Source: an uncultured Thermoplasmata archaeon | GTDB taxonomy: Archaea > Thermoplasmatota > Thermoplasmata > SG8-5 | Direction: 5' to 3' | NCBI GenBank assembly: GCA_964354755.1 | Contig: CAYHBA010000002.1 | Coordinates: 92,002-156,001, forward strand | Length of the DNA stretch: 64,000 nt | Shown here: positions 1 through 64,000 of the stretch, piece by piece | Numbering within the stretch: position 1 is the first letter of the stretch | Layout of the letters: each line of letters begins with the position of its first letter | Program-made: the position numbers and the translations under genes | The notes under the pieces: model-generated | Databases searched by the model: none | The model's input: the letters and a program-made list of their open reading frames with translations, nothing else | What the model was told of the DNA's origin: nothing

Positions 1-826
1 GACGACCTCGGCCGGGCCGTCAGCGTCGCCACCGGAGATACTGCTCAATTCGAGGCACATCGCCAGGCGCGTGGTGACTGTCCATGCCGAAGACCCGGCC
101 CAGTTCACGAGCGATGAATGCACAGACCTGCACAGCCACAGCCAGATAAGGAACCTGAAGGCCGAGACCGAGGCAGTCAGGAGCATACTGGCCATAGATA
201 CGCCCGCCACCATCAACCTGGCCCATCTCACCGCGAAGGAGAGCGTGGACATGGCCCAGAGGGGCAAGGCCAGCTTCGAGATAACGCCCCATCACATCCT
301 CCTGGACGAGGCCATGCCGCTAGGCGCGCTGGGCAAGGTCAATCCCCCGCTCAGGAAGAAGCAGATAGTGGAGAAGCTGTTTGATGTGGCGCGGTCAGGA
401 CGGGCAATAATTGCCAGCGACCATGCCCCTCATGCACTGGCCGAGAAGAAAGCTCATTTCTCCATAGCCCCCTCCGGAATCCCCGGGGTCGAGACAAGAA
501 TACCCCTAATGCTGGCCCTTGCCGAGAAAGGCATGCTGAAGCACCAGGCGGTTCAGGACATGTGCTGCCAGCTTCCGGCGGATCTGTTCGGCCTGAGGAA
601 AGGCAGGATTGCGCCGGGGTATGACGCAGACATTGCATTCTATGACATCTCAAGGGTAGTGAAGATTAAAAGTGCAGGCCTGCACTCCAAATGCGGCTGG
701 ACCCCGTTCGAGGGCTTTGACGCGATATTCCCGGCCGGCGTCATGCTCAGGGGCAGGATGATAATCCGCGGAGGACAACTGATCCTTGAAAAATCAGGGC
801 TCAATTTACTGCCACACAAAGCTTAG
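1..826 (+). CDS. Cyclic amidohydrolase, dihydroorotase-like, C-terminal part; the gene begins upstream of the window. The in-frame reading is open from nt 2.
   Basis: SDHAPH motif typical of dihydroorotase/allantoinase-type amidohydrolases. Stop codon at 824-826. Confidence 0.5.
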   Translation, partial: TTSAGPSASPPEILLNSRHIARRVVTVHAEDPAQFTSDECTDLHSHSQIRNLKAETEAVRSILAIDTPATINLAHLTAKESVDMAQRGKASFEITPHHILLDEAMPLGALGKVNPPLRKKQIVEKLFDVARSGRAIIASDHAPHALAEKKAHFSIAPSGIPGVETRIPLMLALAEKGMLKHQAVQDMCCQLPADLFGLRKGRIAPGYDADIAFYDISRVVKIKSAGLHSKCGWTPFEGFDAIFPAGVMLRGRMIIRGGQLILEKSGLNLLPHKA

Positions 827-871
827 CGACGAATCAAAGATTCGTCTGAGTCGCAGTCAAGTGTGACTGCT

Positions 872-1151
872 CCGAACGCCGGGCCATTCATGGCCTGGAT
901 GAAAGCGCAGGGCAGTAAACGTCGGTAGACCGTTGCATACCGTGAATCTGTGAGCGTCGGAAATCGAAGCCCTTCAGCTTCGATGGCTCAGGTAGGCTAC
1001 TAATGTGCTGACGCTTACCTAGATTTCCCTAAAGTCAGCAAATTTAAGTCGAATATTGAATTGGGTCATCTGATAATATTCGACGTCAGCCATATGGTAA
1101 ACTTCCGACCCTGTCCGTGAACGCCAATCCCTTTAGGGGTCGGTAGTTTAC
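872..1151. repeat. Dispersed structured repeat (family 1, copy A, diverged with an insertion of about 90 nt) abutting or overlapping the stop of the TrmY-like gene
   Basis: Shares accgttgcataccgtg, the hairpin atcgaagc/gcttcgat and the terminal stem gtaaacttccgaccc/ggggtcggtagtttac. The ag/ct to ga/tc change keeps the base pairing intact. Confidence 0.6.
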
Positions 1152-1735
1152 GGTGAGTTGTCCAGCGAATTCAGCACGACGGTGATGCAGTGGTCCGCAT
1201 GGAGGCTCCTCGTTCCCAGCGAGACTTTCAGGGTTTCGGGCCAGGCTGCAATGGTTTTTTCATGTTCCGCGGACAGGTCCTCCTTGCCGCCCAGGACGAA
1301 GATGTCGTCCGGCCTCAGTGTCATGCCGGAGAGCATGTTGCCGCCCTCCTTCAGATACACCAGCCTCCTTTTGCCGAGCCCTTCCAGAATGCCTGACAGG
1401 TCCATCCTTGCCACGTATATGCCGGGCGTGGAGAGTGTCCAGTCGCCCGTTGCCTCTTTCATCAGGGCATTCTTCACCAGTGCCGCAGTGGAGCGCTCGT
1501 CCGGATTCAGGTATTTCAGTTCACGACCCCTGAAAAGTATGGCCCTGGGCGGGTCAGGCTCACCGAGTAGCAGTAAGTACAGGTCCACGTCCCGCCGAAT
1601 GTCGTTGGACAGCATGAACGCGGAATTCACGCACCTGAGAAGAACGTCCAGCCTGCCTGTGGAACCAGTGAGGTCGTTCAGGGAGAATTTGGGGTCGGTG
1701 CACACATTCTGGCCCACCACAAGGAACGCGGGCAT
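1148..1735 (-). CDS. SPOUT-family RNA methyltransferase, TrmY-like (tRNA pseudouridine54 N1-methyltransferase, DUF358)
   Basis: 195 aa. N-terminal SLNDLTGSTGRLDVLLRCVNSAFMLSNDIRRDV resembles archaeal TrmY. Ends 1 nt before the SRP54 start, so the two are probably co-transcribed. Confidence 0.5.
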   Translation of the reverse strand: MPAFLVVGQNVCTDPKFSLNDLTGSTGRLDVLLRCVNSAFMLSNDIRRDVDLYLLLLGEPDPPRAILFRGRELKYLNPDERSTAALVKNALMKEATGDWTLSTPGIYVARMDLSGILEGLGKRRLVYLKEGGNMLSGMTLRPDDIFVLGGKEDLSAEHEKTIAAWPETLKVSLGTRSLHADHCITVVLNSLDNSP

Positions 1736-3079
1736 CTACATCCCCAGTCCGCCCAGGTTGCCGTCCTTCATCTGTTTCTGCAGCTGCTTGCGCAGCTTTC
1801 TGTTTCCCAGGAGGCCCTTCATCTGCCTCTTGGATGTGTTGTAATGTGACAGCAGCGCCCTCACGTCCTGGGCCTTCATGCCGCTGCCCTTTGCGATTCT
1901 CTTGACCCTGGAGGATTTGACGATTTTCGGGTCTTCCAGCTCTTCCCTGGTCATGGAGGACATGATTATCTTGAACCTGCGCAGTTTCTCCTGTGTGGCC
2001 TCCAGCTCCTCATCCCCGAGCTTCGCCGGCGCCCCCGGGAACATGCTCATCAGCTTCTTCAGCGGGCCCATGTTGGTCAGCATCTCCATCTGGTCCCGCA
2101 TCTCTATCAGCGAGAAGCGGCCGTGCATGATGTTCTCCAAAGTTTTCTCGGCCTTCTGTTCGTCAATGGCACCCTCGGCCGCCTCAAGCAGCGATTTGAT
2201 ATCGCCCATCCCGAGCAATCTGGATATGAACCTGTCCGGGTTAAATAGTTCCAGGTCCTCGATGTGCTCCCCCGTCCCGATGAACAGGACAGGCGCCTCT
2301 GTCTCGTTGATTGCTGAAAGCGCGCCGCCGCCCTTGGCGGAGCCGTCCAGCTTGGTGAGGACCACGGCCGTGACGCCCACTGCCTCATGGAATGCCCTGG
2401 CCTGGGGCCCGGCCTGCTGGCCCATGGACGCGTCAATTATCATTATCTTCTCTGTCGGGTTCGCAAGCTTCGAGATGGATTTTATCTCCTCGATGAGGTC
2501 TTTCTCCAGGGAATGCCTGCCTGACGTGTCAAGTATGACCACATCGGATTTCTCGAAGTGCTTCAGCCCGTCCTTCACAATCTTCGTGGCGTTCCTTTCT
2601 CCGGGCATACCGAAGACCGGGACATCGATCAGGGCACCGATCTGGCTCAGCTGGTCATAGGCAGCCGGCCTGTGCACGTCGGCCGCAATCATCCCGACCC
2701 TGTGGCCCTTCCTCTTGAAATATCTGGCCAGTTTTCCCGTGGTCGTGGTCTTGCCCTGGCCGTAGAGGCCGACCATCATTATGACCTGCTTCCCCTCGCC
2801 AATCTCCCTCTTCTCCCCGAGGAAGCGGACCAGTTCGTCGTAAACAATTCGCACGACATGGTCTTTCGGACTCACGCCCGCTTTAGGCTTCTCAGTGAGG
2901 GCTCTCTTCTCGATATCCTTCGTCATTTTAAGCGCGAGCTGAACATTGACATCCGCCTGGAGAAGCGCTCGCTGGATGTCCCTGACTATCTCCTTCACAA
3001 GCCCCTCGTCCACGTGGGAGGCGCCCGCAATCTTCCTCAGGACGTTCTTGAGGGACTCGCCCAGCTTTTCCATGACCAT
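1736..3079 (-). CDS. ffh: Signal recognition particle protein SRP54
   Basis: 447 aa. GTPase motifs GLYGQGKTTT, DTSGRH and TKLDG are present, plus a Met-rich C-terminal M domain. Confidence 0.92.
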   Translation of the reverse strand: MVMEKLGESLKNVLRKIAGASHVDEGLVKEIVRDIQRALLQADVNVQLALKMTKDIEKRALTEKPKAGVSPKDHVVRIVYDELVRFLGEKREIGEGKQVIMMVGLYGQGKTTTTGKLARYFKRKGHRVGMIAADVHRPAAYDQLSQIGALIDVPVFGMPGERNATKIVKDGLKHFEKSDVVILDTSGRHSLEKDLIEEIKSISKLANPTEKIMIIDASMGQQAGPQARAFHEAVGVTAVVLTKLDGSAKGGGALSAINETEAPVLFIGTGEHIEDLELFNPDRFISRLLGMGDIKSLLEAAEGAIDEQKAEKTLENIMHGRFSLIEMRDQMEMLTNMGPLKKLMSMFPGAPAKLGDEELEATQEKLRRFKIIMSSMTREELEDPKIVKSSRVKRIAKGSGMKAQDVRALLSHYNTSKRQMKGLLGNRKLRKQLQKQMKDGNLGGLGM

Positions 3080-3125
3080 ATGTTACCGGTTCAACAGATG
3101 GGGGAGGGTGATAAAAGGCTTCCGG

Positions 3126-3218
3126 CGAGTATTTTTCTTTTAAGCCTCGCTGCGCTGGCTCGCCCTCTAAAAGAAAAATATTCAGCAAATAAGAAAATTC
3201 GGGCTCGCCTGCTCGCTC
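3126..3218 (-). terminator. T-rich terminator-like element (repeat family 2, copy 1) just 3' of the GTPase gene
   Basis: Minus-sense reads aattttcttatttgctgaatatttttcttttagag. A second copy of about 90 nt lies at 21112-21199 and includes an identical 16-mer gagtatttttctttta. Confidence 0.45.
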
Positions 3219-3265
3219 GGCAATGCTGGCGCGCGGGCGCGCCAGACATGCATATTAGTGATGGA

Positions 3266-4144
3266 TTACTTGTCCTTGTAGCCGAACAGCTTCAGCCTCA
3301 TCATCCTGTTGTTCTCGACCTCTGCCTGGGTCTTGAAGCATATCTCGATTTTGGTTAGCCGCTCAATGAAATTCATCACTGCGACCTCGCTCGGTGTTGT
3401 GATATTGAGGCCGGCGAGGTCCATCTGGTGCTTTATTACCGGCGTCGCGTTCTCGATTCCGCCGTACTGCTCCGAGAAATCCGCGATGATGTGGTCAACC
3501 ACGTCCTTCAGGGACGTGACCTCTTTCGGATCCATCAGGTTCCATGGCATGTTCATGCTTATCTTGGGTCTCGAGACGCGGGAGAGCGTGGCTATGTTCA
3601 TAAACGCCTCCTCGACGTTCTCCCCGGTCTTCGCGCTGGCCAGATAGCATATGTTCTGGGCCCCGAAGGAGACGCAGGTGTTGGCCACTTTCTCGATATC
3701 CTTCAGGCCTATCTTCAGCTCTTTCTTCAAATCAGCTTTGTTGCCCAGAAAAACCATCGGAATCGGGCCGGTCATCTTCAGCAGAAGGGGAATCCAGTAA
3801 CTGCGGAGCCCGTCCAGGGTTTCCTTGCGGGTCAGGTCTGCAACAAGAAGTGCGCCGTGCATGTTCTGGAATGTGATGGACTGGGAATATTTGTAGCCCC
3901 TCTGGCCTATAATATCCCACACCATCATTGTCATTTCCGTTGTTTTATCCGCATCCACAAGTGTGACTTCCTTCTTTGTCACTTTGGAGCCTATGGTTGT
4001 AATATAATTGTCGCTGAACTGGTCCAGAACATAACGCTTTATCAGGCTGGTCTTGCCGACGGATGCGTCACCAAGGAGGACTATGTTTCTTTTGACAATG
4101 CTCGGAGGCAGTCTCTCACCAGGGGGGAACAACAATGTTGCCAT
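3266..4144 (-). CDS. Small Ras-like GTPase with a roughly 120-aa C-terminal extension. The likely start is the Met at 4144; the longest ORF reaches 4219.
   Basis: G1 GDASVGKTS, switch I YITTIGSKV, G3 WDIIGQ, G4 GNKAD and G5 SAK are all present. Confidence 0.75.
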   Translation of the reverse strand: MATLLFPPGERLPPSIVKRNIVLLGDASVGKTSLIKRYVLDQFSDNYITTIGSKVTKKEVTLVDADKTTEMTMMVWDIIGQRGYKYSQSITFQNMHGALLVADLTRKETLDGLRSYWIPLLLKMTGPIPMVFLGNKADLKKELKIGLKDIEKVANTCVSFGAQNICYLASAKTGENVEEAFMNIATLSRVSRPKISMNMPWNLMDPKEVTSLKDVVDHIIADFSEQYGGIENATPVIKHQMDLAGLNITTPSEVAVMNFIERLTKIEICFKTQAEVENNRMMRLKLFGYKDK

Positions 4145-4175
4145 ATTAATAAATTGCCCAGGCAATACTGTATAT

Positions 4176-4370
4176 ATGCCGAGAACGTTCAGCACTTCAG
4201 GGCTGGGATGAATCGGCATAAGCTGTCGTCAATACACCGTTGCATGCCGTGCTTATAATATCAAAGTAAATCGAAGCCAATGGCTTCGATAAATCAGGTA
4301 TGCAACTGGCCTATGGTAAACTTCCAGCCCTGTCATCGAACGCCAGTCACTTTAGGGGCTGGTAGTTTAC
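4176..4370. repeat. Dispersed structured repeat (family 1, copy B) between the giant-protein gene 3' end and the GTPase gene start
   Basis: About 85% identical to copy C at 38098-38292. It contains a 9-bp hairpin atcgaagcc/ggcttcgat and a 15-bp terminal stem gtaaacttccagccc/gggctggtagtttac that covers the stop codon of the 4367 gene. Confidence 0.7.
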
Positions 4371-7300
4371 TCCTCGAAGTCAACCTGCACGATGCCGATC
4401 CTGCACTTTTCCCCATTCAGCTCTATCTCTCCGACATGATACTCATCCGTGCTCAAATGATCGTCCAGAGGGAAAATCACATCGTATGCATTGCATTTTT
4501 CCATTATGGTGTTCTTCGCTCCTTCCAGCGTTTCAGCGAGTGCATCGTCCGTAACCACCTGGACCTCTATCTTTGCCTCGTCCCCTATTTCGACCTCCCG
4601 CCTCATTTCCTTTATCTTGTCTATCAGCGCATTCAGAGACACATCTGACTTTACCTGCTCGGTAATCATCGTATCTATGTATATGGTTCCGGAATCAATC
4701 TCCCCCTCGAAGGCTCCGGGAGGCAGGGAGAATGATATCTGGACCATGTCGTCCGTTATGTATATCTGCTGCCCCTCGACGCCGATGGTGAATGTTCCCT
4801 TTTTGATGTTGGCCAGCAGCTTGTCCGGGGGCATGTACTGCAGGACGCTTATGATTTTCTTGGCAATGTGCTTGTATGAATTCCTAATGTGCTCTTCGTT
4901 GACATTGATTGCCGGGACAAGGCCCGCCCACACTTCGTCCCGCCTTAGAAGCTGGATGTCGAATGCATTGGCCTGTTCGAGGACGAGCGTCCTCATGTTT
5001 TCCAGCACTTCGTTCCACCGCTCGTAATCCCTGTGTCTGATGGCGACGCGGGCAAGCTTCTGTCCGGCAGGTATGCCGTGTTCCTCTCTGAGGCCGAAGA
5101 CCGCGTCCGCAATCTTGCCGACAACCTCCAGGTAGTTGTTCAGCCGCGCGTCCATTATGGCGCTGTCTTTGTCGATGCGGCCCGACCTTATCATGACATC
5201 GTACATCCTCTTCTTCAGGGAGTCTGCATCAATGTTTTCCCCGCCCTCGCCACCTGTGCTTGGTAGTGATGCCAGCTTCACGAGCATCGCCTCCATCTCG
5301 GTGAGGTATCTGGCTGCCGCCTCCATGCCGTTCTGCTCCACTGCATAGTTTATCTCGGCAATCCTTTTCTCTATGTCTTCGAACTTCTGGCCGTCTATCC
5401 CTCCGCCCCCGGCTTTTTCCAATATCGGGGCCAGGATGCTGGATTCGAGCATCGGCCTTCCATCTATTCCGGTACGGTTGACAAATATTATCTTTTTCAC
5501 AATATCCTTTATTCCTGCCAGTGCATCCATCTCCCCGTTCCAGTTCTTGAGCTCCCCCGAATAAATATTCTCTATCTCCCGGATGACTTCGGTCATGAAG
5601 AAGGGTATGTACGCGGATTCCTCGCCCGAGACTGTGATGGCTAGGAATACGTACTTTCCCTTTTCAATCAGTAGTTTATGGCCCCCGAACTCCATGCGGT
5701 CAAGCCCGCCCTTGTTCTGGATGTTGAACGCCTCCCTGATGAAGTCGGTCATTGCTTTCAGCATTGCGCTGAACAGGTCGCCATCCACCTCCTCCCGGAT
5801 GCGCCTTGTCTCTCGTGCTATGAGCAGCCCGTTGTTGTGTATCAGGAAAGCATCCTCCACAATGTAGCTGCCCTGTGTCTGGACATCGAGGTCCTTCATG
5901 TCATTCAGCTGATATTTTGTTTCATCGAAGTATCTCTGGTAAGAGGCAGATACGTCCACCTTAAGTTTGCCGTTTTTGGTTGGCCTCACTGAAACCTCGG
6001 CCCTCCTGGAACTGCCCGGCTCGATAATGTCCAGCGTGTCCGTGTCCTTTACTTCGATGTCCCCGGTGAAATTCAGGCCTATGTTCCTTGCCGGCGTATT
6101 TCCCTTATTGCTCACCACCACATCCATCCTGGACCATTTGCCGGCCTCGTGGCCCTTCGCCTCCCCAATGTCCACCTGCAGCTTGGGGTATTTATTGGCC
6201 ATAAATGCGCCTGTTCTCTCGGCCAGCCTATTCCCGATGTCCCTGAACCTGGCTTCAATATTCTCCGCTTGCATGCCGGATAGTTCGTTCTCAGTGCCCG
6301 CAACAGTGCCTTCGATGTCGGAAACGTCGACACCCATTCTTGAAGCCGCGGTCAGATTCGATTTCAGAAGGTCAAGATGCTTCAGATGCGATTCGGCAGC
6401 CATGCGCTTATCCTTCTCGTTCAGAAGATTCTTGATATCGGTCAACATCCCCCTGGTGCTTGCGTAATCCTTTTCTTCCAGCAAATTTAATAATTCTTGA
6501 AGCAGGGCATCCTCCTTTGAAATGTCGACCCCCGCAGTCTCAGCCCGTTCTATCTGGCGGCGGACAATTTCCACCTCGCTTCTCATGCTTTCCATAAGCA
6601 TTTTATCTTTTCTTTTCTCCTCCTCGCCCTCCCCCAAGGCGCTGCCGAGGCCTTCCTCCACTTTCTCTCTGATCTTGCCCATAAGTTCGCTGGCATCGCC
6701 CATCTCACCGCTGATGAGTTCCTCTTCGAAGGACATGAGCAGTTCTTTGATGTTCTTGTCAAAATCAGGAATAATGGCTCCGTTCTTAATGGCATCGAGG
6801 GCCGGTTGCAGGATGCTGTTTTCAAAGTAGGGGACGCCGGAATCGGTGTTCTTAATAAACAGTATCTTCTTAACAATGTCGTCAACGCCGGCCAGAGCAC
6901 TGATGTCCCCTTCCCAGCCAGACAGGGTTTCTCCGAATTTTTCCTCTATCTCCCCGACTATCTCCGAAATGTAGAAAGGCATGTAGACGGAATCGCTTCC
7001 GAGCAATGTGGCAGCCACGTAGAAACAGCTTCCGCGTTCGATAATCACCTGATTGTCCCCGAATTCCAGTCTGCTTAACGCGACCTTGTCTTCAAGCTTG
7101 AACGAATCTATGGCGAACTGCGAAATTGCCGTGAGCATTGCGCTGAACAGGTCGCTGTCGACATCTTCCTTTATCCTTCTGGTCTGCCTCGAGATGAGCA
7201 GTCCGTTGTTATGAATCAAGAATGCATCCTCCACAAGGTAGGTCCCGGTCTCGTCGACATCAATATCCTTCAGGTCATTGAGCTGGAATTTCGTGTCGTC

Positions 7301-8986
7301 GAAACTTTTCTCATACTGGACAGTCATGTCCAGCGGAACCTTTCCGGGTTTGAGGGGTTTCAATGCTATGACCCTGCTGTCATGCTGCCCGGGTATGAGC
7401 TTCGGAATGGTCTGCCAGCCCTTGACCTCGACATCCCCGAAGAAATTCATGTCAATGTTCTTGGCAATGCTGTTCCCGGCATTGCTGAACTGCACATTCG
7501 CCCTTCCCCATTTCTGCGCCTCAAAACCCTCTGAATTTATGCTTATCTTAAGGCGCGGATGCTTGCCAGCCACTCCGGTTTTTATGGCTCCGCTCAATGC
7601 CGCTTCGGCTTTGTTGACGATGTCCGCAATCCCGGCGCCGTGGGCATCCTCGGCCTTTGCCTTGGAAGCCAGCATCTCCGCCTCTGCGACGTCTATGCCT
7701 ATGGTCTTTGCCTCTTCAAGCATTGTGAAAAGTCCCTCAAGCTTATTCTGGGTTTCCATGGTCTGGAATCCAGACTTGTCGTCCTGAATGTGCCTTCTCA
7801 GCTCTCTGGCAAGCTCGAATGATTTGTCGAGCCGATGGCCATTCAGCGCCTCCTCAGTGTCATTAATCAGTCTGTTGATTTCCGAGGCATCGATGCCGCT
7901 CGCTGTTGCCCTGCCAGCCAGAACCTTGGAGTCTTCGAGCTCTTCCTTTATCAGGGTGACGAACCCCTCCTCCTGTTCTTTGTCCAGGCTGCCGAAGTTA
8001 ATGCCTGTGAGCTTGTCGAAAAGCTTCAGGTTCTTCACGGCCTGCTTGGCACTCAGCTCCATTGCCCGGACCTCCGTGAAGTTGCCGTCGTGCAACGCGA
8101 TGGACGCTTTCTGCAGCATTTCCTCCAGATCATCGGATTTTATTCCTGCCCGTTTAGTCTCTCTCACGAATTGTCGTATGGTCCTGAGGGTCAGGTCAGC
8201 CTCCCTGCGCAATATCACCTTTTCAATTTCCCTGCGGATTTTGTTGACATTTGTCTTGACATCTCCGAACCTTTCGTCCTCGAGCGCCTTTTTCGCCTCC
8301 TTCAGAAGAACAGCCATCTCTTTTATGTCAACGCCCGACTCGGCCACCGTGTTTATCCTGGCCTCCATGTCCAAGATGGATATCTCATAACTTTTTTGTT
8401 CCTCGGCGATGTTAAGGACAGTAGAAGTCTTCTTCACCAGTTCGGTCACAAGGTCGAAATTTCCGCCGTTGAGTGCCTGCCAGGCCTCGAGAAGGATTGT
8501 TGTTGCCTCCTGGACATTCACACCCCTCCTCTTCGCAGCTTCGACGATTGGGGCTATCCTTTGAATATGCCCCTTGGCAGTCATGAAATGTTTGGCATTG
8601 TCCGCCTCCCTTCTGGCCAGTTTTATCTGCTCGTGGGCATCACCGAAATCCCCCCTCTCCAACAGTTCCCTGGCTTTTGCAAGCAATGCCTCGGAGGCGG
8701 CGACATTGGCTCCCGCCCTCTTCGCTTTCTCAATGATGGGGAGGGAATTGAAAATCATCATATCGTATTTCTTTTTGGCCTTGGCTTGTTTCAGCATCAG
8801 GTCTATGTTGTCCATTATTTTAGTGGCCTCTGCCTCCTCCCCCTTTTGCAGGCATTTTTCCACCTCGCTGAGCAGGGCAGCGGCCATTGCTACGTCTGCT
8901 CCGTCCTTCTTCACCCTCTCAATTTGCTTCTTGGTGGCCTCTAACCTTGCCCGAAGTTTTTTCAACCCACCTTTCTTTGGTTCCAT
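4367..8986 (-). CDS. Giant 1539-aa helical-repeat protein with two tandem [CARDB/Ig-like + Roadblock/LC7-like] modules
   Basis: An internal duplication of about 265 aa spans aa 476-745 and 934-1195 (nt about 6752-7561 and 5402-6187). The two copies include YLVEDAFLIHNNGLLISRQTRRIKEDVDSDLFSAMLTAISQF and YIVEDAFLIHNNGLLIARETRRIREEVDGDLFSAMLKAMTDF. About 40-aa two-helix repeats of the form GxDVxxAxxLL fill the N-terminus and the linker regions. Confidence 0.8.
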   Translation of the reverse strand: MEPKKGGLKKLRARLEATKKQIERVKKDGADVAMAAALLSEVEKCLQKGEEAEATKIMDNIDLMLKQAKAKKKYDMMIFNSLPIIEKAKRAGANVAASEALLAKARELLERGDFGDAHEQIKLARREADNAKHFMTAKGHIQRIAPIVEAAKRRGVNVQEATTILLEAWQALNGGNFDLVTELVKKTSTVLNIAEEQKSYEISILDMEARINTVAESGVDIKEMAVLLKEAKKALEDERFGDVKTNVNKIRREIEKVILRREADLTLRTIRQFVRETKRAGIKSDDLEEMLQKASIALHDGNFTEVRAMELSAKQAVKNLKLFDKLTGINFGSLDKEQEEGFVTLIKEELEDSKVLAGRATASGIDASEINRLINDTEEALNGHRLDKSFELARELRRHIQDDKSGFQTMETQNKLEGLFTMLEEAKTIGIDVAEAEMLASKAKAEDAHGAGIADIVNKAEAALSGAIKTGVAGKHPRLKISINSEGFEAQKWGRANVQFSNAGNSIAKNIDMNFFGDVEVKGWQTIPKLIPGQHDSRVIALKPLKPGKVPLDMTVQYEKSFDDTKFQLNDLKDIDVDETGTYLVEDAFLIHNNGLLISRQTRRIKEDVDSDLFSAMLTAISQFAIDSFKLEDKVALSRLEFGDNQVIIERGSCFYVAATLLGSDSVYMPFYISEIVGEIEEKFGETLSGWEGDISALAGVDDIVKKILFIKNTDSGVPYFENSILQPALDAIKNGAIIPDFDKNIKELLMSFEEELISGEMGDASELMGKIREKVEEGLGSALGEGEEEKRKDKMLMESMRSEVEIVRRQIERAETAGVDISKEDALLQELLNLLEEKDYASTRGMLTDIKNLLNEKDKRMAAESHLKHLDLLKSNLTAASRMGVDVSDIEGTVAGTENELSGMQAENIEARFRDIGNRLAERTGAFMANKYPKLQVDIGEAKGHEAGKWSRMDVVVSNKGNTPARNIGLNFTGDIEVKDTDTLDIIEPGSSRRAEVSVRPTKNGKLKVDVSASYQRYFDETKYQLNDMKDLDVQTQGSYIVEDAFLIHNNGLLIARETRRIREEVDGDLFSAMLKAMTDFIREAFNIQNKGGLDRMEFGGHKLLIEKGKYVFLAITVSGEESAYIPFFMTEVIREIENIYSGELKNWNGEMDALAGIKDIVKKIIFVNRTGIDGRPMLESSILAPILEKAGGGGIDGQKFEDIEKRIAEINYAVEQNGMEAAARYLTEMEAMLVKLASLPSTGGEGGENIDADSLKKRMYDVMIRSGRIDKDSAIMDARLNNYLEVVGKIADAVFGLREEHGIPAGQKLARVAIRHRDYERWNEVLENMRTLVLEQANAFDIQLLRRDEVWAGLVPAINVNEEHIRNSYKHIAKKIISVLQYMPPDKLLANIKKGTFTIGVEGQQIYITDDMVQISFSLPPGAFEGEIDSGTIYIDTMITEQVKSDVSLNALIDKIKEMRREVEIGDEAKIEVQVVTDDALAETLEGAKNTIMEKCNAYDVIFPLDDHLSTDEYHVGEIELNGEKCRIGIVQVDFEE

Positions 8987-9259
8987 GTTTGTGATTCTCC
9001 GCCCGCCCCATGGTTATAATGAATTGAGAGGCATGATGGTTATGATAATACAAATACATATTGATAATTTTTCGGACCACAAACCAAGGGAGACCTAGAT
9101 TAAGAGCTTATGCCACAAAATTAAATAGCATATTCCTTATCCATGCAAGCAGAAAACAACATGGATGCCGAGGTAACATTCACAAAATATCTGGGAACAG
9201 GAAATAAACGATTTTTGTAAATATGCCTGGGCATGTACGATAGCAAGCAATGGCTGAAT

Positions 9260-9330
9260 GCCGAGGTAACATAGTGGCTATGTGGCGGACTGCAGATCCG
9301 CATACGGGTGTTCAAATCTCCCCCTCGGCT
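9260..9330 (+). tRNA. tRNA-Cys (anticodon GCA)
   Basis: Manual fold gives acceptor GCCGAGG/CCTCGGC, D-arm ACAT/ATGT, anticodon stem GCGGA/TCCGC with loop CTGCAGA, and T-arm GGGTG-TTCAAAT-CTCCC with one U-U mismatch. CCA is not encoded. Confidence 0.7.
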
Positions 9331-9379
9331 TTTCATTTCGCAATCTTTTTTATCCCGAGTTAATCATACCCTCCGGCAC

Positions 9380-10927
9380 ATGAGAGAAAAGGTTCTGAAA
9401 ATCCTCCTAGACCATGGCACGCTTATCGAGCCAGAAGCAGCCGATTTCATACTAAAGCAAGGAGATCCAGTGGGCTTTATTAATAATTTTCTAGAGGGCA
9501 GGGGCAACCAGCCCCTGATCCTTACGGTCGACGACCTCGTGCCGGCCGCATCATTGGGCAACCTCGACCGGCCTCCGGCCCCGGCTCAGGCAGTGCGCGA
9601 GAACCCCCAGACCCAGGGGACGCTGCAGACAGCCACTTCCGAAAATGGAGCGGTTGACGCTCCGCCCGGAAAGCTGGCCGGCGGCAAGACCGAACCGGGT
9701 TATCACATAATATCGGATGTGACAGGGTCAAGCACATGCAACGGTTCGATAGAGAACTTCACCCAGTACTTCAGGGACAGGTTCAGGGTGCTGCGCAGAA
9801 TCATACGCTCGCACGCAGAAATGGGGGCCTCCGTGAAGATAGCTGCCCTCGATGCACAGGACAGGGAGGCCAGAGTCATCGGCATGGTCATGGATGTAAA
9901 CAAGACCAAGAACGGTCATATCGGGCTGACGATCGAGGACGACACAGGGGAACTGTATGTTCTGATTCACAAAGACACAGAACTGGTCAAGGAAACATAC
10001 CTCAAGGACGAGGTGCTGGGCTTTACAGGGCGGCTCAGTTCCGGCCGGAGCGGAAACGGCTCGCCTGACAAAAAGGGGGGTATGTTCATTGCCTCGGCAA
10101 TGCGCAGGCCCGGCATCCCCGCGATAAGGGAGCAGCGCCGCTCGTCCGAAGATGCGGAGGTGGTGTTCATGTCCGACATACACGCAGGCAGCTCGCATTT
10201 CCTTGCCGAGCCCTGGTTAAGGTTCATGGAATGGCTCAATTCGCCCCAGGCTGCCAAGGTGGATTATATTGTGGTGGCGGGAGACCTGGTGGACGGCATA
10301 GGTGTGTATCCGAACCAGGAGGAAGAGCTACAGATTCATGACATATACATGCAGTACGGCGAGCTTGCAAGGCTCATGGCCCCCGTGCCGGAGCGCATCC
10401 GGGTATTCCTCCAGCCAGGAAACCACGACGCTGTGCGGCCGGCAGAACCGCAGCCCGCCATACAGGAAAAATTCAGGAAGGGTTTCGGGCCGAATTTCAC
10501 ATTCATAGGCAATCCCTGCCATTTTGCCCTGGCCGGCGTTGAGATACTGTCATACCACGGGAAGAGCATCGACGACCTTGTAGGCCAAGTGCCAGGAGTG
10601 ACCTATCTTGACCCGATACCGCCCATGCACGAGATGCTGAAACGGCGGCTTCTGACCGTATCCTACGGCGGAAAGACCCCTCTGGCCCCCGAGGCAAGGG
10701 ATTACATGGCAATCAATCCCCTCCCAGACATTCTGGTGACAGGCCACGTGCACAGGGCCGCGATTCACAGGACCAGCGGGACGACCCTCATCAATGCCTC
10801 GGCCTGGCAGTCCCAGACCCCTTTCCAGAAGACGCACAACTTCAACCCTGACCCGGCGAAGATAATTGTCGTCAACCTGAAGACGGGACGATGCAGGATG
10901 GTGGACTTCCTCAGTCCAGCAGAATAA
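9380..10927 (+). CDS. polB1: DNA polymerase II (PolD) small subunit DP1
   Basis: Calcineurin-like phosphoesterase motifs MSDIHAGS, GDLVDG and GNHDA are present, and the N-terminus MREKVLKILLDHG is DP1-like. The start was moved to 9380 so the gene does not overlap tRNA-Cys. Confidence 0.8.
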   Translation: MREKVLKILLDHGTLIEPEAADFILKQGDPVGFINNFLEGRGNQPLILTVDDLVPAASLGNLDRPPAPAQAVRENPQTQGTLQTATSENGAVDAPPGKLAGGKTEPGYHIISDVTGSSTCNGSIENFTQYFRDRFRVLRRIIRSHAEMGASVKIAALDAQDREARVIGMVMDVNKTKNGHIGLTIEDDTGELYVLIHKDTELVKETYLKDEVLGFTGRLSSGRSGNGSPDKKGGMFIASAMRRPGIPAIREQRRSSEDAEVVFMSDIHAGSSHFLAEPWLRFMEWLNSPQAAKVDYIVVAGDLVDGIGVYPNQEEELQIHDIYMQYGELARLMAPVPERIRVFLQPGNHDAVRPAEPQPAIQEKFRKGFGPNFTFIGNPCHFALAGVEILSYHGKSIDDLVGQVPGVTYLDPIPPMHEMLKRRLLTVSYGGKTPLAPEARDYMAINPLPDILVTGHVHRAAIHRTSGTTLINASAWQSQTPFQKTHNFNPDPAKIIVVNLKTGRCRMVDFLSPAE

Positions 10928-10963
10928 AAAGGGGATGGGGCGGTGAGCCCCATCATTATTTGT

Positions 10964-11506
10964 CTAAGGGATGTTGAACGTTGTGTCTCCAACCAGCGAA
11001 CATACGCTATTCGTCTCGTAATGGAAGAGTATGACTTCGTATGTGGTGTGGGGATGCAGTCCTTCCACGATGATGAAGTCGCCGCTGTTCAGTTCCTGGC
11101 TGTTGTAGTTGAGGTCAGTATAAGTCGCTGAGGCCCCTCCCGTAGCCACCATATCCACGGTCGAAGCGCCCGGCATTCCGGAAAAGGTCAGTTCCACAAT
11201 GTCGGTTTTGTCTGTTATGTTGGTTATAATGGCCTTTATTTCTATGGGTGCCGGCGTGGGGCTGAACGTCCCGAATCCTATCTCAACACTGCTCTGGCTC
11301 TGAACATCAAGCATGATGCTCCCAGCCGGTGGGATATCGTCGGGCGGTCTGATGTTCATTACCATCACGTACAGCACCGCCGCCAAGACCACGGTGATGG
11401 CCACCATCAGGATGGTCGCTATCACCGGAGACACTCCTTCCTCGCTCCTTTGCTTCCATATCTTCTTCATGTTTAGTCCTCCTGCGGTTTCCCGCATGGA
11501 TAACAT
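10964..11506 (-). CDS. Archaeal type IV pilin-like protein with a class III signal peptide
   Basis: N-terminus is KQRSEEG followed by VSPVIATILMVAITVVLAAVLY. It is a paralog of the protein at 20451-20972, sharing a C-terminal domain MPGASTV...ATGGASA.YTD. Confidence 0.7.
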   Translation of the reverse strand: MLSMRETAGGLNMKKIWKQRSEEGVSPVIATILMVAITVVLAAVLYVMVMNIRPPDDIPPAGSIMLDVQSQSSVEIGFGTFSPTPAPIEIKAIITNITDKTDIVELTFSGMPGASTVDMVATGGASATYTDLNYNSQELNSGDFIIVEGLHPHTTYEVILFHYETNSVCSLVGDTTFNIP

Positions 11507-11588
11507 TCTCGGCAGACTTTATTAATCCATTTTTGACATGTCAGTTTTCACCCCAAGGTTTATCGTGTCCCTGGGAAATCGGGAGCCG

Positions 11589-13883
11589 ATGGCTAGGAAG
11601 AGGCTTCTCACGGTCGAGGATGCGGTCCTGCTCCATCTGCTGGACTACACCAGGTTCACTCCCGAGGATTCTGTGCCCATGGAGCTCACCCAGGCCGGGA
11701 TGTCTGCAACACTCGGGGTAAGGCGCAGCCACATCTCGATGTCACTGGACGCGGCAGTTACACAGGGGAATGCAGAAGAGCATCTTTCCAGGGTGAAAGG
11801 GGAGAAGCGCAAGCGCAAGTGCTATTTCCTCACTCACGCAGGCAAAGAAGCAGCCAGGGGCCTGAAGGCTTCTGTTGCGGCCACCCGGGTCCGTGCGGAG
11901 CTTCCGGACGGAAGTCCGTTCAAAGGCACTCTTGACGGGCTCGCTGAAAAACTGGGCATCAGGCTGCCCGCACTGGCCCTGCTGGTCAAGGAAGGCCGTG
12001 TCAGCATTCCGGGCGCGGTCCGGGGATTTCCAAGACATGCAGCAAAGCTTCCCCAAGTAGCGGGGTTCAGGGGCAGGGAAGAGGAACTGATGAGGGTCTC
12101 CGAACTGCTGGAAGGGAAGGTCCGCAACCTTGCAGTCATAGGCATGCCCGGGATAGGCAAAACCGCGCTTGTGGCCAGGGCAGTGCAGGATTGCCCAGCC
12201 GACAGGATTCTTTGGTACAGCGTCACAGACTGGACAAGCCCCCGCAATGCCATAACCCATATTGCTGACATACTGTCTGCAGGCGGCTCGAACAGGCTGA
12301 AGAGATACCTGGAATTCCATGAGATACCTGACATGGGGGATGTGAGGGACATACTGGCTGCTGAAAGCTTGCAGCTTACCATGATTTTCGATGACTGCCA
12401 CAAAGCAGGCCAAAGCATGCAGGCATTCCTCGGGATGCTGGCGCATGCCTGCGATAAATCTTCCCGCCTCGGATTGTGCCTTGTCGGAAGGCACATCCAA
12501 TTCCTTGACGGGTTCAGGGCACATGGAGAGCAGTCAGGCACATCGGTCATTGTCCTGGGGCCTCTGGACATGGAGTCCAGCCTTGAAATGCTCAGGGACA
12601 GGGGAATAAAAGAGAACGAGGCCAAGGCCATTGCCGAGAAGAGCGGCGGCCATCCGTTCTATCTCTCGCTGGCAAAGTCGCGCTCAGACCCTGGCGACAT
12701 AACGGAAATGCTGGCCCGCGAGGTGCATGCCTCCTTGTCGGAAACCGAAGCAGGGCTCATGCACCAGATATCTGTCTTCAGGGAGCCGATATCAGCAGAA
12801 GAAATTGCAGAAACTCAGGATGAGATTGACGCGCTGGACAATCTGTCCCGGCTGTTCCTTCTTATCCGGGCGGGGGAATGGTCCATGCATTCCCTGCTGA
12901 GGGACTTCTATTATTCGAGGCAGCCGCAGCCCATGAGGGAGGCAAGGCATGAAAGGGCTGCGGAATACTACGCAATGCGGGGCCAGGGCGGAAGCGTGGA
13001 AAGGCTCTATCACCTGTTCATGGCCAGGGATTACGATTCTGCAGTCATGGGCCTTGTCTCTTCGGGGGGGAAACTTGTCACTCAGGGTTATGTGGACGAG
13101 ATACTGGCCCTGTGCGCCCTTGTGCCTGAAGGCTGGCAGAATCCGGACGACAGATTCGGCATAGGCTTCCTGCATGCATCGGCGCTGGATATGCTGGGCA
13201 GATGGGACGAGGCCTCGGACCTTTACAGGCAAAGCCTCGCCATCGCCAGGGAACTCGGTGATTTGGCAGGGGAGGCCAAGGTGCTGGGCCGGCTCGGGGC
13301 AGTACAGTACAGGAAGGGCGACCTGAAGGGGGCGAGGGGAACCCTTGAAAAAGCACTGGCAATGTCGACCGAATGCCCGGAAACACTGCGGGCAGAGCTC
13401 AGCGGAAGCCTGGGCGTGATCCTGTGGAAGCTCGGGGAAACAGACGATGCCAGGAAATCCCATGAATCCGACCTGCGCATATCACGGGAACAGGGGGACG
13501 GCAGGGGCATTGCCAGAGCCCTTAACAACCTGGGGATCCTGGACTGGCAGTCATCCGATTACACGAAAGCGCTGGAGAAATACGCGCAGGCACTGGCCTG
13601 CGCCGAGAAACTTGTCGATTCCAGGCTGGTGGCCATACTCTACAGCAACATGGGCGATGTGCACAGGTCCACAGGGAATCCGGCCGAGGCCAGGCGGTAT
13701 TACGAGAGATGCCTGGAACTGGCCGAAGACCTGAAATTCGACTGGCAGATAGCCGAAGCCTACAGAGGTCTTGCAGAAGTTGTTCCGGAGAAAAGGCAGG
13801 ACTACCTTTCAAGAGCGCTCAACATCTTCGAAAGGCTGGGCGCGGCCGAGGATGCGAAAACAGTAAGAGAGACAAGGAGATGA
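11589..13883 (+). CDS. wHTH-STAND (AAA) ATPase-TPR regulator; the longest ORF starts at 11538
   Basis: N-terminal winged-helix-like region, Walker A VIGMPGIGKT, Walker B MIFDDCH, and C-terminal TPR repeats. It is divergent from the pilin gene. Confidence 0.65.
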   Translation: MARKRLLTVEDAVLLHLLDYTRFTPEDSVPMELTQAGMSATLGVRRSHISMSLDAAVTQGNAEEHLSRVKGEKRKRKCYFLTHAGKEAARGLKASVAATRVRAELPDGSPFKGTLDGLAEKLGIRLPALALLVKEGRVSIPGAVRGFPRHAAKLPQVAGFRGREEELMRVSELLEGKVRNLAVIGMPGIGKTALVARAVQDCPADRILWYSVTDWTSPRNAITHIADILSAGGSNRLKRYLEFHEIPDMGDVRDILAAESLQLTMIFDDCHKAGQSMQAFLGMLAHACDKSSRLGLCLVGRHIQFLDGFRAHGEQSGTSVIVLGPLDMESSLEMLRDRGIKENEAKAIAEKSGGHPFYLSLAKSRSDPGDITEMLAREVHASLSETEAGLMHQISVFREPISAEEIAETQDEIDALDNLSRLFLLIRAGEWSMHSLLRDFYYSRQPQPMREARHERAAEYYAMRGQGGSVERLYHLFMARDYDSAVMGLVSSGGKLVTQGYVDEILALCALVPEGWQNPDDRFGIGFLHASALDMLGRWDEASDLYRQSLAIARELGDLAGEAKVLGRLGAVQYRKGDLKGARGTLEKALAMSTECPETLRAELSGSLGVILWKLGETDDARKSHESDLRISREQGDGRGIARALNNLGILDWQSSDYTKALEKYAQALACAEKLVDSRLVAILYSNMGDVHRSTGNPAEARRYYERCLELAEDLKFDWQIAEAYRGLAEVVPEKRQDYLSRALNIFERLGAAEDAKTVRETRR

Positions 13884-13889
13884 CCCACC

Positions 13890-14615
13890 ATGAAATTCGA
13901 GGAACTCACGAGCAGGGAAGTCAGGGCCAAAGTGAATGCCAAGTCCGTAGCCATTTTCCCGATAGGGGCGACAGAGGAGCACGGGCCGCACCTGCCGCTT
14001 TCAACGGACAGCCTCCAGCCCGAGTACGTGGCAAATGAGGTGGCGAAGAAACTGGGGAACTGCTATGTGCTGCCCATGCTGAAGTACGGCCAGTGCTCCA
14101 GCACCCGGAACTTCCCCGGGACGATATCGCTGAGGTTCGAGAGCCTCCAGATGGTTGCGGAGGACATTATTTGCGAGCTGCACCGCACAGGGTTCAGGAA
14201 TGTGGTCGTGCTATCGGGCCACGCAGGCCGACTGCACATGGCCGCGCTCAGGCTTGCGGCCGAGCATGCCCTGGAGAGGCATCCCAAGCTGAAAATAATG
14301 GTCCTCTCGGACTACGACATCGCCTATGCCATGAAGGAAATCGAGATTCCGCCGGAGGACGGCCATGCCGGAATGGTCGAAACATCCAGGGTCATGGCCA
14401 TACGCCCGGACCTGGTGAAGGGAAAGGCAAAACCCTGCCACCCCAAGTTCCCGAAGTACCGCGTGATGCACGATTCCGAGAAATACTTCCCCGACGGCGT
14501 GATGGGTGACCCCCAGCTGGCCAATACCAAGTTCGGGAGGAAAGCGAACAAAATAATCGTGGACGAACTCGCAGAAATCATCAGGGAAATGGTTAAGGAG
14601 GAGAGGAGAAAATGA
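13890..14615 (+). CDS. Creatininase-family amidohydrolase (ArfB-like)
   Basis: VAIFPIGATEEHGPHLPLSTD motif of the creatininase family. Confidence 0.6.
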   Translation: MKFEELTSREVRAKVNAKSVAIFPIGATEEHGPHLPLSTDSLQPEYVANEVAKKLGNCYVLPMLKYGQCSSTRNFPGTISLRFESLQMVAEDIICELHRTGFRNVVVLSGHAGRLHMAALRLAAEHALERHPKLKIMVLSDYDIAYAMKEIEIPPEDGHAGMVETSRVMAIRPDLVKGKAKPCHPKFPKYRVMHDSEKYFPDGVMGDPQLANTKFGRKANKIIVDELAEIIREMVKEERRK

Positions 14616-15355
14616 ATTACTGCCCGAAATGCGGCATGCAGATGGCCTTTGTCCAGCAGTACGGCCAGTGGTACTGCAACAGCTGCAAGCAGTATGCAGT
14701 GCCGATACAGCCTAAAGCCCCGCAGGCGCAGGCAGTTCCTGGGCAGCAGGCCCCTGCGGCCCAAGGCCCTCCGGCCGCCGTCAACCCCCTGTGGACCCAG
14801 AACTTCTACAGGATTCGGAAGAAAGTGCTCACACTCTGGAACAAGTACTGGATAGAGGACCAGCAGGGCAAGATTCTCGGGTTCAGCAAGATGAAGATGT
14901 TCAAGCTCAAGGAGGACATCCGCATATACACGGACGAGAGCATGACGACCGAGCTTTTCTCAATCCAGCAGCAGCAGATACTGGACATCTGGGGCACGTT
15001 CGCTGTCGTGGACAATTTCGGCAACAAGCTCGGGTACATCAAGCGGAAGGCGCTGGCCTCCTCGTTCGTCAGGGACGAGTACGAGGTTTTTGACGCCTAT
15101 GACAGGCTGATTGGCGGCATATACGAGGACACGGGCCGCGGCCTTGCCAGGAAGTACGTGCCATTCGGGGAGCTGATACCGGAGCACATGGAACTGACAC
15201 TGAACGGCTACCCGGTCGCGACGATCAACCAGCTGTTCAAGATAATAGGCGACATCTGGGAGCTGAACTGCATAAACGTGCCGCCGTACCTGGACAGGCG
15301 GGTGCTGCTGGCGTGCCTGCTGATGATGGGGATGATCGAGCGGAGCCGGAAGTAG
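14612..15355 (+). CDS. Zinc-ribbon protein with a C-terminal LOR/tubby-like (DUF567-like) domain
   Basis: N-terminal CPKCG...CNSCK, then a P/Q-rich linker, then a beta-rich C-terminal domain. Its start overlaps the previous stop by 4 nt. Confidence 0.4.
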   Translation: MNYCPKCGMQMAFVQQYGQWYCNSCKQYAVPIQPKAPQAQAVPGQQAPAAQGPPAAVNPLWTQNFYRIRKKVLTLWNKYWIEDQQGKILGFSKMKMFKLKEDIRIYTDESMTTELFSIQQQQILDIWGTFAVVDNFGNKLGYIKRKALASSFVRDEYEVFDAYDRLIGGIYEDTGRGLARKYVPFGELIPEHMELTLNGYPVATINQLFKIIGDIWELNCINVPPYLDRRVLLACLLMMGMIERSRK

Positions 15356-15371
15356 TGGCAACGACCTTCGC

Positions 15372-15617
15372 TCATTTTTTGAACAGCGTCTGTTGATACA
15401 TTCCCTTATTCGCATTCAGCCTGGCCACGCTGCGTGTGCGTTTCATTCTGATAATCCCTACAACCAGCACTAAAAGTGCCAATATGATTGCACTGAATAG
15501 GCCGAATATGAACCAGCCTGCCAGGAATCCCATCAGGGCCAGGAACGAAATAAATACCTCATCAACATTGTTCACTTTCATCTTTTGCTTGTATATTGTC
15601 ATATTGTTTTCCTCCAT
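15372..15617 (-). CDS. Small membrane protein, hypothetical
   Basis: 81 aa with one strongly hydrophobic TM segment. No homology recognised. Confidence 0.3.
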   Translation of the reverse strand: MEENNMTIYKQKMKVNNVDEVFISFLALMGFLAGWFIFGLFSAIILALLVLVVGIIRMKRTRSVARLNANKGMYQQTLFKK

Positions 15618-15809
15618 CTATAGCAATCACAATGAATGGCCGATATAAGGGATTATTTCAACATCATGGGCGGTTTTGTGGAGGATTTGATGCAAATCGT
15701 TGAAAGACAGGAACGAACCGCGAAACATGAGTCCACATCCCAACCGCACGAAAGTCCCAGACAAAGCCATCAACATACTTCACCTCGGGCACTGGCCCAA
15801 ATTATCGCA

Positions 15810-15818
15810 ATTAATATG
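15810..15818 (+). promoter_or_regulatory. TATA-box-like element upstream of tRNA-Leu
   Basis: ttaatatgt lies about 28 nt upstream of the tRNA 5' end. Confidence 0.4.
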
Positions 15819-15844
15819 TACGAATAGCATATTGTGCCCATTGT

Positions 15845-16053
15845 GCGAGGATAGCCAAGCCCGGCCAATTATGCTTACAGGCATCATTGCTTTGCAATGC
15901 AAGCTGAGTTCACAGGCCACGGCGATAGGAGCGGCCACACCTGGCCGCGACTAAGCCGATGACCGGATATCGGAGCCTGCAGGCATAGGTCATCGGCGAT
16001 AGACTCAAGATCTATTCCTTAGTGGTTCATCGGTTCGAATCCGATTCCTCGCA
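15845..16053 (+). tRNA. tRNA-Leu (anticodon CAA) with an intron of about 126 nt in the D-loop. Exons are 15845-15868 and 15995-16053.
   Basis: Acceptor GCGAGGA/TCCTCGC pairs 7 of 7. The Leu-type D-arm GCC-AAGCCCGGCCAA-[intron]-GGC is present. Anticodon arm is ATAGA-CTCAAGA-TCTAT, with a variable arm and T-arm ATCGG-TTCGAAT-CCGAT. The intron contains a 10-bp hairpin GCCGATGACC/GGTCATCGGC next to the 3' junction. Confidence 0.6.
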
Positions 16054-16430
16054 TATTATTTCCATAATCTCTTTGAGCATATGCTCGTCAGCACCGTTCC
16101 TTTCGCCGCAGCGAAAGGTATGCGCCCGGACGGGAAGTTTGAGAGAGACGAAACCGTGCGACCCATGCAAGAGCTAATAATATGGCACCCCGCCCTCTGC
16201 GCCGAATTGTGCGCAATTCGGCTTGCTCGCATCGATGTTGATAAACTGAAAGGAAGCTACGATGCTCGTACAGGCGGGGCTTGTTGCAGATAAACCGCCT
16301 TCATGCACGCCATGCGAAAGCGCACTCGCGGCCATATCGTTTCAAGACCCCGGGCTTACACCCGGGGCATGCTGGTGAGAAAGCGACGTGAATGGCGCTG
16401 GGTTGGCCGGCGCTCGTGCTGCGCCATCTA

Positions 16431-16440
16431 AACATTTATA
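16431..16440 (+). promoter_or_regulatory. BRE/TATA-like element upstream of tRNA-Val
   Basis: aacatttata lies about 30 nt upstream of the tRNA 5' end. Confidence 0.45.
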
Positions 16441-16469
16441 CACGATGGGCATTTCCCACAATACCCGAT

Positions 16470-16572
16470 GGGCCGGTGGTCTAGTGGTTCTGGTGCCGGG
16501 TTTTCCGACATCAACACAAATGACGTCGCCCTTACAAGGCGAAGATCGGCGGTTCAATTCCGCCTCGGCCCA
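16470..16572 (+). tRNA. tRNA-Val (anticodon UAC) with a 30-nt intron in the D-loop (16490-16519)
   Basis: Acceptor is GGGCCGG/TCGGCCC with a G-U at 7-66. D-arm is GTC-TAGTGGTT-[intron]-AT-GAC. Anticodon arm is TCGCC-CTTACAA-GGCGA, followed by a 5-nt variable loop and T-arm GGCGG-TTCAATT-CCGCC. Confidence 0.65.
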
Positions 16573-16845
16573 CTCTTTTTTCATTTTGTTATCATACGTG
16601 GGCCTCAGCGGAATTCACAACTTATGGTGGGATATGTTGGGGTCTTAAGTTGTGAACACAGCCGAATTCCTCTGGTGTCATATGCTGAATACGGAATTCG
16701 GCTTGGCCGCGAAATATGCTTCGATATAGCCAGGGTCTTAATTCGCGGCTTCCGCCCCGGCCCCTGTGCAACTTCCGATTGCGGCCTTTGTGATGCTAGA
16801 CTTCGGGATTTTGGTGGGGGGATAAGCCGGGGGGAAGTCGCTTTA

Positions 16846-18951
16846 TCATACGATTTTTAACTTCATCCTCCTCTTCCTCGCGCAGATTGGACACCAATGT
16901 TTCTGTTTTACACTCGAAGGTGTAGCTTTCCATATGTGGCCATCTGCACATTGCCAATCTAACTTTATATGGTTTCCAAAGTATTTTTCTGAAAGGCAAC
17001 GACCGCCATGTTCAGCAGCCATCTCCCGCATCTTTTCAATAGTAAGTCTCTTCGGTCCCATTGTCTTTCTCATGCATGTAGTACACCAATGACCCGCTCT
17101 GATGTTTTGAGGTGTAGCCCACCATTCATGGCCAAATTCACAGCGCCAGTGTAGGTTAGTGCTATTATTGACATACACATCAGATAGACACTCACCTTTC
17201 CTTTCCCTGGCAATTTCTCGCATCATCTCGATTGTCAGTTTCTTTGCATTGTCTGAGCACTGCCTGCACCAATTACCCTTTTTTACACTGCTTGGATTCA
17301 TCGAGAACTTGTGCCCAATTTTACACTGCCATTTCAATTTGACATTTGCTCCAAGATACCTATCGGAAAGGCATTCTCCTCCCTGTTCTTTAGCTAATTC
17401 TCTCATTTCTTCAATGGAACCAACATTGTGTCCACAATATGGGCACCAACTACCACGAATTACATTGCTCGGTGTTGCCTTCCAGGTATGTCCTTTAGAA
17501 CATTGCCATTCTAATTTGCGATATATGCCCCGATATTCTTTGGATAGACAAAGACCGCCATGTTTCCTTGCTACTTCCATCATCTCTTCAATTGTTCTGT
17601 TTCGACCATAGCATTTCGGGCACCACGAGCCCATCTGTTTGATAGAATAAGGGATTGCTTCCCAAACATGTCCTTTACTACATCTCCATTTTAATTTCTT
17701 ATCTGTTGAATAATAAATATCAGATAAGCACTCCCCCCCTCGTTCTTTAGCCAGTTGCTGCATTTCTTCCAATCGTTTCCTGGAAAACACATCGAAATCC
17801 AGGTAATTAATTGTTGAAAGGTCTACATTGATGCTAATTTCTCTTTTTTTACATTCTTGAGCAATATATTGGCCCATCTCCTTGTGCGAAACGTCGTAAG
17901 GCACTTCAATCAGAGTGACATGGTTCCTGGCACATATTGACCGTTTCCATTGATCTCGTTGTATCAATTCATGTAATTTATCCTCCCCATATATCGGACG
18001 TGTGTGTTGAGCCCCCTGATATTCAAATGCCAGCTTCAGGTCTTTGTTAAACCCATCCAATTCCATTTTTTGCGATGTTTCTAAATTTACTAACCACGAA
18101 GGCCGTACCTTCTTGAATTTCACTCCGAAAATAGCCTCAAACCAGCCTCGGCAGATATTTTCACTGAGTGTGTTTCTACATATTGGGCACCAATTACCTT
18201 TATTAATTTCGGCCCAAGGGGCTTCCCAATCATGACCCTCGCAGCATTTCCATTTTAATTTTGTATGTGCGTTTTCATATTCATCAGATAGGCATTCGCC
18301 ACCTCTTTTTTTCGCTTCATTCTTCATTTGTTCAAGTGTATGTCTCATATGGCCAGAGCATTGAAGACACCATCGGCCAGTTCTAATGTCTCTCGGAGTA
18401 GCCCACCAAGTATGGCCTTTTTTGCATTGCCATTGTAATTTTGAAGCATTCCCCCCATAGTCAACCGAAAGGCATTTACCACCTTTCGCTGCAGCATTTA
18501 TTTTCAGGTCTTCAATGGTTAGCCGTTTCTGTCCAGCACATTCTGGACACCAATGTCCATTTATTATTGCTCCTAGGCTTGTTTTCCAAATATGTCCTTC
18601 TTTACATTGCCATTTCAAATGCGTTTTACTATTAACATATTTTTCAGAGAGGCATTTACCCCCTTTATTGTGTGCTATCTCTTGCATATCCTTGATTGTT
18701 TTACAAAAATGTCCTGCACACTCTGGGCACCATGTTCCCATTCTTATATGATTAGGAACTGCCTTCCAGACATGTCCTTTGGCACATTGCCATGTTAGAT
18801 GGGTTTGACTATTGATATATGCCTCTGAGAGACATTTGCCTCCCCGTTCCTTTGCAAGGTTCTGCATATCTTCTATTGTGTACCTTATCCGAGCCATTAT
18901 ATCACTCAATTGCTCGTCTTCGACCCCTTTCATAATATTCTTTACATTCAC
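16846..18951 (-). CDS. Protein with nine tandem zinc-ribbon repeats (4 + 5) flanking a central PD-(D/E)xK / DUF559-like nuclease domain
   Basis: The repeat unit is about 58 aa, for example LTIEDM.A.ERGGKCLS..Y.....L.WQC..GH.W.A.P...R.G.WCP.C.G. The central segment MELDGFNKDLKLAFEYQGAQH resembles the catalytic core of restriction-endonuclease-fold (Vsr/DUF559) proteins. Low GC. Confidence 0.65.
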   Translation of the reverse strand: MNVKNIMKGVEDEQLSDIMARIRYTIEDMQNLAKERGGKCLSEAYINSQTHLTWQCAKGHVWKAVPNHIRMGTWCPECAGHFCKTIKDMQEIAHNKGGKCLSEKYVNSKTHLKWQCKEGHIWKTSLGAIINGHWCPECAGQKRLTIEDLKINAAAKGGKCLSVDYGGNASKLQWQCKKGHTWWATPRDIRTGRWCLQCSGHMRHTLEQMKNEAKKRGGECLSDEYENAHTKLKWKCCEGHDWEAPWAEINKGNWCPICRNTLSENICRGWFEAIFGVKFKKVRPSWLVNLETSQKMELDGFNKDLKLAFEYQGAQHTRPIYGEDKLHELIQRDQWKRSICARNHVTLIEVPYDVSHKEMGQYIAQECKKREISINVDLSTINYLDFDVFSRKRLEEMQQLAKERGGECLSDIYYSTDKKLKWRCSKGHVWEAIPYSIKQMGSWCPKCYGRNRTIEEMMEVARKHGGLCLSKEYRGIYRKLEWQCSKGHTWKATPSNVIRGSWCPYCGHNVGSIEEMRELAKEQGGECLSDRYLGANVKLKWQCKIGHKFSMNPSSVKKGNWCRQCSDNAKKLTIEMMREIARERKGECLSDVYVNNSTNLHWRCEFGHEWWATPQNIRAGHWCTTCMRKTMGPKRLTIEKMREMAAEHGGRCLSEKYFGNHIKLDWQCADGHIWKATPSSVKQKHWCPICARKRRMKLKIV

Positions 18952-19156
18952 TCAACGTATAATCATTTAAAGACTTCGGTATATTGGCCGCAAACGTATC
19001 TAATATAAAAAATAATAAAACTCTTTTTACCTTTGGGGTTAATATTCCCTTTATATCTTCATCATTTCCTGTCCAATTTTGTTTTACAGCATATGTTACT
19101 AGTTCTTTCATTAGTCTTTGAAATTCAGCTTCCCGAAACATGCCATTCAACCTCAC
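18902..19156 (-). CDS. Hypothetical 84-aa protein; overlaps the start of the zinc-ribbon gene by 50 nt
   Basis: ORF only, no recognisable domain. Possibly co-transcribed with the gene at 16846. Confidence 0.25.
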   Translation of the reverse strand: MRLNGMFREAEFQRLMKELVTYAVKQNWTGNDEDIKGILTPKVKRVLLFFILDTFAANIPKSLNDYTLSECKEYYERGRRRAIE

Positions 19157-19209
19157 ACTTAATATCCATAATGATTTCAGAATGTATAATGGTTTACCGA
19201 AAGACTAAT

Positions 19210-19233
19210 AAAGAGAAAAAGAGGGACGATTTC
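19210..19233 (-). terminator. Shared T-rich terminator-like motif
   Basis: Minus-sense reads gaaatcgtccctctttttctcttt just 3' of the gene ending at 19269. Variants of the same motif occur at 23272-23297 and 26101-26123. Confidence 0.45.
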
Positions 19234-19268
19234 CTGAACAATACACATTTTTAATTGAGAATACAGCA

Positions 19269-19814
19269 TTATAGAACTATTCTTACCCAACATGAACCAA
19301 AACACACTGGGCATCTGCCAGTGCCATTGCAATATGAGCAAGGTTTTTTCAGAATACTACCAATTTTACCAGTCCCGTGGCACTGCGAACACATTCCTGA
19401 AGGCCTACCTGAAACCAATCCATATGGGCCTATTGGATCACAAGCAATGCAAGTGGCAACTCTCTGCCTCTGATGCTCTCTGCATAAATTACGACCTCCA
19501 TCATTAACGATTCTGCCCATGTTTGCCGCACTCTGGAATAGACCCTGTTCTCGCGAATTTAGTTTACTGCAAAAATAACATTCCTGTTTCTCGCAAATTT
19601 CACACTTGAATAAACGATTACCTTCTGTCAGAGTGTTACCACAATTTGGACATAATGGTAGACTGCTAACTGCCCCAGTGTGATGAACCTGCATACTATT
19701 TTCTTCTATCAGAACTTTACCTCCGCAATGACTGCAATATCCAATTTTTAAAGTATCTGGGAATTGAAGATCCGCACCACAATTTGGACATCTTGCAGGA
19801 ATTAAGTTCACCAT
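19269..19814 (-). CDS. Cys-rich zinc-finger protein with several CxxC/CxxCxGxG-type ribbons; start trimmed to the Met at 19814
   Basis: Contains CPNCGADL, CSHCGG, CPNCGNT, CEICEKQECYFC, CSQCHGTGK and CSYCNGTGRCPVCFGSC. Confidence 0.5.
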   Translation of the reverse strand: MVNLIPARCPNCGADLQFPDTLKIGYCSHCGGKVLIEENSMQVHHTGAVSSLPLCPNCGNTLTEGNRLFKCEICEKQECYFCSKLNSREQGLFQSAANMGRIVNDGGRNLCREHQRQRVATCIACDPIGPYGLVSGRPSGMCSQCHGTGKIGSILKKPCSYCNGTGRCPVCFGSCWVRIVL

Positions 19815-19835
19815 AACATTCCCTTTGTTAATGTT

Positions 19836-19860
19836 AAAGCCCGGTAATAAGGCTTTCGTC
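19836..19860 (-). promoter_or_regulatory. Shared promoter-like motif: a TTATTA TATA-like element sits inside the inverted repeat AAAGCC...GGCTTT
   Basis: Minus-sense reads gacgaaagccttattaccgggcttt about 38 nt upstream of the ATG at 19814. The same motif occurs upstream of at least four other island genes. Confidence 0.5.
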
Positions 19861-19917
19861 AGGAGGCAGGGATCCTCCGGCAGGGCATCACGCCGGCCAG
19901 GGGCTTCAGGATACATT

Positions 19918-20355
19918 CTACCATATGTAATGTTTAACATTATTTCGACAATTAATGCAATATCTTGTATCTGGTGCAAGATTGGTTTTGCATCGGTGAC
20001 ATTCAAAATAACCTTTTTCTCTAATCATTTCTATTCGATTTAAATTATATAATCCCTCTAAGAATAATAAGATTGAACATAAAATAAGGATTATCCACGT
20101 ATATACACGAGTATGTATTAGTTCATTCCATCCTTTAATAAGGGGTATAACAATTATTATCATCCATACAATGATTGGAGAAAAAATTGAGGTGTAAGTA
20201 TACCATTTTAATTTTCGAGGTATTGCGTTGTTTTGAAGAATGTATGTTTTTTGAACATGCCCGCATTTGTCACATTTTGATGTCGAAATGGGATTTGCAC
20301 AGTAACCGCACCAGTTATGATGGAAATCACTTCTTTGAGGAATAATTGTTGACAT
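19918..20355 (-). CDS. Zinc-ribbon membrane protein, hypothetical
   Basis: N-terminal C-x2-C...C-x2-C ribbon. C-terminal C-x2-C...C-x2-C ribbon. Two or three TM helices lie between them. Confidence 0.4.
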   Translation of the reverse strand: MSTIIPQRSDFHHNWCGYCANPISTSKCDKCGHVQKTYILQNNAIPRKLKWYTYTSIFSPIIVWMIIIVIPLIKGWNELIHTRVYTWIILILCSILLFLEGLYNLNRIEMIREKGYFECHRCKTNLAPDTRYCINCRNNVKHYIW

Positions 20356-20370
20356 GCGCCTTTCGCCCCT

Positions 20371-20406
20371 CAAGTGAATGCGAAAGCCCGGTAATAAGGC
20401 TTTCGT
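20371..20406 (-). promoter_or_regulatory. Shared promoter-like motif copy upstream of the gene starting at 20355
   Basis: Minus-sense reads acgaaagccttattaccgggctttcgcattcacttg, followed by gaggggcgaaaggcgc and then ATG. Confidence 0.5.
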
Positions 20407-20450
20407 AAGCCAGCCCAGTGGTAATTTCGCCTTGGTCTTTGATCTTCGAC

Positions 20451-20972
20451 TTAATCCAGTGTGAAGGTTGTAGGTTCATCCATCCGAAGTAAATCCTCCC
20501 ATGAATATTCCCAAATGACTACCGAATAAGTCGTATGCTGACCAAGGTTAGAAACAACGATGAAATCATTTTTATTAACCTCATTCTCCTGGAAATTCAT
20601 GTCTGTGTACTCTGCTGATGCGCCTCCTGTTGCACTCATCGTAACAGTTGATGCGCCCGGTGGGGTCTGTAAATATATTTCCACAACATCAGATTGATTC
20701 GAAGTATTGGTGATAATCAATTTTATATCACATGGCATTGGATTATAACTGGGTGGTGGGTGTCCAGCTAATATCTCCATAAAAATGATTTTCACACTCG
20801 TTGAACTTTGAACATCGAATTGTAGTTTGGCATGAGGGGATGTGTCTTTGGGTGGTCCGAATGGACCTATACCCAATGCCATTGCGAGAGTTAGCGGAAT
20901 TAAAACTGCCCCGGCTACTACAATGAAAATAATTTCACCTTTGTAATTCTCCCAATTCCTTTTGGATTTCAT
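20451..20972 (-). CDS. Archaeal type IV pilin-like protein (class III signal peptide); paralog of the protein at 10964-11506
   Basis: KG then EIIFIVVAGAVLIPLTLAMAL. The shared C-terminal domain is PPGASTVTMSATGGASAEYTDMNF. Confidence 0.65.
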   Translation of the reverse strand: MKSKRNWENYKGEIIFIVVAGAVLIPLTLAMALGIGPFGPPKDTSPHAKLQFDVQSSTSVKIIFMEILAGHPPPSYNPMPCDIKLIITNTSNQSDVVEIYLQTPPGASTVTMSATGGASAEYTDMNFQENEVNKNDFIVVSNLGQHTTYSVVIWEYSWEDLLRMDEPTTFTLD

Positions 20973-21028
20973 TGCATATGAATTGATTTGAATCTATATA
21001 TAGTTATTATTGACATGTCAATAATGAT

Positions 21029-21055
21029 CCTGTAACAAGGCTTTCGTTTGTTACC
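21029..21055 (-). promoter_or_regulatory. Shared promoter-like motif variant upstream of the pilin-like gene
   Basis: cctgtaacaaggctttcgtttgttacc lies about 60 nt upstream of the start at 20972. Confidence 0.35.
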
Positions 21056-21111
21056 AATCCACAGTCCAAACAGCATCCACTGGGACATGAATCCAAAATA
21101 TCCGAGTATTT

Positions 21112-21199
21112 TTCTTTTAAATTTTCTCCGCTGGCTCGGGCTCTAAAGAAAAATATTCAGCAAAGAAGAAACTCGCCACTCGCCTGCTCGAAAATTCAT
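21112..21199 (-). terminator. T-rich terminator-like element (repeat family 2, copy 2) 3' of the surface-protein gene
   Basis: About 80% identical over 90 nt to the element at 3126-3218. Minus-sense is T-rich. Confidence 0.45.
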
Positions 21200-23215
21200 T
21201 TACCAATTAATTGTCCATATCGTATCCGCAACCACGTGTACCCAGTACCCTTCGCCCGGCTTCATGATGTATGTCGGGCCGGCCTCGGATATTAGGTATG
21301 GTGAGGCAGGGTCGAAGACCTCCACCCGATTCGCCCCTGTACCCCAGAGGGCGTTGGCTACTGTGGTATTATTGTTCAAGGTGGGGAAGCTGACCAGGTT
21401 CCAACCCGCGTAAAGAATGATGCTGGTGGATTGCGGTTCCGCCCCGAAAACTGTCAAGTTGCAGGCCACCGTGGCGTGTAGCCATAAACCCATCGTGTTG
21501 TCGATATAGGTGAGGTCGTTGGCTGTGCCTCCTATTCGGTATGACTTCCAAGGATCCATTTTATCTGTTGGGTCGCACCATTTCACGACATCCCATTTTC
21601 CAGAAATGGAGGACAGTACATTCTCTATTGAGGTACTGGTCATTTCGAAAGGCACAGAGACGAGGTTCCAACCAGCTATAAGTTCGATGGTGCAGACCTG
21701 TGGCAAGGGTTGCCACCGGAACAACGGGTAAGTAATACCCTCCCTCATCCACCAGATGTTTTCGAAGTCCCAGCTTACGTTAGTAAATGTGCTCTGGGTT
21801 TTCATCACGACCGTTGTTTCTCCGGTAGCGTTGCCCGCGGTGCTGTTTTGCCCGCTGGTTTCGACGTCCCAGAAGTTGCCAGTCATCTCATAGTTCCCGC
21901 CTGTGAATATGTCTCCGACAAAGCCTTTGTTCGTTGGATTTGAACCACCATAATAAATCACCTGGCCCGTGGAATAACAGTTGATGATCTTGCCTTGATA
22001 ATTTCTCGCGGCAAACCCACCGAAATACTCATTTGTCCCAGATGAACGTGTCACTGTTCCAGTGGCGTATGAATTTCTAATAGTTCCTAGATAATTCTGA
22101 CTCACTAGTCCGCCAACATACCATACACTTCCACTTACGTTTCCAGTAGCATACGATTTATTAACCGTTCCCCTATTCTGTCCTATTAAACCACCAACAT
22201 TGGATTCTCCAGTTGTGGCTCCAGTGGCATAACAAGCCCTCACTGAGCCCATATTTTCTCCTATTAAGCCACCTATATTATTGAAAGAACCAGTCACTGT
22301 TCCAATGGCGAATGAGTCAATTACAGCGCACCCCCCTAATTCGTTGTAGCCCACGAGTCCTCCCACAATAGAACCACCAATAACATTTCCCATGGCATGT
22401 GAGTTTAAAACCAGGTCTCGGTTTACTCCCACGAGCCCGCCGACACTACCACCGGTACCGCTCACATTTACAATGGCATATGAGTTGTTCACCGTGTCAT
22501 AGTTCGCTCCTATAAGCCCACCGATTCGATGTTTTCCATTCACGGTGCCTGTAGCATGTGAGTTGGCCACAATACCATAGCTGTAACCCACAAGCCCGCC
22601 AATATAATAACTACCAGTTCCACTAACGGTACCTATGGCATATGAATTTGTTATCGTACCCTGATAGTTTTGACCTACGAGCCCGCCAACATACTCGTAT
22701 CCACTCACGGTTCCAGTGCAGTATGAGTTGGTCACTGTATCACAGTTAAATCCCACCAGGCCGCCAACATTGGATCTTCCAGTGATATTGACTTCAATGA
22801 GGCCAACGTTCTTTACGAAACCCCCACTATCAATATATCCGAGGAGTCCTTGATAATTCGTACCCGTTCGGTTGATGTGCAGTCCAGTGATGGTGAAGTT
22901 CTGGCCGTCAAGACTACCGGTAAACCGATTTGGATTTGTTCCAACCGCCACGAAACCTGCGCCACTGTTCCAGTTTATAGTATCGTGCGCGTCAATGTCA
23001 TTCCCCAATGCATAATGTGCCGTTAAGTTCAAACTCATATTTTGCAGTTCCCACACATTCTCAATTATATACGGGTCCTCGACCGTTCCGGAACCCCCAG
23101 CTAAAGCGGTTACTGGTACATCTGAACTCACAACCTCATCCACACATATTCCCACAAACATGCCGCTGAGAAGCATCAGGGCAACGATATAAATTAAGAT
23201 TGACTTCTTCCACAT
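21200..23215 (-). CDS. Secreted surface protein with GLUG-motif beta-helix repeats (VGGLVG.N.G.I.NSYATG) and a duplicated C-terminal beta domain
   Basis: Signal peptide MWKKSILIYIVALMLLSG. More than 12 GGLVG/GGLIG repeats. The C-terminal GWNLVS.P...EAGPTYIMKPGEGYWVHV domain occurs twice. Confidence 0.6.
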   Translation of the reverse strand: MWKKSILIYIVALMLLSGMFVGICVDEVVSSDVPVTALAGGSGTVEDPYIIENVWELQNMSLNLTAHYALGNDIDAHDTINWNSGAGFVAVGTNPNRFTGSLDGQNFTITGLHINRTGTNYQGLLGYIDSGGFVKNVGLIEVNITGRSNVGGLVGFNCDTVTNSYCTGTVSGYEYVGGLVGQNYQGTITNSYAIGTVSGTGSYYIGGLVGYSYGIVANSHATGTVNGKHRIGGLIGANYDTVNNSYAIVNVSGTGGSVGGLVGVNRDLVLNSHAMGNVIGGSIVGGLVGYNELGGCAVIDSFAIGTVTGSFNNIGGLIGENMGSVRACYATGATTGESNVGGLIGQNRGTVNKSYATGNVSGSVWYVGGLVSQNYLGTIRNSYATGTVTRSSGTNEYFGGFAARNYQGKIINCYSTGQVIYYGGSNPTNKGFVGDIFTGGNYEMTGNFWDVETSGQNSTAGNATGETTVVMKTQSTFTNVSWDFENIWWMREGITYPLFRWQPLPQVCTIELIAGWNLVSVPFEMTSTSIENVLSSISGKWDVVKWCDPTDKMDPWKSYRIGGTANDLTYIDNTMGLWLHATVACNLTVFGAEPQSTSIILYAGWNLVSFPTLNNNTTVANALWGTGANRVEVFDPASPYLISEAGPTYIMKPGEGYWVHVVADTIWTINW

Positions 23216-23387
23216 CGTGGATAATAGGAACGTTCTGCTAAATTAACCTTTCCTATGTGATTTATAGTTCATAAAAGAGAAAAAGATGGCCGGTTTCCCC
23301 GCATTCCGAGATTTTAATTCACGTATGAACTAACCTTTAGCCAGCAGAGTCAGATTCAATTCCGCCTTTAATGGACGAATCCAGATA

Positions 23388-25733
23388 CTACCAATCCACA
23401 GTCCATATTGTATCCGTTGGGACATGTACCCAGTACCCTTCGCCCGGCTTCATGATGTATGTCGGGCCGGCCTCCTTGATGTAAGGCGAAACAGAGTCGA
23501 ACGCCTCCACCCTATCCGCTCCCGTGCCCGAGAGAGCCTCTGCGACTGTCATTTCCGAATTCCGGGCCGGGTATCCGACCATGTTCCATCCTGTGTGCAG
23601 AGATATGCTTGTGGATGCGGGCATAATTCCCTCGCCTGCGGTCAGCACCCCGTCCCCGCCGTTGTCGGTGATGTGGAGCCAGATGCCCATGGTATTGTCG
23701 ATCTCCGGCATGTCGTTTGACGATGCCTGCCCTTTCTTATTGAATGATTTCCAGGGGTCCGCAGCATCCTGGGTGTCGAACCACATCGCCCGGTCCCAGG
23801 TCGTGCCGCCGTCTCCATACAATACATCGTTGAACACGGCAGTAATTCTTGTATGGACAGTCAATGGTACGGAAACGAAGGTCCAATAGCCGGTGCCGTC
23901 TCTTGACCGGTTGCTATCTGTATTCACGTCGAAAGTCTTCCAGTTGAACGGCCCTGCTTCCGGCGCAGTGCCGTTGGCAGGAATGCCGACATCATCGGCT
24001 CCGCCCTTCGCGTTCGCGATCCAGTAGAATTTACTCGGCTTTGGGCAGGGATTGGATTCGGGGGTCCAGTCGAACGAGCCATCCACACTTGCATCTGTCC
24101 CGATACAGTTCCAGTTGTCTCCGTGGTTCGTAGAATAAAACAGGTCGATTTCTGTCGGGGTTTCTGTCCAGTTATAGGTGATTGTAATGATTGGGTCGTG
24201 GCCGGCGCCCTGGGGGCCGGTGGCGGTGGCTGTTGAATTTGAATAAACCGTGACGTTTAAAGTATCAATTGAATACAAACCAGTTGTACTTGTAACATTT
24301 AAAGTCACAGTATAGACCCCTATAGATTCATATTTATGAGTTGGAGTAGAACCTATTGCGTCAATATCATTCGTTGGATTACCATCTTGATTAGTATCAA
24401 TATTAGCATTGAAATCCCAACTATAACTAAGTACTTCTGCATTTTTTGCATTATCCCATTGCCAGAGTAGATTTGAACCACCTGCTGTGGTGAACACGTA
24501 TAAAGTTCCATTTGAAGTTGCGCCAGCGTAATAATTTCCATCAAAAGAGCATGAGATATGATTGACAATTCCATTAGTATAAAAAATAGATTCTGGTGTT
24601 CCATTTGCTGGCGTGAATTGATATATTCCTCCATCTTGATTACCGCCAAAGATGTATTGACCATCAGTAGCCATATCTAATGACATACATGCCATACTGG
24701 TCACATGGGTCCAAATTGGAGAAGAACTTGAATTACTGAAAAGTCGAAACCCGTGAGAGGTAGAGGCTCCCCTAGTCTTATACTCTGCAGTGGCAATATA
24801 TTGACCATTATCTGCTGTAACCATCCCGATATGTTTCCCCAAAGATTCTGCAACCCATATACGATTTCCATTGTTATTAAATAACTGTGTATGTTGTAAA
24901 TCGCCTTGTCCCGCTGCAATTTTATTACCATAATAATCTAAAGAAATAGTATAAATTGGACAAAAATAATCAGAATTTTCAGGGAGTATTTTAAAAATGA
25001 AACCTTCTGAAATACCATAATACCGAATTTCATACCAGAATGAGCCTGCGGCAAAGTGAGTACCGTCACCCGAAAATCGAACACTCAATACGGACTGAGG
25101 GAAATCAAAAATATTTATTGGTGATCCTGAATTTGTTTCAAAGAGATAAACTTTACCTACTTTTTCCATTTGAGCTGAAATAGAGAGAAATGTTCCTAGA
25201 GCAATATAATTTCCATCACGAGTCATATCGAAGGCTCTCCGACTTGTTCCATATATGGGATAATTGGTTTGATATGTCCATATCGGTGTACTTTGATTGG
25301 TATTAAAAAAGGAAACATAACCTCTCGATTCCCAAGTATTTGATGGGTCATCATTTTGTGCGGTTGCAAGGTATGTGCCATTTTCAGAAAGAACAACAGC
25401 TACAACTGTTTTTTCAGTGTTAAATGTCCAAAGAGGCTCACTGTTGTTAAGATGAAATAAAGTAATATTTGTTCCCCATCCAATAACAATATAATTACCA
25501 TCCCCAGATATATCTACTACATTAATCGCTTGTCTGTAATTTGGATCATAAGATCCAGTTCCATTGAACTGAACGATTTCATTTACATCTACAAATTGAT
25601 CTGGACCAGCATCAGCTATTGGTGGCAATAAATTATTTATTATATTTTTATCTATGGTTGAAGAAATAACAGTGGGGCTGATGAGAAGAATAACAATTAC
25701 TATTGGTAAGAAAAATGTTCTCATACTTTTCAC
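23388..25733 (-). CDS. Secreted surface protein with beta-propeller repeats, a PKD domain and a C-terminal domain shared with the protein at 21200-23215
   Basis: Signal peptide is present. Propeller blades are YIATA- and YFAAG-type. The PKD-like segment reads TPTHKYESIGVYTVTLNVTSTTG. The last roughly 45 aa are nearly identical to the neighbour at 21200, with a 50-nt identical stretch in the DNA. Confidence 0.6.
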   Translation of the reverse strand: MKSMRTFFLPIVIVILLISPTVISSTIDKNIINNLLPPIADAGPDQFVDVNEIVQFNGTGSYDPNYRQAINVVDISGDGNYIVIGWGTNITLFHLNNSEPLWTFNTEKTVVAVVLSENGTYLATAQNDDPSNTWESRGYVSFFNTNQSTPIWTYQTNYPIYGTSRRAFDMTRDGNYIALGTFLSISAQMEKVGKVYLFETNSGSPINIFDFPQSVLSVRFSGDGTHFAAGSFWYEIRYYGISEGFIFKILPENSDYFCPIYTISLDYYGNKIAAGQGDLQHTQLFNNNGNRIWVAESLGKHIGMVTADNGQYIATAEYKTRGASTSHGFRLFSNSSSSPIWTHVTSMACMSLDMATDGQYIFGGNQDGGIYQFTPANGTPESIFYTNGIVNHISCSFDGNYYAGATSNGTLYVFTTAGGSNLLWQWDNAKNAEVLSYSWDFNANIDTNQDGNPTNDIDAIGSTPTHKYESIGVYTVTLNVTSTTGLYSIDTLNVTVYSNSTATATGPQGAGHDPIITITYNWTETPTEIDLFYSTNHGDNWNCIGTDASVDGSFDWTPESNPCPKPSKFYWIANAKGGADDVGIPANGTAPEAGPFNWKTFDVNTDSNRSRDGTGYWTFVSVPLTVHTRITAVFNDVLYGDGGTTWDRAMWFDTQDAADPWKSFNKKGQASSNDMPEIDNTMGIWLHITDNGGDGVLTAGEGIMPASTSISLHTGWNMVGYPARNSEMTVAEALSGTGADRVEAFDSVSPYIKEAGPTYIMKPGEGYWVHVPTDTIWTVDW

Positions 25734-26049
25734 TTCACCTATAATATGAATGATTATGCATCCTTATAATGTTTTCGTGTAAGCTTACTAAAATTAGATA
25801 ATAAATGGTCATTTTTAGACATTTTAATATGCTGGCACCTGACCACCATTTAGTAAAAATACAAGTTCTTCTCCTATCTGTAATGTAGTAAGTGAACTTC
25901 TGTTTCCAATTAAACGAAATTCTAATCCCCCACAACCTAATCTATTTCTAAACGACTTTAAAATCTTTTCTATTTACTTACGATGACCGCCAAACACTTT
26001 GTTTTTTATGCACATTAATCGGGCATACAGCCCTAGCCAGTAGTCGCTT

Positions 26050-26091
26050 GCCCCAAGTGAATGCGAAAACTCAGTATTAAGGGTTTCGTCG
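26050..26091 (-). promoter_or_regulatory. Shared promoter-like motif variant, about 320 nt upstream of the start at 25733 across an AT-rich leader
   Basis: ccccaagtgaatgcgaaaactcagtattaagggtttcgtcg is related to the motif at 20371-20406. Confidence 0.35.
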
Positions 26092-26142
26092 ATAAGAAGA
26101 AAGAGAAAAAGGGGGACGATTTCGTCGCCTTCCATTTCGCCC

Positions 26143-26673
26143 CTAGTACTTCCTAAAATCCAGGAACGTCATCCCCTTCCTGGCCCTCTCCCTCTCCTCC
26201 TTCAGATGCTGCTGCAATCCGACCTTCATCACCCGTTCGTGGTGCTTCAGAACCACCGGGTACCTGCCGCGCTGGTATTCCGTCCTCTTGCAGGTCGGGA
26301 ACGTCTCGCACAGAAGGCAGCTCTTCAGCTTCCGCGCTTTCTTGCATTTCATGACCTCGCACCACGGCTCCTTGATGTTCTGGCATCCGGGGCACTTCAT
26401 CTTGGAGAGCCACACAAGCCCTTTGTCCATGTCCCCGAAGTCGAAGTCCACCGAATCCTGGGCCCACAGGCAGTTGCCTTTGGTTGTGCGGGAGAGCTCT
26501 GTGGCCAGTTCGGCCACCCTTCCGTTACCGGTGGGGCACATCTCGCAGAACACGCCGCAGACACCGTATGTATATTCTTGTTTAGGGGTTTTCTTCATGG
26601 CAATCGCTCTCCGCAGTGCTGGCAGAAATCTCTCGCGCATTTGAGGTATCTGCCTTGCCTGGATAGGACCCAT
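26143..26673 (-). CDS. Cys-rich protein, DUF3795-like, possible metal or Fe-S binding
   Basis: Contains CGVFCEMCP, CPGCQ, CEVMKC and CLLCETFPTC. The start could be the internal Met at 26598. Confidence 0.4.
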   Translation of the reverse strand: MGPIQARQIPQMRERFLPALRRAIAMKKTPKQEYTYGVCGVFCEMCPTGNGRVAELATELSRTTKGNCLWAQDSVDFDFGDMDKGLVWLSKMKCPGCQNIKEPWCEVMKCKKARKLKSCLLCETFPTCKRTEYQRGRYPVVLKHHERVMKVGLQQHLKEERERARKGMTFLDFRKY

Positions 26674-26777
26674 CGTAAATCAAGTTTCTTTTTCTTGGGT
26701 GTTTTTTTTGGTAATTGTTTGCCGCACCATGGACATGTATTCGAATCGCATTGCATGTCGCATTCTTCCTTCATCGC

Positions 26778-26813
26778 GTGTGAATGTTAAGTTCTCGTAA
26801 TAAGGTTTTCGTC
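26778..26813 (-). promoter_or_regulatory. Shared promoter-like motif variant upstream of the Cys-rich protein gene
   Basis: gtgtgaatgttaagttctcgtaataaggttttcgtc. Confidence 0.35.
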
Positions 26814-26974
26814 TCCCGATATCTGTTGGATGTGAATCCCTACGGCTCGCCTAGCGCCTTCACGCACTTGCCGGCCCGCGGCTTCATGCTTATCTGGGCG
26901 GCATCGGAGAGTGATTATTCGCGCCCGCTGCCCGGTGGTGTCGCCCCCCGCTGTATTTTAGGCCCAAATGGTCC

Positions 26975-29900
26975 TCAACCCAATTCACGCCTGACAATCT
27001 CGACCTTGTAACCGAGTTTGAGCTCCTCGAATGTGCGCAGGGCTTTCCCCAGCATATCCTTGGCTGCAGGAATCCCCTTTTTCTTCATGGCCCGCCCGTA
27101 CTCGAGATAGGTCTCAGCCAGCTCCAGTTTTATCTTCGCGGACGTGAGGACCGTAATCGAGGTCTTGAAATGGTCTTCCGCCTCGGGCCAATTCCCGCGC
27201 CCTGCCTCTATCATCCCCCAGAATCTGTGGGAGATGCCTTCGCCCTCCTTGACGTCCAGCTCCTTCGCCAGTTCAATGGTTTTCTTAACGAATTCCTCGG
27301 CCTCGTCGGACTTCCCCGTCTTAATCAGCAGTTCTCCTTTGGCCTGCAGGATATCGACCATCAGCCTTTTGTTGCCCATCTCCAATGTGGCCTTCTCCGC
27401 TGCCTCTATATTGGCTCTCGCCCCTTCGAAATCGCCGGTCTGGAGCTGAACAAGGGACATGTTGAGCTCCATCATCGCCTCACCAATTTTGTCCCCCAAC
27501 TTCGTAAAGATGTCGAGTGCCCTCCTGTGGAATTCCAGCGACTTTGTATGATCTCCTCGGGTATGGTAAATGACTGCCAGGTTGTTCAGCGTGCTTCCCA
27601 TGCCGCGTGGATGTCCGAGTCTTTGGAAAACTGCGTGGCACCTCTCGTAATTGTCATGAGCCCTGTCGTAATCGCTCATGGATTTGTACACGATCCCCAG
27701 GTTGTTCAGGGCGACGCCGATGGATAATGTGTCCCCCAGCTTCTCGAAGGTCTTCAGGCTGCGCTCGAACACCTCCAGAGCTTCGGCATACCGGTCCCTG
27801 TCCGCCAGGATATGCCCGATGCTGTTGAGCGCGATTCCGGTTCCCCTGAGGTAGCCGATCCGCTCGAACTCCTCCAAAGCTTTATGGAAATTCACGAGTC
27901 CGCGATCGTAATCGCCGATGTCTACGTATAGCTGCCCCATCCTGTGGAGCACATCCGCGACGTCCTTCTCGGTCCCGCTGAGTTTCTGGAATATCTCCAG
28001 AGCCCTATTCTCTTTGGATATGGCCTCTTCGTACAATCCTTTATGTTCCTGGACAGCGCCGATTGCAGACAGTATCCTGGCGAATTCTACCCCTTCCCCA
28101 GCGGCGACCAGCACCCTCGCCTTCTCAAGCTCGTCGGCCACCCTGTCGTATTCCCCTCTCGTCGCATATATGGAGGATACCTTCCTATGAACCCTGGCTA
28201 TCACTTCCGGGTCGTCGCTGAGGTCCTTGACCCTCTCAAAGGCAGTCTTCGCCTCGTCGAGCCTGCCTGTGATTTCGTAAACTTCTCCCATTTCCTCCAG
28301 CAGCCTCGCGAGCTCCGCCCCCCGTTTCCGCCCATCCATTTCCATGAGCTCAAGCGCGTAGTTGCTGTACCGCAGGGTTTCCTTGTTCGCATATTGGGCC
28401 TTTGCAAGCTCGATTGCCCTCCTGAGGTTCGGCAAGGCCTTGTTCGCATCCCTGGCCATGTAGAAATGGTATCCGGCTTCGGCGACAACCTCGTCTGATG
28501 CGCCGTAGAGGTCCGTGATAGAATCACCCACCATCCCGTGGTACTCCCTTCTCAGCTCTCCGGGCAGGCCGCTGTAAAGCACTTCCCGTATCTTCACATG
28601 GCTGAAGGCGTAATTCCTCTCCATGGAGACAATAAGTCCGTGAGACCTCTCTATCTCGCTGAGGTTCTTCAGCAGCTCGATCTTTTTCACCTCAGCCACT
28701 TTACTCAAAACATCCGACGTGAACACGTCGCCGATGACCGAAGCCGGCTCCAGGATGAGCATCTGGTCTTTCGGTAGCCTCGCGAGCCTCCTGGATATCA
28801 CATCGTGGATTTTCACGGGGAGGTCGATGGTGTCCGGCCTTTTTGTTAGGCTCCAGGCGCCGTCCTTGTGGACCAGCGCCCCCTCCCCTTTCAATAAATT
28901 GATCACTTCGACTGCGAAGAGAGGGTTCCCCTGCGTTTCCCTCCAAAGGAAATCCACGAACTCGTCTCTGCCATCTACTTTGCCCAGGGTCGCGCCGACC
29001 AGCCCGGTCACAGCATCCCTCCCGAGGTTCCGCAGCTCGACCCGTTCCAGCAAGCCCTCGCCGCTCATGAGCTGTATGGCCTCCTTCAGCTGGTGCATCT
29101 TGCCGTCCCATGACGCCAGTATGTCCTCGGCCCTGTAGGTTGCAAGCATGAAGAGCCTTGAAGCCCTAGTGTTCCTGGAGATGTAATGCAGCAATGCCAG
29201 CGTCGACGGGTCTGCCCACTGGAGGTCGTCTATGAAGAGCAGAATCGGGCGCGCCTTGGTCTCCCTCTCCAATCCCTTCAAGACATTCTCGAAGATGCTG
29301 TTCTGCTTCGATTTGGGGTCCCCCTTCGCCCAGTCTATGCCGTCGAACCTCTCCGAGTCGAACATCTCCTTCAACGAGTCCTTGGCTCCTGTGAATTCGT
29401 CCACCAGTCCATCGAAATGCACTAACTTCCCGCCAAACCTGGCCTCCAGTTCCGCGAGAGTTTGCTGCAGATCGCCAAGCAGCGCCTCGTTCTCCCTCCC
29501 CTTGTAAATAGCCGCCAGGCTCGCGTACCGCCCGTGAATGCAGGAAATGTTGAAATCTCCGTAGCCGAGCCTGGACACATCCCCCTCGGGAAGCCTCCCC
29601 ATCTGTTTCATCGTGTCCTTGATGAACTCGTTGACTGCGGTGAGCATTCCGGAGAAAATGTCGATGTCTATGCCGCTTCCCTCCCGCTCTTGCTTCGAAA
29701 GGACGATGCCGGTCTGCGCGATGAGTAAAACTGTCTCGAGCCTCGGCGGTACCTCCAGGGTCACGAGGTGCTCCAGCCCTCCCGAAGCCAGCAGCTCCCT
29801 CATGGGCAAGAACGGCGTCATGCATCTGCTGAGGCACCATCCTCTCATCACCTTGAACCCCATCGAAGAAGCATTATGGATGCACTCCTCTGCGAGCCTT

Positions 29901-30040
29901 GTCTTGCCCACACCTGCTTCCCCAGCGATGAAGATGGTCGAGCCCCTGCCTGCCATCGCGTTGGTCAGGGATTGGTTGAGCTGGTTCAATTCCATATCTC
30001 GCCCGATAAGTTCCGGCTGTTGCAGGGCTGATTCTTCCAT
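26975..30040 (-). CDS. STAND-type ATPase with C-terminal TPR repeats and a Roadblock/LC7-like domain inserted between Walker A and Walker B
   Basis: N-terminus ELIGRDMEL. Walker A FIAGEAGVGKTRL. Walker B LLFIDDLQWAD lies about 220 aa later. The insert at aa 95-205, DIDIFSGMLTAVNEFIKD...VSRLGYGDFNISCIHGRYASLAAIYKG...ELEARFG, aligns with the modules of the giant protein. More than 10 TPR units follow. Confidence 0.75.
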   Translation of the reverse strand: MEESALQQPELIGRDMELNQLNQSLTNAMAGRGSTIFIAGEAGVGKTRLAEECIHNASSMGFKVMRGWCLSRCMTPFLPMRELLASGGLEHLVTLEVPPRLETVLLIAQTGIVLSKQEREGSGIDIDIFSGMLTAVNEFIKDTMKQMGRLPEGDVSRLGYGDFNISCIHGRYASLAAIYKGRENEALLGDLQQTLAELEARFGGKLVHFDGLVDEFTGAKDSLKEMFDSERFDGIDWAKGDPKSKQNSIFENVLKGLERETKARPILLFIDDLQWADPSTLALLHYISRNTRASRLFMLATYRAEDILASWDGKMHQLKEAIQLMSGEGLLERVELRNLGRDAVTGLVGATLGKVDGRDEFVDFLWRETQGNPLFAVEVINLLKGEGALVHKDGAWSLTKRPDTIDLPVKIHDVISRRLARLPKDQMLILEPASVIGDVFTSDVLSKVAEVKKIELLKNLSEIERSHGLIVSMERNYAFSHVKIREVLYSGLPGELRREYHGMVGDSITDLYGASDEVVAEAGYHFYMARDANKALPNLRRAIELAKAQYANKETLRYSNYALELMEMDGRKRGAELARLLEEMGEVYEITGRLDEAKTAFERVKDLSDDPEVIARVHRKVSSIYATRGEYDRVADELEKARVLVAAGEGVEFARILSAIGAVQEHKGLYEEAISKENRALEIFQKLSGTEKDVADVLHRMGQLYVDIGDYDRGLVNFHKALEEFERIGYLRGTGIALNSIGHILADRDRYAEALEVFERSLKTFEKLGDTLSIGVALNNLGIVYKSMSDYDRAHDNYERCHAVFQRLGHPRGMGSTLNNLAVIYHTRGDHTKSLEFHRRALDIFTKLGDKIGEAMMELNMSLVQLQTGDFEGARANIEAAEKATLEMGNKRLMVDILQAKGELLIKTGKSDEAEEFVKKTIELAKELDVKEGEGISHRFWGMIEAGRGNWPEAEDHFKTSITVLTSAKIKLELAETYLEYGRAMKKKGIPAAKDMLGKALRTFEELKLGYKVEIVRRELG

Positions 30041-30156
30041 GAGGGAGACCTTTGGAAGGCAATGAGGTTGATTGTTAAAATGATTTCTAGCTTTAATTGA
30101 GGAAAACGGGTCAATCCCCGCTCTCCAAGGTTATCGCTCAGGCATGGACCGCTGGC

Positions 30157-30924
30157 CTACATCGGCCTCAGGGTTCCGGCGAACACCTGCCATGCCAGCG
30201 CCGATTTCGCGACCAGGCTCAGTATGATGTACATGCGCTCGCCATGCAGGTAGTCCTTCCACTTCCCGGCTTTCTTGTACTGCAGGGCCATGTTGAGCGC
30301 GAAGATGTTGAAGAACACGGCGATCGAGATGAATATCCAATACACGAAGTCAGGCGGGTTGGCCCTGAGCAGGTATATGGCGATGACGACCCACGGAACA
30401 GCCCCGGCAAAGCAGCCGAAGATGTAGTCTGTCCAATCGACCTTCTTCCTTCCCTGGTTGTGCTTCTCCATCGTGTAGCCGAAGAAGATCATTACCGCGT
30501 TCAGCGAGAAGGCCATGATGAGGCTGCCTATGTCGTAGATGCCGACCAGCATCGCAACGACCACAATCATGACTGACGCGCTCAGGGAGTATTCGGCCCA
30601 CCTGTACGGGTTCATCCCCTTCTTCAGGTTGGCGACGTACTTGCGGTAGAAGACTGTCGAAATCAGGAAATGCGCGCCTGCCGAGATGAACAGGAAGAGG
30701 GCGACAACCGGCCCAATCCTGAGGTTGAAGAGGGTCTCGGAGACATGGTCGAGGCTCTGGGTTGCTGTATTGTACGTCAGGTAAAGCCGGGTCACAGGCA
30801 GGGCGAACGAGTTGCTCAGCAGCAGCATCGCAATTCCCTGGACGAGGTGGATGACGCCCATTGTCAAGTTCAGGTTCCTCAGCTTCTTGAATCTCGAATC
30901 ATCTTCGGGCATGGGGGCTAGCAT
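30157..30924 (-). CDS. Probable heliorhodopsin (7-TM; Schiff-base Lys in the last helix)
   Basis: 255 aa with 7 predicted TM helices. N-terminus reads RFKKLRNLNLTMGVIHLVQGIAMLLLSNSFALPVT. TM7 reads SLVAKSALAWQVF, which is heliorhodopsin-like. Confidence 0.55.
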   Translation of the reverse strand: MLAPMPEDDSRFKKLRNLNLTMGVIHLVQGIAMLLLSNSFALPVTRLYLTYNTATQSLDHVSETLFNLRIGPVVALFLFISAGAHFLISTVFYRKYVANLKKGMNPYRWAEYSLSASVMIVVVAMLVGIYDIGSLIMAFSLNAVMIFFGYTMEKHNQGRKKVDWTDYIFGCFAGAVPWVVIAIYLLRANPPDFVYWIFISIAVFFNIFALNMALQYKKAGKWKDYLHGERMYIILSLVAKSALAWQVFAGTLRPM

Positions 30925-31022
30925 CTGCCTCTGAAATATATATTATCCCCCTGAATTAACAGGGCCGGACAAACACCCGAACCCTTAATATTTATTATTG
31001 CGTTGCAGCTCCCGGTGATGCA

Positions 31023-31451
31023 TTGGCAACCAGAATCCAGATCGTATTCGACTGCGCCGATCCAGCGGCCCTCGCCCGGTTCTGGGCCCAAGCCCTCCAT
31101 TACAAAGTCCAGGACCCGCCAACCGGGTTCGGCTCCTGGGCCGAATACCTCGCCGCGCAGGGAGTCCCAAAAAAGGATTGGAACTGCGCCAACGCGATAG
31201 TGGACCCCCAGGGTGTGGGGCCACGCATATTCTTCCAGAGGATGCCAACTCCAAAGCCGAAAAAGAACAGGCTGCACATAGACATCAACGCCAGCACGGG
31301 AGCCGCGCCGGAAGAGCAGAGGAAGAAAGTCAGCGCAGAGGTTAAGCGACTGGTCAAACTCGGCGCCAGCAAGCAAAAGGAGTGGGAGGAGGACGGCGAG
31401 TACTGGGTCGTGATGCTGGACCCTGAAAAGAACGAGTTCTGCGTGCAGTGA
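31023..31451 (+). CDS. VOC/glyoxalase-family protein
   Basis: 142 aa with a glyoxalase-like betaalphabetabetabeta N-terminal pattern IQIVFDCADPAALARFW. Confidence 0.5.
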   Translation: MATRIQIVFDCADPAALARFWAQALHYKVQDPPTGFGSWAEYLAAQGVPKKDWNCANAIVDPQGVGPRIFFQRMPTPKPKKNRLHIDINASTGAAPEEQRKKVSAEVKRLVKLGASKQKEWEEDGEYWVVMLDPEKNEFCVQ

Positions 31452-32272
31452 TTATTAACATCTCCGATATTTTTAATAACCCGGACCGCTATCGGGCATC
31501 CATGTCCCCCCTGATCTGGATACTCCTGGCCACAGTCCTCGTCAGCCTGCTGTCCTTCGTGGGCGTGGTCACGCTCGCGCTCTCCCCCAAGACCCTGAGG
31601 AAGATTCTGCTGGCCCTGGTCGGGCTCTCCGCCGGGACACTGATCGGCGGCGCCTTCCTCCACCTGATTCCCGAGGCTCTCACCGAGATGGAGGACATCG
31701 TGGGTACAAATAGATCTCAGGACACGGTGATGCTGATGGTCATAGTCGGCTTTGTCATATTCTTCATACTGGAGAAGCTGCTGTGGCGCCACTGCCATGA
31801 GAAGGACTGCAAGATCCACACCTTCGTCTACCTCAACCTTTTCGGCGACGGCATACACAACTTCATCGACGGCCTCATCATCGCGGCCGGGTTCCTTGCG
31901 AGCTACGAGATCGGCCTGGTGACCACTCTGGCTGTCGCTTTCCACGAGATTCCCCAGGAAATAGGGGATTTTGGAGTGCTCCTGCACGGCGGCATCCCCC
32001 GGAAGAAAGCCCTCGCATACAATTTCATCACGGCGATAACGGCCATAATCGGCGGCATACTGGGCTACTTACTCATACCCCATATCGGCAACTTCGAGGT
32101 CTACATCCTGCCGTTCGCGGCTGGCGGTTTCCTGTACATCGCTGCCGCGGACCTCATCCCGGAGCTGCATAAGGAGAAGCGCGTTTCCAGGACTGTTCTG
32201 GCATTTGCAATGTTCCTGGTGGGCATAGCCCTAATGTGGGCCATGAAATATATTCTCGGCGGGGCAGTCTGA
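31448..32272 (+). CDS. zupT: ZIP-family metal transporter (ZupT-like)
   Basis: Contains the HEIPQEIGDF motif and about 8 TM helices. It overlaps the neighbouring genes by 4 nt on each side. Confidence 0.75.
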   Translation: MIINISDIFNNPDRYRASMSPLIWILLATVLVSLLSFVGVVTLALSPKTLRKILLALVGLSAGTLIGGAFLHLIPEALTEMEDIVGTNRSQDTVMLMVIVGFVIFFILEKLLWRHCHEKDCKIHTFVYLNLFGDGIHNFIDGLIIAAGFLASYEIGLVTTLAVAFHEIPQEIGDFGVLLHGGIPRKKALAYNFITAITAIIGGILGYLLIPHIGNFEVYILPFAAGGFLYIAAADLIPELHKEKRVSRTVLAFAMFLVGIALMWAMKYILGGAV

Positions 32273-32676
32273 TGGCTTCCAAGAACGGGACCAGAATTGT
32301 CTCCCTCAGCCTGCCCGAAGCCACACTAGGCGACATGGATAAGGCAGTCCAGGACATAGGTTACACCAGCCGGTCCGAGATGGTCAGGGACGCAGTGAGG
32401 GCCTTCCTCAGAGAGAAGGAGGAACTGGCCGGCCTGAAGGGTCATGTGCACGGGGTCCTCTTCCTGATTTATTGCCATGAATGCGCCGCCCAGGTGATGG
32501 AGCTGAGGCACAGACACAAGGCCATATTCAAATCCATGAATCATGCCGATTTCGACGGCGGGGACGAATGCTGCGAGGTTCTCATGTTCTGCGGCGAAGC
32601 AGACGAAGTAAAGGACTCATACAACCAGCTTTCCGCACTCGTGGGCGTGAAAGAAGCCAGGATTTTCCTGGCCTGA
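32272..32676 (+). CDS. nikR: NikR-like ribbon-helix-helix metal-responsive regulator
   Basis: RHH N-terminus RIVSLSLPEATLGDMDKAVQDIGYTSRSEMVRDAVRAFL, plus a His/Cys-rich C-terminal metal-binding domain. Confidence 0.65.
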   Translation: MASKNGTRIVSLSLPEATLGDMDKAVQDIGYTSRSEMVRDAVRAFLREKEELAGLKGHVHGVLFLIYCHECAAQVMELRHRHKAIFKSMNHADFDGGDECCEVLMFCGEADEVKDSYNQLSALVGVKEARIFLA

Positions 32677-32720
32677 ATGCGAACCACATCCTTTTATCGC
32701 ACTTCAGATTTGCAGGGGCC

Positions 32721-33914
32721 ATGGATTTTCTGCCTGACTACGGAGACACCCGCGACCCGGGTGTCAGGGCCAGATACGGCAAGCTGGAAGCCACGGTGGG
32801 CCTCGGGGGCAACATGCTTGTGTTCGTCGGCAAGCTGGCCCTTGCCCTGATTGTATCGAGCATGGCCATCCTGGGCGATTCCCTGAACCATCTCATGGAC
32901 ATTGCCGTCTCCGGTGTCATTCTCTACTCCTTCATGATATCATCAAAACCGGCGGATGAACACCACCCGTACGGGCACGGGAGGGCAGAATCAATACTGG
33001 CGATTTTGGTCTCATTCCTTGTCATCGCGATGGGCGTTCTGGTCATTCACGAAGCCCTGTCCAGTCTTGACAATCCGAGCATAGACGCGGACCTTTACGC
33101 GGTGCTGCTGATACTGGCCTTCACGTGCGTCAAGGTATTTCTGGCTGCGTTCGCCTTCTCTGTGGCGCGCAAGATAGACAGCAGCGCGATACGGGCCGAT
33201 GCTTGGAACCATCTCTCGGACTCGCTGATTTCCATAGCGGTCGCGGTCGGAGTTGGCGTCACCGTGATGTTTCCCGACTACCTGATACTGGATCCCATTC
33301 TCGCGGTCGGCATAGGACTTTTCGTGGTAGGCGTGGGCTCCAAGCTGACGTATGACTCGGCAAAGAGCCTCATGGGAACGGCACCCGACAAAGCGACGCT
33401 GGAGGACGTGGACAAATGCGCCAGGAGCGTGTCCGGCGTCATGGACGTCCACCGCATCGAGATACATGAATACGGTGCCTTCAAGGCCATATCGATGCAC
33501 GTCATGGTGTCTGAGTCCATGGGCGCGGTGCAGGCCCATGACATTGCCGAGAAGGTGGAGAAATGCGTACAGGACAAGTTCAGGACAAGGCCGCTTGTAC
33601 ACATTGACCCGGTAAAGAGCCACTGCGAGGAGTGCGAGCTGGCCATGATAAAGGATTTGGCAAGGGATTTCCCAGCCGTAATATCCGTGCATGAGGCGAC
33701 AATTCTCCACGGGGCCAATGGAGCGGTTGTGGACATGCATGTGCTGGTGGACAGCAAGAAAAGCATTGAGGAGGGTCACGCTCTGGTCCACGACATAATG
33801 GCTGAAGTGGAGAGGAAATTCCCGGGCCACAGGGCGGACATACATCTCGAGCCCTGCTCCGGCGACTGCCACACATGCAGGGAGGAATGCGACAGCCGAG
33901 GTGCAGAACGATGA
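32721..33914 (+). CDS. Cation diffusion facilitator (CDF) efflux transporter with a Cys-rich tail
   Basis: Six TM helices. Contains HPYGHGRAE and a cytoplasmic C-terminal domain. The start was trimmed to the Met at 32721. Confidence 0.75.
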   Translation: MDFLPDYGDTRDPGVRARYGKLEATVGLGGNMLVFVGKLALALIVSSMAILGDSLNHLMDIAVSGVILYSFMISSKPADEHHPYGHGRAESILAILVSFLVIAMGVLVIHEALSSLDNPSIDADLYAVLLILAFTCVKVFLAAFAFSVARKIDSSAIRADAWNHLSDSLISIAVAVGVGVTVMFPDYLILDPILAVGIGLFVVGVGSKLTYDSAKSLMGTAPDKATLEDVDKCARSVSGVMDVHRIEIHEYGAFKAISMHVMVSESMGAVQAHDIAEKVEKCVQDKFRTRPLVHIDPVKSHCEECELAMIKDLARDFPAVISVHEATILHGANGAVVDMHVLVDSKKSIEEGHALVHDIMAEVERKFPGHRADIHLEPCSGDCHTCREECDSRGAER

Positions 33915-34762
33915 TATCTCTGCCCAGAGAGCAACACTGGAAAGCGGAAAAGCCCCTGGAAGCCGTTCCGTTCAACACCCTTTTTGCTAGCACAGTCGTG
34001 GACAATGTCCTTACCGGCCAGATATACGTGGACAATGTTCAGAATCCGTCTGTATTCCTCGTCGCCCACCCTTATGGGATGTCTTTGCTTTTCGGAAGAA
34101 CCGGCGATGCGGGGTTCAACAGTTCACTGCGCGAGTACATGGCGGATGCCAAGGGAATCCGCAAGGCAATGGAGTGGCTGCAGGTGCATCCGGCCGAATG
34201 GAAGCCTGTGCTGGGGGAACTGCTGGGCTCCGACCTGGTAAGAAAGGAATGCCCTGCGGAAATGCCGTCAGCCGCTCCGGACGACCCGGGCAAGGTGATT
34301 GAGTACACCAGGGTGAATTTCCTGTTCAACAAGGACAGATACATCGCGTTCGCCGGCCGATACTCCGCCCCGCCGGAAATCATTGTAAAGACAGACGCAA
34401 AGCTGTTCCATGACATCCAGGGCCAGGTAATCCCGAAGCATTTCTGGAAGGACGTAGACCATTTCCTCGGCGAAGGTGTCGGGTTCACCCTCATGGCAGA
34501 AGGCAGGGCCGCATCCACGGCTTTCTGCGCGTTCGCGAAGGATAACATGCTCGAGATTGGCATAGAAACGCCTCCGGAATTCCGCGGTAAAGGCTATGCG
34601 GTCCATGCCTGCAAGGCCCTGATTGACTATTGCATGGAAAATGGCTACGAGCCAATCTGGTCCTGCAGGCTGGAGAACGCCGTCTCATTCAACCTCGCCC
34701 AAAAGCTGGGGTTCGAACCCGTGCTGTATGTTCCGTATTACCAGCTTGTCAGCGCCCCGTGA
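33911..34762 (+). CDS. GNAT-family N-acetyltransferase
   Basis: C-terminal acetyl-CoA-binding motif FRGKGYAVHACKALIDYC. Overlaps the CDF stop (ATGA). Confidence 0.55.
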   Translation: MISLPREQHWKAEKPLEAVPFNTLFASTVVDNVLTGQIYVDNVQNPSVFLVAHPYGMSLLFGRTGDAGFNSSLREYMADAKGIRKAMEWLQVHPAEWKPVLGELLGSDLVRKECPAEMPSAAPDDPGKVIEYTRVNFLFNKDRYIAFAGRYSAPPEIIVKTDAKLFHDIQGQVIPKHFWKDVDHFLGEGVGFTLMAEGRAASTAFCAFAKDNMLEIGIETPPEFRGKGYAVHACKALIDYCMENGYEPIWSCRLENAVSFNLAQKLGFEPVLYVPYYQLVSAP

Positions 34763-37700
34763 GGCCGTTGGCAGATTTTGACTCGGCAAGGGCGGCTTCG
34801 GACTTTCTCAGCCATATGCCCATCCCCATCCTTCGGAACGACTCCCTTGCCTTCTCCAGGAGCTTGGTTCCGGCCTCAGCCTCGCCAGACATCCTCAGGC
34901 AAACCCCCTCGTCATAGTCCATCATGGCCTGCAGCGTGGTGTCGCCCACATCTGCCAGCAATTCCCGCGCCCGGGCGAAAGTCTCCAGGGCCGACATGAA
35001 ATCGCCCCTGTCCCTGTGAATGGTGGCGAGCACATAAGTCGACGCGCCCACCTCCCTCTTGGCCCCGAGCTCGTTCGACAGGGCCAGCGCCAGGTCGACA
35101 TATTCTGTCGCCTTCTCGAAATTTCTGCACTTCCTGTACGAATCTGCGAGTCCATAATAATCATAGATCATGATGTGCTGGTCGCCTATCTCCCTGCATA
35201 TCTCCACGCTCTCCAGGTGATGCCGTATGCTCTTCTCCAGCTGGTCCAGGTCCTGGTATACGTACCCCAAGCTGCTCAGGGACCAGGCTATGCCGTTCCT
35301 GTCCCCGCTCATCCTGTAGAGCTCGAGGCCCCTGAGCTGATATTCGAGCGCCTTCTCGGTATCTCCCTTGGTGTGGAGAAGATTGCCTATGTTGTCGAGG
35401 GTGCTTGCCGTGCTGCTCTTGTCCCCGACCATCTCTCCGTACTCGAGGCCCTCCATGAAATATACCAGGGCTTCGTCCAGCCGGCCTGTCTCCATGTACA
35501 CGACCGCAATATTGTTCAGCGTGCTCTCCTTGCCGGTGTCATCGCCTATATCCTTCTGAATGACCAGCGCATTCTGATAATGCTCCAGAGCCCTGTCATA
35601 GTCCCCACGGAACCACCATGTTATACCTATGAGGCGGTGCGCGTTCGCAATCTCCTTCCTCTCCTTCAGCCGTGTCGCGTCCGTCATTGCCTGGCACAGG
35701 ATTTCCAGGGCTCTGTCATAGCTCCCCATCCTGATGAGGCTCAGGGCCATGGATGTGATAAGCCCGCATCTCACAGGATCGTCGCTGTCCCCCAGAATGT
35801 CGAGTCCTGCCTGGGCCGCTGCGATGCCGCGCTCGTATTTGCTGGCCCTCTCGAAGGTCAGCGCCATCTTCCTTTGCAGGTCCGCCTTCCTTGCGGGCTC
35901 CTTCGCATTCTCGAATACTCTGGAATAGGAGGCAATCGCCCTGTCGCAGTCGCCGACCACGGTGTACAGATCGCCGAGCCATTCGCTGATGCGCCCTGTC
36001 TCGGCCATGTCCTTCGCAATCCCCAGGGCAAGGCTGTAGAATGCTATGGCTTCCTCGTTGGCGTAATTCTTTCTGGCTTGCTCCGCGGCGATGTTCAGGT
36101 ACACGGCGGCCTTAGGATCCTTCGCCTCCAGGAAATGCCGTGCCAGCTCGCCAGCCATCTCCCCCTCCCTTCCGGCGAACAGCTGCTCGTAGCTATGGGC
36201 GACAGTCCTGTGGTATTCCGCCTTAAGCTCGCCGCTTATGCCCGCGTAAATGACGTCCCTTACCTTGCTGTGGTCGAACCTGTATCCGCCTTCTCCGGAA
36301 TGAATCAGCCTGTGCGTCTTCTCGATATCGTTCAGGTTCTTCAGGAGCTGCATCCTGTTCACGCCCATTGAAAGGCCCACGACATCGCTGCCGAACCTCT
36401 CCCCCACGACGCTGGCGCATTCCAGAACCTCGTGCTGCTGCTTCTGGAGACGGTTCAACCTCCTCTGAACAACATCGAAAATCTTGGAGGGCAGGTGCAG
36501 CTCGCTCAGCGGCTTGTCCATGACCCATGCATCTCCCTTGCGCAGGACTGACCCCTCGTCCACCAGCAGCCGCAATATTTCCAGCACGAAGAACGGATTC
36601 CCCTCTGCCTCGGCATGTATCCTGACGAATAGTTCCCGCGGAAACTCGGCGCAGCCAAGGGCGGTTGAGACTATGCCTTGCGTCCCGTCCTGTCCAAGGC
36701 GGTACAGCTTTATGTCCCTGAACAGAGACTCCCTGCTCATGTCCTGCATGATGGTCTCAAGGGCATGCGGAGTTCCGTCCGGTCTGGGCATGATGTCCTC
36801 GGGGCGGTAGGTGGCCAGCAAGAATACCCTGCTGTTCCGTGTGTTCCTGGACAGGTAATGGAACAGGCCCAGCGTGGTCGGGTCGGCCCACTGGACATCG
36901 TCAAGGAAAAGCACGACAGGCGACTCTGCGGAAGCCCTCTGCAGGCCCAGCAACACGCTGTCGAACATGTTCTCCAGTTTCAGCTTGGGGTCTTCCCGGA
37001 CAAACTCCCCGGCGTATTTGGCTGAATTGACAAGCCTGGAAAGTCTGTCGCAGAGCCAGCCGGTTTCAGCATGGTCGTACAGGTCCGGGTTGAGTTTGGA
37101 TTTCAGTTCGTCAAGCTCCCTCTTCATGTCCTCAATCAGGAATTCGTTCTCCTCCCCCTCGATGACAGCGGCCAGTGACATCCTTCCCCTGGTCTGAATC
37201 ACTATGTTGTACCCGGAATGTCCTATCTTGCTCAGGCCCACATCGCAGCTGTTCTTTCCCATCATGCCCAGGGAGTCTGAGATGAACGAGGAAACGGCCT
37301 TCAGCATCGCCGCAAATATGTCCGCGTCCATGCCGGTCTTCGTGCGCTCTGCCTGGCCGTACAGCATACCGGCGTCGTTCAGGATGTAGGCGGAAAGAAT
37401 CCTCGGCGGAGCCCTCTCCTGCATTAGGCCGAGCATTCCCGCCCTTCTCAGCGCCTCCTTGACCGGCATCAGCGGCTCCAGGCATTCTGGAAGGCACCAG
37501 CCCCTCAGCACGGCGGCATGGCGCTTCTCTGCGATGCCCAGCATTTCGCTGACCAGCCTGGTTTTGCCTATGCCGGCTTCCCCGGAAACGAACAGGGTCA
37601 CGCCGCTTCCGCCAAAGGCCAGGTCCATGGACCCCGTGAGTCTGGCTATCTCCGGCTGCCTGCCTATGAGTTCAGGCTGCAGCAGACGATTTTCATCCAT
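34749..37700 (-). CDS. STAND-type ATPase with TPR repeats and a Roadblock/LC7-like insert; paralog of the protein at 26975-30040
   Basis: N-terminus ELIGRQPEIARL. Walker A LFVSGEAGIGKTRL. Insert DADIFAAMLKAVSSFISDSL...LSKIGHSGYNIVIQTRGRMSLAAVIEG. Walker B VLFLDDVQWAD. TPR repeats follow. Confidence 0.75.
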   Translation of the reverse strand: MDENRLLQPELIGRQPEIARLTGSMDLAFGGSGVTLFVSGEAGIGKTRLVSEMLGIAEKRHAAVLRGWCLPECLEPLMPVKEALRRAGMLGLMQERAPPRILSAYILNDAGMLYGQAERTKTGMDADIFAAMLKAVSSFISDSLGMMGKNSCDVGLSKIGHSGYNIVIQTRGRMSLAAVIEGEENEFLIEDMKRELDELKSKLNPDLYDHAETGWLCDRLSRLVNSAKYAGEFVREDPKLKLENMFDSVLLGLQRASAESPVVLFLDDVQWADPTTLGLFHYLSRNTRNSRVFLLATYRPEDIMPRPDGTPHALETIMQDMSRESLFRDIKLYRLGQDGTQGIVSTALGCAEFPRELFVRIHAEAEGNPFFVLEILRLLVDEGSVLRKGDAWVMDKPLSELHLPSKIFDVVQRRLNRLQKQQHEVLECASVVGERFGSDVVGLSMGVNRMQLLKNLNDIEKTHRLIHSGEGGYRFDHSKVRDVIYAGISGELKAEYHRTVAHSYEQLFAGREGEMAGELARHFLEAKDPKAAVYLNIAAEQARKNYANEEAIAFYSLALGIAKDMAETGRISEWLGDLYTVVGDCDRAIASYSRVFENAKEPARKADLQRKMALTFERASKYERGIAAAQAGLDILGDSDDPVRCGLITSMALSLIRMGSYDRALEILCQAMTDATRLKERKEIANAHRLIGITWWFRGDYDRALEHYQNALVIQKDIGDDTGKESTLNNIAVVYMETGRLDEALVYFMEGLEYGEMVGDKSSTASTLDNIGNLLHTKGDTEKALEYQLRGLELYRMSGDRNGIAWSLSSLGYVYQDLDQLEKSIRHHLESVEICREIGDQHIMIYDYYGLADSYRKCRNFEKATEYVDLALALSNELGAKREVGASTYVLATIHRDRGDFMSALETFARARELLADVGDTTLQAMMDYDEGVCLRMSGEAEAGTKLLEKARESFRRMGMGIWLRKSEAALAESKSANGLTGR

Positions 37701-38097
37701 CCCGGTCAGAAAGGCTGTGTGCTTCTAAAAGGATTCCGCTGGCATGCGGCCCGCCTCTGCGCTCGTATGGGTTTTTCAGGCGTGTGCCGGGGTTTGGTAC
37801 TGGCCAAAATAACGGAGTCAATGGTTTCTCTTGGGCCAGGATGTACATCCGGCGGTTGAAACGCTCGGACTCGCCCTCAGCCCCTTGAGTCGTCGCAGGG
37901 CTCATCGTCCTGCATGGGCCTGGATTGCTCGGCGCTGAAAGCGGTCGTGCAAGCTACCAGCTGTACTGGCTTCATCTTCTTCCCGCAGCAGTTCGGAGCA
38001 TCGGCCGCATCCTTCAGCCTGCCGCATTTCTCGCATTTGTATGTTTTATCCATAATGTACGTAATCTACTTCATCCGAGATAAATGTTACTGCAACT

Positions 38098-38292
38098 ATG
38101 CCGAGAACGCTCAGCATTTCAGGGCTGTGATGAATCGGCATGAGCAGTCGTCAATCCACCGTTGCATACCGTGCATATCTTTTCGAAGAAAATCGAAGCT
38201 AGCAGGCTTCGATGGTATAGGTATGCAACTGCCCTATGGTAAATTTCCAGCCCTGCCATCAAACGCTAGTCCCTTATGGGCTGGTAGTTTAC
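38098..38292. repeat. Dispersed structured repeat (family 1, copy C) abutting the 3' end of the HerA-like gene
   Basis: About 85% identical to copy B. It carries the same two hairpins; the 9-bp hairpin has a different loop (tagcag instead of aat). Confidence 0.7.
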
Positions 38293-38293
38293 T

Positions 38294-39826
38294 CTAGTCT
38301 TCGATGATCTTGACAGACTCGCCGCCGTGCCTTGTCTCCCTGGGCCTCACTCGGACGAACAGTGGCACCTGTATGCTGCCGCCGCACACAATGGCCACGC
38401 CTATGGGCAGCTGCTGGATCTCCTTTGTCATGCCAGTGGTCAGGCCCTCGACCGAGGACGTGACTGCCTTCAGGTCCAGGTCATTGGTTATCCTGAGTAT
38501 TATCTGCGTGCCGCACTGGCTCAGAACGTTCTTCTCGACCTTTGCGGCCCTCTGGGTTATGATGACCAGACCGAGCCCGAACTTCCTGCCCTCGGACGCT
38601 ATTGTGCGCATTATCTTGGAGCAGGATGTCGTTCCCTGCTGCGGGCAGTAATTGTGCGCCTCCTCCGTCACAACCAGCATTGGCGGAATTGCGTCAATCT
38701 TGCGCATCTCGAACAGCGAGGTCAGCACCCGGTTGACTATCAGGCCGGAAATCTCCGGCGCAGTGCCCCTCAGGTTAAGGATCGTCATGTTGCCCTTTTT
38801 GACCAGCTCGTCCAGCTTGGTGCCCCTCTCGGCAAATATGTTTATCTCGTCGAGGTACTGCAATTCCTGGATGAGATTGGCGTTCTGCGCGTCCTCCTGC
38901 GCCTCCAGGGTCTTGATTATGTCCTTCATGGAGAACGACTGGCGGTTGACCTTGATCATCTCCAGGACTTTCTTCAGGGCCGGAAGGGCATGCCTCACGT
39001 TTTTCACGTTTGTCAATCCGAGGATGTCCCTGGCTTCAAGATTTCCCAGTGTGAACCTGAGCGGAGTTGCGTCCTTGTTGACCTTTGTGTCGGGCGAGAA
39101 CTCGGAAATCTGGTCGGCATAGCCGCGCGGCTTCACACCGAACTTCTCGTTGAACTCCGTGACCTTGCCTGCCTCCTTTAGAGAACTGTACTCCCCGTGC
39201 GGGTCGATCACCATCACCGTGACCTTGTGCTTGAGCAGCTCCTCCACCAGCACGCCGACCATGTAGCTCTTGCCGCCTCCTGTCTTGGCCAGGATGCTGA
39301 CGTGTTTCTGCACCATCTCGTTGATGTCCAGGTGAATGGGCAGGTCATGGCCGTTCAGCAGGCCGATGTAGGCGCCGCTCTTCTCCTTCTGTTTTATGCC
39401 GATGACCTTGGAAATGAGCTTGTCGTCCGCCCTTGTCACGGCGGAGCCGGCCTTGAAGGGCGCCTTCGGGGTCTGGAGCAAGCCTCTTTCGTCCCTGTAG
39501 CCGATAATTACAATGTTGGCCAGGACCTTCTCCTCTATGTCTATCATCTCCCCTTGGGACATGGAGATGGCCTTTTCCAGCGAGAGGTTGGTCTTCCTCT
39601 CCATGCTGTCGACCTGCCCCAGCACATGCCCGCAGGTCTCATGGGGTATCTGGACATACTCCCCGTTCTCCAGGGGGGCCATGACGCTGCACTTGAGCTC
39701 GGACGTGCCCACGTCGCCGTAGATAATGCCTATGATGCCGGAACCGTCATGGGAGTCGGCGCCATCCTCGTAATGCGCGCGGGCTTCCTCTACTGTTCCA
39801 TCCCGAGAATCCATGTCCAAGTGCAT
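38294..39826 (-). CDS. HerA-like (DUF87, FtsK/HerA superfamily) ATPase
   Basis: N-terminal HAS-barrel-like region. Walker A ILAKTGGGKSYMVG. Walker B PMLVVTEEAHNY. No NurA, Mre11 or Rad50 gene is adjacent. Confidence 0.65.
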   Translation of the reverse strand: MHLDMDSRDGTVEEARAHYEDGADSHDGSGIIGIIYGDVGTSELKCSVMAPLENGEYVQIPHETCGHVLGQVDSMERKTNLSLEKAISMSQGEMIDIEEKVLANIVIIGYRDERGLLQTPKAPFKAGSAVTRADDKLISKVIGIKQKEKSGAYIGLLNGHDLPIHLDINEMVQKHVSILAKTGGGKSYMVGVLVEELLKHKVTVMVIDPHGEYSSLKEAGKVTEFNEKFGVKPRGYADQISEFSPDTKVNKDATPLRFTLGNLEARDILGLTNVKNVRHALPALKKVLEMIKVNRQSFSMKDIIKTLEAQEDAQNANLIQELQYLDEINIFAERGTKLDELVKKGNMTILNLRGTAPEISGLIVNRVLTSLFEMRKIDAIPPMLVVTEEAHNYCPQQGTTSCSKIMRTIASEGRKFGLGLVIITQRAAKVEKNVLSQCGTQIILRITNDLDLKAVTSSVEGLTTGMTKEIQQLPIGVAIVCGGSIQVPLFVRVRPRETRHGGESVKIIED

Positions 39827-39920
39827 CCCGTCCTGCTGACCAATATATATACTATTCCGTATATATATGTTGGTATTACAAAAGCCCCGACCAAATCATG
39901 CCGTCGGACATTCTGTGCCG

Positions 39921-40985
39921 TTATAATTTCCAGTAAGGCCTCAGCTCTCTCTTTAATGATTCCAGCATGCTTGAGGTGGCCCTCTCCAGAGACTCCAGGC
40001 TGGTCGCCGGATTCCTTCTCGGCTCCTTGGGGGAGAACGCCTTGTAATCCGCGGGCAGGGCCTCTGAGCCGCAGAACTGGGCCAGCCACCCGTACGTCAC
40101 CCAATCCCCATAACCGCTCACTGTCATGTCAAGGAGATTTCCGGATGTGCCAAGGGCGATTTCCCTGGCCTTCCCGGACACGGCATTGAGCCCGTCCAGG
40201 TCAAGCCCGAGCATGGTCAGTTCGTCCGCGTAGAACGGGTCTGAACCCCCGTTCCGTATGATGAATTCGGGCGAAAACTCTCTTGCCAGAGGCTCAATTA
40301 TTGATTCGAAGGCTTGCATGTAATTGGCAGCGCCGGACAGCGGCGGCATGGGTAGGTTCGCGCTGAATCCCTTTCCCTCGCCGTCCCCTATCTCCCAGAC
40401 AAATCCCTTTCCCGGATATATGGTCCTCGGGTCCTGGTGTATCGAAATAAAAAGCACCCGCGGGTCATTATAGAAAATGTCCATGGTGCCGTTGCCCTGG
40501 TGTGCGTCCGTATCCAATATCATCACCCGCTTCAGGCCGTGCCTCTCGAGCGCGGCCATTGCAGCCATGGCCACATCATTGTATATACAGAAGCCCTCGC
40601 CGAAATCCCTGCCCGCATGGTGAAAGCCCCCGAACGTATGGGCTACTTTGCCCTCGCCATCAATGAGCAGTTTGGCTGCCTGCAACCCCGAGCCTGCGAT
40701 AAGCAGCTGGGCCTCGACCGCGCCCTCGGTCACGGGCGTATCGATGCTCAGCCAGCCTCCGGTTTTCCTCAGCTCCTCGACCTTGTTTAGATACTCGGGC
40801 GAATGCGCCAGAAGCAGGTCCCCGTCCTTTGCCGGCTCGGGCCTTATGATAGCGCAGTCCTTCAGGATTCCAGCCTTGTCAAGCAGGTCCATGAAATCCC
40901 TGAACCTTGACCCGGTGAAAGGGTGGTCCGGTCCGAAATCGAACCTGCCAAGCTCATCACTGTAGAATATCGGGATGTCGGGCAA
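39921..40985 (-). CDS. Histone deacetylase / AcuC-family deacetylase
   Basis: Arginase/deacetylase-fold motifs GFCIYNDVA and MILDTDAHQGNG. Upstream of the HerA-like gene on the same strand, with a 94-nt gap. Confidence 0.7.
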   Translation of the reverse strand: MPDIPIFYSDELGRFDFGPDHPFTGSRFRDFMDLLDKAGILKDCAIIRPEPAKDGDLLLAHSPEYLNKVEELRKTGGWLSIDTPVTEGAVEAQLLIAGSGLQAAKLLIDGEGKVAHTFGGFHHAGRDFGEGFCIYNDVAMAAMAALERHGLKRVMILDTDAHQGNGTMDIFYNDPRVLFISIHQDPRTIYPGKGFVWEIGDGEGKGFSANLPMPPLSGAANYMQAFESIIEPLAREFSPEFIIRNGGSDPFYADELTMLGLDLDGLNAVSGKAREIALGTSGNLLDMTVSGYGDWVTYGWLAQFCGSEALPADYKAFSPKEPRRNPATSLESLERATSSMLESLKRELRPYWKL

Positions 40986-41004
40986 GCTTCACCTTGGTCA
41001 AATA

Positions 41005-41241
41005 TCAGTAACCGGGGCGCCCTTCCACTCTGTCCGCCTTCTCCCTCAGCTGCCTGGATTTGGAGCGCAGCTTGCTGATCTCCATCTCCTTCTTCTGAAT
41101 CTTCGCGTCAACCTTGGCGGCCTTTGCCCGGTAATTCGCGGCCTTGGCCTGGGCCTTGGCCTGCTTCTCCATCTGCTTGGCGCTCTTGACTGCCGCCATC
41201 GCTTCCCTTTTAGCAACTTTCGGGTCGCTGTAAGTGCTCAT
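41005..41241 (-). CDS. Small basic coiled-coil protein, hypothetical
   Basis: 78 aa, rich in Lys and Ala, entirely helical. No homology recognised. Confidence 0.35.
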   Translation of the reverse strand: MSTYSDPKVAKREAMAAVKSAKQMEKQAKAQAKAANYRAKAAKVDAKIQKKEMEISKLRSKSRQLREKADRVEGRPGY

Positions 41242-41593
41242 GGTATCGTGAGATAATGGCGTTCGAATAATATAAGCCTATCCACAGGTAATCCCATTGC
41301 TCTCAGATTGCCGATTACCTGTCAAATGTTGAATGTGTTTGCTTCGAGTTTGCTCATTCACGGCGAACGCTCTTTCCTCCATCCGAAGCCTTCGGAACTA
41401 CGGATTGTCGCGTTCACCATTTGATTCGGGAATGCTCACAATTAATGTTCTTCATTCAGATGGCACATGAATTACAGGCCATCGTCGAATGCGTTTTTCG
41501 GTATCCAAAGTCCAAGGACATTTGGAACGCTGAGAGTTACATTCAACTTATGATTGACATTCTACGGATTGAAGAATCTAATTATCTATCAAT

Positions 41594-42886
41594 TTAAGCG
41601 CCCTTGTTCATGTAGTCGCATATCCTGCGCGTGGCCTCGAGCGTCTTGCCGCAGTTCGTTTCCAGGAAATTGTCAGGCAGAGGTTTGCCGAGCGGCACTT
41701 TCTCGCTCGCGGCCATGGCCTTCGCGCCGTCAAAGTTAACGTACGAGACGCGGAACGTAAGCTCCGGTTCGGGCCTTGAGAATGCGGAGCCGGGTACGGC
41801 GGCGACATGTGTCTCGTTCAGGATGGCCTCGCACAGTTCCTTGTTGGTCCTGATGCCGCGCTTCTCCATTTTGCCCGCCATCGGGGAGAAGTCCGGGAAC
41901 AGGTAGAACCCGCCCTCGGGCGCGTGTATCCTGGCGCCCGCCTCCCTGAGCATGTCCGCGGACCTGACGCTCAGCTCCCCGAATATGCGCCTGACATGCG
42001 CGAGATAGGCGTCCAGCTCGGGCCCTCCCTTGAAGGCGGTCACGCCCGCCCACTGCACGGGGCTGGTGACAGAGCTGTAGGTTTGGCTGCCCGCATCGGC
42101 CATCGCGCCGCACAGCCATTTCAGGCTCTCCGGGAAGGCGAACGTGCCCAGCCTCCAGCCGCCGGCCGCGGCCCACTTCGAGAGCCCCGAGCTGATGATT
42201 GTGCCCTCGGGGTAATACTTCGCAATCGAAACATGGCCCCCAGTGTGGTGCATCAGGGCGTAAATCTCGTCCGAGAGAACAATAATTCCGTGCTTCCTGG
42301 CCACCGAAGCCAGCGACTCAAGCTCTTCTGACGAGTATGTCCCGCCGTCAGGGTTTCCCGGGTAGTTTAATATAAGGAGCTTTGGCAGTTTCAGCCCGGA
42401 TTCGCAGGCCTCAGCGAGCCTGGCCGCATCCACATGCCACTTTTCTTCGTAGCCTGTCTCTATTAGGCGCAGGGGGGCGCCCACAAGCCTGGCCTGCGGG
42501 ACGTAGGAGACCCAGCAGGGCGTCGGGACAAGCGTTTCACCGGCGAAGGACAGCTGGAGGAGGTACATCAGCAGCTTGGAGCCGGGCCCGACAAGCACGT
42601 TGTCGGCCTTGATGTCGACTCCGTCCTGGCGCTTATGGTAGTCCGCGACAGCCGACCTAAGCTCGGGAAGCCCCTTCACAGGCAGATAGGTCCTCTCCGC
42701 GGCATGCTGCCTGAGCGAGTCCACGATGAAGCCCGGGACAGGGAATGGCGATTCGCCGATGCCCAGATTGAATACTTCTATTCCATCCGTCTTCATCTGC
42801 CTGCATCTCTCGTTGAGTGCTAGGGTCGGCGACGCGCCCATTCCGCGCAGGTTGGGATTAAGGCTGAGGTTCATTTTGCTGTTCAT
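41594..42886 (-). CDS. PLP-dependent aminotransferase, class I/II
   Basis: PLP-lysine region SGLSKWAAAGGWRLG and the aminotransferase fold-type I layout. Confidence 0.7.
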   Translation of the reverse strand: MNSKMNLSLNPNLRGMGASPTLALNERCRQMKTDGIEVFNLGIGESPFPVPGFIVDSLRQHAAERTYLPVKGLPELRSAVADYHKRQDGVDIKADNVLVGPGSKLLMYLLQLSFAGETLVPTPCWVSYVPQARLVGAPLRLIETGYEEKWHVDAARLAEACESGLKLPKLLILNYPGNPDGGTYSSEELESLASVARKHGIIVLSDEIYALMHHTGGHVSIAKYYPEGTIISSGLSKWAAAGGWRLGTFAFPESLKWLCGAMADAGSQTYSSVTSPVQWAGVTAFKGGPELDAYLAHVRRIFGELSVRSADMLREAGARIHAPEGGFYLFPDFSPMAGKMEKRGIRTNKELCEAILNETHVAAVPGSAFSRPEPELTFRVSYVNFDGAKAMAASEKVPLGKPLPDNFLETNCGKTLEATRRICDYMNKGA

Positions 42887-42966
42887 GGAATCACGGGGTG
42901 ACCGGAAAGGCCATTCCCCTTCATTAAGATTTTGAACCCCTCAATAAGGATTTATAGAAAGGAGCG

Positions 42967-44202
42967 TTGGCAATGCCAATGAGAGTGCTGGTCGAGGCCT
43001 ACGGTTGCACAATGAACAGGGGCGAGGCAGAGGAGTTCGCGGACGGATTGCTGGCCGGGGGCCATGCCCTTGCGGCGGACGCTGCCGCAGCCGAAGCCTT
43101 CGCGATATTCACCTGCGGGGTCATCGACACGACGGAGCGCCGCATGCTCAGACGCATATCCGAGCTTGGGGCCACAGGAAAGCCGCTGCTGGTGTGCGGC
43201 TGCCTGCCCAACATATCCCCCAAGAAGATTCAGAAGATAGCGCCACACGCAATCCTCCTGGGCCCGGGCAGGCACATTGAGGGACTCGCCACGCTCGGTG
43301 GCGGGAAATCAACAAGCCCCGGTAACCAAAGGACTGTCGGAATGCTTCCCATCGCAAGCGGCTGCACAGGCAGCTGCGCCTACTGCATCACCAGGAAGGC
43401 GCGGGGGCAGCTGGCGAGCAGGGAGCCCGAGGCGCTCAGGGCCCGGCTCGGGGAACTGGTCGGCAGGGGGGCGGTCGAGATTCAGCTGTGTGCCCAGGAC
43501 ACGGCAGCCTACGGAGCTGACCTGGGCATCGGCCTCGGGGAGCTTGTTTCTGCGCTGTCGGCGACCGGGGGCGACTTCATGGTGCGCATCGGCATGATGA
43601 ACCCGGCCAGCGTTGTCCGGGCGAAAGTGGGAGTCATGGACGCGTTCTCCAACCCCAAAGTTTTCAAGTTCCTCCATCTGCCTGTCCAGTCGGGCTCGGA
43701 CAGGATTCTGGAATCAATGGGGCGCGGTCATACAGCTGACGAGTTCGAGGAACTGTTGTCGGAGTTCAGGTTACGGTATCCGGGCATGGCTGTTTCCACC
43801 GACATAATCACCGGATTCCCCGGGGAGACGGACAGCGATTTCGCGATGAGCATGGAACTGATTGAACGCATCAGGCCGGACATTGTGAACATAACCAGGT
43901 TCTCCTCGAGACCGGGAACTGCGGCCCACGCCATGCAGGGCAAGGTTCCGAGCCGCATATCCAAGGACAGGTCACGAATCCTGACTGAGCTGAGGTTCAG
44001 CATCACAGCCCGGAACTATGCGTCAATGAAAGGCAACGAAGTCAGAGCGCTGGCCACCGAGCGCCGCCTCTCCGGCACCACGTTCCTGAGAACACCCGAG
44101 TATAAGCCGGTCGTCGTTGGCGCGGAAATGCCCCTGGGCCGTTGGTACAACGTGAAGATAACCGGGCATGCCAAGACCCACCTTTGCGGGAAATTATTGT
44201 GA
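42967..44202 (+). CDS. Radical-SAM methylthiotransferase (MiaB/MtaB family, archaeal e-MtaB-like)
   Basis: N-terminal MTTase domain with Cys residues YGCTMN, VCGCLP and others. Radical SAM CxxxCxxC motif SGCTGSCAYC. C-terminal TRAM domain. Confidence 0.7.
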   Translation: MAMPMRVLVEAYGCTMNRGEAEEFADGLLAGGHALAADAAAAEAFAIFTCGVIDTTERRMLRRISELGATGKPLLVCGCLPNISPKKIQKIAPHAILLGPGRHIEGLATLGGGKSTSPGNQRTVGMLPIASGCTGSCAYCITRKARGQLASREPEALRARLGELVGRGAVEIQLCAQDTAAYGADLGIGLGELVSALSATGGDFMVRIGMMNPASVVRAKVGVMDAFSNPKVFKFLHLPVQSGSDRILESMGRGHTADEFEELLSEFRLRYPGMAVSTDIITGFPGETDSDFAMSMELIERIRPDIVNITRFSSRPGTAAHAMQGKVPSRISKDRSRILTELRFSITARNYASMKGNEVRALATERRLSGTTFLRTPEYKPVVVGAEMPLGRWYNVKITGHAKTHLCGKLL

Positions 44203-44236
44203 AAATTGAAGGCCGGCCCTTGCCGGCCTCATTTGT

Positions 44237-45169
44237 TTAGAGCTGTATCTCGATTCCCAGGCGCTCGGTGAGTTCCTTGTACCGGTTTCTTATTGTGACT
44301 TCGGTCACGCCCGCGACATCGGCGACTTCCCTCTGGGTCCTGCGCGCATTGCACAGGATTGAAGAGATATAGATCGCGGCGGCCGCGACCCCTGTCGGGC
44401 CCCTTCCGGACGTAAGCTCCTTCTTGGCGGCCTCATTCAGTATGTCCATCGCCTTCGTCTGAACGTCGCCGCTCAGCTTCAGCTCGCTGCAGAACCTTGA
44501 GATGTAGTCTTCAGGTCTCGTCGGCATGAGTTTTAACTTGAGCTCCCTGGTCATGAAGCGGTACGTGCGGCCTATCTCCTTGCGGCCGACACGGCTGGCG
44601 CTGGCAATCTCGTCCAGAGTCCTCGGGACATTGCACTGCCTGCACGCTCCGTATAAGGATGCGGCAACGACACCCTCGATGCTCCTCCCGCGGATGAGGT
44701 TCTTGTTCACGGCCTTCCTGTAAATCATAGCCGCAGTTTCCCTCACGTTCCTCGGCAGGCCCATTCCGGAAGCCATCCTGTCTAGCTCGCTCAGCGCGAA
44801 AGCCAGGTTGCGCTCGGTCGCGTTGGAGACCCTTATCCTGCGCTGCCACTTTCTTAACCTGTAGAGTTGTGCCCTGTTTCTCGTGGGTATGCTCTTCCCG
44901 TAGGAGTCCTTGTTCTTCCAGCCAATCTCGGTGCTCAGACCCTTGTCGTGGATGGTGTAGGTCATGGGCGCACCTGTCCTGGCCCGCTTCTCGCCCTGAT
45001 CCGAGTCGAACGCGCGCCATTCCGGACCCTGGTCTATCAGTTGCTCATCCAGAACAAGCCCGCAGTCCTCGCAGACCAACTCACCGCGGTTGTAGTCCCT
45101 TACGAGATGCCCGCCCTTGCATTCAGGGCATTGCATTATTTCTTCCGCGGCTTCCCTTTTCTTTGCCAT
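44237..45169 (-). CDS. tfb: Transcription initiation factor IIB (TFB)
   Basis: N-terminal zinc ribbon CPECKGG...CEDCG, a B-finger, and two cyclin-fold repeats. Confidence 0.9.
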
Positions 45170-45504
45170 GTATTCACCCCCTTCTTCTTTCCCGGCTCAC
45201 CTGAACCGGGCCTGAACCTTCTGTGCCGCTCCCTCGGTGCGTACGGCTTTGTGGAGCGGTTCCGTTTCGGCTGTTCCTCTGAAACCGAATACAATGTGGA
45301 GCCAAGCAATCCGACAGTCTCGATTCCGAGTTTCGGTCGAACTGAAATATAAGGCGCAATCACAGGTCCGAAGACCCGGGTTATCCTCCCGACTTCAGCG
45401 CCCCTCATGTCGCAGACCCTTGTTCCCGGTAAAGGAGCCTCGAGGGCCTGGAGGAGTATGGAGCCGTCGTGGATAATATTCTTGACCGTGCCCAACTTTT
45501 TCAT
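45136..45504 (-). CDS. gar1: H/ACA RNP protein Gar1 with a basic C-terminal tail
   Basis: [22 protein letters not shown]...[18 protein letters not shown] matches the Gar1 core. It overlaps the TFB 3' end. Confidence 0.7.
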
Positions 45505-45712
45505 ACCGCCCCTCATTGTATTTGTATTTTTGGACTTATAGCTATGATTAACTACTATATAAAGATTTCGCAGTGTTTATAATAGACTAGCCATATTTCC
45601 ACAGAAAATGGCTTATAGATGTATGTTTGCGCAGGTCTGGACAAAGTATTTAAACCCGTAATCAGATAGATATATAATGCCGATTACGGGAATTATTTGA
45701 TTGCTCTGCTGT

Positions 45713-46042
45713 TCAATCCCAGTTAATCAGCATCCGAATGCCGGCAAAAATTATCAGAATCCCGATTATGACCGGGAGAATCCAGCACAATTCCATGCTT
45801 GTGACCCATTCCGGCACGCCGTCGAGGTGCTTGAGCCCAAATTCAATGGCCACCCAGAGACCGAATACGATGACTATCAGGCCCCAGAAGATTGACCACC
45901 CGGTCGGGCGGCGTCTCCTCATTCTCATCCCGGGCTCCCAGCCTTCATGCTGCGCTGATCCCGCAGTCATTTGGCGAGCACAGCTTTTGCAATACACAGC
46001 ATCATCATCGTTCTGGGTCCCGCATTTCTGGCAATATATCAT
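45713..46042 (-). CDS. Zinc-ribbon membrane protein, hypothetical
   Basis: CQKCG...CKSC followed by two TM helices. Confidence 0.35.
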   Translation of the reverse strand: MIYCQKCGTQNDDDAVYCKSCARQMTAGSAQHEGWEPGMRMRRRRPTGWSIFWGLIVIVFGLWVAIEFGLKHLDGVPEWVTSMELCWILPVIIGILIIFAGIRMLINWD

Positions 46043-46232
46043 GGTAATCCCTTTTCGGGAATGCCGATGTGACTATTAATCCTTTTTCCGCATCTTTGGG
46101 CGTCATCCTTCCCAGACTACCGCATGTTGCTGGCTGCCAAAAATCAGAATGGTTGGCGATGCTCAACCAGTGCAAACGCACCATTCAGGGTGAAACGGTT
46201 AGGATGCCCAATGCTTTTGCGTTGGGAAGCCC

Positions 46233-47654
46233 TCACTTGGCCTTGTGGAATTCGAGGAAAGCCCGGTAGGTGGAGTATATGTCAATCTTGTTGGAAATTT
46301 CGAGCGGTGAGTGCATGCTGATGAGCGGCGGGCCGCAGTCTATGACCTGCAGATTGTGTTCCGAGAGGAATCTGGCGACTGTTCCGCCGCCTCCCTCGTC
46401 AACCTTGCCGAGCTCGGTGTACTGCCAGGGAATCTTTTTATCGTTGAGCAGCCGCCTTATCTCGCCCAGGAACTCGGCGTTCGCATCGTTCGAGCCTCCC
46501 TTGCCCCCCGCGCCGCCGAACTTGCATATTCCTATGCCCGAGCCCAGCTTTGCAGCATTGCCCAGCTCGTGCACGCCCTTGAACATCGGGTCCACGCCCG
46601 CATCAACATCTGCGGACAGAGCCCTGGAGTTGGCAAGGATCTTCTTGAGGGTCTCATACCTGAACTTGGGGTCGAGGCGTTCCATTATCTTGATCAGTGC
46701 AAATTCGAGGAACCCACTCTGCGCCCCTGTGGCGCCGATGCTGCCCACTTCCTCCTTGTCGAAGAACAGTGCCAGCGCTGTCTTGGTCGGCTTCTGGACG
46801 TCGCATATCGCGCGAAGCGATGTATAGGCGCAGGCCCTGTCATCCTGTCCGTACCCGCCGACCAGGCTCCTGTCGAAGCCTACGTCCCTGCAAGCATGCG
46901 CCGGAACGGCCTGGAGTTCAGAGCTGATGAGGTCTTCCTCCACGATGCCATACTTCTTGTTCAGTATCTCGAGTATGTTGGTCTTGAACTTGTTCTTTGC
47001 ATCCTTGTCCTTCGTGGGCCGGCCGCCTATTATGATGCGCAGCTCCTCTCCCGTGATGCCGTCGAACAGCTTTCTCTCGCCCTGGGTCTTCCTGGCCAGG
47101 TGCGGCAGCAGATCCCCTATTGAGAATATGGGGTCATCTGGGTCTTCTCCAATGGTGACATTTAAAACTTTCCCGTCCGCCCTGACTATGACACCATGCA
47201 GCGCCAGGGGCACGTTCACCCACTGGTATTTCTTTATGCCGCCGTAATAGTGGGTCTTGAACAGGGCCATGTCAGAGTCCGTGTCCTCGTACAGAGGCTT
47301 CTGTTTGAGGTCCAGCCTGGGGGAGTCAATGTGGCTGCCAACGACCTTCATTCCGCCTGTTATGGGCTCTGAGCCGATGACAGCCAGGGCTGCGATCTTC
47401 TTCATGTTTGTGATGATTACCCTGTCGCCGGTCTTGAGCGACCTGAAGCTGTCGATGGGCCTGAACCCCCGCTTCTTGGCATAGGTCTCGATGTATGTGA
47501 CCACCTCTCTCTCGGTCTTTGACTTGGTGAGGAAATCTTTGTATTCGTCCGCAAAATCGAAAACCGCCTTCTCGGTCTTCTTGTCCACGCCCAGCCAGGC
47601 AGATTCCTGCTTGACGGAGAGCTTGTCTTCCAGAGTCTGTTTCTTCTTGGCCAT
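46233..47654 (-). CDS. M18-family aminopeptidase (aspartyl aminopeptidase-like)
   Basis: GSHIDSPRLDLK, EEVGSIGA, and a C-terminal HSPLE motif. Confidence 0.6.
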   Translation of the reverse strand: MAKKKQTLEDKLSVKQESAWLGVDKKTEKAVFDFADEYKDFLTKSKTEREVVTYIETYAKKRGFRPIDSFRSLKTGDRVIITNMKKIAALAVIGSEPITGGMKVVGSHIDSPRLDLKQKPLYEDTDSDMALFKTHYYGGIKKYQWVNVPLALHGVIVRADGKVLNVTIGEDPDDPIFSIGDLLPHLARKTQGERKLFDGITGEELRIIIGGRPTKDKDAKNKFKTNILEILNKKYGIVEEDLISSELQAVPAHACRDVGFDRSLVGGYGQDDRACAYTSLRAICDVQKPTKTALALFFDKEEVGSIGATGAQSGFLEFALIKIMERLDPKFRYETLKKILANSRALSADVDAGVDPMFKGVHELGNAAKLGSGIGICKFGGAGGKGGSNDANAEFLGEIRRLLNDKKIPWQYTELGKVDEGGGGTVARFLSEHNLQVIDCGPPLISMHSPLEISNKIDIYSTYRAFLEFHKAK

Positions 47655-47748
47655 TCAATCCCCCCCTCAGGGAAAATCCTTGTGAAATTGTTAAACCTTA
47701 TAGTTGATTTATATATATATCATTTCTGTCTGAGATATTCGGGCAATA

Positions 47749-48372
47749 TCATAGTTCAATGCCAAAATGCTTGCCGAGGAGAGCGGAAACGCTTTTTTCC
47801 ACATCGGCGATACCCGCGGACGCGTCAATGACTTTGACATGCTTGGATATCCGAGCGATGTCGAGGTAATTCTGCCTGACCAGCCTGAGATTCCCCAGCG
47901 TCTCGAACTTCTCCAGCCCCGGCCGCTCCACCAGCCGTTTCAAGGAAATCTCCGGGTCGACATCGAGAAGCAGGGTGAGGTCCGGCTTCTGAATAACAGG
48001 CTCGCTCACTGCCATGAGGTACCAGATGTATTCGGAGGGCCTTCCCCCAAATTTCTGATGGAGATGCGCAGCTTGGTATGCCACTGTGGAATCTGAGTAT
48101 CTGTCCGATATCACCAGTTTTCCCTCCTGCATTCTCTCCCTAATCCATTCTGTATGCTGAGCCCTGTCAGCCAGGAAAAGGAAAGCTTCCGTGTACGGGC
48201 TCACATCCTCGGTGTAGCTGCGCCTCACTGCATCGCCCAGCCACGTTCCTGTGGGCTCTGCGGTGAGCTCGACCCTGAACCCTGCCTCCCCGAGCCTTTT
48301 GGAAATCATGCAGGTCAATGATGATTTGCCGCAGCCGTCAATGCCCTCCAATGTGATGAATCCGGATTTCAT
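47749..48372 (-). CDS. tmk: Thymidylate kinase
   Basis: P-loop FITLEGIDGCGKSS and the DRY motif ISDRYSDS. Confidence 0.8.
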   Translation of the reverse strand: MKSGFITLEGIDGCGKSSLTCMISKRLGEAGFRVELTAEPTGTWLGDAVRRSYTEDVSPYTEAFLFLADRAQHTEWIRERMQEGKLVISDRYSDSTVAYQAAHLHQKFGGRPSEYIWYLMAVSEPVIQKPDLTLLLDVDPEISLKRLVERPGLEKFETLGNLRLVRQNYLDIARISKHVKVIDASAGIADVEKSVSALLGKHFGIEL

Positions 48373-48414
48373 TGGAAGGGAATCCCATCACGGGCATATA
48401 CCCTTTTCCCTGCG

Positions 48415-48597
48415 TCATTCCTTTTTTTGGGCGGGGATGTCCTTCTCGATGACGAACGCGCCGACATAATCGCAGTCCTTGCAGTGGTATTTGTAGCCCG
48501 TGACCAGACCAGCCTCGTAGTACAGGCCGGCGCTCCCGCAGTGGGGGCACGTGAGAACTCTCGTCGGTTTGGCCATCAGTATCCCTGATATGTACAT
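48415..48597 (-). CDS. Small zinc-ribbon protein
   Basis: CPHCGS...CKDCDY, 60 aa. Confidence 0.35.
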   Translation of the reverse strand: MYISGILMAKPTRVLTCPHCGSAGLYYEAGLVTGYKYHCKDCDYVGAFVIEKDIPAQKKE

Positions 48598-48645
48598 TCT
48601 CTGGCCAGTATTAATTACTTATCATGGGAAACGATTAATCCTTGT

Positions 48646-49509
48646 TTGGCCTTGGGCAGTCCCATGCACCTGATAGTGACATCAGCGGAGGACGTTGCCA
48701 GCATGAACATCCGGTCAAGGCTCTTGGAGATGGCGGACTGGAAAGAGTCGGGGGAATTCGAGGGCTCGGCCGTTCTCACTCATGGCAATTATCAGATGAT
48801 TCTCATCAAGGACATACATCTGCACAGAGAGTACCTGGACAGGGATGTGGAAAATGTTCTCGGAAAGCGGTATGACACATTCGTCTTCGCTTCCAGGCAC
48901 AGGTCGGAGTCGGGCCTGCGCACGCTGACTGTCCACGCCCTTGGGAACTACGGTAATGCGGATTTCGGGGGGCAACCCGGCAAACTGGTTTTGACCAACC
49001 CGAGGCTCGGAACCCAGGCCCTGCTCCTGCTCAGGAGATATGGCGATGGCCTGGGGTTTGGAATTTCGTTTGAGGCATCGCATCATGGCCCTTACCTTGA
49101 GACTCCGACATTCTTCATAGAGATAGGCAGCGGCCCGGATGCGTGGCCTGAGCCCGAGCCTGCCAAGGCCATAGCCAGGGCGATTCTTGACTTGGAGAAG
49201 GAAGACATTACGGGAGATGATTCCATAGGCATAGGCTTCGGCGGAGGCCATTATGCTCCCAGACACACCGATGTCGCGGAAAGGATGAAGATATCCATGG
49301 GCCACATTGTGCCGGACCATGCCATCGGCAGGGTTGACGGCCCGATGTTGGACCAGATAATCGAAAAGACTCCTGGAGTTTCAGTCGCGTATTTCCATAA
49401 GAAAGCCGTCAGGAATCCCAGGAAGGCTGAGCTGGTGGCCATGCTGGAAGAGAGGGGGGTCAGGGCAGTCAGGTCCTCCGACCTGGAACCCAGAACAGTT
49501 GCCCCGTAA
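48646..49509 (+). CDS. dtdA: D-aminoacyl-tRNA deacylase, archaeal type (DtdA)
   Basis: N-terminus MHLIVTSAEDVASMNIRSRLLE and a length of about 280 aa are consistent with the archaeal DTD family. Confidence 0.5.
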   Translation: MALGSPMHLIVTSAEDVASMNIRSRLLEMADWKESGEFEGSAVLTHGNYQMILIKDIHLHREYLDRDVENVLGKRYDTFVFASRHRSESGLRTLTVHALGNYGNADFGGQPGKLVLTNPRLGTQALLLLRRYGDGLGFGISFEASHHGPYLETPTFFIEIGSGPDAWPEPEPAKAIARAILDLEKEDITGDDSIGIGFGGGHYAPRHTDVAERMKISMGHIVPDHAIGRVDGPMLDQIIEKTPGVSVAYFHKKAVRNPRKAELVAMLEERGVRAVRSSDLEPRTVAP

Positions 49510-49644
49510 ATCCTAATGCCCCTCAGGACTTTGGATGCAGTTAAAAGTTTCCGAATCTCCCGCAGGAGTTCGGATGCCGAAAAAAGCGAAAATTAAAATA
49601 ACCCTCGTTGTAATGGGGGTTTCTCCAGTAGGGGGGCAGTTGCA

Positions 49645-50400
49645 ATGTTGAAGGAATGCAGGACACACGGATATTTCAGAGACGAAGAATGCCCTATTTG
49701 CGGTGAGCAAGGCAGGTTTTTGATGAACGAGGAAGAGCTGGACAAGCTGGGCCGAACAATGGCCGGAGTTCTCCGCCACTTCCCAGAAAGGTACGGGCTG
49801 AGGATGAACAAGCAGGGCTGGGTGGACCTGGAGGAATTCATCAACCAGGTTAGGGACAAGCAGAGGCGGTTCAGGTGGCTCAAGCCCCATCACATACTCG
49901 CCATCATTGACACCGACCCGAAAGGCAGGTACCAGTTCAGGGACGGCATGATACGAGCGACATACGCGCACTCGGTCGACGTTGACCTTGACCTGCCCAC
50001 CAGGGGAACGCCGGACTTGCTGTACTACCCGACGACAAAGGAGGAGAAGGACGTACTCGTCGAGACAGGCCTCATGCCCTCCGACAGAAAATTAGTCCAC
50101 CTCAGCAGGACAGTCGAATCGGCCGTGGTTGCAGGCAAGGTCAGGGACCCTGAGCCCCTCATATTCGAGGTTAACTCCAAGGCAATGACCGAAGCCAACC
50201 TGGTCATCAAGAAGGCAGGAAACACGGTATTCGTCGTCGATGCCGTGCCGCCGGAGTACCTCAGGCTCATGGAACCGGAGGAAGTTCCTGTGGTTGAGGA
50301 AGAACCGAAAGTAAGGCTGGCGAAGAAAGAGGAAACCCCGGTCGAGGAAACGCCAGCTGAAGAAAGGCCGGCCGAAGACAAGCCAGCTGACGGGGAATAG
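49645..50400 (+). CDS. kptA: RNA 2'-phosphotransferase (KptA/Tpt1) with an N-terminal zinc ribbon and an acidic/Pro-rich tail
   Basis: VLRHFPERYGL, IRATYAHS and VHLS motifs are present. Confidence 0.55.
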   Translation: MLKECRTHGYFRDEECPICGEQGRFLMNEEELDKLGRTMAGVLRHFPERYGLRMNKQGWVDLEEFINQVRDKQRRFRWLKPHHILAIIDTDPKGRYQFRDGMIRATYAHSVDVDLDLPTRGTPDLLYYPTTKEEKDVLVETGLMPSDRKLVHLSRTVESAVVAGKVRDPEPLIFEVNSKAMTEANLVIKKAGNTVFVVDAVPPEYLRLMEPEEVPVVEEEPKVRLAKKEETPVEETPAEERPAEDKPADGE

Positions 50401-50439
50401 GATATTTGTCTCCCAGTGACATTTGTGTGGGGGTGCCCA

Positions 50440-51888
50440 ATGAAGGAATATGACATCATAGCCATAGGCAGCGGCTCCAGCATGAACATCGTGCCGGCCT
50501 TTCTCGGGTCCAGGCCCGGTGCGAGGGCTGCGGTCATAGACAAGGACGATCCCGGCGGAATATGCCTCACCAGGGGCTGCATACCGACAAAGATGCTCGT
50601 GTATCCGGCAGAGCTGGTCCGCACAATCCATGAAGCCGGGCAGTTCGGCATAGATGCCCCGATAAGGAAGGTGGATTTCCGGAAGGTCATGGACAGGATG
50701 AGGGCCCATGTCAGGCCCCAGATAGAGTCCATCAGAAAAGGCCTGGGCGGTTCACCGAACATTGATTATTATCCGGTGGCCGCGGAATTCGTCTCCCCTT
50801 ACACGCTGAAGGTTGGAAAGGAGACTATCACCTCGAAATTCATACTCCTCTGCCTGGGCTCCGAGGTTCTGATCCCGCCCGTACCGGGGCTTGAGAAGGC
50901 CAAGTACCACACGAGCGACACCGTGCTGGAGATGCGGAAGCTGCCCGAGTCCATGATAATAATCGGAGGCGGGTACATCGCGGCCGAGTACGGGCATTTC
51001 TTCTCGGCAATGGGCTCCAAGGTCACCATTATCGGTCGGAACCCGCAGTTCCTTCCCAGAGAAGAACCCGAGGTTTCCGCATTCGCGGTCAATGCAATGT
51101 CCGGGCACATGGCCATACTCACAAACCTGGAGGTGGTCGAAGTCCAGGGCTCGCTCACCGGCAAGAAGAAGGTCGTTGCCAGGGACAGGGCCACGGGAAA
51201 GACGACGGCGCTTTCGGCGGACGAGCTGCTGGTGGCCGTCGGAAGAAGGCCGAACACCGAAATGCTGCACCCGGAGAAGTCAGGCGTCCAAGTCGATGCA
51301 AAGGGTTGGATAAAGGTCAACGAATTCATGGAGACCAGCCAGCCCGGCATTTGGGCCTTCGGGGACGCCACGGGGAAACACCAGTTCAAGCATGCGGCAA
51401 ATTATGAATCCCGGCTGGTGTATTACAATGCCATGCTGGGGAAGAAGACAGCGGCTGACTATCATGCTGTCCCACATGCCATATTCTCCTATCCCGAAAT
51501 AGCCGGGGTGGGCATGACCGAGAGAGAGGCCATCCAGGCCAAGGGCGGGAACAATATCCTAATCGGATTCTGCAAATTCGCTGACACGGCCAAGGGCATG
51601 GCCATGGGTGCCGAAGGTTTTGTCAAGGTGATTGCCGAGTCAGGCAACCGGAGGATACTCGGGGCGCACATCATAGGCCCCCAGGCGTCAGTGCTGATTC
51701 AGGAGGTCATCAATCTCATGTACACGCCCTCGGGCAGCATCTTGCCAATAACCAGCGGAATGCACATACACCCGGCCCTAAGCGAGGTGGTGGAGCGCGC
51801 CTGCCAGAGGCTCATGACACCGGCACAGTACGCACATCTGCAGCAGCACGAGCGCGGGGAAGCCCACGAGGAGCGCCACAATCATTAG
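50440..51888 (+). CDS. Class I pyridine nucleotide-disulfide oxidoreductase (dihydrolipoamide dehydrogenase / glutathione reductase-like)
   Basis: FAD motif DIIAIGSGS. Redox-active GGICLTRGCIPTK. NAD motif IIGGGYIAAEYG. C-terminal dimerisation domain. Confidence 0.75.
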   Translation: MKEYDIIAIGSGSSMNIVPAFLGSRPGARAAVIDKDDPGGICLTRGCIPTKMLVYPAELVRTIHEAGQFGIDAPIRKVDFRKVMDRMRAHVRPQIESIRKGLGGSPNIDYYPVAAEFVSPYTLKVGKETITSKFILLCLGSEVLIPPVPGLEKAKYHTSDTVLEMRKLPESMIIIGGGYIAAEYGHFFSAMGSKVTIIGRNPQFLPREEPEVSAFAVNAMSGHMAILTNLEVVEVQGSLTGKKKVVARDRATGKTTALSADELLVAVGRRPNTEMLHPEKSGVQVDAKGWIKVNEFMETSQPGIWAFGDATGKHQFKHAANYESRLVYYNAMLGKKTAADYHAVPHAIFSYPEIAGVGMTEREAIQAKGGNNILIGFCKFADTAKGMAMGAEGFVKVIAESGNRRILGAHIIGPQASVLIQEVINLMYTPSGSILPITSGMHIHPALSEVVERACQRLMTPAQYAHLQQHERGEAHEERHNH

Positions 51889-52364
51889 AACAGCGTAGCC
51901 AGCATCCTGCAGATTTCCTTCAGAAACTCTTCGTCTTCAGCCGAGAAGGGCCCGAGCTCGTGGGAATCAATATCCAGCTCGCCGATGAACTTTTCCCCCT
52001 TGAGAATGGGGACGACAATTTCGGACTGCACCTTCGGGCTGCACGAGAGGTAGTTCGTAACCTCGCAGACGTTCTGGACCACGAAAATCTTCTTCGTCTC
52101 CGCGCTCTGACCGCATATGCCTTCCCCGAATTGGATGTTTACATGCTCTGTCGGATCGCCGACAAACGGCCCCAGTTCCAGTACCCTCTCCTTATCCGGT
52201 TTGACAGTATAGAATCCGACCCAATCGTAGTAGCTCACATTGTCCGCAAGAAGCTGGCAGACCCGCGCCATCTTCTCCTTTTTTTCTCCCTGGCCGGCTA
52301 TGACTCTCTTCACCTGGCCCATCAAAGTTCCGAACAGTACACTCTTTACCGAACTGTCCATCAT
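51885..52364 (-). CDS. GAF-domain protein, fRMsr-like (free methionine-R-sulfoxide reductase family)
   Basis: YDWVGFY and ICGQSAET motifs. Confidence 0.55.
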   Translation of the reverse strand: MMDSSVKSVLFGTLMGQVKRVIAGQGEKKEKMARVCQLLADNVSYYDWVGFYTVKPDKERVLELGPFVGDPTEHVNIQFGEGICGQSAETKKIFVVQNVCEVTNYLSCSPKVQSEIVVPILKGEKFIGELDIDSHELGPFSAEDEEFLKEICRMLATLF

Positions 52365-52705
52365 GGCCCCTCCTCCAGCTCCGCCCAGGACTTCAGGGCC
52401 CTGCGGATATGGGGTATGGTGATGGACCCGCCGACGATGAGGCCGATGTCCAATGTCTCAATCAATTCGGGTTCCGTGACCTTGGCCCTGCGGCACTGCA
52501 CCAGGTGGTAGTTTATGCAGTCGTCGCACCTGAGAACCAGGGAGGCCACGAGCCCCAGCATCTCCTTCTGCTTCGCGGGAAGAGCTCCGTCCTCGTAGAC
52601 CTTGGCATCGAGATTGAGAAACCGCCTCATGCTCGTGTCCGCCTTGGACATCATGAGTTTGGCCAGCTTCTCCCTTTCCTTCCGGAAATCATGAATGTGC
52701 GCCAT
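52361..52705 (-). CDS. Carboxymuconolactone decarboxylase (AhpD-like) family protein
   Basis: CxxC-containing CMD motif LRCDDCINYH. Confidence 0.6.
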   Translation of the reverse strand: MAHIHDFRKEREKLAKLMMSKADTSMRRFLNLDAKVYEDGALPAKQKEMLGLVASLVLRCDDCINYHLVQCRRAKVTEPELIETLDIGLIVGGSITIPHIRRALKSWAELEEGP

Positions 52706-52730
52706 GGCTTCACCCGCAAGATTATGCGCA

Positions 52731-54095
52731 TCATACTTTTATTGTTTTCCAGGCGCCCATTCTGAATCTCCAGGCTATAATGGCCGCCCTGACGCAGTAC
52801 TCCACCACGAAGGCAATCCATGCGCCCAGGATGCCAAATCCCAGCGGGAAGGCCAGGGTAAAAGCGATGGGGAGCCTCACTACGAACATGCCCAGTATAG
52901 CTACGTTGAGCGGCCAGCGCGTGTCTCCCGCGCCGCGGAGTGCGCCGGACAGCGTGAAATGGATGCCGATTGCCGGCATTGCCAGTGCCTGCAGCCGTAT
53001 CCACAGCACGGCATAATCTATTGTCTCCCGGTCGGACACGAACAGCCTGGCCATGGGATGCGCGAATATGAACATGGTGATCCCCACACCGCACATCATG
53101 AGCATGGAGAGCTTGGTTGACTCCCAGCCGCATTCCTCTGCCACGTCGGGCTTTCCCGCACCAAGGTTCTGCCCGACGAGCGCAGTGGCTGCCAGTGCGA
53201 ACCCCATGCCAGGCATGAAGGCGAGCCCCTGAATCCTCGCCCCGATCTGGTGACCGGCCAGAATCGAGGTTCCAAAGTACACTACCATTGCCGTGTAGAA
53301 CAGGAACCCCACCTGCAGCACGACCTGTTCACCGGCAGCCGGAATCCCGATCTTCGTGATCCTCCCGATGACCTTCTTGGAGTACATCATTCTTCTTGCA
53401 GGGAGACCCAGCTTCAGCCGCCCGGTTAAGAGAAGTATAACATATCCAGAAGCGCCGGCCGCGAAGCCGATTATATTGGCGATTCCCGCGCCCATCACGC
53501 CCATCTGAGGGAATCCGAAGTTTCCGAAGATGAGCAAATAGCCTACAGCCATGTTGACAAGGTTGGTCACCAGCGCCATGACGAGCGGCGTCTTCATGTC
53601 GCCCGCGCCCCTCACTGCCGCGCCCATGATGAACTCGAAGAAGCTGAAGACCGTGCCCAGGAACACGAACTTGATGTAAATCTCTCCGAGCCTCTGGACC
53701 TCGTCAGTGGCCGGGAACATCTCGATGACCCTGCCGCCCAGGAACCAGCCGAACAGCATCATGGGGATTGTGAGGAGCAGGCTCAGCACGATGCTCTGTT
53801 CCATCACCCGCTCTGCCTTTTTCCTCTCCCCGGCGCCGACATGCCTTGCAATCAGGGCGATCGTCCCAGCGCTCACAGCCATCATGATGCCCTGCGCCAG
53901 GAAGACCACCTGGCTTCCCAGCCCCACCCCGGCGATGGACTCTGTGCCGACATCTTCGCCCAGGTTCCCCACCATAATCATGTTGACCGTTACCGTGAGG
54001 GACTGAAGCAGGTTCGTGAGGATGACGGGCCAGGTGAATTCCAGAATCTCCCGGCGCCTGGCGCCATTGCCGCTGCCCGTTCCGAACAGATGCAT
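52731..54095 (-). CDS. MATE-family efflux transporter
   Basis: 454 aa with 12 TM helices in a duplicated 6+6 MATE topology. Confidence 0.75.
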   Translation of the reverse strand: MHLFGTGSGNGARRREILEFTWPVILTNLLQSLTVTVNMIMVGNLGEDVGTESIAGVGLGSQVVFLAQGIMMAVSAGTIALIARHVGAGERKKAERVMEQSIVLSLLLTIPMMLFGWFLGGRVIEMFPATDEVQRLGEIYIKFVFLGTVFSFFEFIMGAAVRGAGDMKTPLVMALVTNLVNMAVGYLLIFGNFGFPQMGVMGAGIANIIGFAAGASGYVILLLTGRLKLGLPARRMMYSKKVIGRITKIGIPAAGEQVVLQVGFLFYTAMVVYFGTSILAGHQIGARIQGLAFMPGMGFALAATALVGQNLGAGKPDVAEECGWESTKLSMLMMCGVGITMFIFAHPMARLFVSDRETIDYAVLWIRLQALAMPAIGIHFTLSGALRGAGDTRWPLNVAILGMFVVRLPIAFTLAFPLGFGILGAWIAFVVEYCVRAAIIAWRFRMGAWKTIKV

Positions 54096-54181
54096 GGCCA
54101 GGATGAGAATATGTTAAGTATTTAAACTTCTACATAATACAGAAATGGCAAGGTCCAGCTCATGCCGCGATGCGGCTGTGG

Positions 54182-54769
54182 TCATTGAGGCGGCCTGAGC
54201 CCGAGTTCGATCTCCTTGTCATTAGCCATTTTGGCACATTGTTCTTTGGTGAGCACTCCTGACTTGTAGCCCTTGTTCAGCCATTTCTTGTACTCGTGAA
54301 GCTCTGAATTGGCCCTGTCCAGCTTTCCGCCGGTCAGTGGCGTCCATGATGATTCGGGTTTGATTGGCTTAGGCACGGTCTTAGGCTTTTGGACGGCCTG
54401 GGGTTCGGGCCTTGGTTCGGGCGGCGGCTGGATATATCGCGGTGCAGGATCCGCTTTTGGAAGAGGGGCTGGTTCAGGTTTGGGCTGCGGAGTCGGCTGC
54501 ATATGCAGGACCTTGGGTTCCTGGACAGCCTTGGATTCGGGTTTAGGTTCAGGCGGGGGGTGGTCATGTTGCGGGGGCGGTTGGGCCGTGTGCTTGGGTT
54601 CTGGGGCGGCCTTGGGTGTTGCCGGCACAGCTTGCGCTGGGGACTCAGCCTGAGCTGGCTCGGGCTCTTCCTTCTTGCCAAACGAGAAAAGACCGCCTCT
54701 CTTTTCCTTCTTCCGTTTGCCACGCGCCTCGATATTCTCGAGATCCGCATACATATCTTTCGCAGACAA
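54182..54769 (-). CDS. Pro-rich low-complexity protein with a C-terminal SHOCT-like domain
   Basis: PEPKP-type repeats. C-terminus YKKWLNKGYKSGVLTKEQCAKMANDKEIELGL. Confidence 0.4.
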   Translation of the reverse strand: MSAKDMYADLENIEARGKRKKEKRGGLFSFGKKEEPEPAQAESPAQAVPATPKAAPEPKHTAQPPPQHDHPPPEPKPESKAVQEPKVLHMQPTPQPKPEPAPLPKADPAPRYIQPPPEPRPEPQAVQKPKTVPKPIKPESSWTPLTGGKLDRANSELHEYKKWLNKGYKSGVLTKEQCAKMANDKEIELGLRPPQ

Positions 54770-54884
54770 AGGCCCTTCCTCTATGACTGTAATAATCTAT
54801 CTGTCATATAATCTTTTTTATATGCTCCCGCATTGGGGTCGGATGATATGGCATTGTTAATATACTATTGAGGGATGCCCAACC

Positions 54885-55652
54885 ATGGGCAAAAAACTTT
54901 ACCCACTCCAGGACCCGTCCCTTCTGCTGAAAAGGTTAAAAGGAGACCCTGTGAGGAACTCGGATTTTCTGTACAGGGTTTTTGTCAGTCGCGGGAAGTT
55001 CGACATATACTCGACCAAGGACATGGGTGCCGCCATGGCGGTGCAGGCAAAACAACGGCATCTGATTTTCTGGGGTAATTGGGACGGTGTGGCGATTCCC
55101 CACTCCCTGCTTCCGGAGAAAGATTTCTTCGTGTCCTCGAGCCCTCCGGGTGCTGTATTGCTCATGGGGAAAAGCAGGGAAAACACGGGAGAATGGCCAT
55201 GCTGGCATTTCCTCGCCCCGGAGAGTTATGGTCCCGGCCCATGGGACAAGATAGGGCCGATAAAGCTTGAGGAGGTGCCCTTCATATCCAAGCACTGGAC
55301 GCTGAGCGACCACCCCGAGAGGGAAATGATGTCGAGCGTGAGAAAGTTCGACAGCGCATGCATCAGGATTCTGGGCAGGCCTGTTGCCTGGTGCGGCCTT
55401 CATTATGAAATCGAGGGCGTGGGAAACATGGGCTTCGCACACACTCTGGACCGGCACAGGAGAAAGGGCTATGCCGCACTTGTCACGAAGGCTCTGGTGA
55501 ACCGCCTGGCAGCCAGGGGGAACAGGGCAACGGTCCATGTGATAAAGGACAATCATGCAAGCATCGGGCTGTGCGAATCAATGGGCTTCGAAGTCATAGG
55601 GGAACTGACCTGGGCCTCCTTCGGGAAGAGGACAGTGCCATGCGACAAATGA
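54885..55652 (+). CDS. GNAT-family acetyltransferase
   Basis: HRRKGYAALVTKALVNRL...NHASIGLCESMGFE. Confidence 0.5.
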   Translation: MGKKLYPLQDPSLLLKRLKGDPVRNSDFLYRVFVSRGKFDIYSTKDMGAAMAVQAKQRHLIFWGNWDGVAIPHSLLPEKDFFVSSSPPGAVLLMGKSRENTGEWPCWHFLAPESYGPGPWDKIGPIKLEEVPFISKHWTLSDHPEREMMSSVRKFDSACIRILGRPVAWCGLHYEIEGVGNMGFAHTLDRHRRKGYAALVTKALVNRLAARGNRATVHVIKDNHASIGLCESMGFEVIGELTWASFGKRTVPCDK

Positions 55653-55754
55653 CCTGCGAAACCAATATATACTGACCTCTCTTTGTGCCGATGCTCTTTC
55701 GAGCCAATGACTGATGAAGCCCCCTCAGCGGAGGGGGTTGAAGGAGGAATTGAA

Positions 55755-56126
55755 ATGGCAAAACCGATGTATGTAAGATTCGAGATGGACAAGGAACTCG
55801 TTGACAAGACCTACCAGCTTGTCGAGCTGTCAAGGGACACGGGCAAGCTCAGAAAGGGAACCAACGAAGTGACCAAGCTCGTCGAGAGGGGGGCAACAAA
55901 GTTCGTCGTTATAGCCGAGGACGTTCAGCCTGAGGAAATATTGGCCCACATGCCTCTCCTGTGCGAGGACAAGAACGTCCCTTATGCCTACGTGCCCAGC
56001 AAACAGGAGCTCGGCGTAGCGTGCGGCCTCGAGAAGCCGACGTCATCCGTCGCCATCGTGGACGCAGGCAAGGGAAAGCCCCTCCTGGAGGAGATTACCG
56101 GAAAGGTGGCCTCCCTGAGGAAGTGA
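55755..56126 (+). CDS. rpl7ae: Ribosomal protein L7Ae
   Basis: [47 protein letters not shown]. Confidence 0.9.
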
Positions 56127-56145
56127 ATGCCCGGGATGTTTTAAA

Positions 56146-56358
56146 ATGATGAACGACAGCATACCGGCCGAGGTGGTGGAGATTGTCGGCAGAACCGGCA
56201 TGACAGGAGAAGCCACCCAGGTCAAGGTCAGGGTCCTGGACGGCCGCGACAAAGGCCGCATCATCACGCGCAACATCATAGGCCCGGTGCAGCTCGGTGA
56301 CATACTCATGCTCAGGGAGACGCAGAGAGAAGCAAGAAAGCTAGGGATGGGTAGGTAA
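56146..56358 (+). CDS. rps28e: Ribosomal protein S28e
   Basis: [47 protein letters not shown]. Confidence 0.9.
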
Positions 56359-56359
56359 C

Positions 56360-56815
56360 ATGGTCGAGCACAGGACATGCTCCTTCTGCGGCGAGGCCAT
56401 AGAACCCGGCACAGGCAAGATGTACATCAAGAAGGACGGCACGGTGTTCACATTCTGCAGCAACAAATGCAAGAAGAATAATATTAAGCTGGGGCGCGTC
56501 AACAGGCGAACTCGGTGGACCACGAGGTACGCGGAGCTAAAAAACAAGGGCCTTGACAGGGAAACAGAGGAGAAACCGGCTGAAGAGGAGAAGCCCAAAC
56601 CCATGAAGCCAGTGGCCAAGCCGGCAGCCAAACCTGCAGCCAAACCTGCAGTCAAACCTGCAGTCAAACCTGCAGATAAACCCGCAGCTAAACCGATGGG
56701 TAAACCTGCAGCCAAACCTGCAACCAAGCCTCCCCAGAAGCCAGCCGTGAAAAAGGTTCCTGCTGAGAAACCGGCTCCCGAAAAGAAGGAAAAGCCAGCC
56801 GGGAAATCAGAGTGA
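56360..56815 (+). CDS. rpl24e: Ribosomal protein L24e with a K/P/A-rich repeat tail
   Basis: [31 protein letters not shown]. The tail carries AKPAA repeats. Confidence 0.85.
56617..56741 (+). repeat. Tandem 15-nt coding repeat (gccaaacctgcagyc, about 8 copies) encoding the KPAAKPA tail of L24e
   Basis: Direct tandem repeats are visible in the sequence. Confidence 0.7.
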
Positions 56816-56819
56816 TTGC

Positions 56820-57269
56820 ATGGAGCGCACTTTCGTCATGGTCAAGCCTGACGGTGTCCAGCGCGGCATTGCCGGCCAGGTGGTTTTAAGGCTTGAGGCA
56901 AAGGGCCTGAAGCTCGTGGCGGCCAAACTGATGACCGTCGACAAGGGGCTTGCGGCCAAGCATTATGCCGAGCATGCGGGCAAGCCCTTTTACGAGGGGC
57001 TGGTGGGCTTCATCACTTCCGGGCCTGTCCTTGCGATGGTTTGGGAGGGCGATGACTCCATTTCCGTAGTCAGAACCCTGGTCGGAAAGACCAACCCCAG
57101 GGAGGCCGGCCCCGGAACGATACGCGGCGACTTCGGCATGACCACGGGCAAGAACATAATCCATGCGTCGGATTCTGAGGCTAGCGCCGAGCGGGAGATA
57201 GGCCTGTTCTTCTCCAAGAAGGAAATCCAGGAATACAAGAGAATTGACGAAGTTTGGCTTTATGATTGA
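56820..57269 (+). CDS. ndk: Nucleoside diphosphate kinase
   Basis: [15 protein letters not shown] and NIIHASDS motifs. Confidence 0.9.
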
Positions 57270-57270
57270 G

Positions 57271-57969
57271 TCACCGCAGGCCCCTGACCACCATCTTCCC
57301 CACATATTTGGAGCAGGCGTCCGCCATGTCCAAGACTGCCTCGTTCCCATAGGGTTTGGTTTCGCGCAGAGCCTCGTCCCGGGCATGGAATGGCGCGAAC
57401 TGCTGCAGCACATATCTCTTCGGATTTTCCAGCCCCTTCGCGATGTCCACGACATCCTTTTTCGTATGGATGCCCGGTACTACCGTAGTCCTGAACTCGT
57501 AGTCGATGCACGAGTCCTTGACAGCCTTGATGGACTGCTTTATTTTCTCGAGGTCGGCCTCGACGCCGATTGCCCTGCCGTATCTCTTGTCCAATGGGGC
57601 CTTCACGTCCATGGCTATGTAGTCGACCAGCTTCTTCGCGATTAGGTTCCGCAGAACCTCTGGAGAAGAACCGTTCGTGTCCAGCTTCGTAAGCATTCCG
57701 AGGCGCTTGACTTTTCGGAGCATATCCTCCAGGTCAGGTTCCAACAGGGGCTCGCCGCCCGTGATGCACACGCCGTCCAGGAAGTCCCTGTGCCTCCTCA
57801 GGCTGGCGCTCACGGACCGCCAGGACTTCTCCGGGTACCTGTCCGGATTCTCCAGCAGCTCCCAGTTGTGGCAGAACGGGCATCTGAAGTTGCACCTGGG
57901 CGTGTACAGGACCATTACTATCTTCCCGTCCCAGTCCAGAAAGGAAGCGTCAATGATGCCGCGTATCAT
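57271..57969 (-). CDS. Radical-SAM activase (anaerobic ribonucleotide reductase activating protein-like, NrdG family)
   Basis: CNFRCPFCHN motif, 232 aa. Confidence 0.55.
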   Translation of the reverse strand: MIRGIIDASFLDWDGKIVMVLYTPRCNFRCPFCHNWELLENPDRYPEKSWRSVSASLRRHRDFLDGVCITGGEPLLEPDLEDMLRKVKRLGMLTKLDTNGSSPEVLRNLIAKKLVDYIAMDVKAPLDKRYGRAIGVEADLEKIKQSIKAVKDSCIDYEFRTTVVPGIHTKKDVVDIAKGLENPKRYVLQQFAPFHARDEALRETKPYGNEAVLDMADACSKYVGKMVVRGLR

Positions 57970-58006
57970 GTCCCAGAGTATGCCGCCGGCCGATTAAAAC
58001 ATGTCG

Positions 58007-58930
58007 CTACCGAACAATGCGTGTGCCTGCCTTTCCTGCCATGGCCTCCGCGAGATTGTCATGGCTGGCTATTATGGCCCGCCTGCCGCCGTTCTCCATG
58101 AACTCTATCACGGCCTGAATCTTCGGCCCCATGGAACCGGGCGGGAACTGGCCCTCTGCCAGGAACCTCTTCGCCTCCTTGACAGTCAGGATGTCCATAT
58201 CAGCCTGGTCCGGCTTTCCGAAGTTAATCGAGACCTTGTCCACTGCGGTGAGTATTATCAATTCGTCCAGGTCCAGCTGCTGGGCGAGCTTTGAAGAGGC
58301 ATAGTCCTTGTCCACCACGGCCTCGACGCCGTCCAGGGTGCCGTCCTCCAGCTGTATTACAGGAAGACCCCCTCCGCCGCAGGCAATGACTATCTTGCCC
58401 TTCTCCAGCAGATGGCCGATGGTGTCCTTTTCAACTATCCGGAGCGGCTTGGGGGACGGAACCACCCTGCGCCATCCCCTGCCCGAGTCCTCCGCCACTG
58501 TCCATCTCTCCTTCCTGACTATCTCGTCAATCTCATCCTTGGAGAAGAACTGGCCTATGGGCTTGGTCGGGTTCTTGAACGACGGGTCATTCTCGTCCAC
58601 GACGACCTGGGTTATGATGGTGACAACGTCCTTGCGCACGACCTTGGACTTCTTCACGGTGTTCTGCATGGTCTGCTGAAGCATGTACCCCATGCTTCCG
58701 ACCGTCTCGGCCACGCACACGCCCAGCGGGTAAGGGGGAATGATCTTCCTGGCGTTCTCGTGCCTCCTTATGGAGTCTCCGACCTGGGGACCGTTTCCGT
58801 GGGTGAGAATTATATCGTAGCCCATCTCCACCACCTTCAGAAGCTTGGCGCAGGTCTCCCTCGCATTGGCGAACTGCTGGTAGATGTTCCCTTCCTCGCC
58901 CTTCTTAATCAGGGCGTTGCCGCCTATCGC
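58007..58930 (-). CDS. arcC: Carbamate kinase. The canonical N-terminus is in frame upstream of the first ATG, so the start codon is uncertain.
   Basis: HGNGPQVG and IVIACGGGGLPV motifs. The in-frame upstream peptide KTAIIAIGGNALIKKGEEG is the conserved N-terminal motif, but it is not preceded by ATG, GTG or TTG before a TAA stop. Confidence 0.65.
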   Translation of the reverse strand, partial: AIGGNALIKKGEEGNIYQQFANARETCAKLLKVVEMGYDIILTHGNGPQVGDSIRRHENARKIIPPYPLGVCVAETVGSMGYMLQQTMQNTVKKSKVVRKDVVTIITQVVVDENDPSFKNPTKPIGQFFSKDEIDEIVRKERWTVAEDSGRGWRRVVPSPKPLRIVEKDTIGHLLEKGKIVIACGGGGLPVIQLEDGTLDGVEAVVDKDYASSKLAQQLDLDELIILTAVDKVSINFGKPDQADMDILTVKEAKRFLAEGQFPPGSMGPKIQAVIEFMENGGRRAIIASHDNLAEAMAGKAGTRIVR

Positions 58931-58993
58931 GATAATCGCAGTCTTCAGATTACATCCCCCTTCGAAGGAGTCGGTAAAACCTGGGCCGGCTAT

Positions 58994-59581
58994 TTAAGCA
59001 TTGCCCATTTTCAGCTCCCACACTGCCAATGTCTCGAAGAAAAGCCCCTCCTCGGCAACCTTCCTGGCCGAATAATGCTTCCTGGCCTTCTCCAGCACTT
59101 TTGCCTCGCTCTCCGAGGATGTCAGCAGGTATATCCTTCCGCTCCTGGCCAGATGTTTTTCTGCCTGCTCCAGGAACCTTGTTGAAACCTCATGGCCGCC
59201 CGCCCCGCCGACCCGCGGCCCTTTTTCCTGCCCCGAAAGGCTATCGGTATCCTGAGACGACAGATAGGGCGGGTTGAAAATTATAACATCGAAAGTACCT
59301 TCGACCTTCTCGAACAAGTCCGAATGAACCAAATCCAAATTAAGGGTGTTTATGGCTGCATTTTGGCGCGCATTCTCTACCGCGTCGATGGAAATATCCG
59401 CCCCCTTCACCAAGCATCCGGCCTTGGCGCAGTGCAGGGCGATGATTCCTGTCCCCGTGCCCATCTCCAGAACCCGCTGGCCCTTCCTCACTTCCATGGC
59501 CGACAGCAGGAGGTGGGTGTCCTCTGACGGGGCGTAGACGCCGGGGTGGATCTCGATTTTAATAGTGGAATCGGGTTTCAC
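58994..59581 (-). CDS. HemK/Mtq2-like N5-glutamine methyltransferase (class I SAM MTase, NPPY motif)
   Basis: VLEMGTGTGIIAL and IIFNPPYL motifs. Confidence 0.55.
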   Translation of the reverse strand: MKPDSTIKIEIHPGVYAPSEDTHLLLSAMEVRKGQRVLEMGTGTGIIALHCAKAGCLVKGADISIDAVENARQNAAINTLNLDLVHSDLFEKVEGTFDVIIFNPPYLSSQDTDSLSGQEKGPRVGGAGGHEVSTRFLEQAEKHLARSGRIYLLTSSESEAKVLEKARKHYSARKVAEEGLFFETLAVWELKMGNA

Positions 59582-59635
59582 ACCTTTACATAATCGGAGA
59601 TAGGTTTAAATTAACTCCTCCCTTGAGGACCATGG

Positions 59636-60559
59636 ATGCTCGAATACCTCCCAATCCCGGCGATTATCCTCGGCGCCCTGGCCTATGCCTGGTGGCGCAA
59701 AGCGTATCTCACTCAGGTCACGGTCATAGCCCTGTTCTTCATCTTCCTCTATGTGTTCATACCCACCTGGATAGGCAATCCTGTCGGAGAGGACAATGTA
59801 GACGCCTTCACATTCGTATCCTCCAGAATCGGCAATCCGGCTTACTTTCACACTGTCATCACATCAGTTTTCATGCATGTGAGCCCGATGCACCTCATCA
59901 GCAACATCCTGATACTCTACCTCATAGGCCTGCCTTTGGAGGAGCGCATCGGGACCGGCAAATGGGGCGCCATATTCCTTGCCAGCGGCATCGCCGGCAC
60001 TCTGATGTACTTCCTGTTCGACATGTCCTCCGAGGTCCATCTGCTGGGCGCCTCGGGAGCGATATTCGGCCTGGGCGGGGCTCTTCTTATTCTGTATCCC
60101 AAGGACGAAATACCCATGTTACTCGGCCCGATTTTCAGCGCCAGGGCTCCTGTCTGGGCCGCGGTCGGCATCCTGTTCGTCTGGGAAACGGTGCTCGTTT
60201 TCCTGCAGGTGGACGACGGCACCGCGCACACAGCCCACATAGGGGGCTTCGTGTGCGGCCTTTTCCTGGCTCCTATGCTGGTCAAACATGTGGCGAGGCA
60301 AAAATCAAAGCAGTTGGATTTCGAGCTGCTGAAGAAAATGGTGCTGAAGCCCGAGGACCGGATGCTGCTGGACAAAATAGAGAAGGAGACAGAACCCGAC
60401 GTGCGCAAGGCATGGCTCGAGTTCTTCATGAAGGAGGCGGCAAGATGCCCGAAATGCAAGCGCCATTTAGGGGAAAGCTATGCGAAGGACGGGAAAAATC
60501 CCACCGAAGGAGGGCCGATAAAATGCGCCTGCGGCCAGTCATACGATATCTGGAAGTGA
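59636..60559 (+). CDS. Rhomboid-family intramembrane serine protease with a C-terminal zinc ribbon
   Basis: GASGAIFGLGGA contains the catalytic Ser. AHIGGFVCGLF contains the catalytic His. C-terminal CPKCKRH...CACG. Confidence 0.7.
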   Translation: MLEYLPIPAIILGALAYAWWRKAYLTQVTVIALFFIFLYVFIPTWIGNPVGEDNVDAFTFVSSRIGNPAYFHTVITSVFMHVSPMHLISNILILYLIGLPLEERIGTGKWGAIFLASGIAGTLMYFLFDMSSEVHLLGASGAIFGLGGALLILYPKDEIPMLLGPIFSARAPVWAAVGILFVWETVLVFLQVDDGTAHTAHIGGFVCGLFLAPMLVKHVARQKSKQLDFELLKKMVLKPEDRMLLDKIEKETEPDVRKAWLEFFMKEAARCPKCKRHLGESYAKDGKNPTEGGPIKCACGQSYDIWK

Positions 60560-60563
60560 CACC

Positions 60564-61868
60564 ATGTTCCTCGGCTTCGACGACACGGATTCAGTCAAGG
60601 GCATGTGCACGACTTACCTGGCCACTGAGATGGTCAGGGAGTTTTCCGAGTTCGACCTGCTCGGATATCCGAGGCTGGTCAGGCTGAATCCCAACGTGCC
60701 TTGGAAGACCAGGGGCAATGCAGCTTTGTGCATCAGGCTGGGCGAGGGCACGGGCGAATCCCTGAAGATCGGGGAGATTGCCGGAAGGGACATTCTTTGT
60801 TACCCGAAGGGAAAGCCCGTATTTCCCACCGAAGAGATATTCGAGAAAGCGATAAAAATCGTTGAGAGAAACGCAAGGTTTGAGGATCCTAACACGAACC
60901 CGGGGCTCGCCATATCCTTTTACAAACCACCGACTGGCCTCTACTGGAAGGCCGTGAGAGACGTTGTCAGCCTGCAGTTCCACCTCGAGGAAGCAAATCC
61001 GGACTTTGCCCACGGCTGGAAGAACAAGAGGGGCATTATCGGCGCGGTCTCGGCAATGGCCTGGCAGCCCAGGGACAGGACATACGAGCTCATAGCCTAC
61101 CGGGAGAAAAGGAAATGGGGCACCCCGAGGAAGGTCGATGCCGCAAGCGTGGTCAGGATGGACAGGAAATTTCCGGGCACGTTCAACAACTACGATTATG
61201 AAGAGAAAAGGCCGGTGTTCGCGCCGGCATCCCCTTGCCCGATTTTATTCGGCATAAGGGGCGAGGCTCCGGATTATCTGCCCGCGGCATCCAAAATGGT
61301 CAAGTCGGAAAAGATCGACCGCTGGATCATATTTCTGACCAACCAGGGCACCGACGACCACATCATGCCAGCGAGTGTCTCCAACCTGCGCCCATACACC
61401 TCGGTCCGGGTGAGGGGGACAGTCGCGCGCGCGCCCAGAATTATAGTTGGCGGCCACCTGATATTCCCGATAACCAACGGCAAGGACACTGCTGACTGCA
61501 CGATATATGAACCGGCCAAGTCCTTCAGGCATGTCGGGGAGCTCCTCATGCCCGGAGACAGAATCACAGTCCAGGGCGCTGTCCGGGAGGAACCCCTGAC
61601 GATCAACGTAGAGAAATTGTTCATCGAGAGATTGGCCGAACAAATGGTGAAGACAGCCAACCCTCTCTGCAGGAAATGCAACAAGCGCATGAAGTCCTAT
61701 GGCAGAAACCAGGGTTACAGATGCGCGAAGTGCGGGGCCAAGTCCGACAGGGCGGAATTTTCAAGGCTCAAGAGGGACCTGAAACCAGGCTGGTACGAGC
61801 CTCCGGTAGGCGCGATGCGGCACCTGGCCAAGCCCCTCAAAAGGATGAGGCAATCTGGCCCAGGATAA
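60564..61868 (+). CDS. tiaS: tRNA(Ile2) 2-agmatinylcytidine synthetase TiaS
   Basis: N-terminus MFLGFDDTDSVKGMCTTYLA...YPRLVRLNPNVPWKTRGNAA matches TiaS. A C-terminal zinc ribbon CRKCNKRM...CAKCG is present. Confidence 0.75.
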   Translation: MFLGFDDTDSVKGMCTTYLATEMVREFSEFDLLGYPRLVRLNPNVPWKTRGNAALCIRLGEGTGESLKIGEIAGRDILCYPKGKPVFPTEEIFEKAIKIVERNARFEDPNTNPGLAISFYKPPTGLYWKAVRDVVSLQFHLEEANPDFAHGWKNKRGIIGAVSAMAWQPRDRTYELIAYREKRKWGTPRKVDAASVVRMDRKFPGTFNNYDYEEKRPVFAPASPCPILFGIRGEAPDYLPAASKMVKSEKIDRWIIFLTNQGTDDHIMPASVSNLRPYTSVRVRGTVARAPRIIVGGHLIFPITNGKDTADCTIYEPAKSFRHVGELLMPGDRITVQGAVREEPLTINVEKLFIERLAEQMVKTANPLCRKCNKRMKSYGRNQGYRCAKCGAKSDRAEFSRLKRDLKPGWYEPPVGAMRHLAKPLKRMRQSGPG

Positions 61869-62616
61869 CGGCCCTGAGCTCAGCCCGCTTTGCCTCGTCG
61901 CAGAAGTCCGGTAGAGTGCCCTCTGCCCTGCTGAATTTTATGCCGTAGTCCACGTCCATCAGGACCAGGAATTCGGGCGCCAGGGGCCTGAGGCCTCCGG
62001 GCTTCTTTGCAGCCCCGTCCAGCATTTTCTCGGCTGTTTCGGGTTTCAACTTGCCCTCTGCCACTTCCAGGACCGCGGAGAGCATTCTCCTGACCAGTTC
62101 CCAGAGGAATCTCTGTGCTTTTATGTCGGCCAGAATCAGCCCGCCCTTCTCGGAGAACTCTATCGAGTCGATTGTCAGGACTGTGTTCTCCATTCCCGTG
62201 TCCTTCTTGGAAAATAATCTGAAGTCATGCTCCCCGATGAAATGCTTCGCCGCCTTTCTGAGTTTGCCGATGGGCGGAACCCCCTCTTTGGGGAAGAAAT
62301 ACCTGTAGTGCCTCTGCCTGGCATGCCTGGGATTGAAACCGTCCCCGACCTTGGCCATGCTGTGGAAGCATATTCCCTCAAGCCCAGAGTTCAGGGCCGG
62401 AATGATGCCCTTGGCCGGGAAATCCGCATCAATGGCTATGACATTCCCGGCCGCGCTCACCCCCTTGTCTGTGCGGCTGGCGCTTTGGAAGGCATCAGCG
62501 ATACCCTTGGCCTTCAGGGCCCTGAGGACTTCTCCCTCCACGGTGCTCTTTCCGGGCTGCCTGGCATATCCCTCGAATCTGGTGCCGTCGTAGGCGAACT
62601 TGAGCGCGTACCTCAT
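61837..62616 (-). CDS. truA: tRNA pseudouridine synthase A
   Basis: MRYALKFAYDGTRFEGYARQ, RTDKGVSA. Confidence 0.8.
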   Translation of the reverse strand: MRYALKFAYDGTRFEGYARQPGKSTVEGEVLRALKAKGIADAFQSASRTDKGVSAAGNVIAIDADFPAKGIIPALNSGLEGICFHSMAKVGDGFNPRHARQRHYRYFFPKEGVPPIGKLRKAAKHFIGEHDFRLFSKKDTGMENTVLTIDSIEFSEKGGLILADIKAQRFLWELVRRMLSAVLEVAEGKLKPETAEKMLDGAAKKPGGLRPLAPEFLVLMDVDYGIKFSRAEGTLPDFCDEAKRAELRAVILGQIASSF

Positions 62617-62664
62617 CGGAATCGGAACATCCTCTATTTATAAATCTGATTCTATGGGGGCGGG

Positions 62665-63381
62665 ATGCATGAAATAGTCGTGATACTGGTCGAACCGAAA
62701 TTTCCCGGCAACATTGGCTCTGTCTGCAGGGCCATGAGCAATTTCGGCCTGGACAAATTGGTCCTGGTCAACCCCTGCGAGCTGGGGGACGACGCCTTCA
62801 GGTATGCGAAGCACGGCAGGTTCGTGCTTGACAAGGCAAGGACCGTGAAGAAACTGGCAAGCGCCCTCAAGGGCCTGGACCTGGTGGTGGCCACGACAGG
62901 CAGGCCCACAGATAGCGACAAGAAATTCCTCAGGGAGCCGATAACCCCCAGGCAGCTGGCCGAGCAATTTTCGAACAAGGCAGGCAAAATCGGCATACTT
63001 TTCGGCAGGGAGGATTATGGCCTGTACAACGACGAGCTGAGGAACTGCGATGTGCTGGTCACCATTCCCACCCATGAGATAAACCCGATAATGAACCTGT
63101 CACATGCATGCACCGTGGTCTTCTACGAGCTTTATGCCCACGGCAGGAAAGCAAGGGCGAAAAAGCTGGCCAAGTCCGTGGAGAAGGAAGCCCTGAACAG
63201 GATATTCGCAGAGTTGCTGGATGAGATCGCCTACTCCCAGCACAAGAAGGCCAAGACCAAGATAATGTTCCGCAAGATTGTGGCAAGGGCCGGGCTGTCA
63301 ACCTGGGAATTCCACACCCTGGCCGGAGTTTTCACCCGGGCAACCAAGTCTGTGAAGCGCCTGAAGGCAGGCAAGCGCTGA
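62665..63381 (+). CDS. SpoU/TrmH-family RNA 2'-O-methyltransferase (TrmJ-like)
   Basis: IVVILVEPKFPGNIGSVCRAMSNFGLDKLVLVNP. Confidence 0.6.
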   Translation: MHEIVVILVEPKFPGNIGSVCRAMSNFGLDKLVLVNPCELGDDAFRYAKHGRFVLDKARTVKKLASALKGLDLVVATTGRPTDSDKKFLREPITPRQLAEQFSNKAGKIGILFGREDYGLYNDELRNCDVLVTIPTHEINPIMNLSHACTVVFYELYAHGRKARAKKLAKSVEKEALNRIFAELLDEIAYSQHKKAKTKIMFRKIVARAGLSTWEFHTLAGVFTRATKSVKRLKAGKR

Positions 63382-63963
63382 TCATTCGATGAGCTTGCCG
63401 CCGTTCTTCATGACCAGCGGGTTGAAAGTGGCGAAATCCGCTTGGTGAATGAACACTGTCTCTATGACCTGGGGCGCGCCTTCCCCTTCCTTGGCATGGC
63501 AGGCGATTGTGTTGGCCACTTCGTCCGAGAATCCGGCCATCTTTGCCATGACCGTGCCGGAAATGGGGTGGCGCATGCATGCCCCGGCTTTCGATTTCTT
63601 GTACCCGCCCTTGCCGTCGGGGGTAGTCTCCAGCAGCTTACCGACATCATGGAGCAGACCGCCGACAATGAGCCGGTCCATGTCAATCTTGTACGGCATC
63701 TTTTTATAACTGTCAATCTGCGCCTTTGCCAGGCCGATTGCGCCTTCTGTCACGGCCTTTGTGTGCTCGATAAAGCTCACTCCATGGCAATCGGTGAGCA
63801 GGGTGAAGGGCATCCTCTCCAGTTCCTTGAGGGTTTTCCAGCCGCCGTCCCTGCAGCCCTGCACCCAGACCTTCACGGCCATCTGCCGCATTTTCTTGTC
63901 CTTGATTTGCCTCAGAAGCGGGCCGAAGATTTTCTCGATATCCTTTTCAGCAATCATTGTCAC
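63382..63963 (-). CDS. HD-domain metal-dependent phosphohydrolase
   Basis: H...LLHDVGKL HD motif. Confidence 0.6.
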   Translation of the reverse strand: MTMIAEKDIEKIFGPLLRQIKDKKMRQMAVKVWVQGCRDGGWKTLKELERMPFTLLTDCHGVSFIEHTKAVTEGAIGLAKAQIDSYKKMPYKIDMDRLIVGGLLHDVGKLLETTPDGKGGYKKSKAGACMRHPISGTVMAKMAGFSDEVANTIACHAKEGEGAPQVIETVFIHQADFATFNPLVMKNGGKLIE

Positions 63964-64000
63964 ACCTTGACTATGCCCATGGCCTTGTCTGTCTTGGCCT

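What the first reader, a model, noticed from the sequence alone, without database searches (positions are those of the whole stretch)
16846..18951. Protein with nine zinc ribbons and an embedded PD-(D/E)xK-like nuclease domain
Nine copies of a roughly 58-aa unit, of the form LTIE-M...A...GG-CLS..Y.......L-W-C..GH-W.......(R/K)-G-WCP-C, are arranged four before and five after a central segment of about 110 aa. That central segment's core, MELDGFNKDLKLAFEYQGAQH...HVTLIEVPY, resembles the catalytic beta-strands of Vsr/DUF559-type restriction-endonuclease-fold enzymes. Comparable tandem probable-zinc-ribbon arrays occur mostly in large DNA viruses and a few bacteria, and are unusual in an archaeon. 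The architecture suggests a nucleic-acid-targeting nuclease, for defence or homing, guided by a multi-ribbon array.
Basis: partly seen in the sequence, partly recalled or inferred. Interest (0 to 1): 0.6.

Follow-up and report, generated by a model that had tools for sequence, protein, structure and literature searches.

The report
Zinc-finger-array homing-type endonuclease gene
This archaeal gene encodes a DNA-cutting enzyme whose Vsr-type nuclease domain sits between four and five zinc-finger DNA-binding modules; it is a typical member of a very large, recently noticed family of probably selfish "homing" nucleases, so it is real but ordinary.

Summary
ORF 16846-18951 (-) encodes 701 aa with nine 56-aa Cys/His repeats, four before and five after a 133-aa central domain. 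The repeats match Pfam DUF4379 and CapR.

The architecture is not rare. The nuclease profile finds 31,288 cluster representatives. All but one of the 120 best full-length homologs carry the same domain inside arrays of 7-16 repeats. 34 of the 80 best genomic loci are archaeal, so "unusual in an archaeon" is wrong. A 2025 paper already describes CapR-like arrays fused to EDxHD/Vsr-like nucleases as a large unrecognised homing-endonuclease group.

The gene lies at the edge of a low-GC island next to a tRNA-Val gene. A sister genome lacks it, and it has no conserved partner gene. The most likely reading is a free-standing, site-specific homing-type endonuclease. It is a new member of a known kind, and its activity and target are untested.

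The parts
16846..18951 (-). Complete ORF, 701 aa (GTG start; the alternative ATG start at 18933 gives 695 aa). Architecture: 4 zinc modules, nuclease, 5 zinc modules.
18712..18879 (-). Zinc-finger repeat 1 (aa 25-80), CapR/DUF4379 type
18532..18699 (-). Zinc-finger repeat 2 (aa 85-140)
18352..18519 (-). Zinc-finger repeat 3 (aa 145-200)
18172..18339 (-). Zinc-finger repeat 4 (aa 205-260)
17773..18171 (-). Central Vsr/EDxHD-like nuclease domain (aa 261-393)
17944..18162 (-). Catalytic core, aa 264-336. Invariant residues are E264, D299, E310, H316, D333 and K336; Q312 stands at the Vsr His64 position.
   Evidence: Conservation in 112 homologous domains. The mapping to Vsr and I-Bth0305I residues rests on spacing and on PMC3239194, so it is inferred.
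17605..17772 (-). Zinc-finger repeat 5 (aa 394-449)
17428..17595 (-). Zinc-finger repeat 6 (aa 453-508)
17251..17418 (-). Zinc-finger repeat 7 (aa 512-567)
17068..17235 (-). Zinc-finger repeat 8 (aa 573-628)
16876..17043 (-). Zinc-finger repeat 9 (aa 637-692)
18952..19268 (-). AT-rich upstream region (GC about 0.34) with a TATA-like TTTATATTA about 65-75 nt before the ATG. Probably the gene's own promoter (inferred).
16846..26143 (.). Strain-specific, mostly low-GC variable island, with the nuclease gene at its left edge. The sister genome L090 has an unrelated 5.9-kb segment here.
16470..16572 (+). tRNA-Val(UAC) gene with an insertion of about 30 nt in the D arm, 273 nt from the stop codon of the nuclease gene. 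It is context only (the island border), not part of the gene.

Best explanation
The gene encodes a free-standing, site-specific DNA endonuclease of the homing (selfish) type.

Proposed mechanism:
- Nine CapR/DUF4379-type zinc modules, joined by short flexible linkers, bind a long DNA site. Four lie on one side of the nuclease domain and five on the other.
- The variable face of each module's beta-hairpin probably supplies sequence specificity.
- The central Vsr/EDxHD-type domain then cleaves between the two half-arrays. It would use Mg2+ held by D299 (with E310 and D333) and H316 as general base, as in Vsr and I-Bth0305I.
- Whether the enzyme nicks as a monomer or makes a double-strand break as a dimer is not known.

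The gene was acquired horizontally into a variable island next to a tRNA-Val gene in a Thermoplasmata-class archaeon.

What is shown: the domain composition, the fold, the residue conservation, the family size, the lack of partner genes and the absence from a sister genome. What is inferred: DNA binding by the modules, catalysis, target length and homing.
For: Fold and active site:
- The central-domain model has pLDDT 93.9.
- E264, D299, E310, H316, D333 and K336 are invariant in 112 homologs. Their spacing matches Vsr E25/D51/F62-position/H69/D97 and I-Bth0305I E170/D196/H213/D222, as described in PMC3239194.

Homology to homing endonucleases:
- hhalign of the domain profile to phage 0305phi8-36 ORF194 'homing nuclease' gives 99.3% probability, E 4.5e-20.
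- hhalign to AR9 gp146, annotated 'group I intron VSR' and lying inside the virion RNA polymerase beta' gene, gives 95.2%, E 2.6e-8.
- PHROGs: phrog_559 at 8e-96 for the full protein. The central domain alone hits intron-encoded and homing endonuclease families.
- In Kayvirus and Schiekvirus phages the homologs sit free-standing between the tail-tube (or adjacent virion structural) gene and the downstream tail genes.

Modules bind DNA:
- Pfam CapR and DUF4379 both score above cut-off.
- CapR-type zinc fingers are experimentally DNA-binding and form arrays in phage homing endonucleases (PMC10448857; bioRxiv 10.64898/2026.02.23.707548).
- PMC12350094 describes CapR-like arrays plus an EDxHD/Vsr-like nuclease as a large unrecognised homing-endonuclease group.

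Selfish or accessory behaviour:
- Gene GC is 0.42 against 0.56 in the flanks.
- Sister genome L090 (79-93% nt identity in the flanks) lacks the gene.
- A related contig carries two tandem copies.
- No neighbour is conserved across 80 loci, except lineage synteny in Asgard archaea.
- Copy GC is lower than the flank in 37 of 78 loci.
- Decayed copies exist: a frameshift in L046 and an IS insertion in L082.
- Copies on Bacillus megaplasmids sit next to IS elements.
- There is no PADLOC hit.
Against: - No experiment exists for any member with a central nuclease domain. Cleavage, target and homing are all inferred.
- The gene is not inside an intron or intein.
- The sister genome differs by replacement of the whole 9.3-kb island, not by a clean insertion of this gene alone. 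The presence/absence pattern therefore does not prove that the gene itself moves.
- Sequence profiles do not reach I-Bth0305I or Vsr directly. That link is structural, plus transitive through phage genes whose 'homing endonuclease' labels are annotations.
- Nine Asgard genomes keep a copy in conserved synteny next to SMC. This looks like vertical inheritance and could mean that some members serve the host.
Confidence: 0.6

Rival explanations
1. It is a single-gene defence nuclease. The zinc-module array recognises foreign DNA (virus or plasmid) and the Vsr-like domain destroys it, to the benefit of the archaeal host.
For: - It lies in a strain-specific variable island, where defence genes often sit.
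- Giant-virus homologs are annotated 'restriction endonuclease' (PMC5513546).
- The catalytic residues are intact.
Against: - There is no hit to 5,027 PADLOC defence models.
- There is no methyltransferase or other partner, and no defence genes among the neighbours. The island encodes surface proteins.
- No neighbour is conserved in 80 loci.
- The closest annotated relatives are intron-encoded or free-standing phage homing endonucleases.
- A nuclease without an immunity partner must avoid the host genome purely through its site specificity.
Confidence: 0.15
2. It is a domesticated descendant of a homing endonuclease that now serves the host, for example as a sequence-specific DNA-binding regulator or a repair or chromosome-maintenance nuclease.
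For: - CapR itself and the CasPR anti-CRISPR proteins are DNA-binding repressors built on this type of module; CapR is described as derived from homing-endonuclease DNA-binding domains.
- Nine Promethearchaeota genomes keep a copy in conserved synteny beside SMC.
Against: - In this window the gene is absent from the sister genome and has foreign GC content. That is not expected of a host function.
- All catalytic residues are retained, so it is not a pure DNA binder.
Confidence: 0.12
3. It is an RNA-targeting nuclease or RNA-binding protein, like the eukaryotic RAP/FASTK domains, which share the Vsr-like fold.
Against: - Vsr and I-Bth0305I, both DNA enzymes, score higher.
- Sequence-level homology is to DNA homing endonucleases.
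- The attached CapR-type modules bind DNA in the cases tested.
Confidence: 0.04

Closest known systems
Phage homing endonucleases with 3-5 CapR/DUF4379/DUF723-like domains and an EDxHD/Vsr-like nuclease (group I/II intron-encoded, e.g. in the phage AR9 virion RNA polymerase beta' gene; PMC12350094)
   Same: The two domain types are the same: zinc modules of about 60 aa and a Vsr-like nuclease of about 100 aa. The nuclease profile aligns to AR9 gp146 at 95.2% probability, with the D, E, H and D..K columns matched. The paper notes thousands of unannotated relatives.
   Different: Here the nuclease is in the middle (4 + 5 modules) rather than C-terminal. There are nine modules rather than 3-5. 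The gene is free-standing in an archaeal chromosome, not inside a phage intron.
I-Bth0305I, prototype of the EDxHD homing endonuclease family (PDB 3R3P; PMC3239194)
   Different: Its DNA-binding region is an N-terminal NUMOD/helix-turn-helix region, not zinc modules. It is encoded in a group I intron in phage recA. No sequence-profile match to it was found.
Vsr very-short-patch repair endonuclease (PDB 1CW0)
   Different: Vsr is a stand-alone T:G mismatch nickase with its own zinc site and intercalating Trp residues. No sequence similarity is detectable (hhalign probability 0.2%).
T5orf172 (GIY-YIG-like) homing endonucleases with tandem CapR/DUF723/DUF4379 zinc-finger arrays (phage ICP1 and others; PMC10448857)
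   Same: They use the same kind of repeated zinc-finger DNA-binding array. The repeats of this protein find homing-endonuclease genes in 189 phage records.
   Different: The nuclease domain is unrelated (T5orf172 instead of Vsr-like).
[quoted passage not shown]
   Same: The nuclease domain is the same (Foldseek TM up to 0.88, 29-40% identity). It occurs in proteins of 400-900 aa, several of which are named zinc-ribbon or treble-clef zinc-finger proteins.
   Different: The hosts are viruses of eukaryotes. These proteins are also functionally untested.

Membership tests
Pfam DUF4379 (probable treble-clef zinc finger) | Score above the Pfam gathering cut-off (24.5 bits) | tested here: met
   124.7 bits, E 1.6e-36, 9 stretches
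Pfam CapR homology domain (PF21817) | Score above the gathering cut-off (24.2 bits) | tested here: met
   61.4 bits, E 9.1e-17, 4 stretches
Pfam CapR homology domain (PF21817) | Zinc-dependent, sequence-specific DNA binding | not testable with these tools
   Known only from experiments on CapR and CasPR proteins. Here the C16, C32, H36, C51 and C54 columns of the repeat are 97-100% conserved in 1,269 repeats.
EDxHD / Vsr-like homing endonucleases | Vsr-like variant of the restriction-endonuclease fold | tested here: met
EDxHD / Vsr-like homing endonucleases | Conserved E, D, H, D active-site residues (I-Bth0305I E170, D196, H213, D222) | tested here: met
   E264, D299, H316 and D333 are invariant in 112 homologs. 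The D-to-H spacing is +17, as in I-Bth0305I. The residue mapping rests on spacing and on the AR9 gp146 alignment, not on a residue-level superposition.
EDxHD / Vsr-like homing endonucleases | Sequence homology to characterised members | tested here: inconclusive
   The profile finds no PDB sequence, including 3R3P, at E <= 10. It does match phage genes annotated as VSR-type or homing endonucleases.
EDxHD / Vsr-like homing endonucleases | Site-specific cleavage of the gene-less allele, and homing | not testable with these tools
   Only indirect evidence: the gene is absent from sister genome L090, tandem copies exist and decayed copies exist.
Canonical PD-(D/E)xK nucleases | The D...(D/E)-x-K motif with a catalytic Lys | tested here: not met
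   The motif is D299...E310-Y-Q312. The third position is Q/H/N in homologs, as in the Vsr lineage. The fold is nevertheless of the PD-(D/E)xK superfamily.
Pfam Vsr / DUF559 / DUF2726 models | Score above the gathering cut-off | tested here: not met
   There is no Vsr or DUF559 hit at E <= 10. DUF2726 scores 12.2 bits against a cut-off of 24.7. 15 of 40 homologs hit DUF2726 at E <= 1, with a best E of 0.0028.
Known anti-phage defence systems (PADLOC-DB 2.0) | Match to any defence-protein model | tested here: not met
   0 families for the whole protein and for the central domain

The most novel reading that the evidence does not exclude
The arrays might form a modular DNA-recognition code. In this reading each 56-aa module reads a fixed few base pairs through the hypervariable face of its beta-hairpin. 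Arrays of 0-6 modules on either side of a central Vsr-type nickase or nuclease would then specify long asymmetric sites. That would be a natural counterpart of engineered zinc-finger or TALE nucleases, with specificity that could be re-arranged by shuffling modules.
Probability: 0.2. Interest if true: 0.7.

Novelty: new member of a known kind. Interest (0 to 1): 0.3.

Why it matters
This locus adds an intact archaeal example, with a defined genomic setting, to a very large family of zinc-finger-array nucleases that has barely been studied. The family has about 31,000 sequence clusters, its nuclease domain has no Pfam model, and no member with a central nuclease has been tested.

If the modules read DNA in a modular way, the family could be a source of programmable nucleases or nickases. 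It could also explain some of the gene turnover in archaeal variable islands.

For annotation, the practical gain is that proteins labelled 'zinc-ribbon domain-containing protein' can be read as probable Vsr/EDxHD-type site-specific endonucleases.

Tried and rejected
- Pfam and NCBIfam on the central domain found nothing above cut-off.
- phmmer and a 40-sequence profile against all PDB sequences gave no hit.
- hhalign of the profile against E. coli Vsr gave no signal.
- I tried to bridge to 3R3P through phage ORF194, SapYZU04 orf65 and AR9 gp146. Only chance hits came back.
- A word-indexed search with the central domain alone found just 2 proteins. That was misleading, because the exhaustive HMM search found 31,288.
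- Foldseek of the full-length model against the PDB was uninformative, because the domains are loosely tethered (pTM 0.38). No solved structural relative of the zinc module was therefore identified, and the zinc ligands could not be assigned. The candidates are C16, C32, H36, C51 and C54 of the repeat.
- An exact look-up of P0003 gave no record.
- I looked for an integrase, for direct repeats of the tRNA 3' end, and for a methyltransferase in or around the island. None was found, so I rejected 'integrated element with att sites' and 'restriction-modification system'.
- I considered an intron or intein setting and rejected it. The gene is flanked by non-coding DNA on both sides.
- I rejected an inactive nuclease domain, because every catalytic column is invariant.

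Full report

Yes. The minus-strand ORF 16846..18951 encodes 701 aa from a GTG start. An identical protein that starts at the ATG six codons further in (695 aa) is on record from a 279,807-bp NCBI contig (P0003).

The sequence has nine 56-aa repeats: aa 25-80, 85-140, 145-200 and 205-260, then 394-449, 453-508, 512-567, 573-628 and 637-692. Linkers are 3-8 aa and pairwise identity is 39-63%. Pfam DUF4379 ('probable treble clef zinc finger') matches in nine stretches (E 1.6e-36). The CapR homology domain PF21817 matches in four stretches. Both scores are far above their curated cut-offs.

The segment between repeats 4 and 5 is 133 aa (aa 261-393).

**2. What is the central domain?**

Sequence libraries do not name it.
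- Pfam and NCBIfam give nothing above cut-off. DUF2726, itself a family of unknown function, is the only recurrent weak Pfam hit; phage proteins named after it also match the nuclease model structurally. It appears in 15 of 40 homologs, with a best E of 0.0028.
- A 40-sequence profile finds no PDB sequence.

Structure is clear.
- An AlphaFold2 model built from that alignment has pLDDT 93.9 and pTM 0.87.

Conservation agrees with the fold.
- In 112 homologous domains the invariant residues are E264, E297-L-D299-G300, A308-F-E310, G313, Q315-H316, D333, K336 and C340.
- The I-Bth0305I paper lists the shared active site as Vsr E25, D51, H64, H69 and D97, equivalent to I-Bth0305I E170, D196, N208, H213 and D222. 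It adds an acidic residue at the position of Vsr F62 (PMC3239194).
- Here D299 to E310 is +11 (Vsr D51 to F62 is +11). D299 to Q312 is +13 (Vsr D51 to H64 is +13). D299 to H316 is +17 (I-Bth0305I D196 to H213 is +17). D333 lies on the following helix.
- This mapping is inferred from spacing and secondary structure. I could not superpose coordinates.

Sequence homology does reach phage homing endonucleases.
- The domain profile aligns to ORF194 'homing nuclease' of phage 0305phi8-36 at 99.3% probability.
- It aligns to AR9 gp146 at 95.2%, with the D, E, H and D..K columns in register. gp146 is annotated 'group I intron VSR' and lies inside the split virion RNA polymerase beta' gene.
- PHROGs gives phrog_559 at 8e-96 for the whole protein. 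The central domain alone hits 'intron encoded nuclease' and 'homing endonuclease' families.

**3. What are the repeats?**

CapR is the capsid repressor of a Vibrio phage satellite. Its zinc-finger DNA-binding domain is shared with phage T5orf172 homing endonucleases. In those enzymes CapR, DUF723 and DUF4379-type fingers occur as tandem arrays that are thought to give target specificity (PMC10448857). Deletion and Cys-to-Ser mutants show that CapR domains are needed for DNA-directed repression by CasPR anti-CRISPR proteins (bioRxiv 10.64898/2026.02.23.707548).

The full-length model has confident modules (pLDDT 80-90) joined by low-confidence linkers, with pTM 0.38. That means beads on a string. 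Each module is a helix, a short strand, a beta-hairpin that carries C-x3-H, a short helix and the terminal C-P-x-C.

Across 1,269 repeats from 120 homologs the scaffold is nearly invariant: A9, G14, C16, S18, Y21, L28, W30, C32, G35, H36, W38, W50, C51 and C54. The alternating hairpin positions 29, 33-34, 37, 39, 41 and 43-44, together with 19-25, 47, 49 and 53, are highly variable. A specificity-determining surface would look like this, but the result does not prove one exists. Which four of the five Cys/His residues bind zinc could not be decided.

**4. How common is it?**

It is very common.
- The full protein has more than 4,154 relatives in the word-indexed search. All but one of the 120 best carry the same nuclease domain inside arrays of 7-16 repeats, and nine is the modal number.
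- An exhaustive HMM search with the nuclease profile finds 31,288 50%-identity cluster representatives at E <= 1e-3 and 10,091 at E <= 1e-10. The domain is usually internal in these proteins.
- In one genome per species, 378 loci match. 34 of the best 80 are archaeal: Nanoarchaeota, Woesearchaeota, Aenigmatarchaeota, Micrarchaeota, Altarchaeum, Methanosarcinales, Thermoplasmata, Methanomassiliicoccales and Promethearchaeota.
- The layout 'n modules, nuclease, m modules', with n and m from 0 to 6, is the rule.
- Giant viruses carry the same nuclease domain (TM up to 0.88, 29-40% identity) in proteins of 400-900 aa. Several of those are named zinc-ribbon or treble-clef zinc-finger proteins (PMC5513546).

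**5. Genomic setting**

The window comes from a Thermoplasmata-class archaeon, judged from the PolD small subunit. Its best named relative is a Thermoplasmata MAG at 64% identity.

The gene has GC 0.42 against 0.55-0.58 around it. It lies at the left edge of a low-GC stretch that runs from about 16.85 to 26.1 kb. Its stop codon is 273 nt from a tRNA-Val(UAC) gene that carries an insertion of about 30 nt in the D arm.

A sister genome (L090) has 79-93% nucleotide identity in the flanking genes. It keeps the tRNA and a conserved block of about 100 nt, and the similarity runs to within about 5 nt of the stop codon. It then has an unrelated 5.9-kb segment in place of window 16855-26144, and it has no copy of the gene.

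The island's other genes encode zinc-ribbon, pilin-like, GLUG-repeat and beta-propeller/PKD surface proteins. There is no integrase, methyltransferase or known defence gene.

A related metagenomic contig (L005) carries two tandem copies, 78% and 58% identical to this protein, also at low GC beside high-GC DNA.

Elsewhere the gene sits in varied places:
- between housekeeping genes TatD and FtsY in another archaeal MAG;
- beside IS4 elements on a Bacillus thuringiensis megaplasmid;
- between the tail-tube (or adjacent virion structural) gene and the downstream tail genes in two phage genera.

Across 80 loci no neighbour is conserved, apart from lineage synteny in Asgard archaea. Gene GC is lower than the flank by at least 0.03 in 37 of 78 loci. 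Decayed copies exist, with a frameshift in L046 and an IS insertion in L082.

**6. Most likely mechanism**

Taken together, this is a stand-alone, horizontally moving gene for a site-specific endonuclease. I propose that the two zinc-module arrays bind DNA on either side of the cut site. The Vsr-type domain would then cleave with Mg2+ bound by D299, E310 and D333, and with H316 as general base.

Vsr nicks as a monomer, whereas I-Bth0305I dimerises to make a double-strand break. Which applies here is unknown.

I put 0.6 on the homing-type reading. The rivals are a partner-less defence nuclease (0.15), a domesticated host factor (0.12) and an RNA-directed RAP-like function (0.04). Most of the uncertainty comes from three points:
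- no central-nuclease member has been tested;
- the sister genome differs by a whole-island swap rather than by a clean insertion;
- Asgard copies look vertically inherited.

**7. Novelty and score**

Both domains, their fusion and the size of the family are already in the literature. This locus is a new archaeal member with the nuclease in the centre of the array, and that layout is itself the common one in cellular genomes. A specialist would not be surprised.

Some value remains. The family is huge, it is untested, and it has no Pfam model for its nuclease domain. The variable hairpin face also hints at modular recognition.

Interest: 0.3.

Noticed in passing
window 16470-16572 (+): A tRNA-Val(UAC) gene with an insertion of about 30 nt in the D arm. 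ARAGORN missed it and it scores below the Rfam gathering cut-off. ARAGORN calls tRNA-Val once 25-38 nt are removed. The exons are conserved and the insert differs in sister genome L090, as expected of an intron at a non-canonical position.
   Followed up: yes
window 15979-16053 (+): A tRNA-like sequence (Leu-CAA-like, with a long variable arm) scores 28.6 bits, just under the Rfam cut-off of 29, and has mismatches in the acceptor stem. The region is 92% identical in L090. It may be a real or a decaying tRNA gene.
   Followed up: partly
window 16846-26143, compared with L090 11934-17868: A hypervariable island lies between the tRNA-Val gene and a DUF3795 gene. The two sister genomes carry unrelated low-GC gene sets here. 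Both sets encode membrane or surface proteins (GLUG repeats and beta-propeller/PKD in the window, a PKD protein in L090).
   Followed up: partly
window 21201-21286 and 23389-23474: The two large secreted proteins (21200-23215 and 23388-25733) share a C-terminal domain. It is 87% identical at nucleotide level over 86 nt and has higher GC than the rest of the genes. A short third copy lies at 21052-21095.
   Followed up: no
window 19821-19859, 20368-20406, 21029-21047, 26051-26089, 26774-26812: A repeated motif of 19-39 nt (ACGAAAGCCTTATTACCGG on the minus strand) lies just upstream of several minus-strand genes. It looks like a shared archaeal BRE/TATA promoter. It also suggests that the true starts of ORFs 19269-20006 and 19918-20373 lie downstream of the listed TTG codons.
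   Followed up: partly
window 16750-16845: A GC-rich block of about 100 nt abuts the stop codon of the nuclease gene. It is conserved in L090, which lacks the gene, and contains the inverted repeat GACTTC...GAAGTC. Its function is unknown. It could be a small RNA, a terminator or a candidate target region.
   Followed up: no
L005 2-4428: Two tandem copies of the gene have a 4-nt overlap (78% and 58% identical to the window protein). A gene for a possible M54-like peptidase (faint Pfam hit only) follows. The low-GC block abuts DNA of GC 0.58 that contains a 73-nt element 79% identical to window 16318-16390.
   Followed up: partly
L020, L021, L023, L041, L042, L043, L046, L048, L053 (Promethearchaeota MAGs): Asgard copies have a long, variable N-terminal extension (up to 1,078 aa before the nuclease). 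They lie in conserved synteny next to a gene for a 1,484-aa protein that reads as SMC-like (not run through Pfam) and two further shared genes of about 396 and 321 aa. This suggests vertical inheritance and perhaps a host role. The L046 copy is frameshifted.
   Followed up: partly
L068 and L072 (contig CAZWLZ010000001.1, 43,772 bp): The same 593-aa family member occurs near both ends of one contig, in opposite orientation. This may reflect inverted terminal repeats of a mobile element or virus.
   Followed up: no
window 10964-11506 (-) and 20451-20972 (-): Two paralogous ORFs have an N-terminal hydrophobic segment and read as possible pilin-like (class III signal peptide) proteins, though Pfam found nothing for 20451-20972. 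One lies in the core region and one in the island. The island copy is about 40% identical to the L090 counterpart of the core-region gene.
   Followed up: no
window 18902-19156 (-): An 84-aa ORF overlaps the start of the nuclease gene by 32-50 nt. A repeated AT-rich motif (19184-19233) lies upstream of it, with further copies at 23248-23297 and 26074-26123. It has no Pfam match, and whether it is a gene is unknown.
   Followed up: no

Follow-up and report, generated by a model that had tools for sequence, protein, structure and literature searches.

The window, a 64-kb stretch of DNA from an uncultured Thermoplasmata archaeon, carries a low-GC variable island whose minus-strand genes include those for a 181-aa multi-zinc-ribbon protein (ATG 19814), a 145-aa zinc-ribbon ORFan (ATG 20355) and a beta-propeller/PKD surface protein (ATG 25724). 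Farther upstream, an unannotated 59-aa zinc-ribbon ORF runs into a DUF3795 gene (26143–26598), its stop codon and the start codon of that gene sharing bases in ATGA. An orthologous 59-aa ORF was read by eye at L014:6549–6728 (L numbers denote loci from related genomes). The island proteins are ORFans: the search with the 145-aa protein returned only the protein itself, which was not placed on any contig, and the search with the 59-aa ORF gave zero candidates. Within this island recurs a 34-nt module, the copies of which are listed in Table 1 with their neighboring features and are named here after their highest coordinate.

A preliminary description of this DNA reported a promoter-like motif shared by the island genes, and its recurrence was confirmed. 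The minus-sense 14-mer CGAAAGCCTTATTA at ≤2 mismatches found 5 matches in the window, all of them minus-strand and confined to 19845–26811. The chance level is 0.32 ± 0.58, and 0/100 shuffles reached 5 matches. Relaxing the search to 3 mismatches added a sixth, degenerate copy. For the plus-strand 21-mer AAAGCCCGGTAATAAGGCTTT there are two exact occurrences, 19836–19856 and 20383–20403, where 100 shuffles lead one to expect 0. The regular expression CGAAA-N2-4-TTAWWA did not match beyond the known copies in the whole 64 kb. The motif is real, non-random, and restricted to the low-GC island. We rejected the idea that it represents the general promoter consensus of the lineage because the other ~45 genes of the window lack it.

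Table 1. Copies of the 34-nt module and associated features in the window.
Feature	Position	Strand	Sequence	Match to CGAAAGCCTTATTA (≤2 mismatches unless given)	Predicted stem	Context
Copy 20405, full module	20372–20405	−	CGAAAGCC-TTATTACCG-GGCTTTCG-CATTCACTT	20392–20405	8/8 pairs, −12 kcal/mol, z = −4.4	16 nt before ATG 20355; identical to L010:2653–2686
Copy 19858, right arm and tail decayed	19825–19858	−	GGCTTTAA-CATTAACAA	19845–19858	6/8 pairs, −7.4 kcal/mol	10 nt before ATG 19814
Probable 5' remnant (strands P1/P2) of the long repeat, interior deleted	19872–19891	−	GTGATGCCCTGCCGGAGGAT			Just upstream of copy 19858
Copy 26811, putative BRE/TATA half intact	26778–26811	−	CGAAAACCTTATTA	26798–26811	No hairpin	Ortholog at L014:6512–6545
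Unannotated 59-aa zinc-ribbon ORF	26595–26774	−				True first gene behind copy 26811
Copy 26088, orphan	26055–26088	−	CGAAACCC-TTAATACTG-AGTTTTCG-CATTCACTT	26075–26088	6/8 pairs, −3.3 kcal/mol	Match to long-repeat model R1, 16.6 bits; absent from the preliminary description
Copy 25777, degenerate	25744–25777	−	CGAAAACATTATAA...CATTCATAT	25764–25777 (3 mismatches)	No hairpin	39 nt before ATG 25724
Copy 21046, left half only	21033–21046	−	CGAAAGCCTTGTTA	21033–21046	No hairpin	60 nt from ATG 20972
T/C-rich terminator-like tract	26094–26129	−	GGCGACGAAATCGTCCCCCTTTTTCTCTTTCTTC			Directly upstream of copy 26088

Other parts of the preliminary description had to be revised. The palindrome ascribed to all copies is complete in one of six, and copies 26811, 25777 and 21046 lack the hairpin altogether. 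The supposedly uniform distance of 38–45 nt to the ATG varies, with hexamer-to-start gaps of 30 (19814), 36 (20355), 39 (25724), 23 (26774) and 60 nt (20972). The copy assigned to the start at 26673 instead precedes the 59-aa ORF; its tail CATTCACAC stops 3 nt before ATG 26774, and the 23 nt from the TATA-like hexamer to this ATG correspond to a leaderless geometry.

Copy 21046 comes after the stop codon that ends the relic of a surface-protein gene (21050–21096), an arrangement found exactly alike in L016, and homology breaks inside the motif. It was rejected as the promoter of the gene at ATG 20972; a separate TATATATA box precedes the start codon of that gene by 22 nt. Copy 26088 sits at the edge of the lowest-GC segment. 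T/C-rich tracts similar to the one beside it were found at ~23272–23300 and ~19205–19245, and the same block is present in L002/L009 and L014. Not every copy faces a gene. Copy 1 of L024 does not, nor does window copy 26088, where the next 119 nt downstream contain no start of an ORF of ≥45 aa.

The left arm and loop of the module (CGAAAGCC-TTATTA) fit the BRE/TATA pattern of the host genes, in which the TATA-like box ends 20–23 nt before the ATG with GAAA or GGAA located 2–3 nt upstream (e.g., GGAATCCTTTTAGAA and GAAATCATTTTAACA). A purine-rich element followed by an A/T box is found both in five window copies, as CGAAAG-CC-TTATTA, and before host genes, as GAAA-N2-3-TTTTA/TTTAA. The 23-nt distance between the hexamer and ATG 26774 recurs in L014, and the tail ends 20 nt after the TATA-like box in all canonical copies. 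The spacing to the start codons is thus compatible with a promoter, as the preliminary description had supposed, including the one leaderless case. Thermoplasmata are classed among the leaderless-type archaea, with the promoter box ~26 nt from the starts (PMC6028130). A TFB gene is present in the window.

From this geometry we infer core-promoter activity, in which CGAAAG would serve as the BRE and TTATTA as the TATA box, both in minus sense. The 20 bases after the box, consisting of three variable bases, GGCTTTCG and then CATTCACTT, would bridge the gap to the start site, and transcription would begin at the G or GG right after CACTT. Such a start predicts leaders of 0–30 nt, and the 59-aa ORF would be translated from a leaderless mRNA. 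The module does not resemble an intrinsic terminator, as the tail CATTCACTT is followed by GG and the T/C-rich tracts precede the hairpin instead of following it.

Sequence collections were scanned for the motif, with ~4 matches expected by chance according to our estimate, and the matches came almost only from Thermoplasmata-type contigs. As the left arm and the TATA box were prescribed in both search patterns, the conservation of these two elements in the fetched short copies is partly by design; the bases that the patterns left free are nearly invariant as well, which establishes conservation across genomes. Among 40 copies from 20 loci in related genomes, 31 are followed by a same-strand ORF starting 0–54 nt after the tail CATTCACTT. 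With 31 of 34 bases near-invariant, the module goes far beyond the basal needs of an archaeal promoter, so something else must also constrain the right arm and the tail. A factor recognizing the invariant tail CATTCAC may exist.

The 34-mer forms the terminal stem-loop of a 165–240-nt repeat in related Thermoplasmata contigs. The repeat has a core of ~165 nt, extended to ~240 nt by a 5' helix, and adopts a predicted branched fold of six helices. Its covariation is evident: 17 of the 38 predicted base pairs are changed on both sides, and 94% of the cells are paired, as compared with 40–47% when the partners are slid by 1–2 columns and 32–43% at 3 columns. The terminal stem is 100% paired in the 14 long copies, with 7/7 pairs covarying, and the tail pairs with GUGAUGC ~160 nt upstream to form the closing helix GUGAUGC/GCAUUCAC. 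The long form contains 31 G-U versus 11 A-C cells, and the G-U pairs favor the gene-sense strand. The stem and the tail being part of a sense-strand structure in the long form, transcripts would there cross the supposed promoter.

The A/T-rich box in the terminal loop ends 19–23 nt before the tail end in 13 of the 14 long copies. Loop sequences vary among TTATTA, ATTTATT, TTATATT, TTAAATC and TTTATATA, and variants with an expanded loop retain TTTATATA 19 nt before the tail end. In one long copy (L006:1366–1563), the best TATA-like box is off the expected geometry, at 27 nt from the tail end. At one orthologous site, the 5' truncation differs between L019 and L016.

The window palindrome is most likely the last stem-loop of this larger and as yet undescribed folded repeat. 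The window itself holds only short, partly decayed forms, three of six without the hairpin, which we consider short or internally deleted derivatives of the long form; the long-repeat model R1 matches 19823–19892 with 18 bits (E = 0.004). Because the BRE/TATA half persists while the stem decays, selection presumably retains promoter activity in the window copies. Several identities for the long repeat or its flanks were discarded. A promoter of its own in the T-rich loop of the 5' helix is contradicted by L005 and L006, where this loop is not TATA-like, and a box C/D sRNA (GUGAUGC ... CUGA) by the shortness of the element and the lack of D'/C' boxes. ARAGORN found no tRNA beside the long repeats, against a tRNA-like reading of the spacer GGACGAGGCTTCGAACCCC, and a bulge-helix-bulge splicing motif around the flanked genes fails because the helix-adjacent sequences are identical, not complementary.

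We therefore favor, at about even odds (a probability of roughly 0.5), the interpretation that the motif is a standardized archaeal core promoter, repeated upstream of accessory genes that are transcribed separately within a variable island of low GC, and that its palindrome is no protein-binding dyad, the 34-mer representing the last stem-loop plus 3' tail of the long repeat. Haloarchaeal core promoters similarly combine a CGAAA BRE with a TATA box at about −27. Like archaeal BRE/TATA promoters in general, the module has an A/T hexamer preceded at 2 nt by a purine-rich CGAAAG, a downstream gene of the same orientation, and 20–23 nt from the box to the start codon or the predicted start site. 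Unlike them, it is nearly invariant across unrelated genes and genomes, even in the 17 nt that separate the TATA box from the start site, and its BRE and the −21 to −14 segment have complementary bases.

The same structural data could also be read as those of an element acting exclusively as RNA. The hairpin and tail would then lie inside transcripts, as a 5' leader or intercistronic region, the long form being one in which they make up one stem of a riboswitch- or ribozyme-like leader; the A/U-rich loop would be no TATA box, and the element would control translation, processing or stability. The two-sided changes, the strand preference of the G-U pairs and the long-range pairing of the tail all fit this reading. 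Long copies also resemble riboswitch-type leaders in having a multi-helix junction with a closing terminal helix, sometimes in tandem (two or more copies precede one gene in L006), and in ending 10–25 nt before an SD-like GGAGG and a start codon. However, short copies such as the three stemless ones in the window keep the BRE/TATA half and the position before genes, and the loops vary in the manner of TATA boxes while their spacing from the tail is kept, even in a loop of 37 nt. Terminator-like T-rich tracts lie directly upstream of some copies (26088 and that of L002), and no usable promoter was seen upstream of copies 20405 and 19858. Differences from riboswitch-type leaders include the diverse downstream genes, the occurrence of the last stem-loop on its own before many genes and the copies facing no gene. 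None of the 4227 families of Rfam 15 matched the window at 15500–27500 (E ≤ 1) or L018:9700–11528 (E ≤ 5), apart from tRNA and noise. We consider an RNA-only element unlikely.

The hairpin and the ~9-nt tail could instead form one end of a mobile or recombining unit, the copies marking cassette junctions and the promoter look being secondary. The 3' boundary is sharp, homology ending at CACTT+G, whereas 5' truncation and internal deletion are variable, and one homology breakpoint falls inside window copy 21046. The copies lie between small accessory genes in one orientation, with four full copies plus degenerate ones in L003 and five long copies in L018. In L018 and L006, the genes between repeats have at their flanks inverted repeats that are specific to each gene and covary, together with a direct repeat of constant sequence and 10 nt, CGTAGCGGAG; a repeat in L024 is flanked by nested perfect inverted repeats, and contigs often end at the repeat (L001, L024). 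If such cassettes recombine, the circle junction would join CCACCGGCCACTC-CGTAGCGGAG-GAGTGGCCGGTGG and the empty site would read tail-GG-CGTAGCGGAG-CTGGGCC, but a filled-versus-empty site pair was not found. Neither integrase, TnpA/TnpB nor reverse transcriptase appeared among the proteins covered by a partial scan of the window and the loci. Viral contig scans (IMG/VR) with the motif and with its right half gave no matches; scanning viral contigs with a long-repeat segment produced only chance matches in high-GC phages, and blastn of the long repeat against plasmid and phage collections produced none. Mobility would also leave the constant orientation and the start-codon distance unexplained, and we regard this reading as quite improbable.

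Integron attC sites are defined by R''/L''...L'/R' boxes (RYYYAAC ... GTTRRRY), a single bulged hairpin and IntI at the head of the array; attC cassettes are reportedly treated in one study of archaea. As in attC/Vibrio VCR arrays, a conserved folded repeat alternates in one orientation with accessory genes of small size, among them those for GNAT, NUDIX, methyltransferases and membrane proteins, and stems are kept by compensatory change. The repeat differs by the lack of the R''/R' core boxes, of IntI and of an Rfam attC match, by its branched fold and by a promoter-like box toward the next gene. We rejected attC identity as the consensus has no R/L boxes, the fold is branched and the scanned loci, whose arrays are incomplete, contain no integrase. 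IS200/IS605 elements have a subterminal hairpin ~10 nt from the right end and tnpA/tnpB adjacent to some copies. Shared with these ends and with TnpB omega-RNA are a hairpin followed by ~9–10 nt to a sharp end, a structured scaffold of ~200 nt ending there and pairing of the 3' tail with a distant 5' segment; the constant orientation to downstream genes and the 9-nt A/T-rich box as the loop are not shared, and a TnpA/TnpB-type ORF was found beside 0/14 long copies in the loci scanned, which are partial genomes. Small bacterial intergenic repeats that carry promoters (Correia/CREE, ERIC, REP/BIME) are likewise short, multi-copy and hairpin-forming, with common truncated derivatives, and, placed beside gene starts, could supply promoter activity. 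The module, unlike these, is archaeal, and neither terminal inverted repeats nor target duplications of the repeat itself were observed. Its full form also differs from MITE-type repeats in being a covarying multi-helix structure, which we know of in none of them.

The preliminary description had itself proposed that the TATA box lies inside a dyad operator, AAAGCC/GGCTTT, bound by a dedicated dimeric repressor or activator that makes the island genes one regulon. Repressor and activator operators overlapping archaeal core promoters include those of TrmB/TGM, Phr, MDR1 and LrpA, and an inverted repeat likewise sits on or next to the TATA-like box, and is centered on it, in the two best copies, 20405 and 19858. 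Conservation of the 17 nt that follow the loop (GGCTTTCGCATTCACTT) exceeds basal promoter needs, as a factor binding downstream of the TATA box would explain. In contrast to such operators, the arms of the module covary, with the compensatory variants CGCAAGGT/ACCTTGCG, CACAAGCC/GGCTTGTG and CGAAAGGC/GCCTTTCG and no return to a consensus half-site. Among 33 distinct 34-mers, 14 cells are changed on both sides, compared with 3.3 ± 1.5 after shuffling (0/500 shuffles reach 14). Compensatory changes of this kind are the signature of a nucleic-acid stem rather than of conserved half-sites. The dyad is incomplete in five of six window copies and missing in half of them, and in the orthologous pair of copy 26811 and L014:6512 the BRE/TATA half is kept at 13/14 positions while the right arm is kept at 4/8. 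Elsewhere, the motif is followed by functionally unrelated genes, and the targets as a whole encode GNAT, NUDIX, SAM-methyltransferase, transglutaminase-like, membrane and zinc-ribbon proteins. No wHTH, TrmB, Lrp or MarR-type domain was detected by Pfam among 38 window proteins, and a wHTH, TrmB or Lrp-type gene was found neither in the island nor close to it. With half-sites not conserved, no cognate regulator gene in the scanned regions and functionally incoherent targets, a dedicated palindrome-binding factor is very unlikely.

Returning to the core-promoter reading, we know of no described archaeal promoter class that explains an almost entirely frozen stretch from the BRE to the start with the BRE complementary to −21 to −14; a promoter situated in the last stem-loop of a covarying repeat offers an explanation for this frozen sequence. 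The repeat is associated with variable islands in which GNAT, TIR, restriction-type and surface-protein genes abound. We used a C-terminal domain family of the surface proteins to sample downstream regions independently of the motif, and only one of six new loci (L024) carried the repeat. The element is a property of a narrow sub-lineage rather than of the surface-protein gene family. A more far-reaching and doubtful proposal is that the 34-mer ends an undescribed structured Thermoplasmata element, with an outward promoter in its last loop, that punctuates arrays of accessory, defense and surface-protein genes. Such an element might act as an integron-analogous cassette platform without a known recombinase, or as an RNA unit ending one transcript and starting the next.

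For the annotation of the island, the motif corrects gene starts and exposes the 59-aa ORF as the head of the DUF3795 operon. It also provides a promoter signature usable for accessory genes of this uncultured Thermoplasmata lineage. The long repeat suggests a new kind of structured element, of RNA or single-stranded DNA, without an Rfam counterpart. Very few cis-acting structured RNAs are, to our knowledge, known in archaea, and the repeat would add to them if it is an RNA leader or trailer. If it organizes or mobilizes cassettes, it would represent a new route of accessory-gene turnover in archaea.

The motif is real. CGAAAGCCTTATTA, allowing at most two mismatches, had five matches in the window, all on the minus strand (19845-26811), against 0.32 ± 0.58 expected; a weaker sixth copy was also found. 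The 21-mer core occurs exactly twice, with none expected, and a looser BRE-TATA regular expression found no further match anywhere in the 64 kb. These counts exclude chance. The full unit in gene sense reads CGAAAGCC-TTATTAnnn-GGCTTTCG-CATTCACTT. The shared motif upstream of island genes proposed in the preliminary description is thus borne out, with several details corrected. The palindrome, once attributed to all copies, is complete only in copy 20405 (named, like the others, by its upper coordinate; -12 kcal/mol, z = -4.4); in copies 19858 and 26088, 6 of the 8 positions are paired, and copies 26811, 25777, and 21046 have no hairpin. Copy 26811, assigned to the gene starting at 26673, precedes instead an unannotated 59-residue zinc-ribbon ORF (MKEECDMQCDSNTCPWCGKQ...CQHCGERLP), whose stop overlaps the start of the DUF3795 gene and which is conserved in L014, a syntenic contig with 80-89% identity over 8 kb. 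Copy 26088 had been overlooked, and no gene follows it.

The motif placed before the gene at 20972 (copy 21046) is the left half only, and that gene carries a separate TATATATA box, 22 nt before its ATG. Downstream of the intact GLUG gene lies the relic of a surface-protein gene 3' end (..WIHVPVDAVWTVDW*), 91% identical to contig L016, and the half motif comes next; the homology to L016 ends inside it. The relic marks a point within the motif where sequence was replaced or deleted. Directly upstream of the TATATATA box, the perfect 20-bp palindrome ATTATTGACATGTCAATAAT is a cleaner candidate for a TATA-adjacent operator than the reported motif.

The window has archaeal content (PolD small subunit, heliorhodopsin, SRP54, and TFB), and its nearest named relatives are "Thermoplasmata archaeon", "Ca. 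Proteinoplasmatales archaeon SG8-5", and "Methanomassiliicoccales archaeon UBA280". The island at ~17-26 kb has a GC content of 0.34-0.51 vs. ~0.56 for the window background. All its genes lie on the minus strand, encoding a DUF4379/CapR protein, small zinc-ribbon ORFans, a DUF3795 protein, and a GLUG-repeat protein and a beta-propeller/PKD surface protein with a common C-terminal domain. It adjoins two tRNA genes, both missed by ARAGORN and matched only by Rfam below the gathering score, one of them partially; by eye they appear to contain introns. The 13-nt direct repeat TTCAATTCCGCCT occurs in the 3' part of the island-edge tRNA gene and again in the spacer that follows the beta-propeller gene. 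It is possibly an att-like remnant at the borders of a 6.8-kb segment, but ~0.7 such matches would arise by chance. The window encodes three AAA_16 + TPR (STAND/MalT-like) paralogues, one of them right beside the island, and none has a detected DNA-binding domain. Elsewhere, a Ras/Roc-type small GTPase gene adjoins that of a 1539-residue protein with CARDB and DUF5915 domains and a weak Roadblock/LC7 match that falls short of Pfam's gathering score; archaea seldom show this pairing.

Coordinates of features in the window and in related contigs (L numbers)
Feature	Position	Strand
Weaker sixth motif copy	25764-25777	minus
Truncated matches to the long-element model R1	20370-20483; 19823-19892; 26053-26139	
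59-residue zinc-ribbon ORF	26595-26774; L014:6549-6728	minus (window)
Surface-protein relic	21050-21096; L016:2448-2515	minus (window)
ATTATTGACATGTCAATAAT palindrome	21006-21025	
TATATATA box	20995-21002	
tRNA-like genes	15979-16053; ~16490-16573	plus
TTCAATTCCGCCT repeats	16553-16565; 23355-23367	plus
T/C-rich module	~19205-19245; 23272-23300; 26094-26129; L002/L009; L014:7700-7745	
AAA_16 + TPR genes	11538-13883; 26975-30040; 34749-37700	
Small GTPase gene; 1539-residue protein gene	3266-4219; 4367-8986	minus
Membrane-protein gene arrays	L018:7950-11400; L006:200-1700	minus
Enclosed long repeat	L024:6560-6970	

Geometry and comparison support reading the motif as promoter-like. Other window genes carry a TATA-like box whose end lies 20-23 nt ahead of the ATG and which is itself preceded, at a distance of 2-3 nt, by GAAA or GGAA. 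This fits the leaderless type reported for all 11 Thermoplasmata analysed by GeneMarkS-2, with a promoter box ~26 nt from gene starts (PMC6028130). The motif's left half is a good instance of this host TATA/GAAA pattern. The TATA hexamer lies 23 nt from the ATG in both copy 26811 and its L014 ortholog, between which the BRE/TATA half is conserved at 13 of 14 positions and the right arm at only 4 of 8. A same-strand ORF starts 0-54 nt after the tail in 31 of 40 copies (20 loci). Copy 26088 and the copy in contig L002 are each immediately preceded by a T/C-rich terminator-like tract, so that upstream transcripts should end before the hairpin. A T/C-rich module (..CGTCCCC-TTTTTCTCTTT..) recurs after island genes, probably as their terminator, and with the motif would delimit single-gene transcription units.

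Outside the window, scanning 185,579 species genomes gave six loci, five from Thermoplasmatota-type MAGs, with a pattern for which ~4 chance matches were estimated, and metagenomes gave 13 loci. Bases not fixed by the search patterns (GGCTTTCG and the tail end) are nearly invariant, and flanks are unrelated to the window, L014 excepted. Copies outside the pattern selection have arm pairs such as CGCAAGGT/ACCTTGCG, CGAAAGGT/ACCTTTCG, CACAAGCC/GGCTTGTG, and CGAAAGGC/GCCTTTCG, plus G-U variants. Among 33 distinct 34-mers, 14 cells changed on both sides vs. 3.3 ± 1.5 in shuffles, a count reached by none of 500. The palindrome behaves as a stem; conserved half-sites of a dimeric protein would not vary so.

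In six related contigs (L018, L001, L006, L005, L011, and L024), a conserved non-coding block terminates, on its 3' side, in the 34-mer; the core of this block, ~165 nt, folds into six helices (RNAalifold and covariance model R1). Across 14 copies, 94% of cells pair, vs. 40-47% with partners slid by 1-2 columns and 32-43% by 3; both sides have changed in 17 of the 38 pairs, and the terminal stem is 100% paired with 7/7 pairs covarying. The tail GCATTCAC pairs with GTGATGC, which lies ~160 nt farther upstream. G-U pairs are more frequent than A-C pairs (31 vs. 11), favouring folding of the gene-sense strand. In two variants the terminal loop is expanded to 37 nt, and TTTATATA still lies 19 nt before the tail end; the position of the A/T box is thus tied to the tail, as that of a TATA box would be to a start site. 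No family in Rfam matched the motif or the long element, and nothing similar turned up in the plasmid, phage, and IMG/VR collections searched.

All window matches to R1 are truncated. Copy 19858 keeps GTGATGCCCTGCCGGAGGAT, the 5' strands of the two outer helices, with the interior deleted; at one orthologous site, a 3' remnant of the block (GGGGACGGTGAG) survives in contig L019 but in neither L016 nor the window. Compensatory arm changes occur mostly in long copies, and short copies deviate by mismatches, although short copies with a changed left arm are not recoverable by the search patterns. In our reading, it is the long element that gives the stem its functional context, and short copies are derivatives keeping only the promoter part.

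For the window copies, other readings rank below the promoter. The sense-strand structure of the long form covers the predicted start site, which would mean either that the structure is itself transcribed, within a leader or trailer RNA, or that single-stranded DNA adopts the fold. In the L018 and L006 arrays, the ~240-nt structured repeat alternates with genes for small membrane proteins. The constant direct repeat CGTAGCGGAG flanks each of these genes, as do covarying gene-specific inverted repeats, in which each version (GGCCGG, GCCCGG, or GGCTGG) has its own matching partner (e.g., GAGTGGCCGGTGG/CCACCGGCCACTC and GAGTGCCCGG/CCGGGCACTC) and whose 5' arm contains the SD sequence and GTG start codon. 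In L024, a long repeat upstream of a 1789-residue protein gene sits inside nested perfect inverted repeats (GGGACCACCGAACGCC/GGCGTTCGGTGGTCCC, GAGCCCACAACC/GGTTGTGGGCTC, and GCTCAG/CTGAGC), a layout resembling an inverton or long hairpin. These flanking and nested repeats could reflect site-specific insertion or RNA pairing of 5' and 3' ends; the proteins scanned included no integrase, TnpB, or reverse transcriptase.

The proposal that the island genes form one regulon under a dedicated factor is not supported, since the arms covary, unlike conserved half-sites, and the genes behind the motif elsewhere lack functional coherence (GNAT acetyltransferases, SAM methyltransferases, a NUDIX hydrolase, a transglutaminase-like protein, and membrane proteins). 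Neighbouring genes encode TIR, DUF559, HNH, and DUF4379 proteins. The promoter-like motif is an expression module common to accessory genes, not a functional regulon. Its source appears to be the unrecognised structured repeat, which is the interesting part of the finding.

Follow-up and report, generated by a model that had tools for sequence, protein, structure and literature searches.

An archaeal, TaHeR-like heliorhodopsin and its genomic surroundings

Introduction

Heliorhodopsins (HeRs), light-sensing membrane proteins that bind retinal and are inverted in the membrane, were described as a family in 2018. Among members with a solved structure, the closest in sequence to the protein considered here is TaHeR, from Thermoplasmatales archaeon SG8-52-1 (PDB 6IS6, 7CLJ, 7U55), and the second is 48C12, the actinobacterial founding member (PDB 6SU3, 6SU4, 6UH3). 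In TaHeR, residue E108 acts as the counterion, an Arg/Glu pair caps the Schiff-base cavity, and added retinal is bound; two loop elements, an A-B β-hairpin and a B-C helix, are specific to HeRs (PMC9385722). The TaHeR host is itself without a retinal pathway, and a fenestration in the protein has been proposed as the point of entry for exogenous retinal (Shihoya et al. 2019, as quoted in PMC9385722). The residues that line this fenestration in TaHeR have been listed (bioRxiv 10.1101/2025.11.27.691015).

Ion transport was not seen in earlier studies of HeRs, in keeping with the hydrophobic nature of the extracellular half in the TaHeR and 48C12 structures, and the slow photocycle suggested a sensory role (PMC9448325). 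Proton-transporting viral HeRs carry a hallmark Glu at V2HeR3 position 191 (I199 in TaHeR) together with a Trp at position 195 (F203 in TaHeR) (PMC9448325). For three other HeRs, protein partners have been described. AbHeR signals with glutamine synthetase, the partner being bound by basic residues of the cytoplasmic loops (PMC9529153); the partner of TfHeR is a photolyase (PMC9769723), and that of OcHeR is the ABC exporter OmrDE (PMC11109279). Ten classes of gene recur in the vicinity of HeRs, namely glutamine synthetase (GS), NAD+ synthetase, photolyase, MerR, TerC, ABC transporter, SDR, alpha/beta hydrolase, DUF2177 and DUF2238 (PMC11109279), and glyoxalase-domain genes lie near some actinobacterial HeRs (Bulzu et al., PMC8612252). 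Here, we describe an archaeal HeR gene and ask how far it resembles these systems.

Identity of the gene

The stretch of DNA analysed, 64 kb in length and hereafter called the window, contains an open reading frame (ORF) in which an earlier reading of the letters (the sequence-only reading) had recognized a probable HeR with seven transmembrane helices.

30157..30924, minus strand: heliorhodopsin ORF, 255 codons, with an ATG start and a TAG stop (30157-30159)

The frame lies where that reading had placed it, and its translation includes both of the peptides quoted there, LRNLNLTMGVIHLVQGIAMLLLSNSFALPVT and SLVAKSALAWQVF. Searched against Pfam, the ORF matches PF18761 (Heliorhodopsin) over the entire profile (positions 1-242 of 242), with E = 4.8e-101 and 337.6 bits compared to a gathering cut-off of 26.7, and this is its sole significant Pfam match. 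The NCBIfam equivalog NF038020 ('heliorhodopsin HeR') is likewise matched end to end (positions 1-244 of 244; E = 8.6e-106), at 352.9 bits versus a cut-off of 100. No match to the type-1 rhodopsin profile PF01036 was seen at E ≤ 1. Of the solved structures, 6IS6 (TaHeR) is the closest in sequence (E = 2e-97, 62.7% identity in 249 aligned columns, which are interrupted by just one indel of a single residue), followed by 48C12 (E ~1e-65). The gene is, beyond reasonable doubt, a heliorhodopsin. The profile search that the sequence-only reading had proposed thus turned out in its favour; the best match is to this family rather than to some unrelated seven-helix family, and the helix-7 Lys is conserved among homologues.

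Fusion to a zinc ribbon or MORN domain is absent. The HeR domain begins at residue 15 of 255, no further Pfam domain is present, and the N-terminal 16 residues contain no Cys; Znf-HeRs are defined by an N-terminal CxxC...CxxC zinc ribbon. Some relatives, for example P0098, carry PF13717. A tblastn search of the window found no second rhodopsin-like sequence. In sum, this is an ordinary member of the archaeal TaHeR-like clade: a protein 63% identical to it has been crystallized, curated HMMs would suffice to name the gene automatically, and the exact sequence is public.

We estimated selection by the method of Nei and Gojobori. The dN/dS ratio is 0.079 (dS 0.43) against a relative with 94% identity and 0.106 (dS 0.95) against one with 84% identity. 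Given these low ratios, the gene is in use and under strong purifying selection, and the two HMM E-values together with dN/dS rule out a chance ORF. A low-GC island lies between about 17 and 26 kb in the window and ends ~4 kb from the HeR gene. Its proximity raised the idea that the HeR gene was imported recently by horizontal transfer; we rejected this, as the GC content of the gene (0.56) equals the local background.

The window contains a set of archaeal genes for information processing, namely those for TFIIB, L7Ae, L24e, a Gar1-like protein, TiaS, SRP54, a PolD small-subunit-like protein and an archaeal pilin. Among species-representative genomes, the best HeR match is in Methanomassiliicoccales archaeon UBA147 (84% identity) and the next is in a Thermoplasmatota MAG (64%). 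Relatives named 'heliorhodopsin HeR' at 64-67% identity come from Thermoplasmata, Methanomassiliicoccales and Thermoplasmatota MAGs. This agrees with the link to Thermoplasmatota and other archaea drawn from the sequence alone. Based on HeR similarity and the archaeal marker genes, the host probably belongs to the Thermoplasmatota and is related to Methanomassiliicoccales, whereas TaHeR comes from lineage SG8-52-1.

Start codon and transcription

The protein had been taken to be 255 aa long. The ORF does have this length, but translation probably begins at an internal codon, Met5, to give a 251-aa product.

30160..30912, minus strand: probable coding sequence, 251 aa, from Met5 of the 255-codon ORF (based on homologue lengths and ATG conservation)
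30934..30946, minus strand: TATA-like box, ATAATATATATTT, centred ~28 nt upstream of the Met5 ATG

Three lines of evidence favour this start. First, the public gene calls have 251 aa, both for the identical protein (P0001; NCBI, Logan) and for relatives with 94, 88 and 84% identity (P0002-P0004). Second, when the upstream regions are aligned, the locus of the 84% relative (L003) lacks an ATG corresponding to that at 30924, while the Met5 ATG at 30912 is conserved. Third, the TATA-like box lies ~28 nt upstream of Met5, and an A/T-rich box is conserved at the matching position in the loci of both the 94% and the 84% relative (L002, L003). The exact 255-aa sequence has no match in the databases, because the public call begins at Met5; the 251-aa form is on record.

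A distance of ~28 nt is the usual spacing between TATA box and transcription start in archaea. From this promoter geometry, we infer that the HeR mRNA is leaderless or nearly so and that the product has 251 aa. The next gene on the same strand encodes a large STAND-like protein.

26975..30040, minus strand: gene for an AAA_16 + TPR (STAND-like) protein, 1021 aa, by Pfam; 116 nt downstream of the HeR gene

When the window is compared to the 94% relative, the first 60-75 nt past the HeR stop codon are not conserved, and a short T-run occurs there. The 55 nt ahead of the AAA_16-TPR start codon, on the other hand, are near-identical and include a TTTTAA box (30075-30080). The unconserved proximal spacer, the T-run and the conserved block before the next gene suggest a monocistronic HeR gene and a separate promoter for the AAA_16-TPR gene. 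Rfam and tRNA scans of the window returned only a tRNA-Cys (9260-9330), with nothing near the HeR locus.

Predicted fold and membrane orientation

Hydropathy, scanned over 19 residues at a time, shows seven hydrophobic segments, and an AlphaFold2 model, built on 42 homologues and numbered for the 251-aa product, contains seven long helices (mean pLDDT 91.7, pTM 0.87), in agreement with the seven helices of the sequence-only reading. In the model, strands 37-48 and 53-65 form a β-hairpin within the A-B loop, and residues 89-97 of the B-C loop fold into a short helix. Compared by Foldseek, it superimposes on 6IS6 with a TM-score of 0.96 and an rmsd of 1.5 Å. The TM-score is ~0.9 for 48C12 (47-48% identity), and it falls to ~0.6 for type-1 rhodopsins (10-17% identity).

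Basic residues are distributed unevenly between the two sides of the membrane. The N-terminus and the B-C, D-E and F-G loops contain 18 Lys and Arg residues (14 of them in the three loops), versus 3 in the A-B, C-D and E-F loops plus the C-terminus. By the positive-inside rule, this skew predicts a cytoplasmic N-terminus and an external C-terminus, the inverted orientation of HeRs. Type-1 rhodopsins (PF01036), such as bacteriorhodopsin and the sensory rhodopsins, likewise consist of seven helices and bind retinal through a helix-7 Lys, but the orientation predicted here is opposite to theirs, and they have an Asp pair in place of the single Glu counterion seen here.

The retinal pocket

To assess conservation, we aligned the protein with its 120 best database relatives (121 sequences in total) and located the functional residues by alignment to TaHeR.

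30205..30207, minus strand: Lys240 codon, retinal Schiff-base Lys (TaHeR K238) by the 6IS6 alignment; Lys in 121/121
30592..30594, minus strand: Glu111 codon, single Schiff-base counterion (TaHeR E108) by the 6IS6/7CLJ alignment; Glu in 121/121
30847..30849, minus strand: His26 codon (TaHeR H23); His in 121/121
30670..30672, minus strand: His85 codon (TaHeR H82); His in 120/121, Asn in one

The sequence-only reading had proposed a check of the helix-7 Lys and the E/H counterion residues. Lys240, Glu111, His26 and His85 are all present and show no or almost no variation. It is at exactly the Glu111 column that 7CLJ, the E108D mutant of TaHeR, differs. Arg108 and Glu153 correspond to TaHeR R105 and E150 and are invariant in the alignment. 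The positions that never vary are H26, S81, R108, E111, S115, E153, G174, F205, N206, S236, K240, W245 and Q246.

All named functional residues of TaHeR, among them H23, H82, R105, E108, E150 and K238 (H26, H85, R108, E111, E153 and K240 here), are identical in the two proteins, which also agree almost throughout their last 30 residues. The proteins differ at ~37% of positions, mainly lipid-facing or in loops, and the E-F loop is one residue shorter here. No functional difference from TaHeR is predicted. 48C12, although bacterial and more distant, has the same fold, the same set of Lys, Glu, His and Arg/Glu residues, and the same fenestration, although the first of its aromatic residues is Phe instead of Tyr.

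Proposed function

Taken together, the comparisons make it very likely that this HeR is a photosensor, slow-cycling and non-transporting, which uses scavenged retinal and signals conformationally to a protein partner. The parts of this proposal differ in strength. That the protein binds retinal and is photoactive can be expected with high confidence; that it signals to a partner is somewhat favoured.

The proposed sequence of events is as follows. Retinal would be taken from the environment through a side opening between TM5 and TM6, as proposed for TaHeR. It would be bound by Lys240 on helix 7 as a protonated Schiff base, with Glu111 as the single counterion, in a cytoplasm-facing cavity surrounded by His26, His85, Arg108 and Glu153. 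Judging by work on TaHeR and 48C12, the pigment should absorb green light, near 540-550 nm; all-trans retinal would isomerize to 13-cis, the Schiff-base proton would move within the protein only, and the photocycle would be slow, lasting seconds, with no transport of ions. Since a slow cycle without transport leaves a conformational change as the output, the signal would be passed to a partner protein by way of the strongly basic cytoplasmic loops. AbHeR, TfHeR and OcHeR belong to the same family, and basic cytoplasmic loops are a feature of the present protein also. However, those three are encoded in operons with their partners, whereas the gene in the window is apparently monocistronic, with no partner class nearby. 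No neighbour here is conserved in a way that would point to a partner.

The lateral fenestration

The stretch of TM5 and TM6 that corresponds to the TaHeR fenestration is intact.

30298..30426, minus strand: TM5/TM6 fenestration stretch, with Tyr167, Cys171, Gly174, Phe205, Asn206 and Ala209

These six residues are identical to TaHeR Y164, C168, G171, F203, N204 and A207. In the 121 sequences, G174, F205 and N206 are invariant, and Y167, C171 and A209 are conservatively varied. By these residues, a lateral fenestration above the β-ionone ring appears to be kept.

A 2025 preprint raises the possibility that this opening serves a different end. Under its 'two-antenna' hypothesis, an external carotenoid docks at the fenestration as a second antenna, and the protein would function mainly in light harvesting rather than in pure sensing. 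The proposed carotenoid motif is intact here, with the opposed aromatic pair Tyr167/Phe205, Gly174, the small residues Cys171/Ala209, and Asn206, and it is reported for 91.3% of HeRs and for TaHeR itself (bioRxiv 10.1101/2025.11.27.691015). A window without carotenoid genes would also fit the use of an exogenous pigment. The preprint, however, rests on docking and sequence motifs, and no carotenoid binding by a prokaryotic HeR is demonstrated there. Nor does the hypothesis give a use for the captured energy in a protein that transports nothing. We therefore regard light harvesting as an improbable main role; a second antenna would in any case complement a photosensor and does not exclude one.

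Neighbouring genes

Upstream of the HeR gene and divergent from it are genes for (by Pfam) a Glyoxalase_6 protein, a ZIP transporter, a NikR-like regulator, a CDF transporter, a GNAT protein and a second AAA_16-TPR paralogue; the ZIP, NikR-like and CDF genes form a metal cluster beside the HeR gene. A third AAA_16-TPR gene is at 11538-13883. The same arrangement is found in an identical Logan contig and in the 94% relative, on a 633-kb JGI contig (L001 and L002, respectively). In the 84% relative, the neighbours are wholly different (Imm5-like, ADH, PAS and others).

We searched for the window's neighbours by tblastn in 85 HeR loci. AAA_16-TPR, Glyoxalase_6, ZIP, NikR and DUF3795 were confined to L001 and L002 (94-100% identity). 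The AAA_16-TPR gene is missing from the 84% relative and from 80 further HeR loci. CDF matches occur also in L016, L028 and L072, and GNAT gave one weak match, in L019. Local neighbours were considered as conserved partners or operon members of the HeR gene and rejected, as the adjacency is gone beyond 94% identity. The Glyoxalase_6 gene in particular is divergent from the HeR gene and is not conserved past close strains. None of the ten published neighbour classes was found by Pfam scans anywhere in the 64-kb window. In the downstream protein, a segment of ~145 aa splits the AAA_16 domain; by eye it was taken for Roadblock-like, but it has no Pfam match at E ≤ 1.

One could nonetheless imagine that light information passes from the HeR to the adjacent AAA_16-TPR NTPase, or to the divergent ZIP/NikR-like/CDF cluster with its presumed part in metal homeostasis. 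Zn2+ binding has been reported for TaHeR, and the idea of a metal-related output echoes this. The adjacency itself, which is what suggests either link, holds only at 94% identity or more and is lost at 84%. Chance adjacency is plausible, since the window holds three AAA_16-TPR paralogues and genes of this kind are frequent in the genome, and a link to the downstream gene is weakened further by that gene's apparent promoter. We consider an output of either kind very unlikely. The AAA_16-TPR gene is probably transcribed on its own and is not a conserved partner of the HeR. If true, such a link would be a new HeR output pathway in a Methanomassiliicoccales-type archaeon.

A separate pattern emerged from the loci that were fetched. 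In 20 of the 85, the HeR gene is adjoined by a gene of the SOUL heme-binding family (PF04832, E = 1e-50), mostly immediately upstream and divergent. These loci belong to Methanobacteriaceae, Bathyarchaeia, Conexivisphaerales and Thermoproteota; the 64-kb window contains no SOUL homologue. A full-text literature search returned no paper on a link between SOUL proteins and HeRs, and the main text of Bulzu et al. does not mention one. Other recurrent neighbours in those loci are Pyridox_ox_2, Abhydrolase_5, radical SAM/SPASM, DUF6512 and UvdE.

Retinal supply

The sequence-only reading had noted that no retinal-biosynthesis gene (blh or crt) is visible in the window. Pfam scans bear this out, giving no match in the 64 kb to BCD/Blh, phytoene synthase (SQS_PSY), phytoene desaturase (Amino_oxidase) or lycopene cyclase. 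The scanned ORFs cover 89% of the window, and every unscanned ORF is shorter than 100 aa. With no retinal pathway visible in the window, exogenous retinal would be the most likely source for the photosensor, and we favour it to a similar degree as signalling to a partner; the gene absence on which this view is based covers 64 kb only.

The same absence could be read otherwise, namely that the HeR works without retinal, or is a relic, in a host that is unable to produce the chromophore and whose habitat may be dark or anoxic. In favour of this, the 64 kb contain no retinal or carotenoid gene, the nearest genomes are of Methanomassiliicoccales type, a lineage known as anaerobic, and the known cleavage step of β-carotene requires O2. 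A dN/dS of 0.08-0.11, however, represents strong constraint. Across the 121 sequences, mostly from similar archaea, the Lys of the Schiff base, its counterion and the pocket residues do not vary, which would be unexpected were chromophore binding dispensable. Moreover, TaHeR binds added retinal although its host, too, is without a retinal pathway (PMC9385722). Hence we hold a retinal-independent or relic HeR to be highly improbable, slightly more so than an output through the neighbouring genes. A light-dependent role would itself call for an explanation if the habitat of the host is dark, anoxic sediment.

Ion transport

The positions of V2HeR3 E191 and W195 are occupied here by Ile201 and Phe205, and across the 121 sequences they hold only Ile, Met or Leu and only Phe, respectively. 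The hydrophobic extracellular residues listed for TaHeR, Y109, A113, M116, F203 and F206 (PMC9529153), are matched by Y112, A116, M119, F205 and F208. V2HeR3 and the other viral transporters share with this protein the family, the Schiff-base Lys and the Glu counterion, but differ from it in the two hallmark residues; the extracellular half of the present protein has stayed hydrophobic, and its fenestration motif is intact.

Accounts of the protein as a light-driven or light-gated proton transporter like that of giant viruses are the least probable of those considered: proton transport does occur in some HeRs (PMC9448325) and this protein has the Glu229 and Gln215 positions of the cytoplasmic hydrogen-bond network, but the hallmark Glu and the gate Trp are replaced, the extracellular half retains the hydrophobic residues of TaHeR, the transporting viral subfamily is without the fenestration motif, and earlier studies saw no ion transport by HeRs (PMC9448325). 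That the photosensor does not transport ions can be expected with the same high confidence as its binding of retinal.

Discussion

The gene adds one more TaHeR-like HeR, from a Thermoplasmatota archaeon with no retinal pathway nearby, and beyond a correct annotation it adds little. It repeats a known puzzle, that of why presumed anaerobic, retinal-less archaea retain a conserved photoreceptor and what the target of its signalling is. The locus in the window has no conserved neighbour that would make this puzzle more tractable. The SOUL gene found beside HeR in other archaeal loci may be a more useful lead than the HeR gene of the window.

Genes and gene calls across the window

The sole RNA gene detected across the 64 kb is a tRNA-Cys (GCA) at 9260-9330 (+). 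Since it overlaps the listed start of ORF 9308-10927 (PolD small-subunit-like), the real start of this ORF probably lies further downstream. At 26143-26673 (-), the true gene probably encodes a 176-aa Cys-rich DUF3795 protein. The gene calls of the closely related contigs L001 and L002 have this protein, and the competing plus-strand ORF chosen by the longest-ORF rule (26206-26790, 194 aa) has no Pfam match.

Between ~17000 and 26000, GC content falls to 0.34-0.50, versus a background of ~0.56. This region holds several ORFs without an assigned family, together with the following genes:

16846-18951, CapR/DUF4379 protein
21200-23215, GLUG-motif protein
23388-25733, WD40/PKD beta-propeller protein

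The corresponding region of the 94% relative L002 is not the same. We regard this stretch as probably a variable surface-protein island, horizontally acquired.

Three paralogous AAA_16 + TPR (STAND-like) genes lie inside 26 kb of the window:

11538-13883 (+), AAA_16 + TPR gene
26975-30040 (-), AAA_16 + TPR gene, larger copy
34749-37700 (-), AAA_16 + TPR gene, larger copy

The two larger copies share 41% identity across the N-terminal 560 aa, and in both the AAA_16 match is broken into two pieces. In the 26975-30040 copy, a segment of ~145 aa without a Pfam match separates Walker A from Walker B.

Elsewhere, this archaeal genome encodes a Ras/Roc-type small GTPase at 3266-4219 (-) (PF00071, E=1.3e-29; PF08477, E=5.3e-24), and the adjoining gene (4367-8986) encodes a 1539-aa CARDB/DUF5915 protein.

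Gene neighbourhoods of archaeal heliorhodopsins

A metal-homeostasis cluster (31448-33914, +) is divergent from the heliorhodopsin (HeR) gene of the window:

31448-32272 (+), ZIP transporter
32236-32676 (+), NikR-like RHH/NikR_C regulator
32481-33914 (+), CDF cation-efflux protein

Zn2+ binding has been reported for TaHeR, the heliorhodopsin of Thermoplasmatales archaeon SG8-52-1 (Hashimoto 2020, as cited in PMC8612252). All that is left of the CDF gene in L002 is a remnant of 68 aa. CDF genes also lie <4 kb from HeR in four of the related loci (L016, L028, L072 and L081), a count that does not exceed what could arise by chance.

Several other genes recur near archaeal HeR (at L022, L023, L045, L047, L053, L057, L068 and L070, among other loci). 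These encode a Pyridox_ox_2 flavoprotein (8 loci), Abhydrolase_5 (7 loci, in agreement with an alpha/beta-hydrolase group already published), a multi-pass membrane protein of ~260 aa that is unannotated and has no Pfam match (6 loci), and radical SAM/SPASM, DUF6512 and UvdE (UV endonuclease) proteins (5 loci each).

A gene of the SOUL heme-binding family (PF04832, E=1e-50) adjoins HeR in 20 of the 85 archaeal loci, which span several phyla (Methanobacteriaceae, Bathyarchaeia, Conexivisphaerales, Thermoproteota). Examples include:

L033, 8867-9523 (-), SOUL gene
L014, 9196-9771 (-), SOUL gene
L022, 3819-4337 (-), SOUL gene
L040, 9077-9733 (-), SOUL gene

In most of the 20, the SOUL gene is divergent and directly upstream of HeR, with a gap of 170-500 nt. 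The 64-kb window itself contains no SOUL gene, and a full-text literature search found no paper linking SOUL proteins to heliorhodopsin. The SOUL protein could be a partner of HeR, either handling a ligand or chromophore or acting in photo-oxidative stress.
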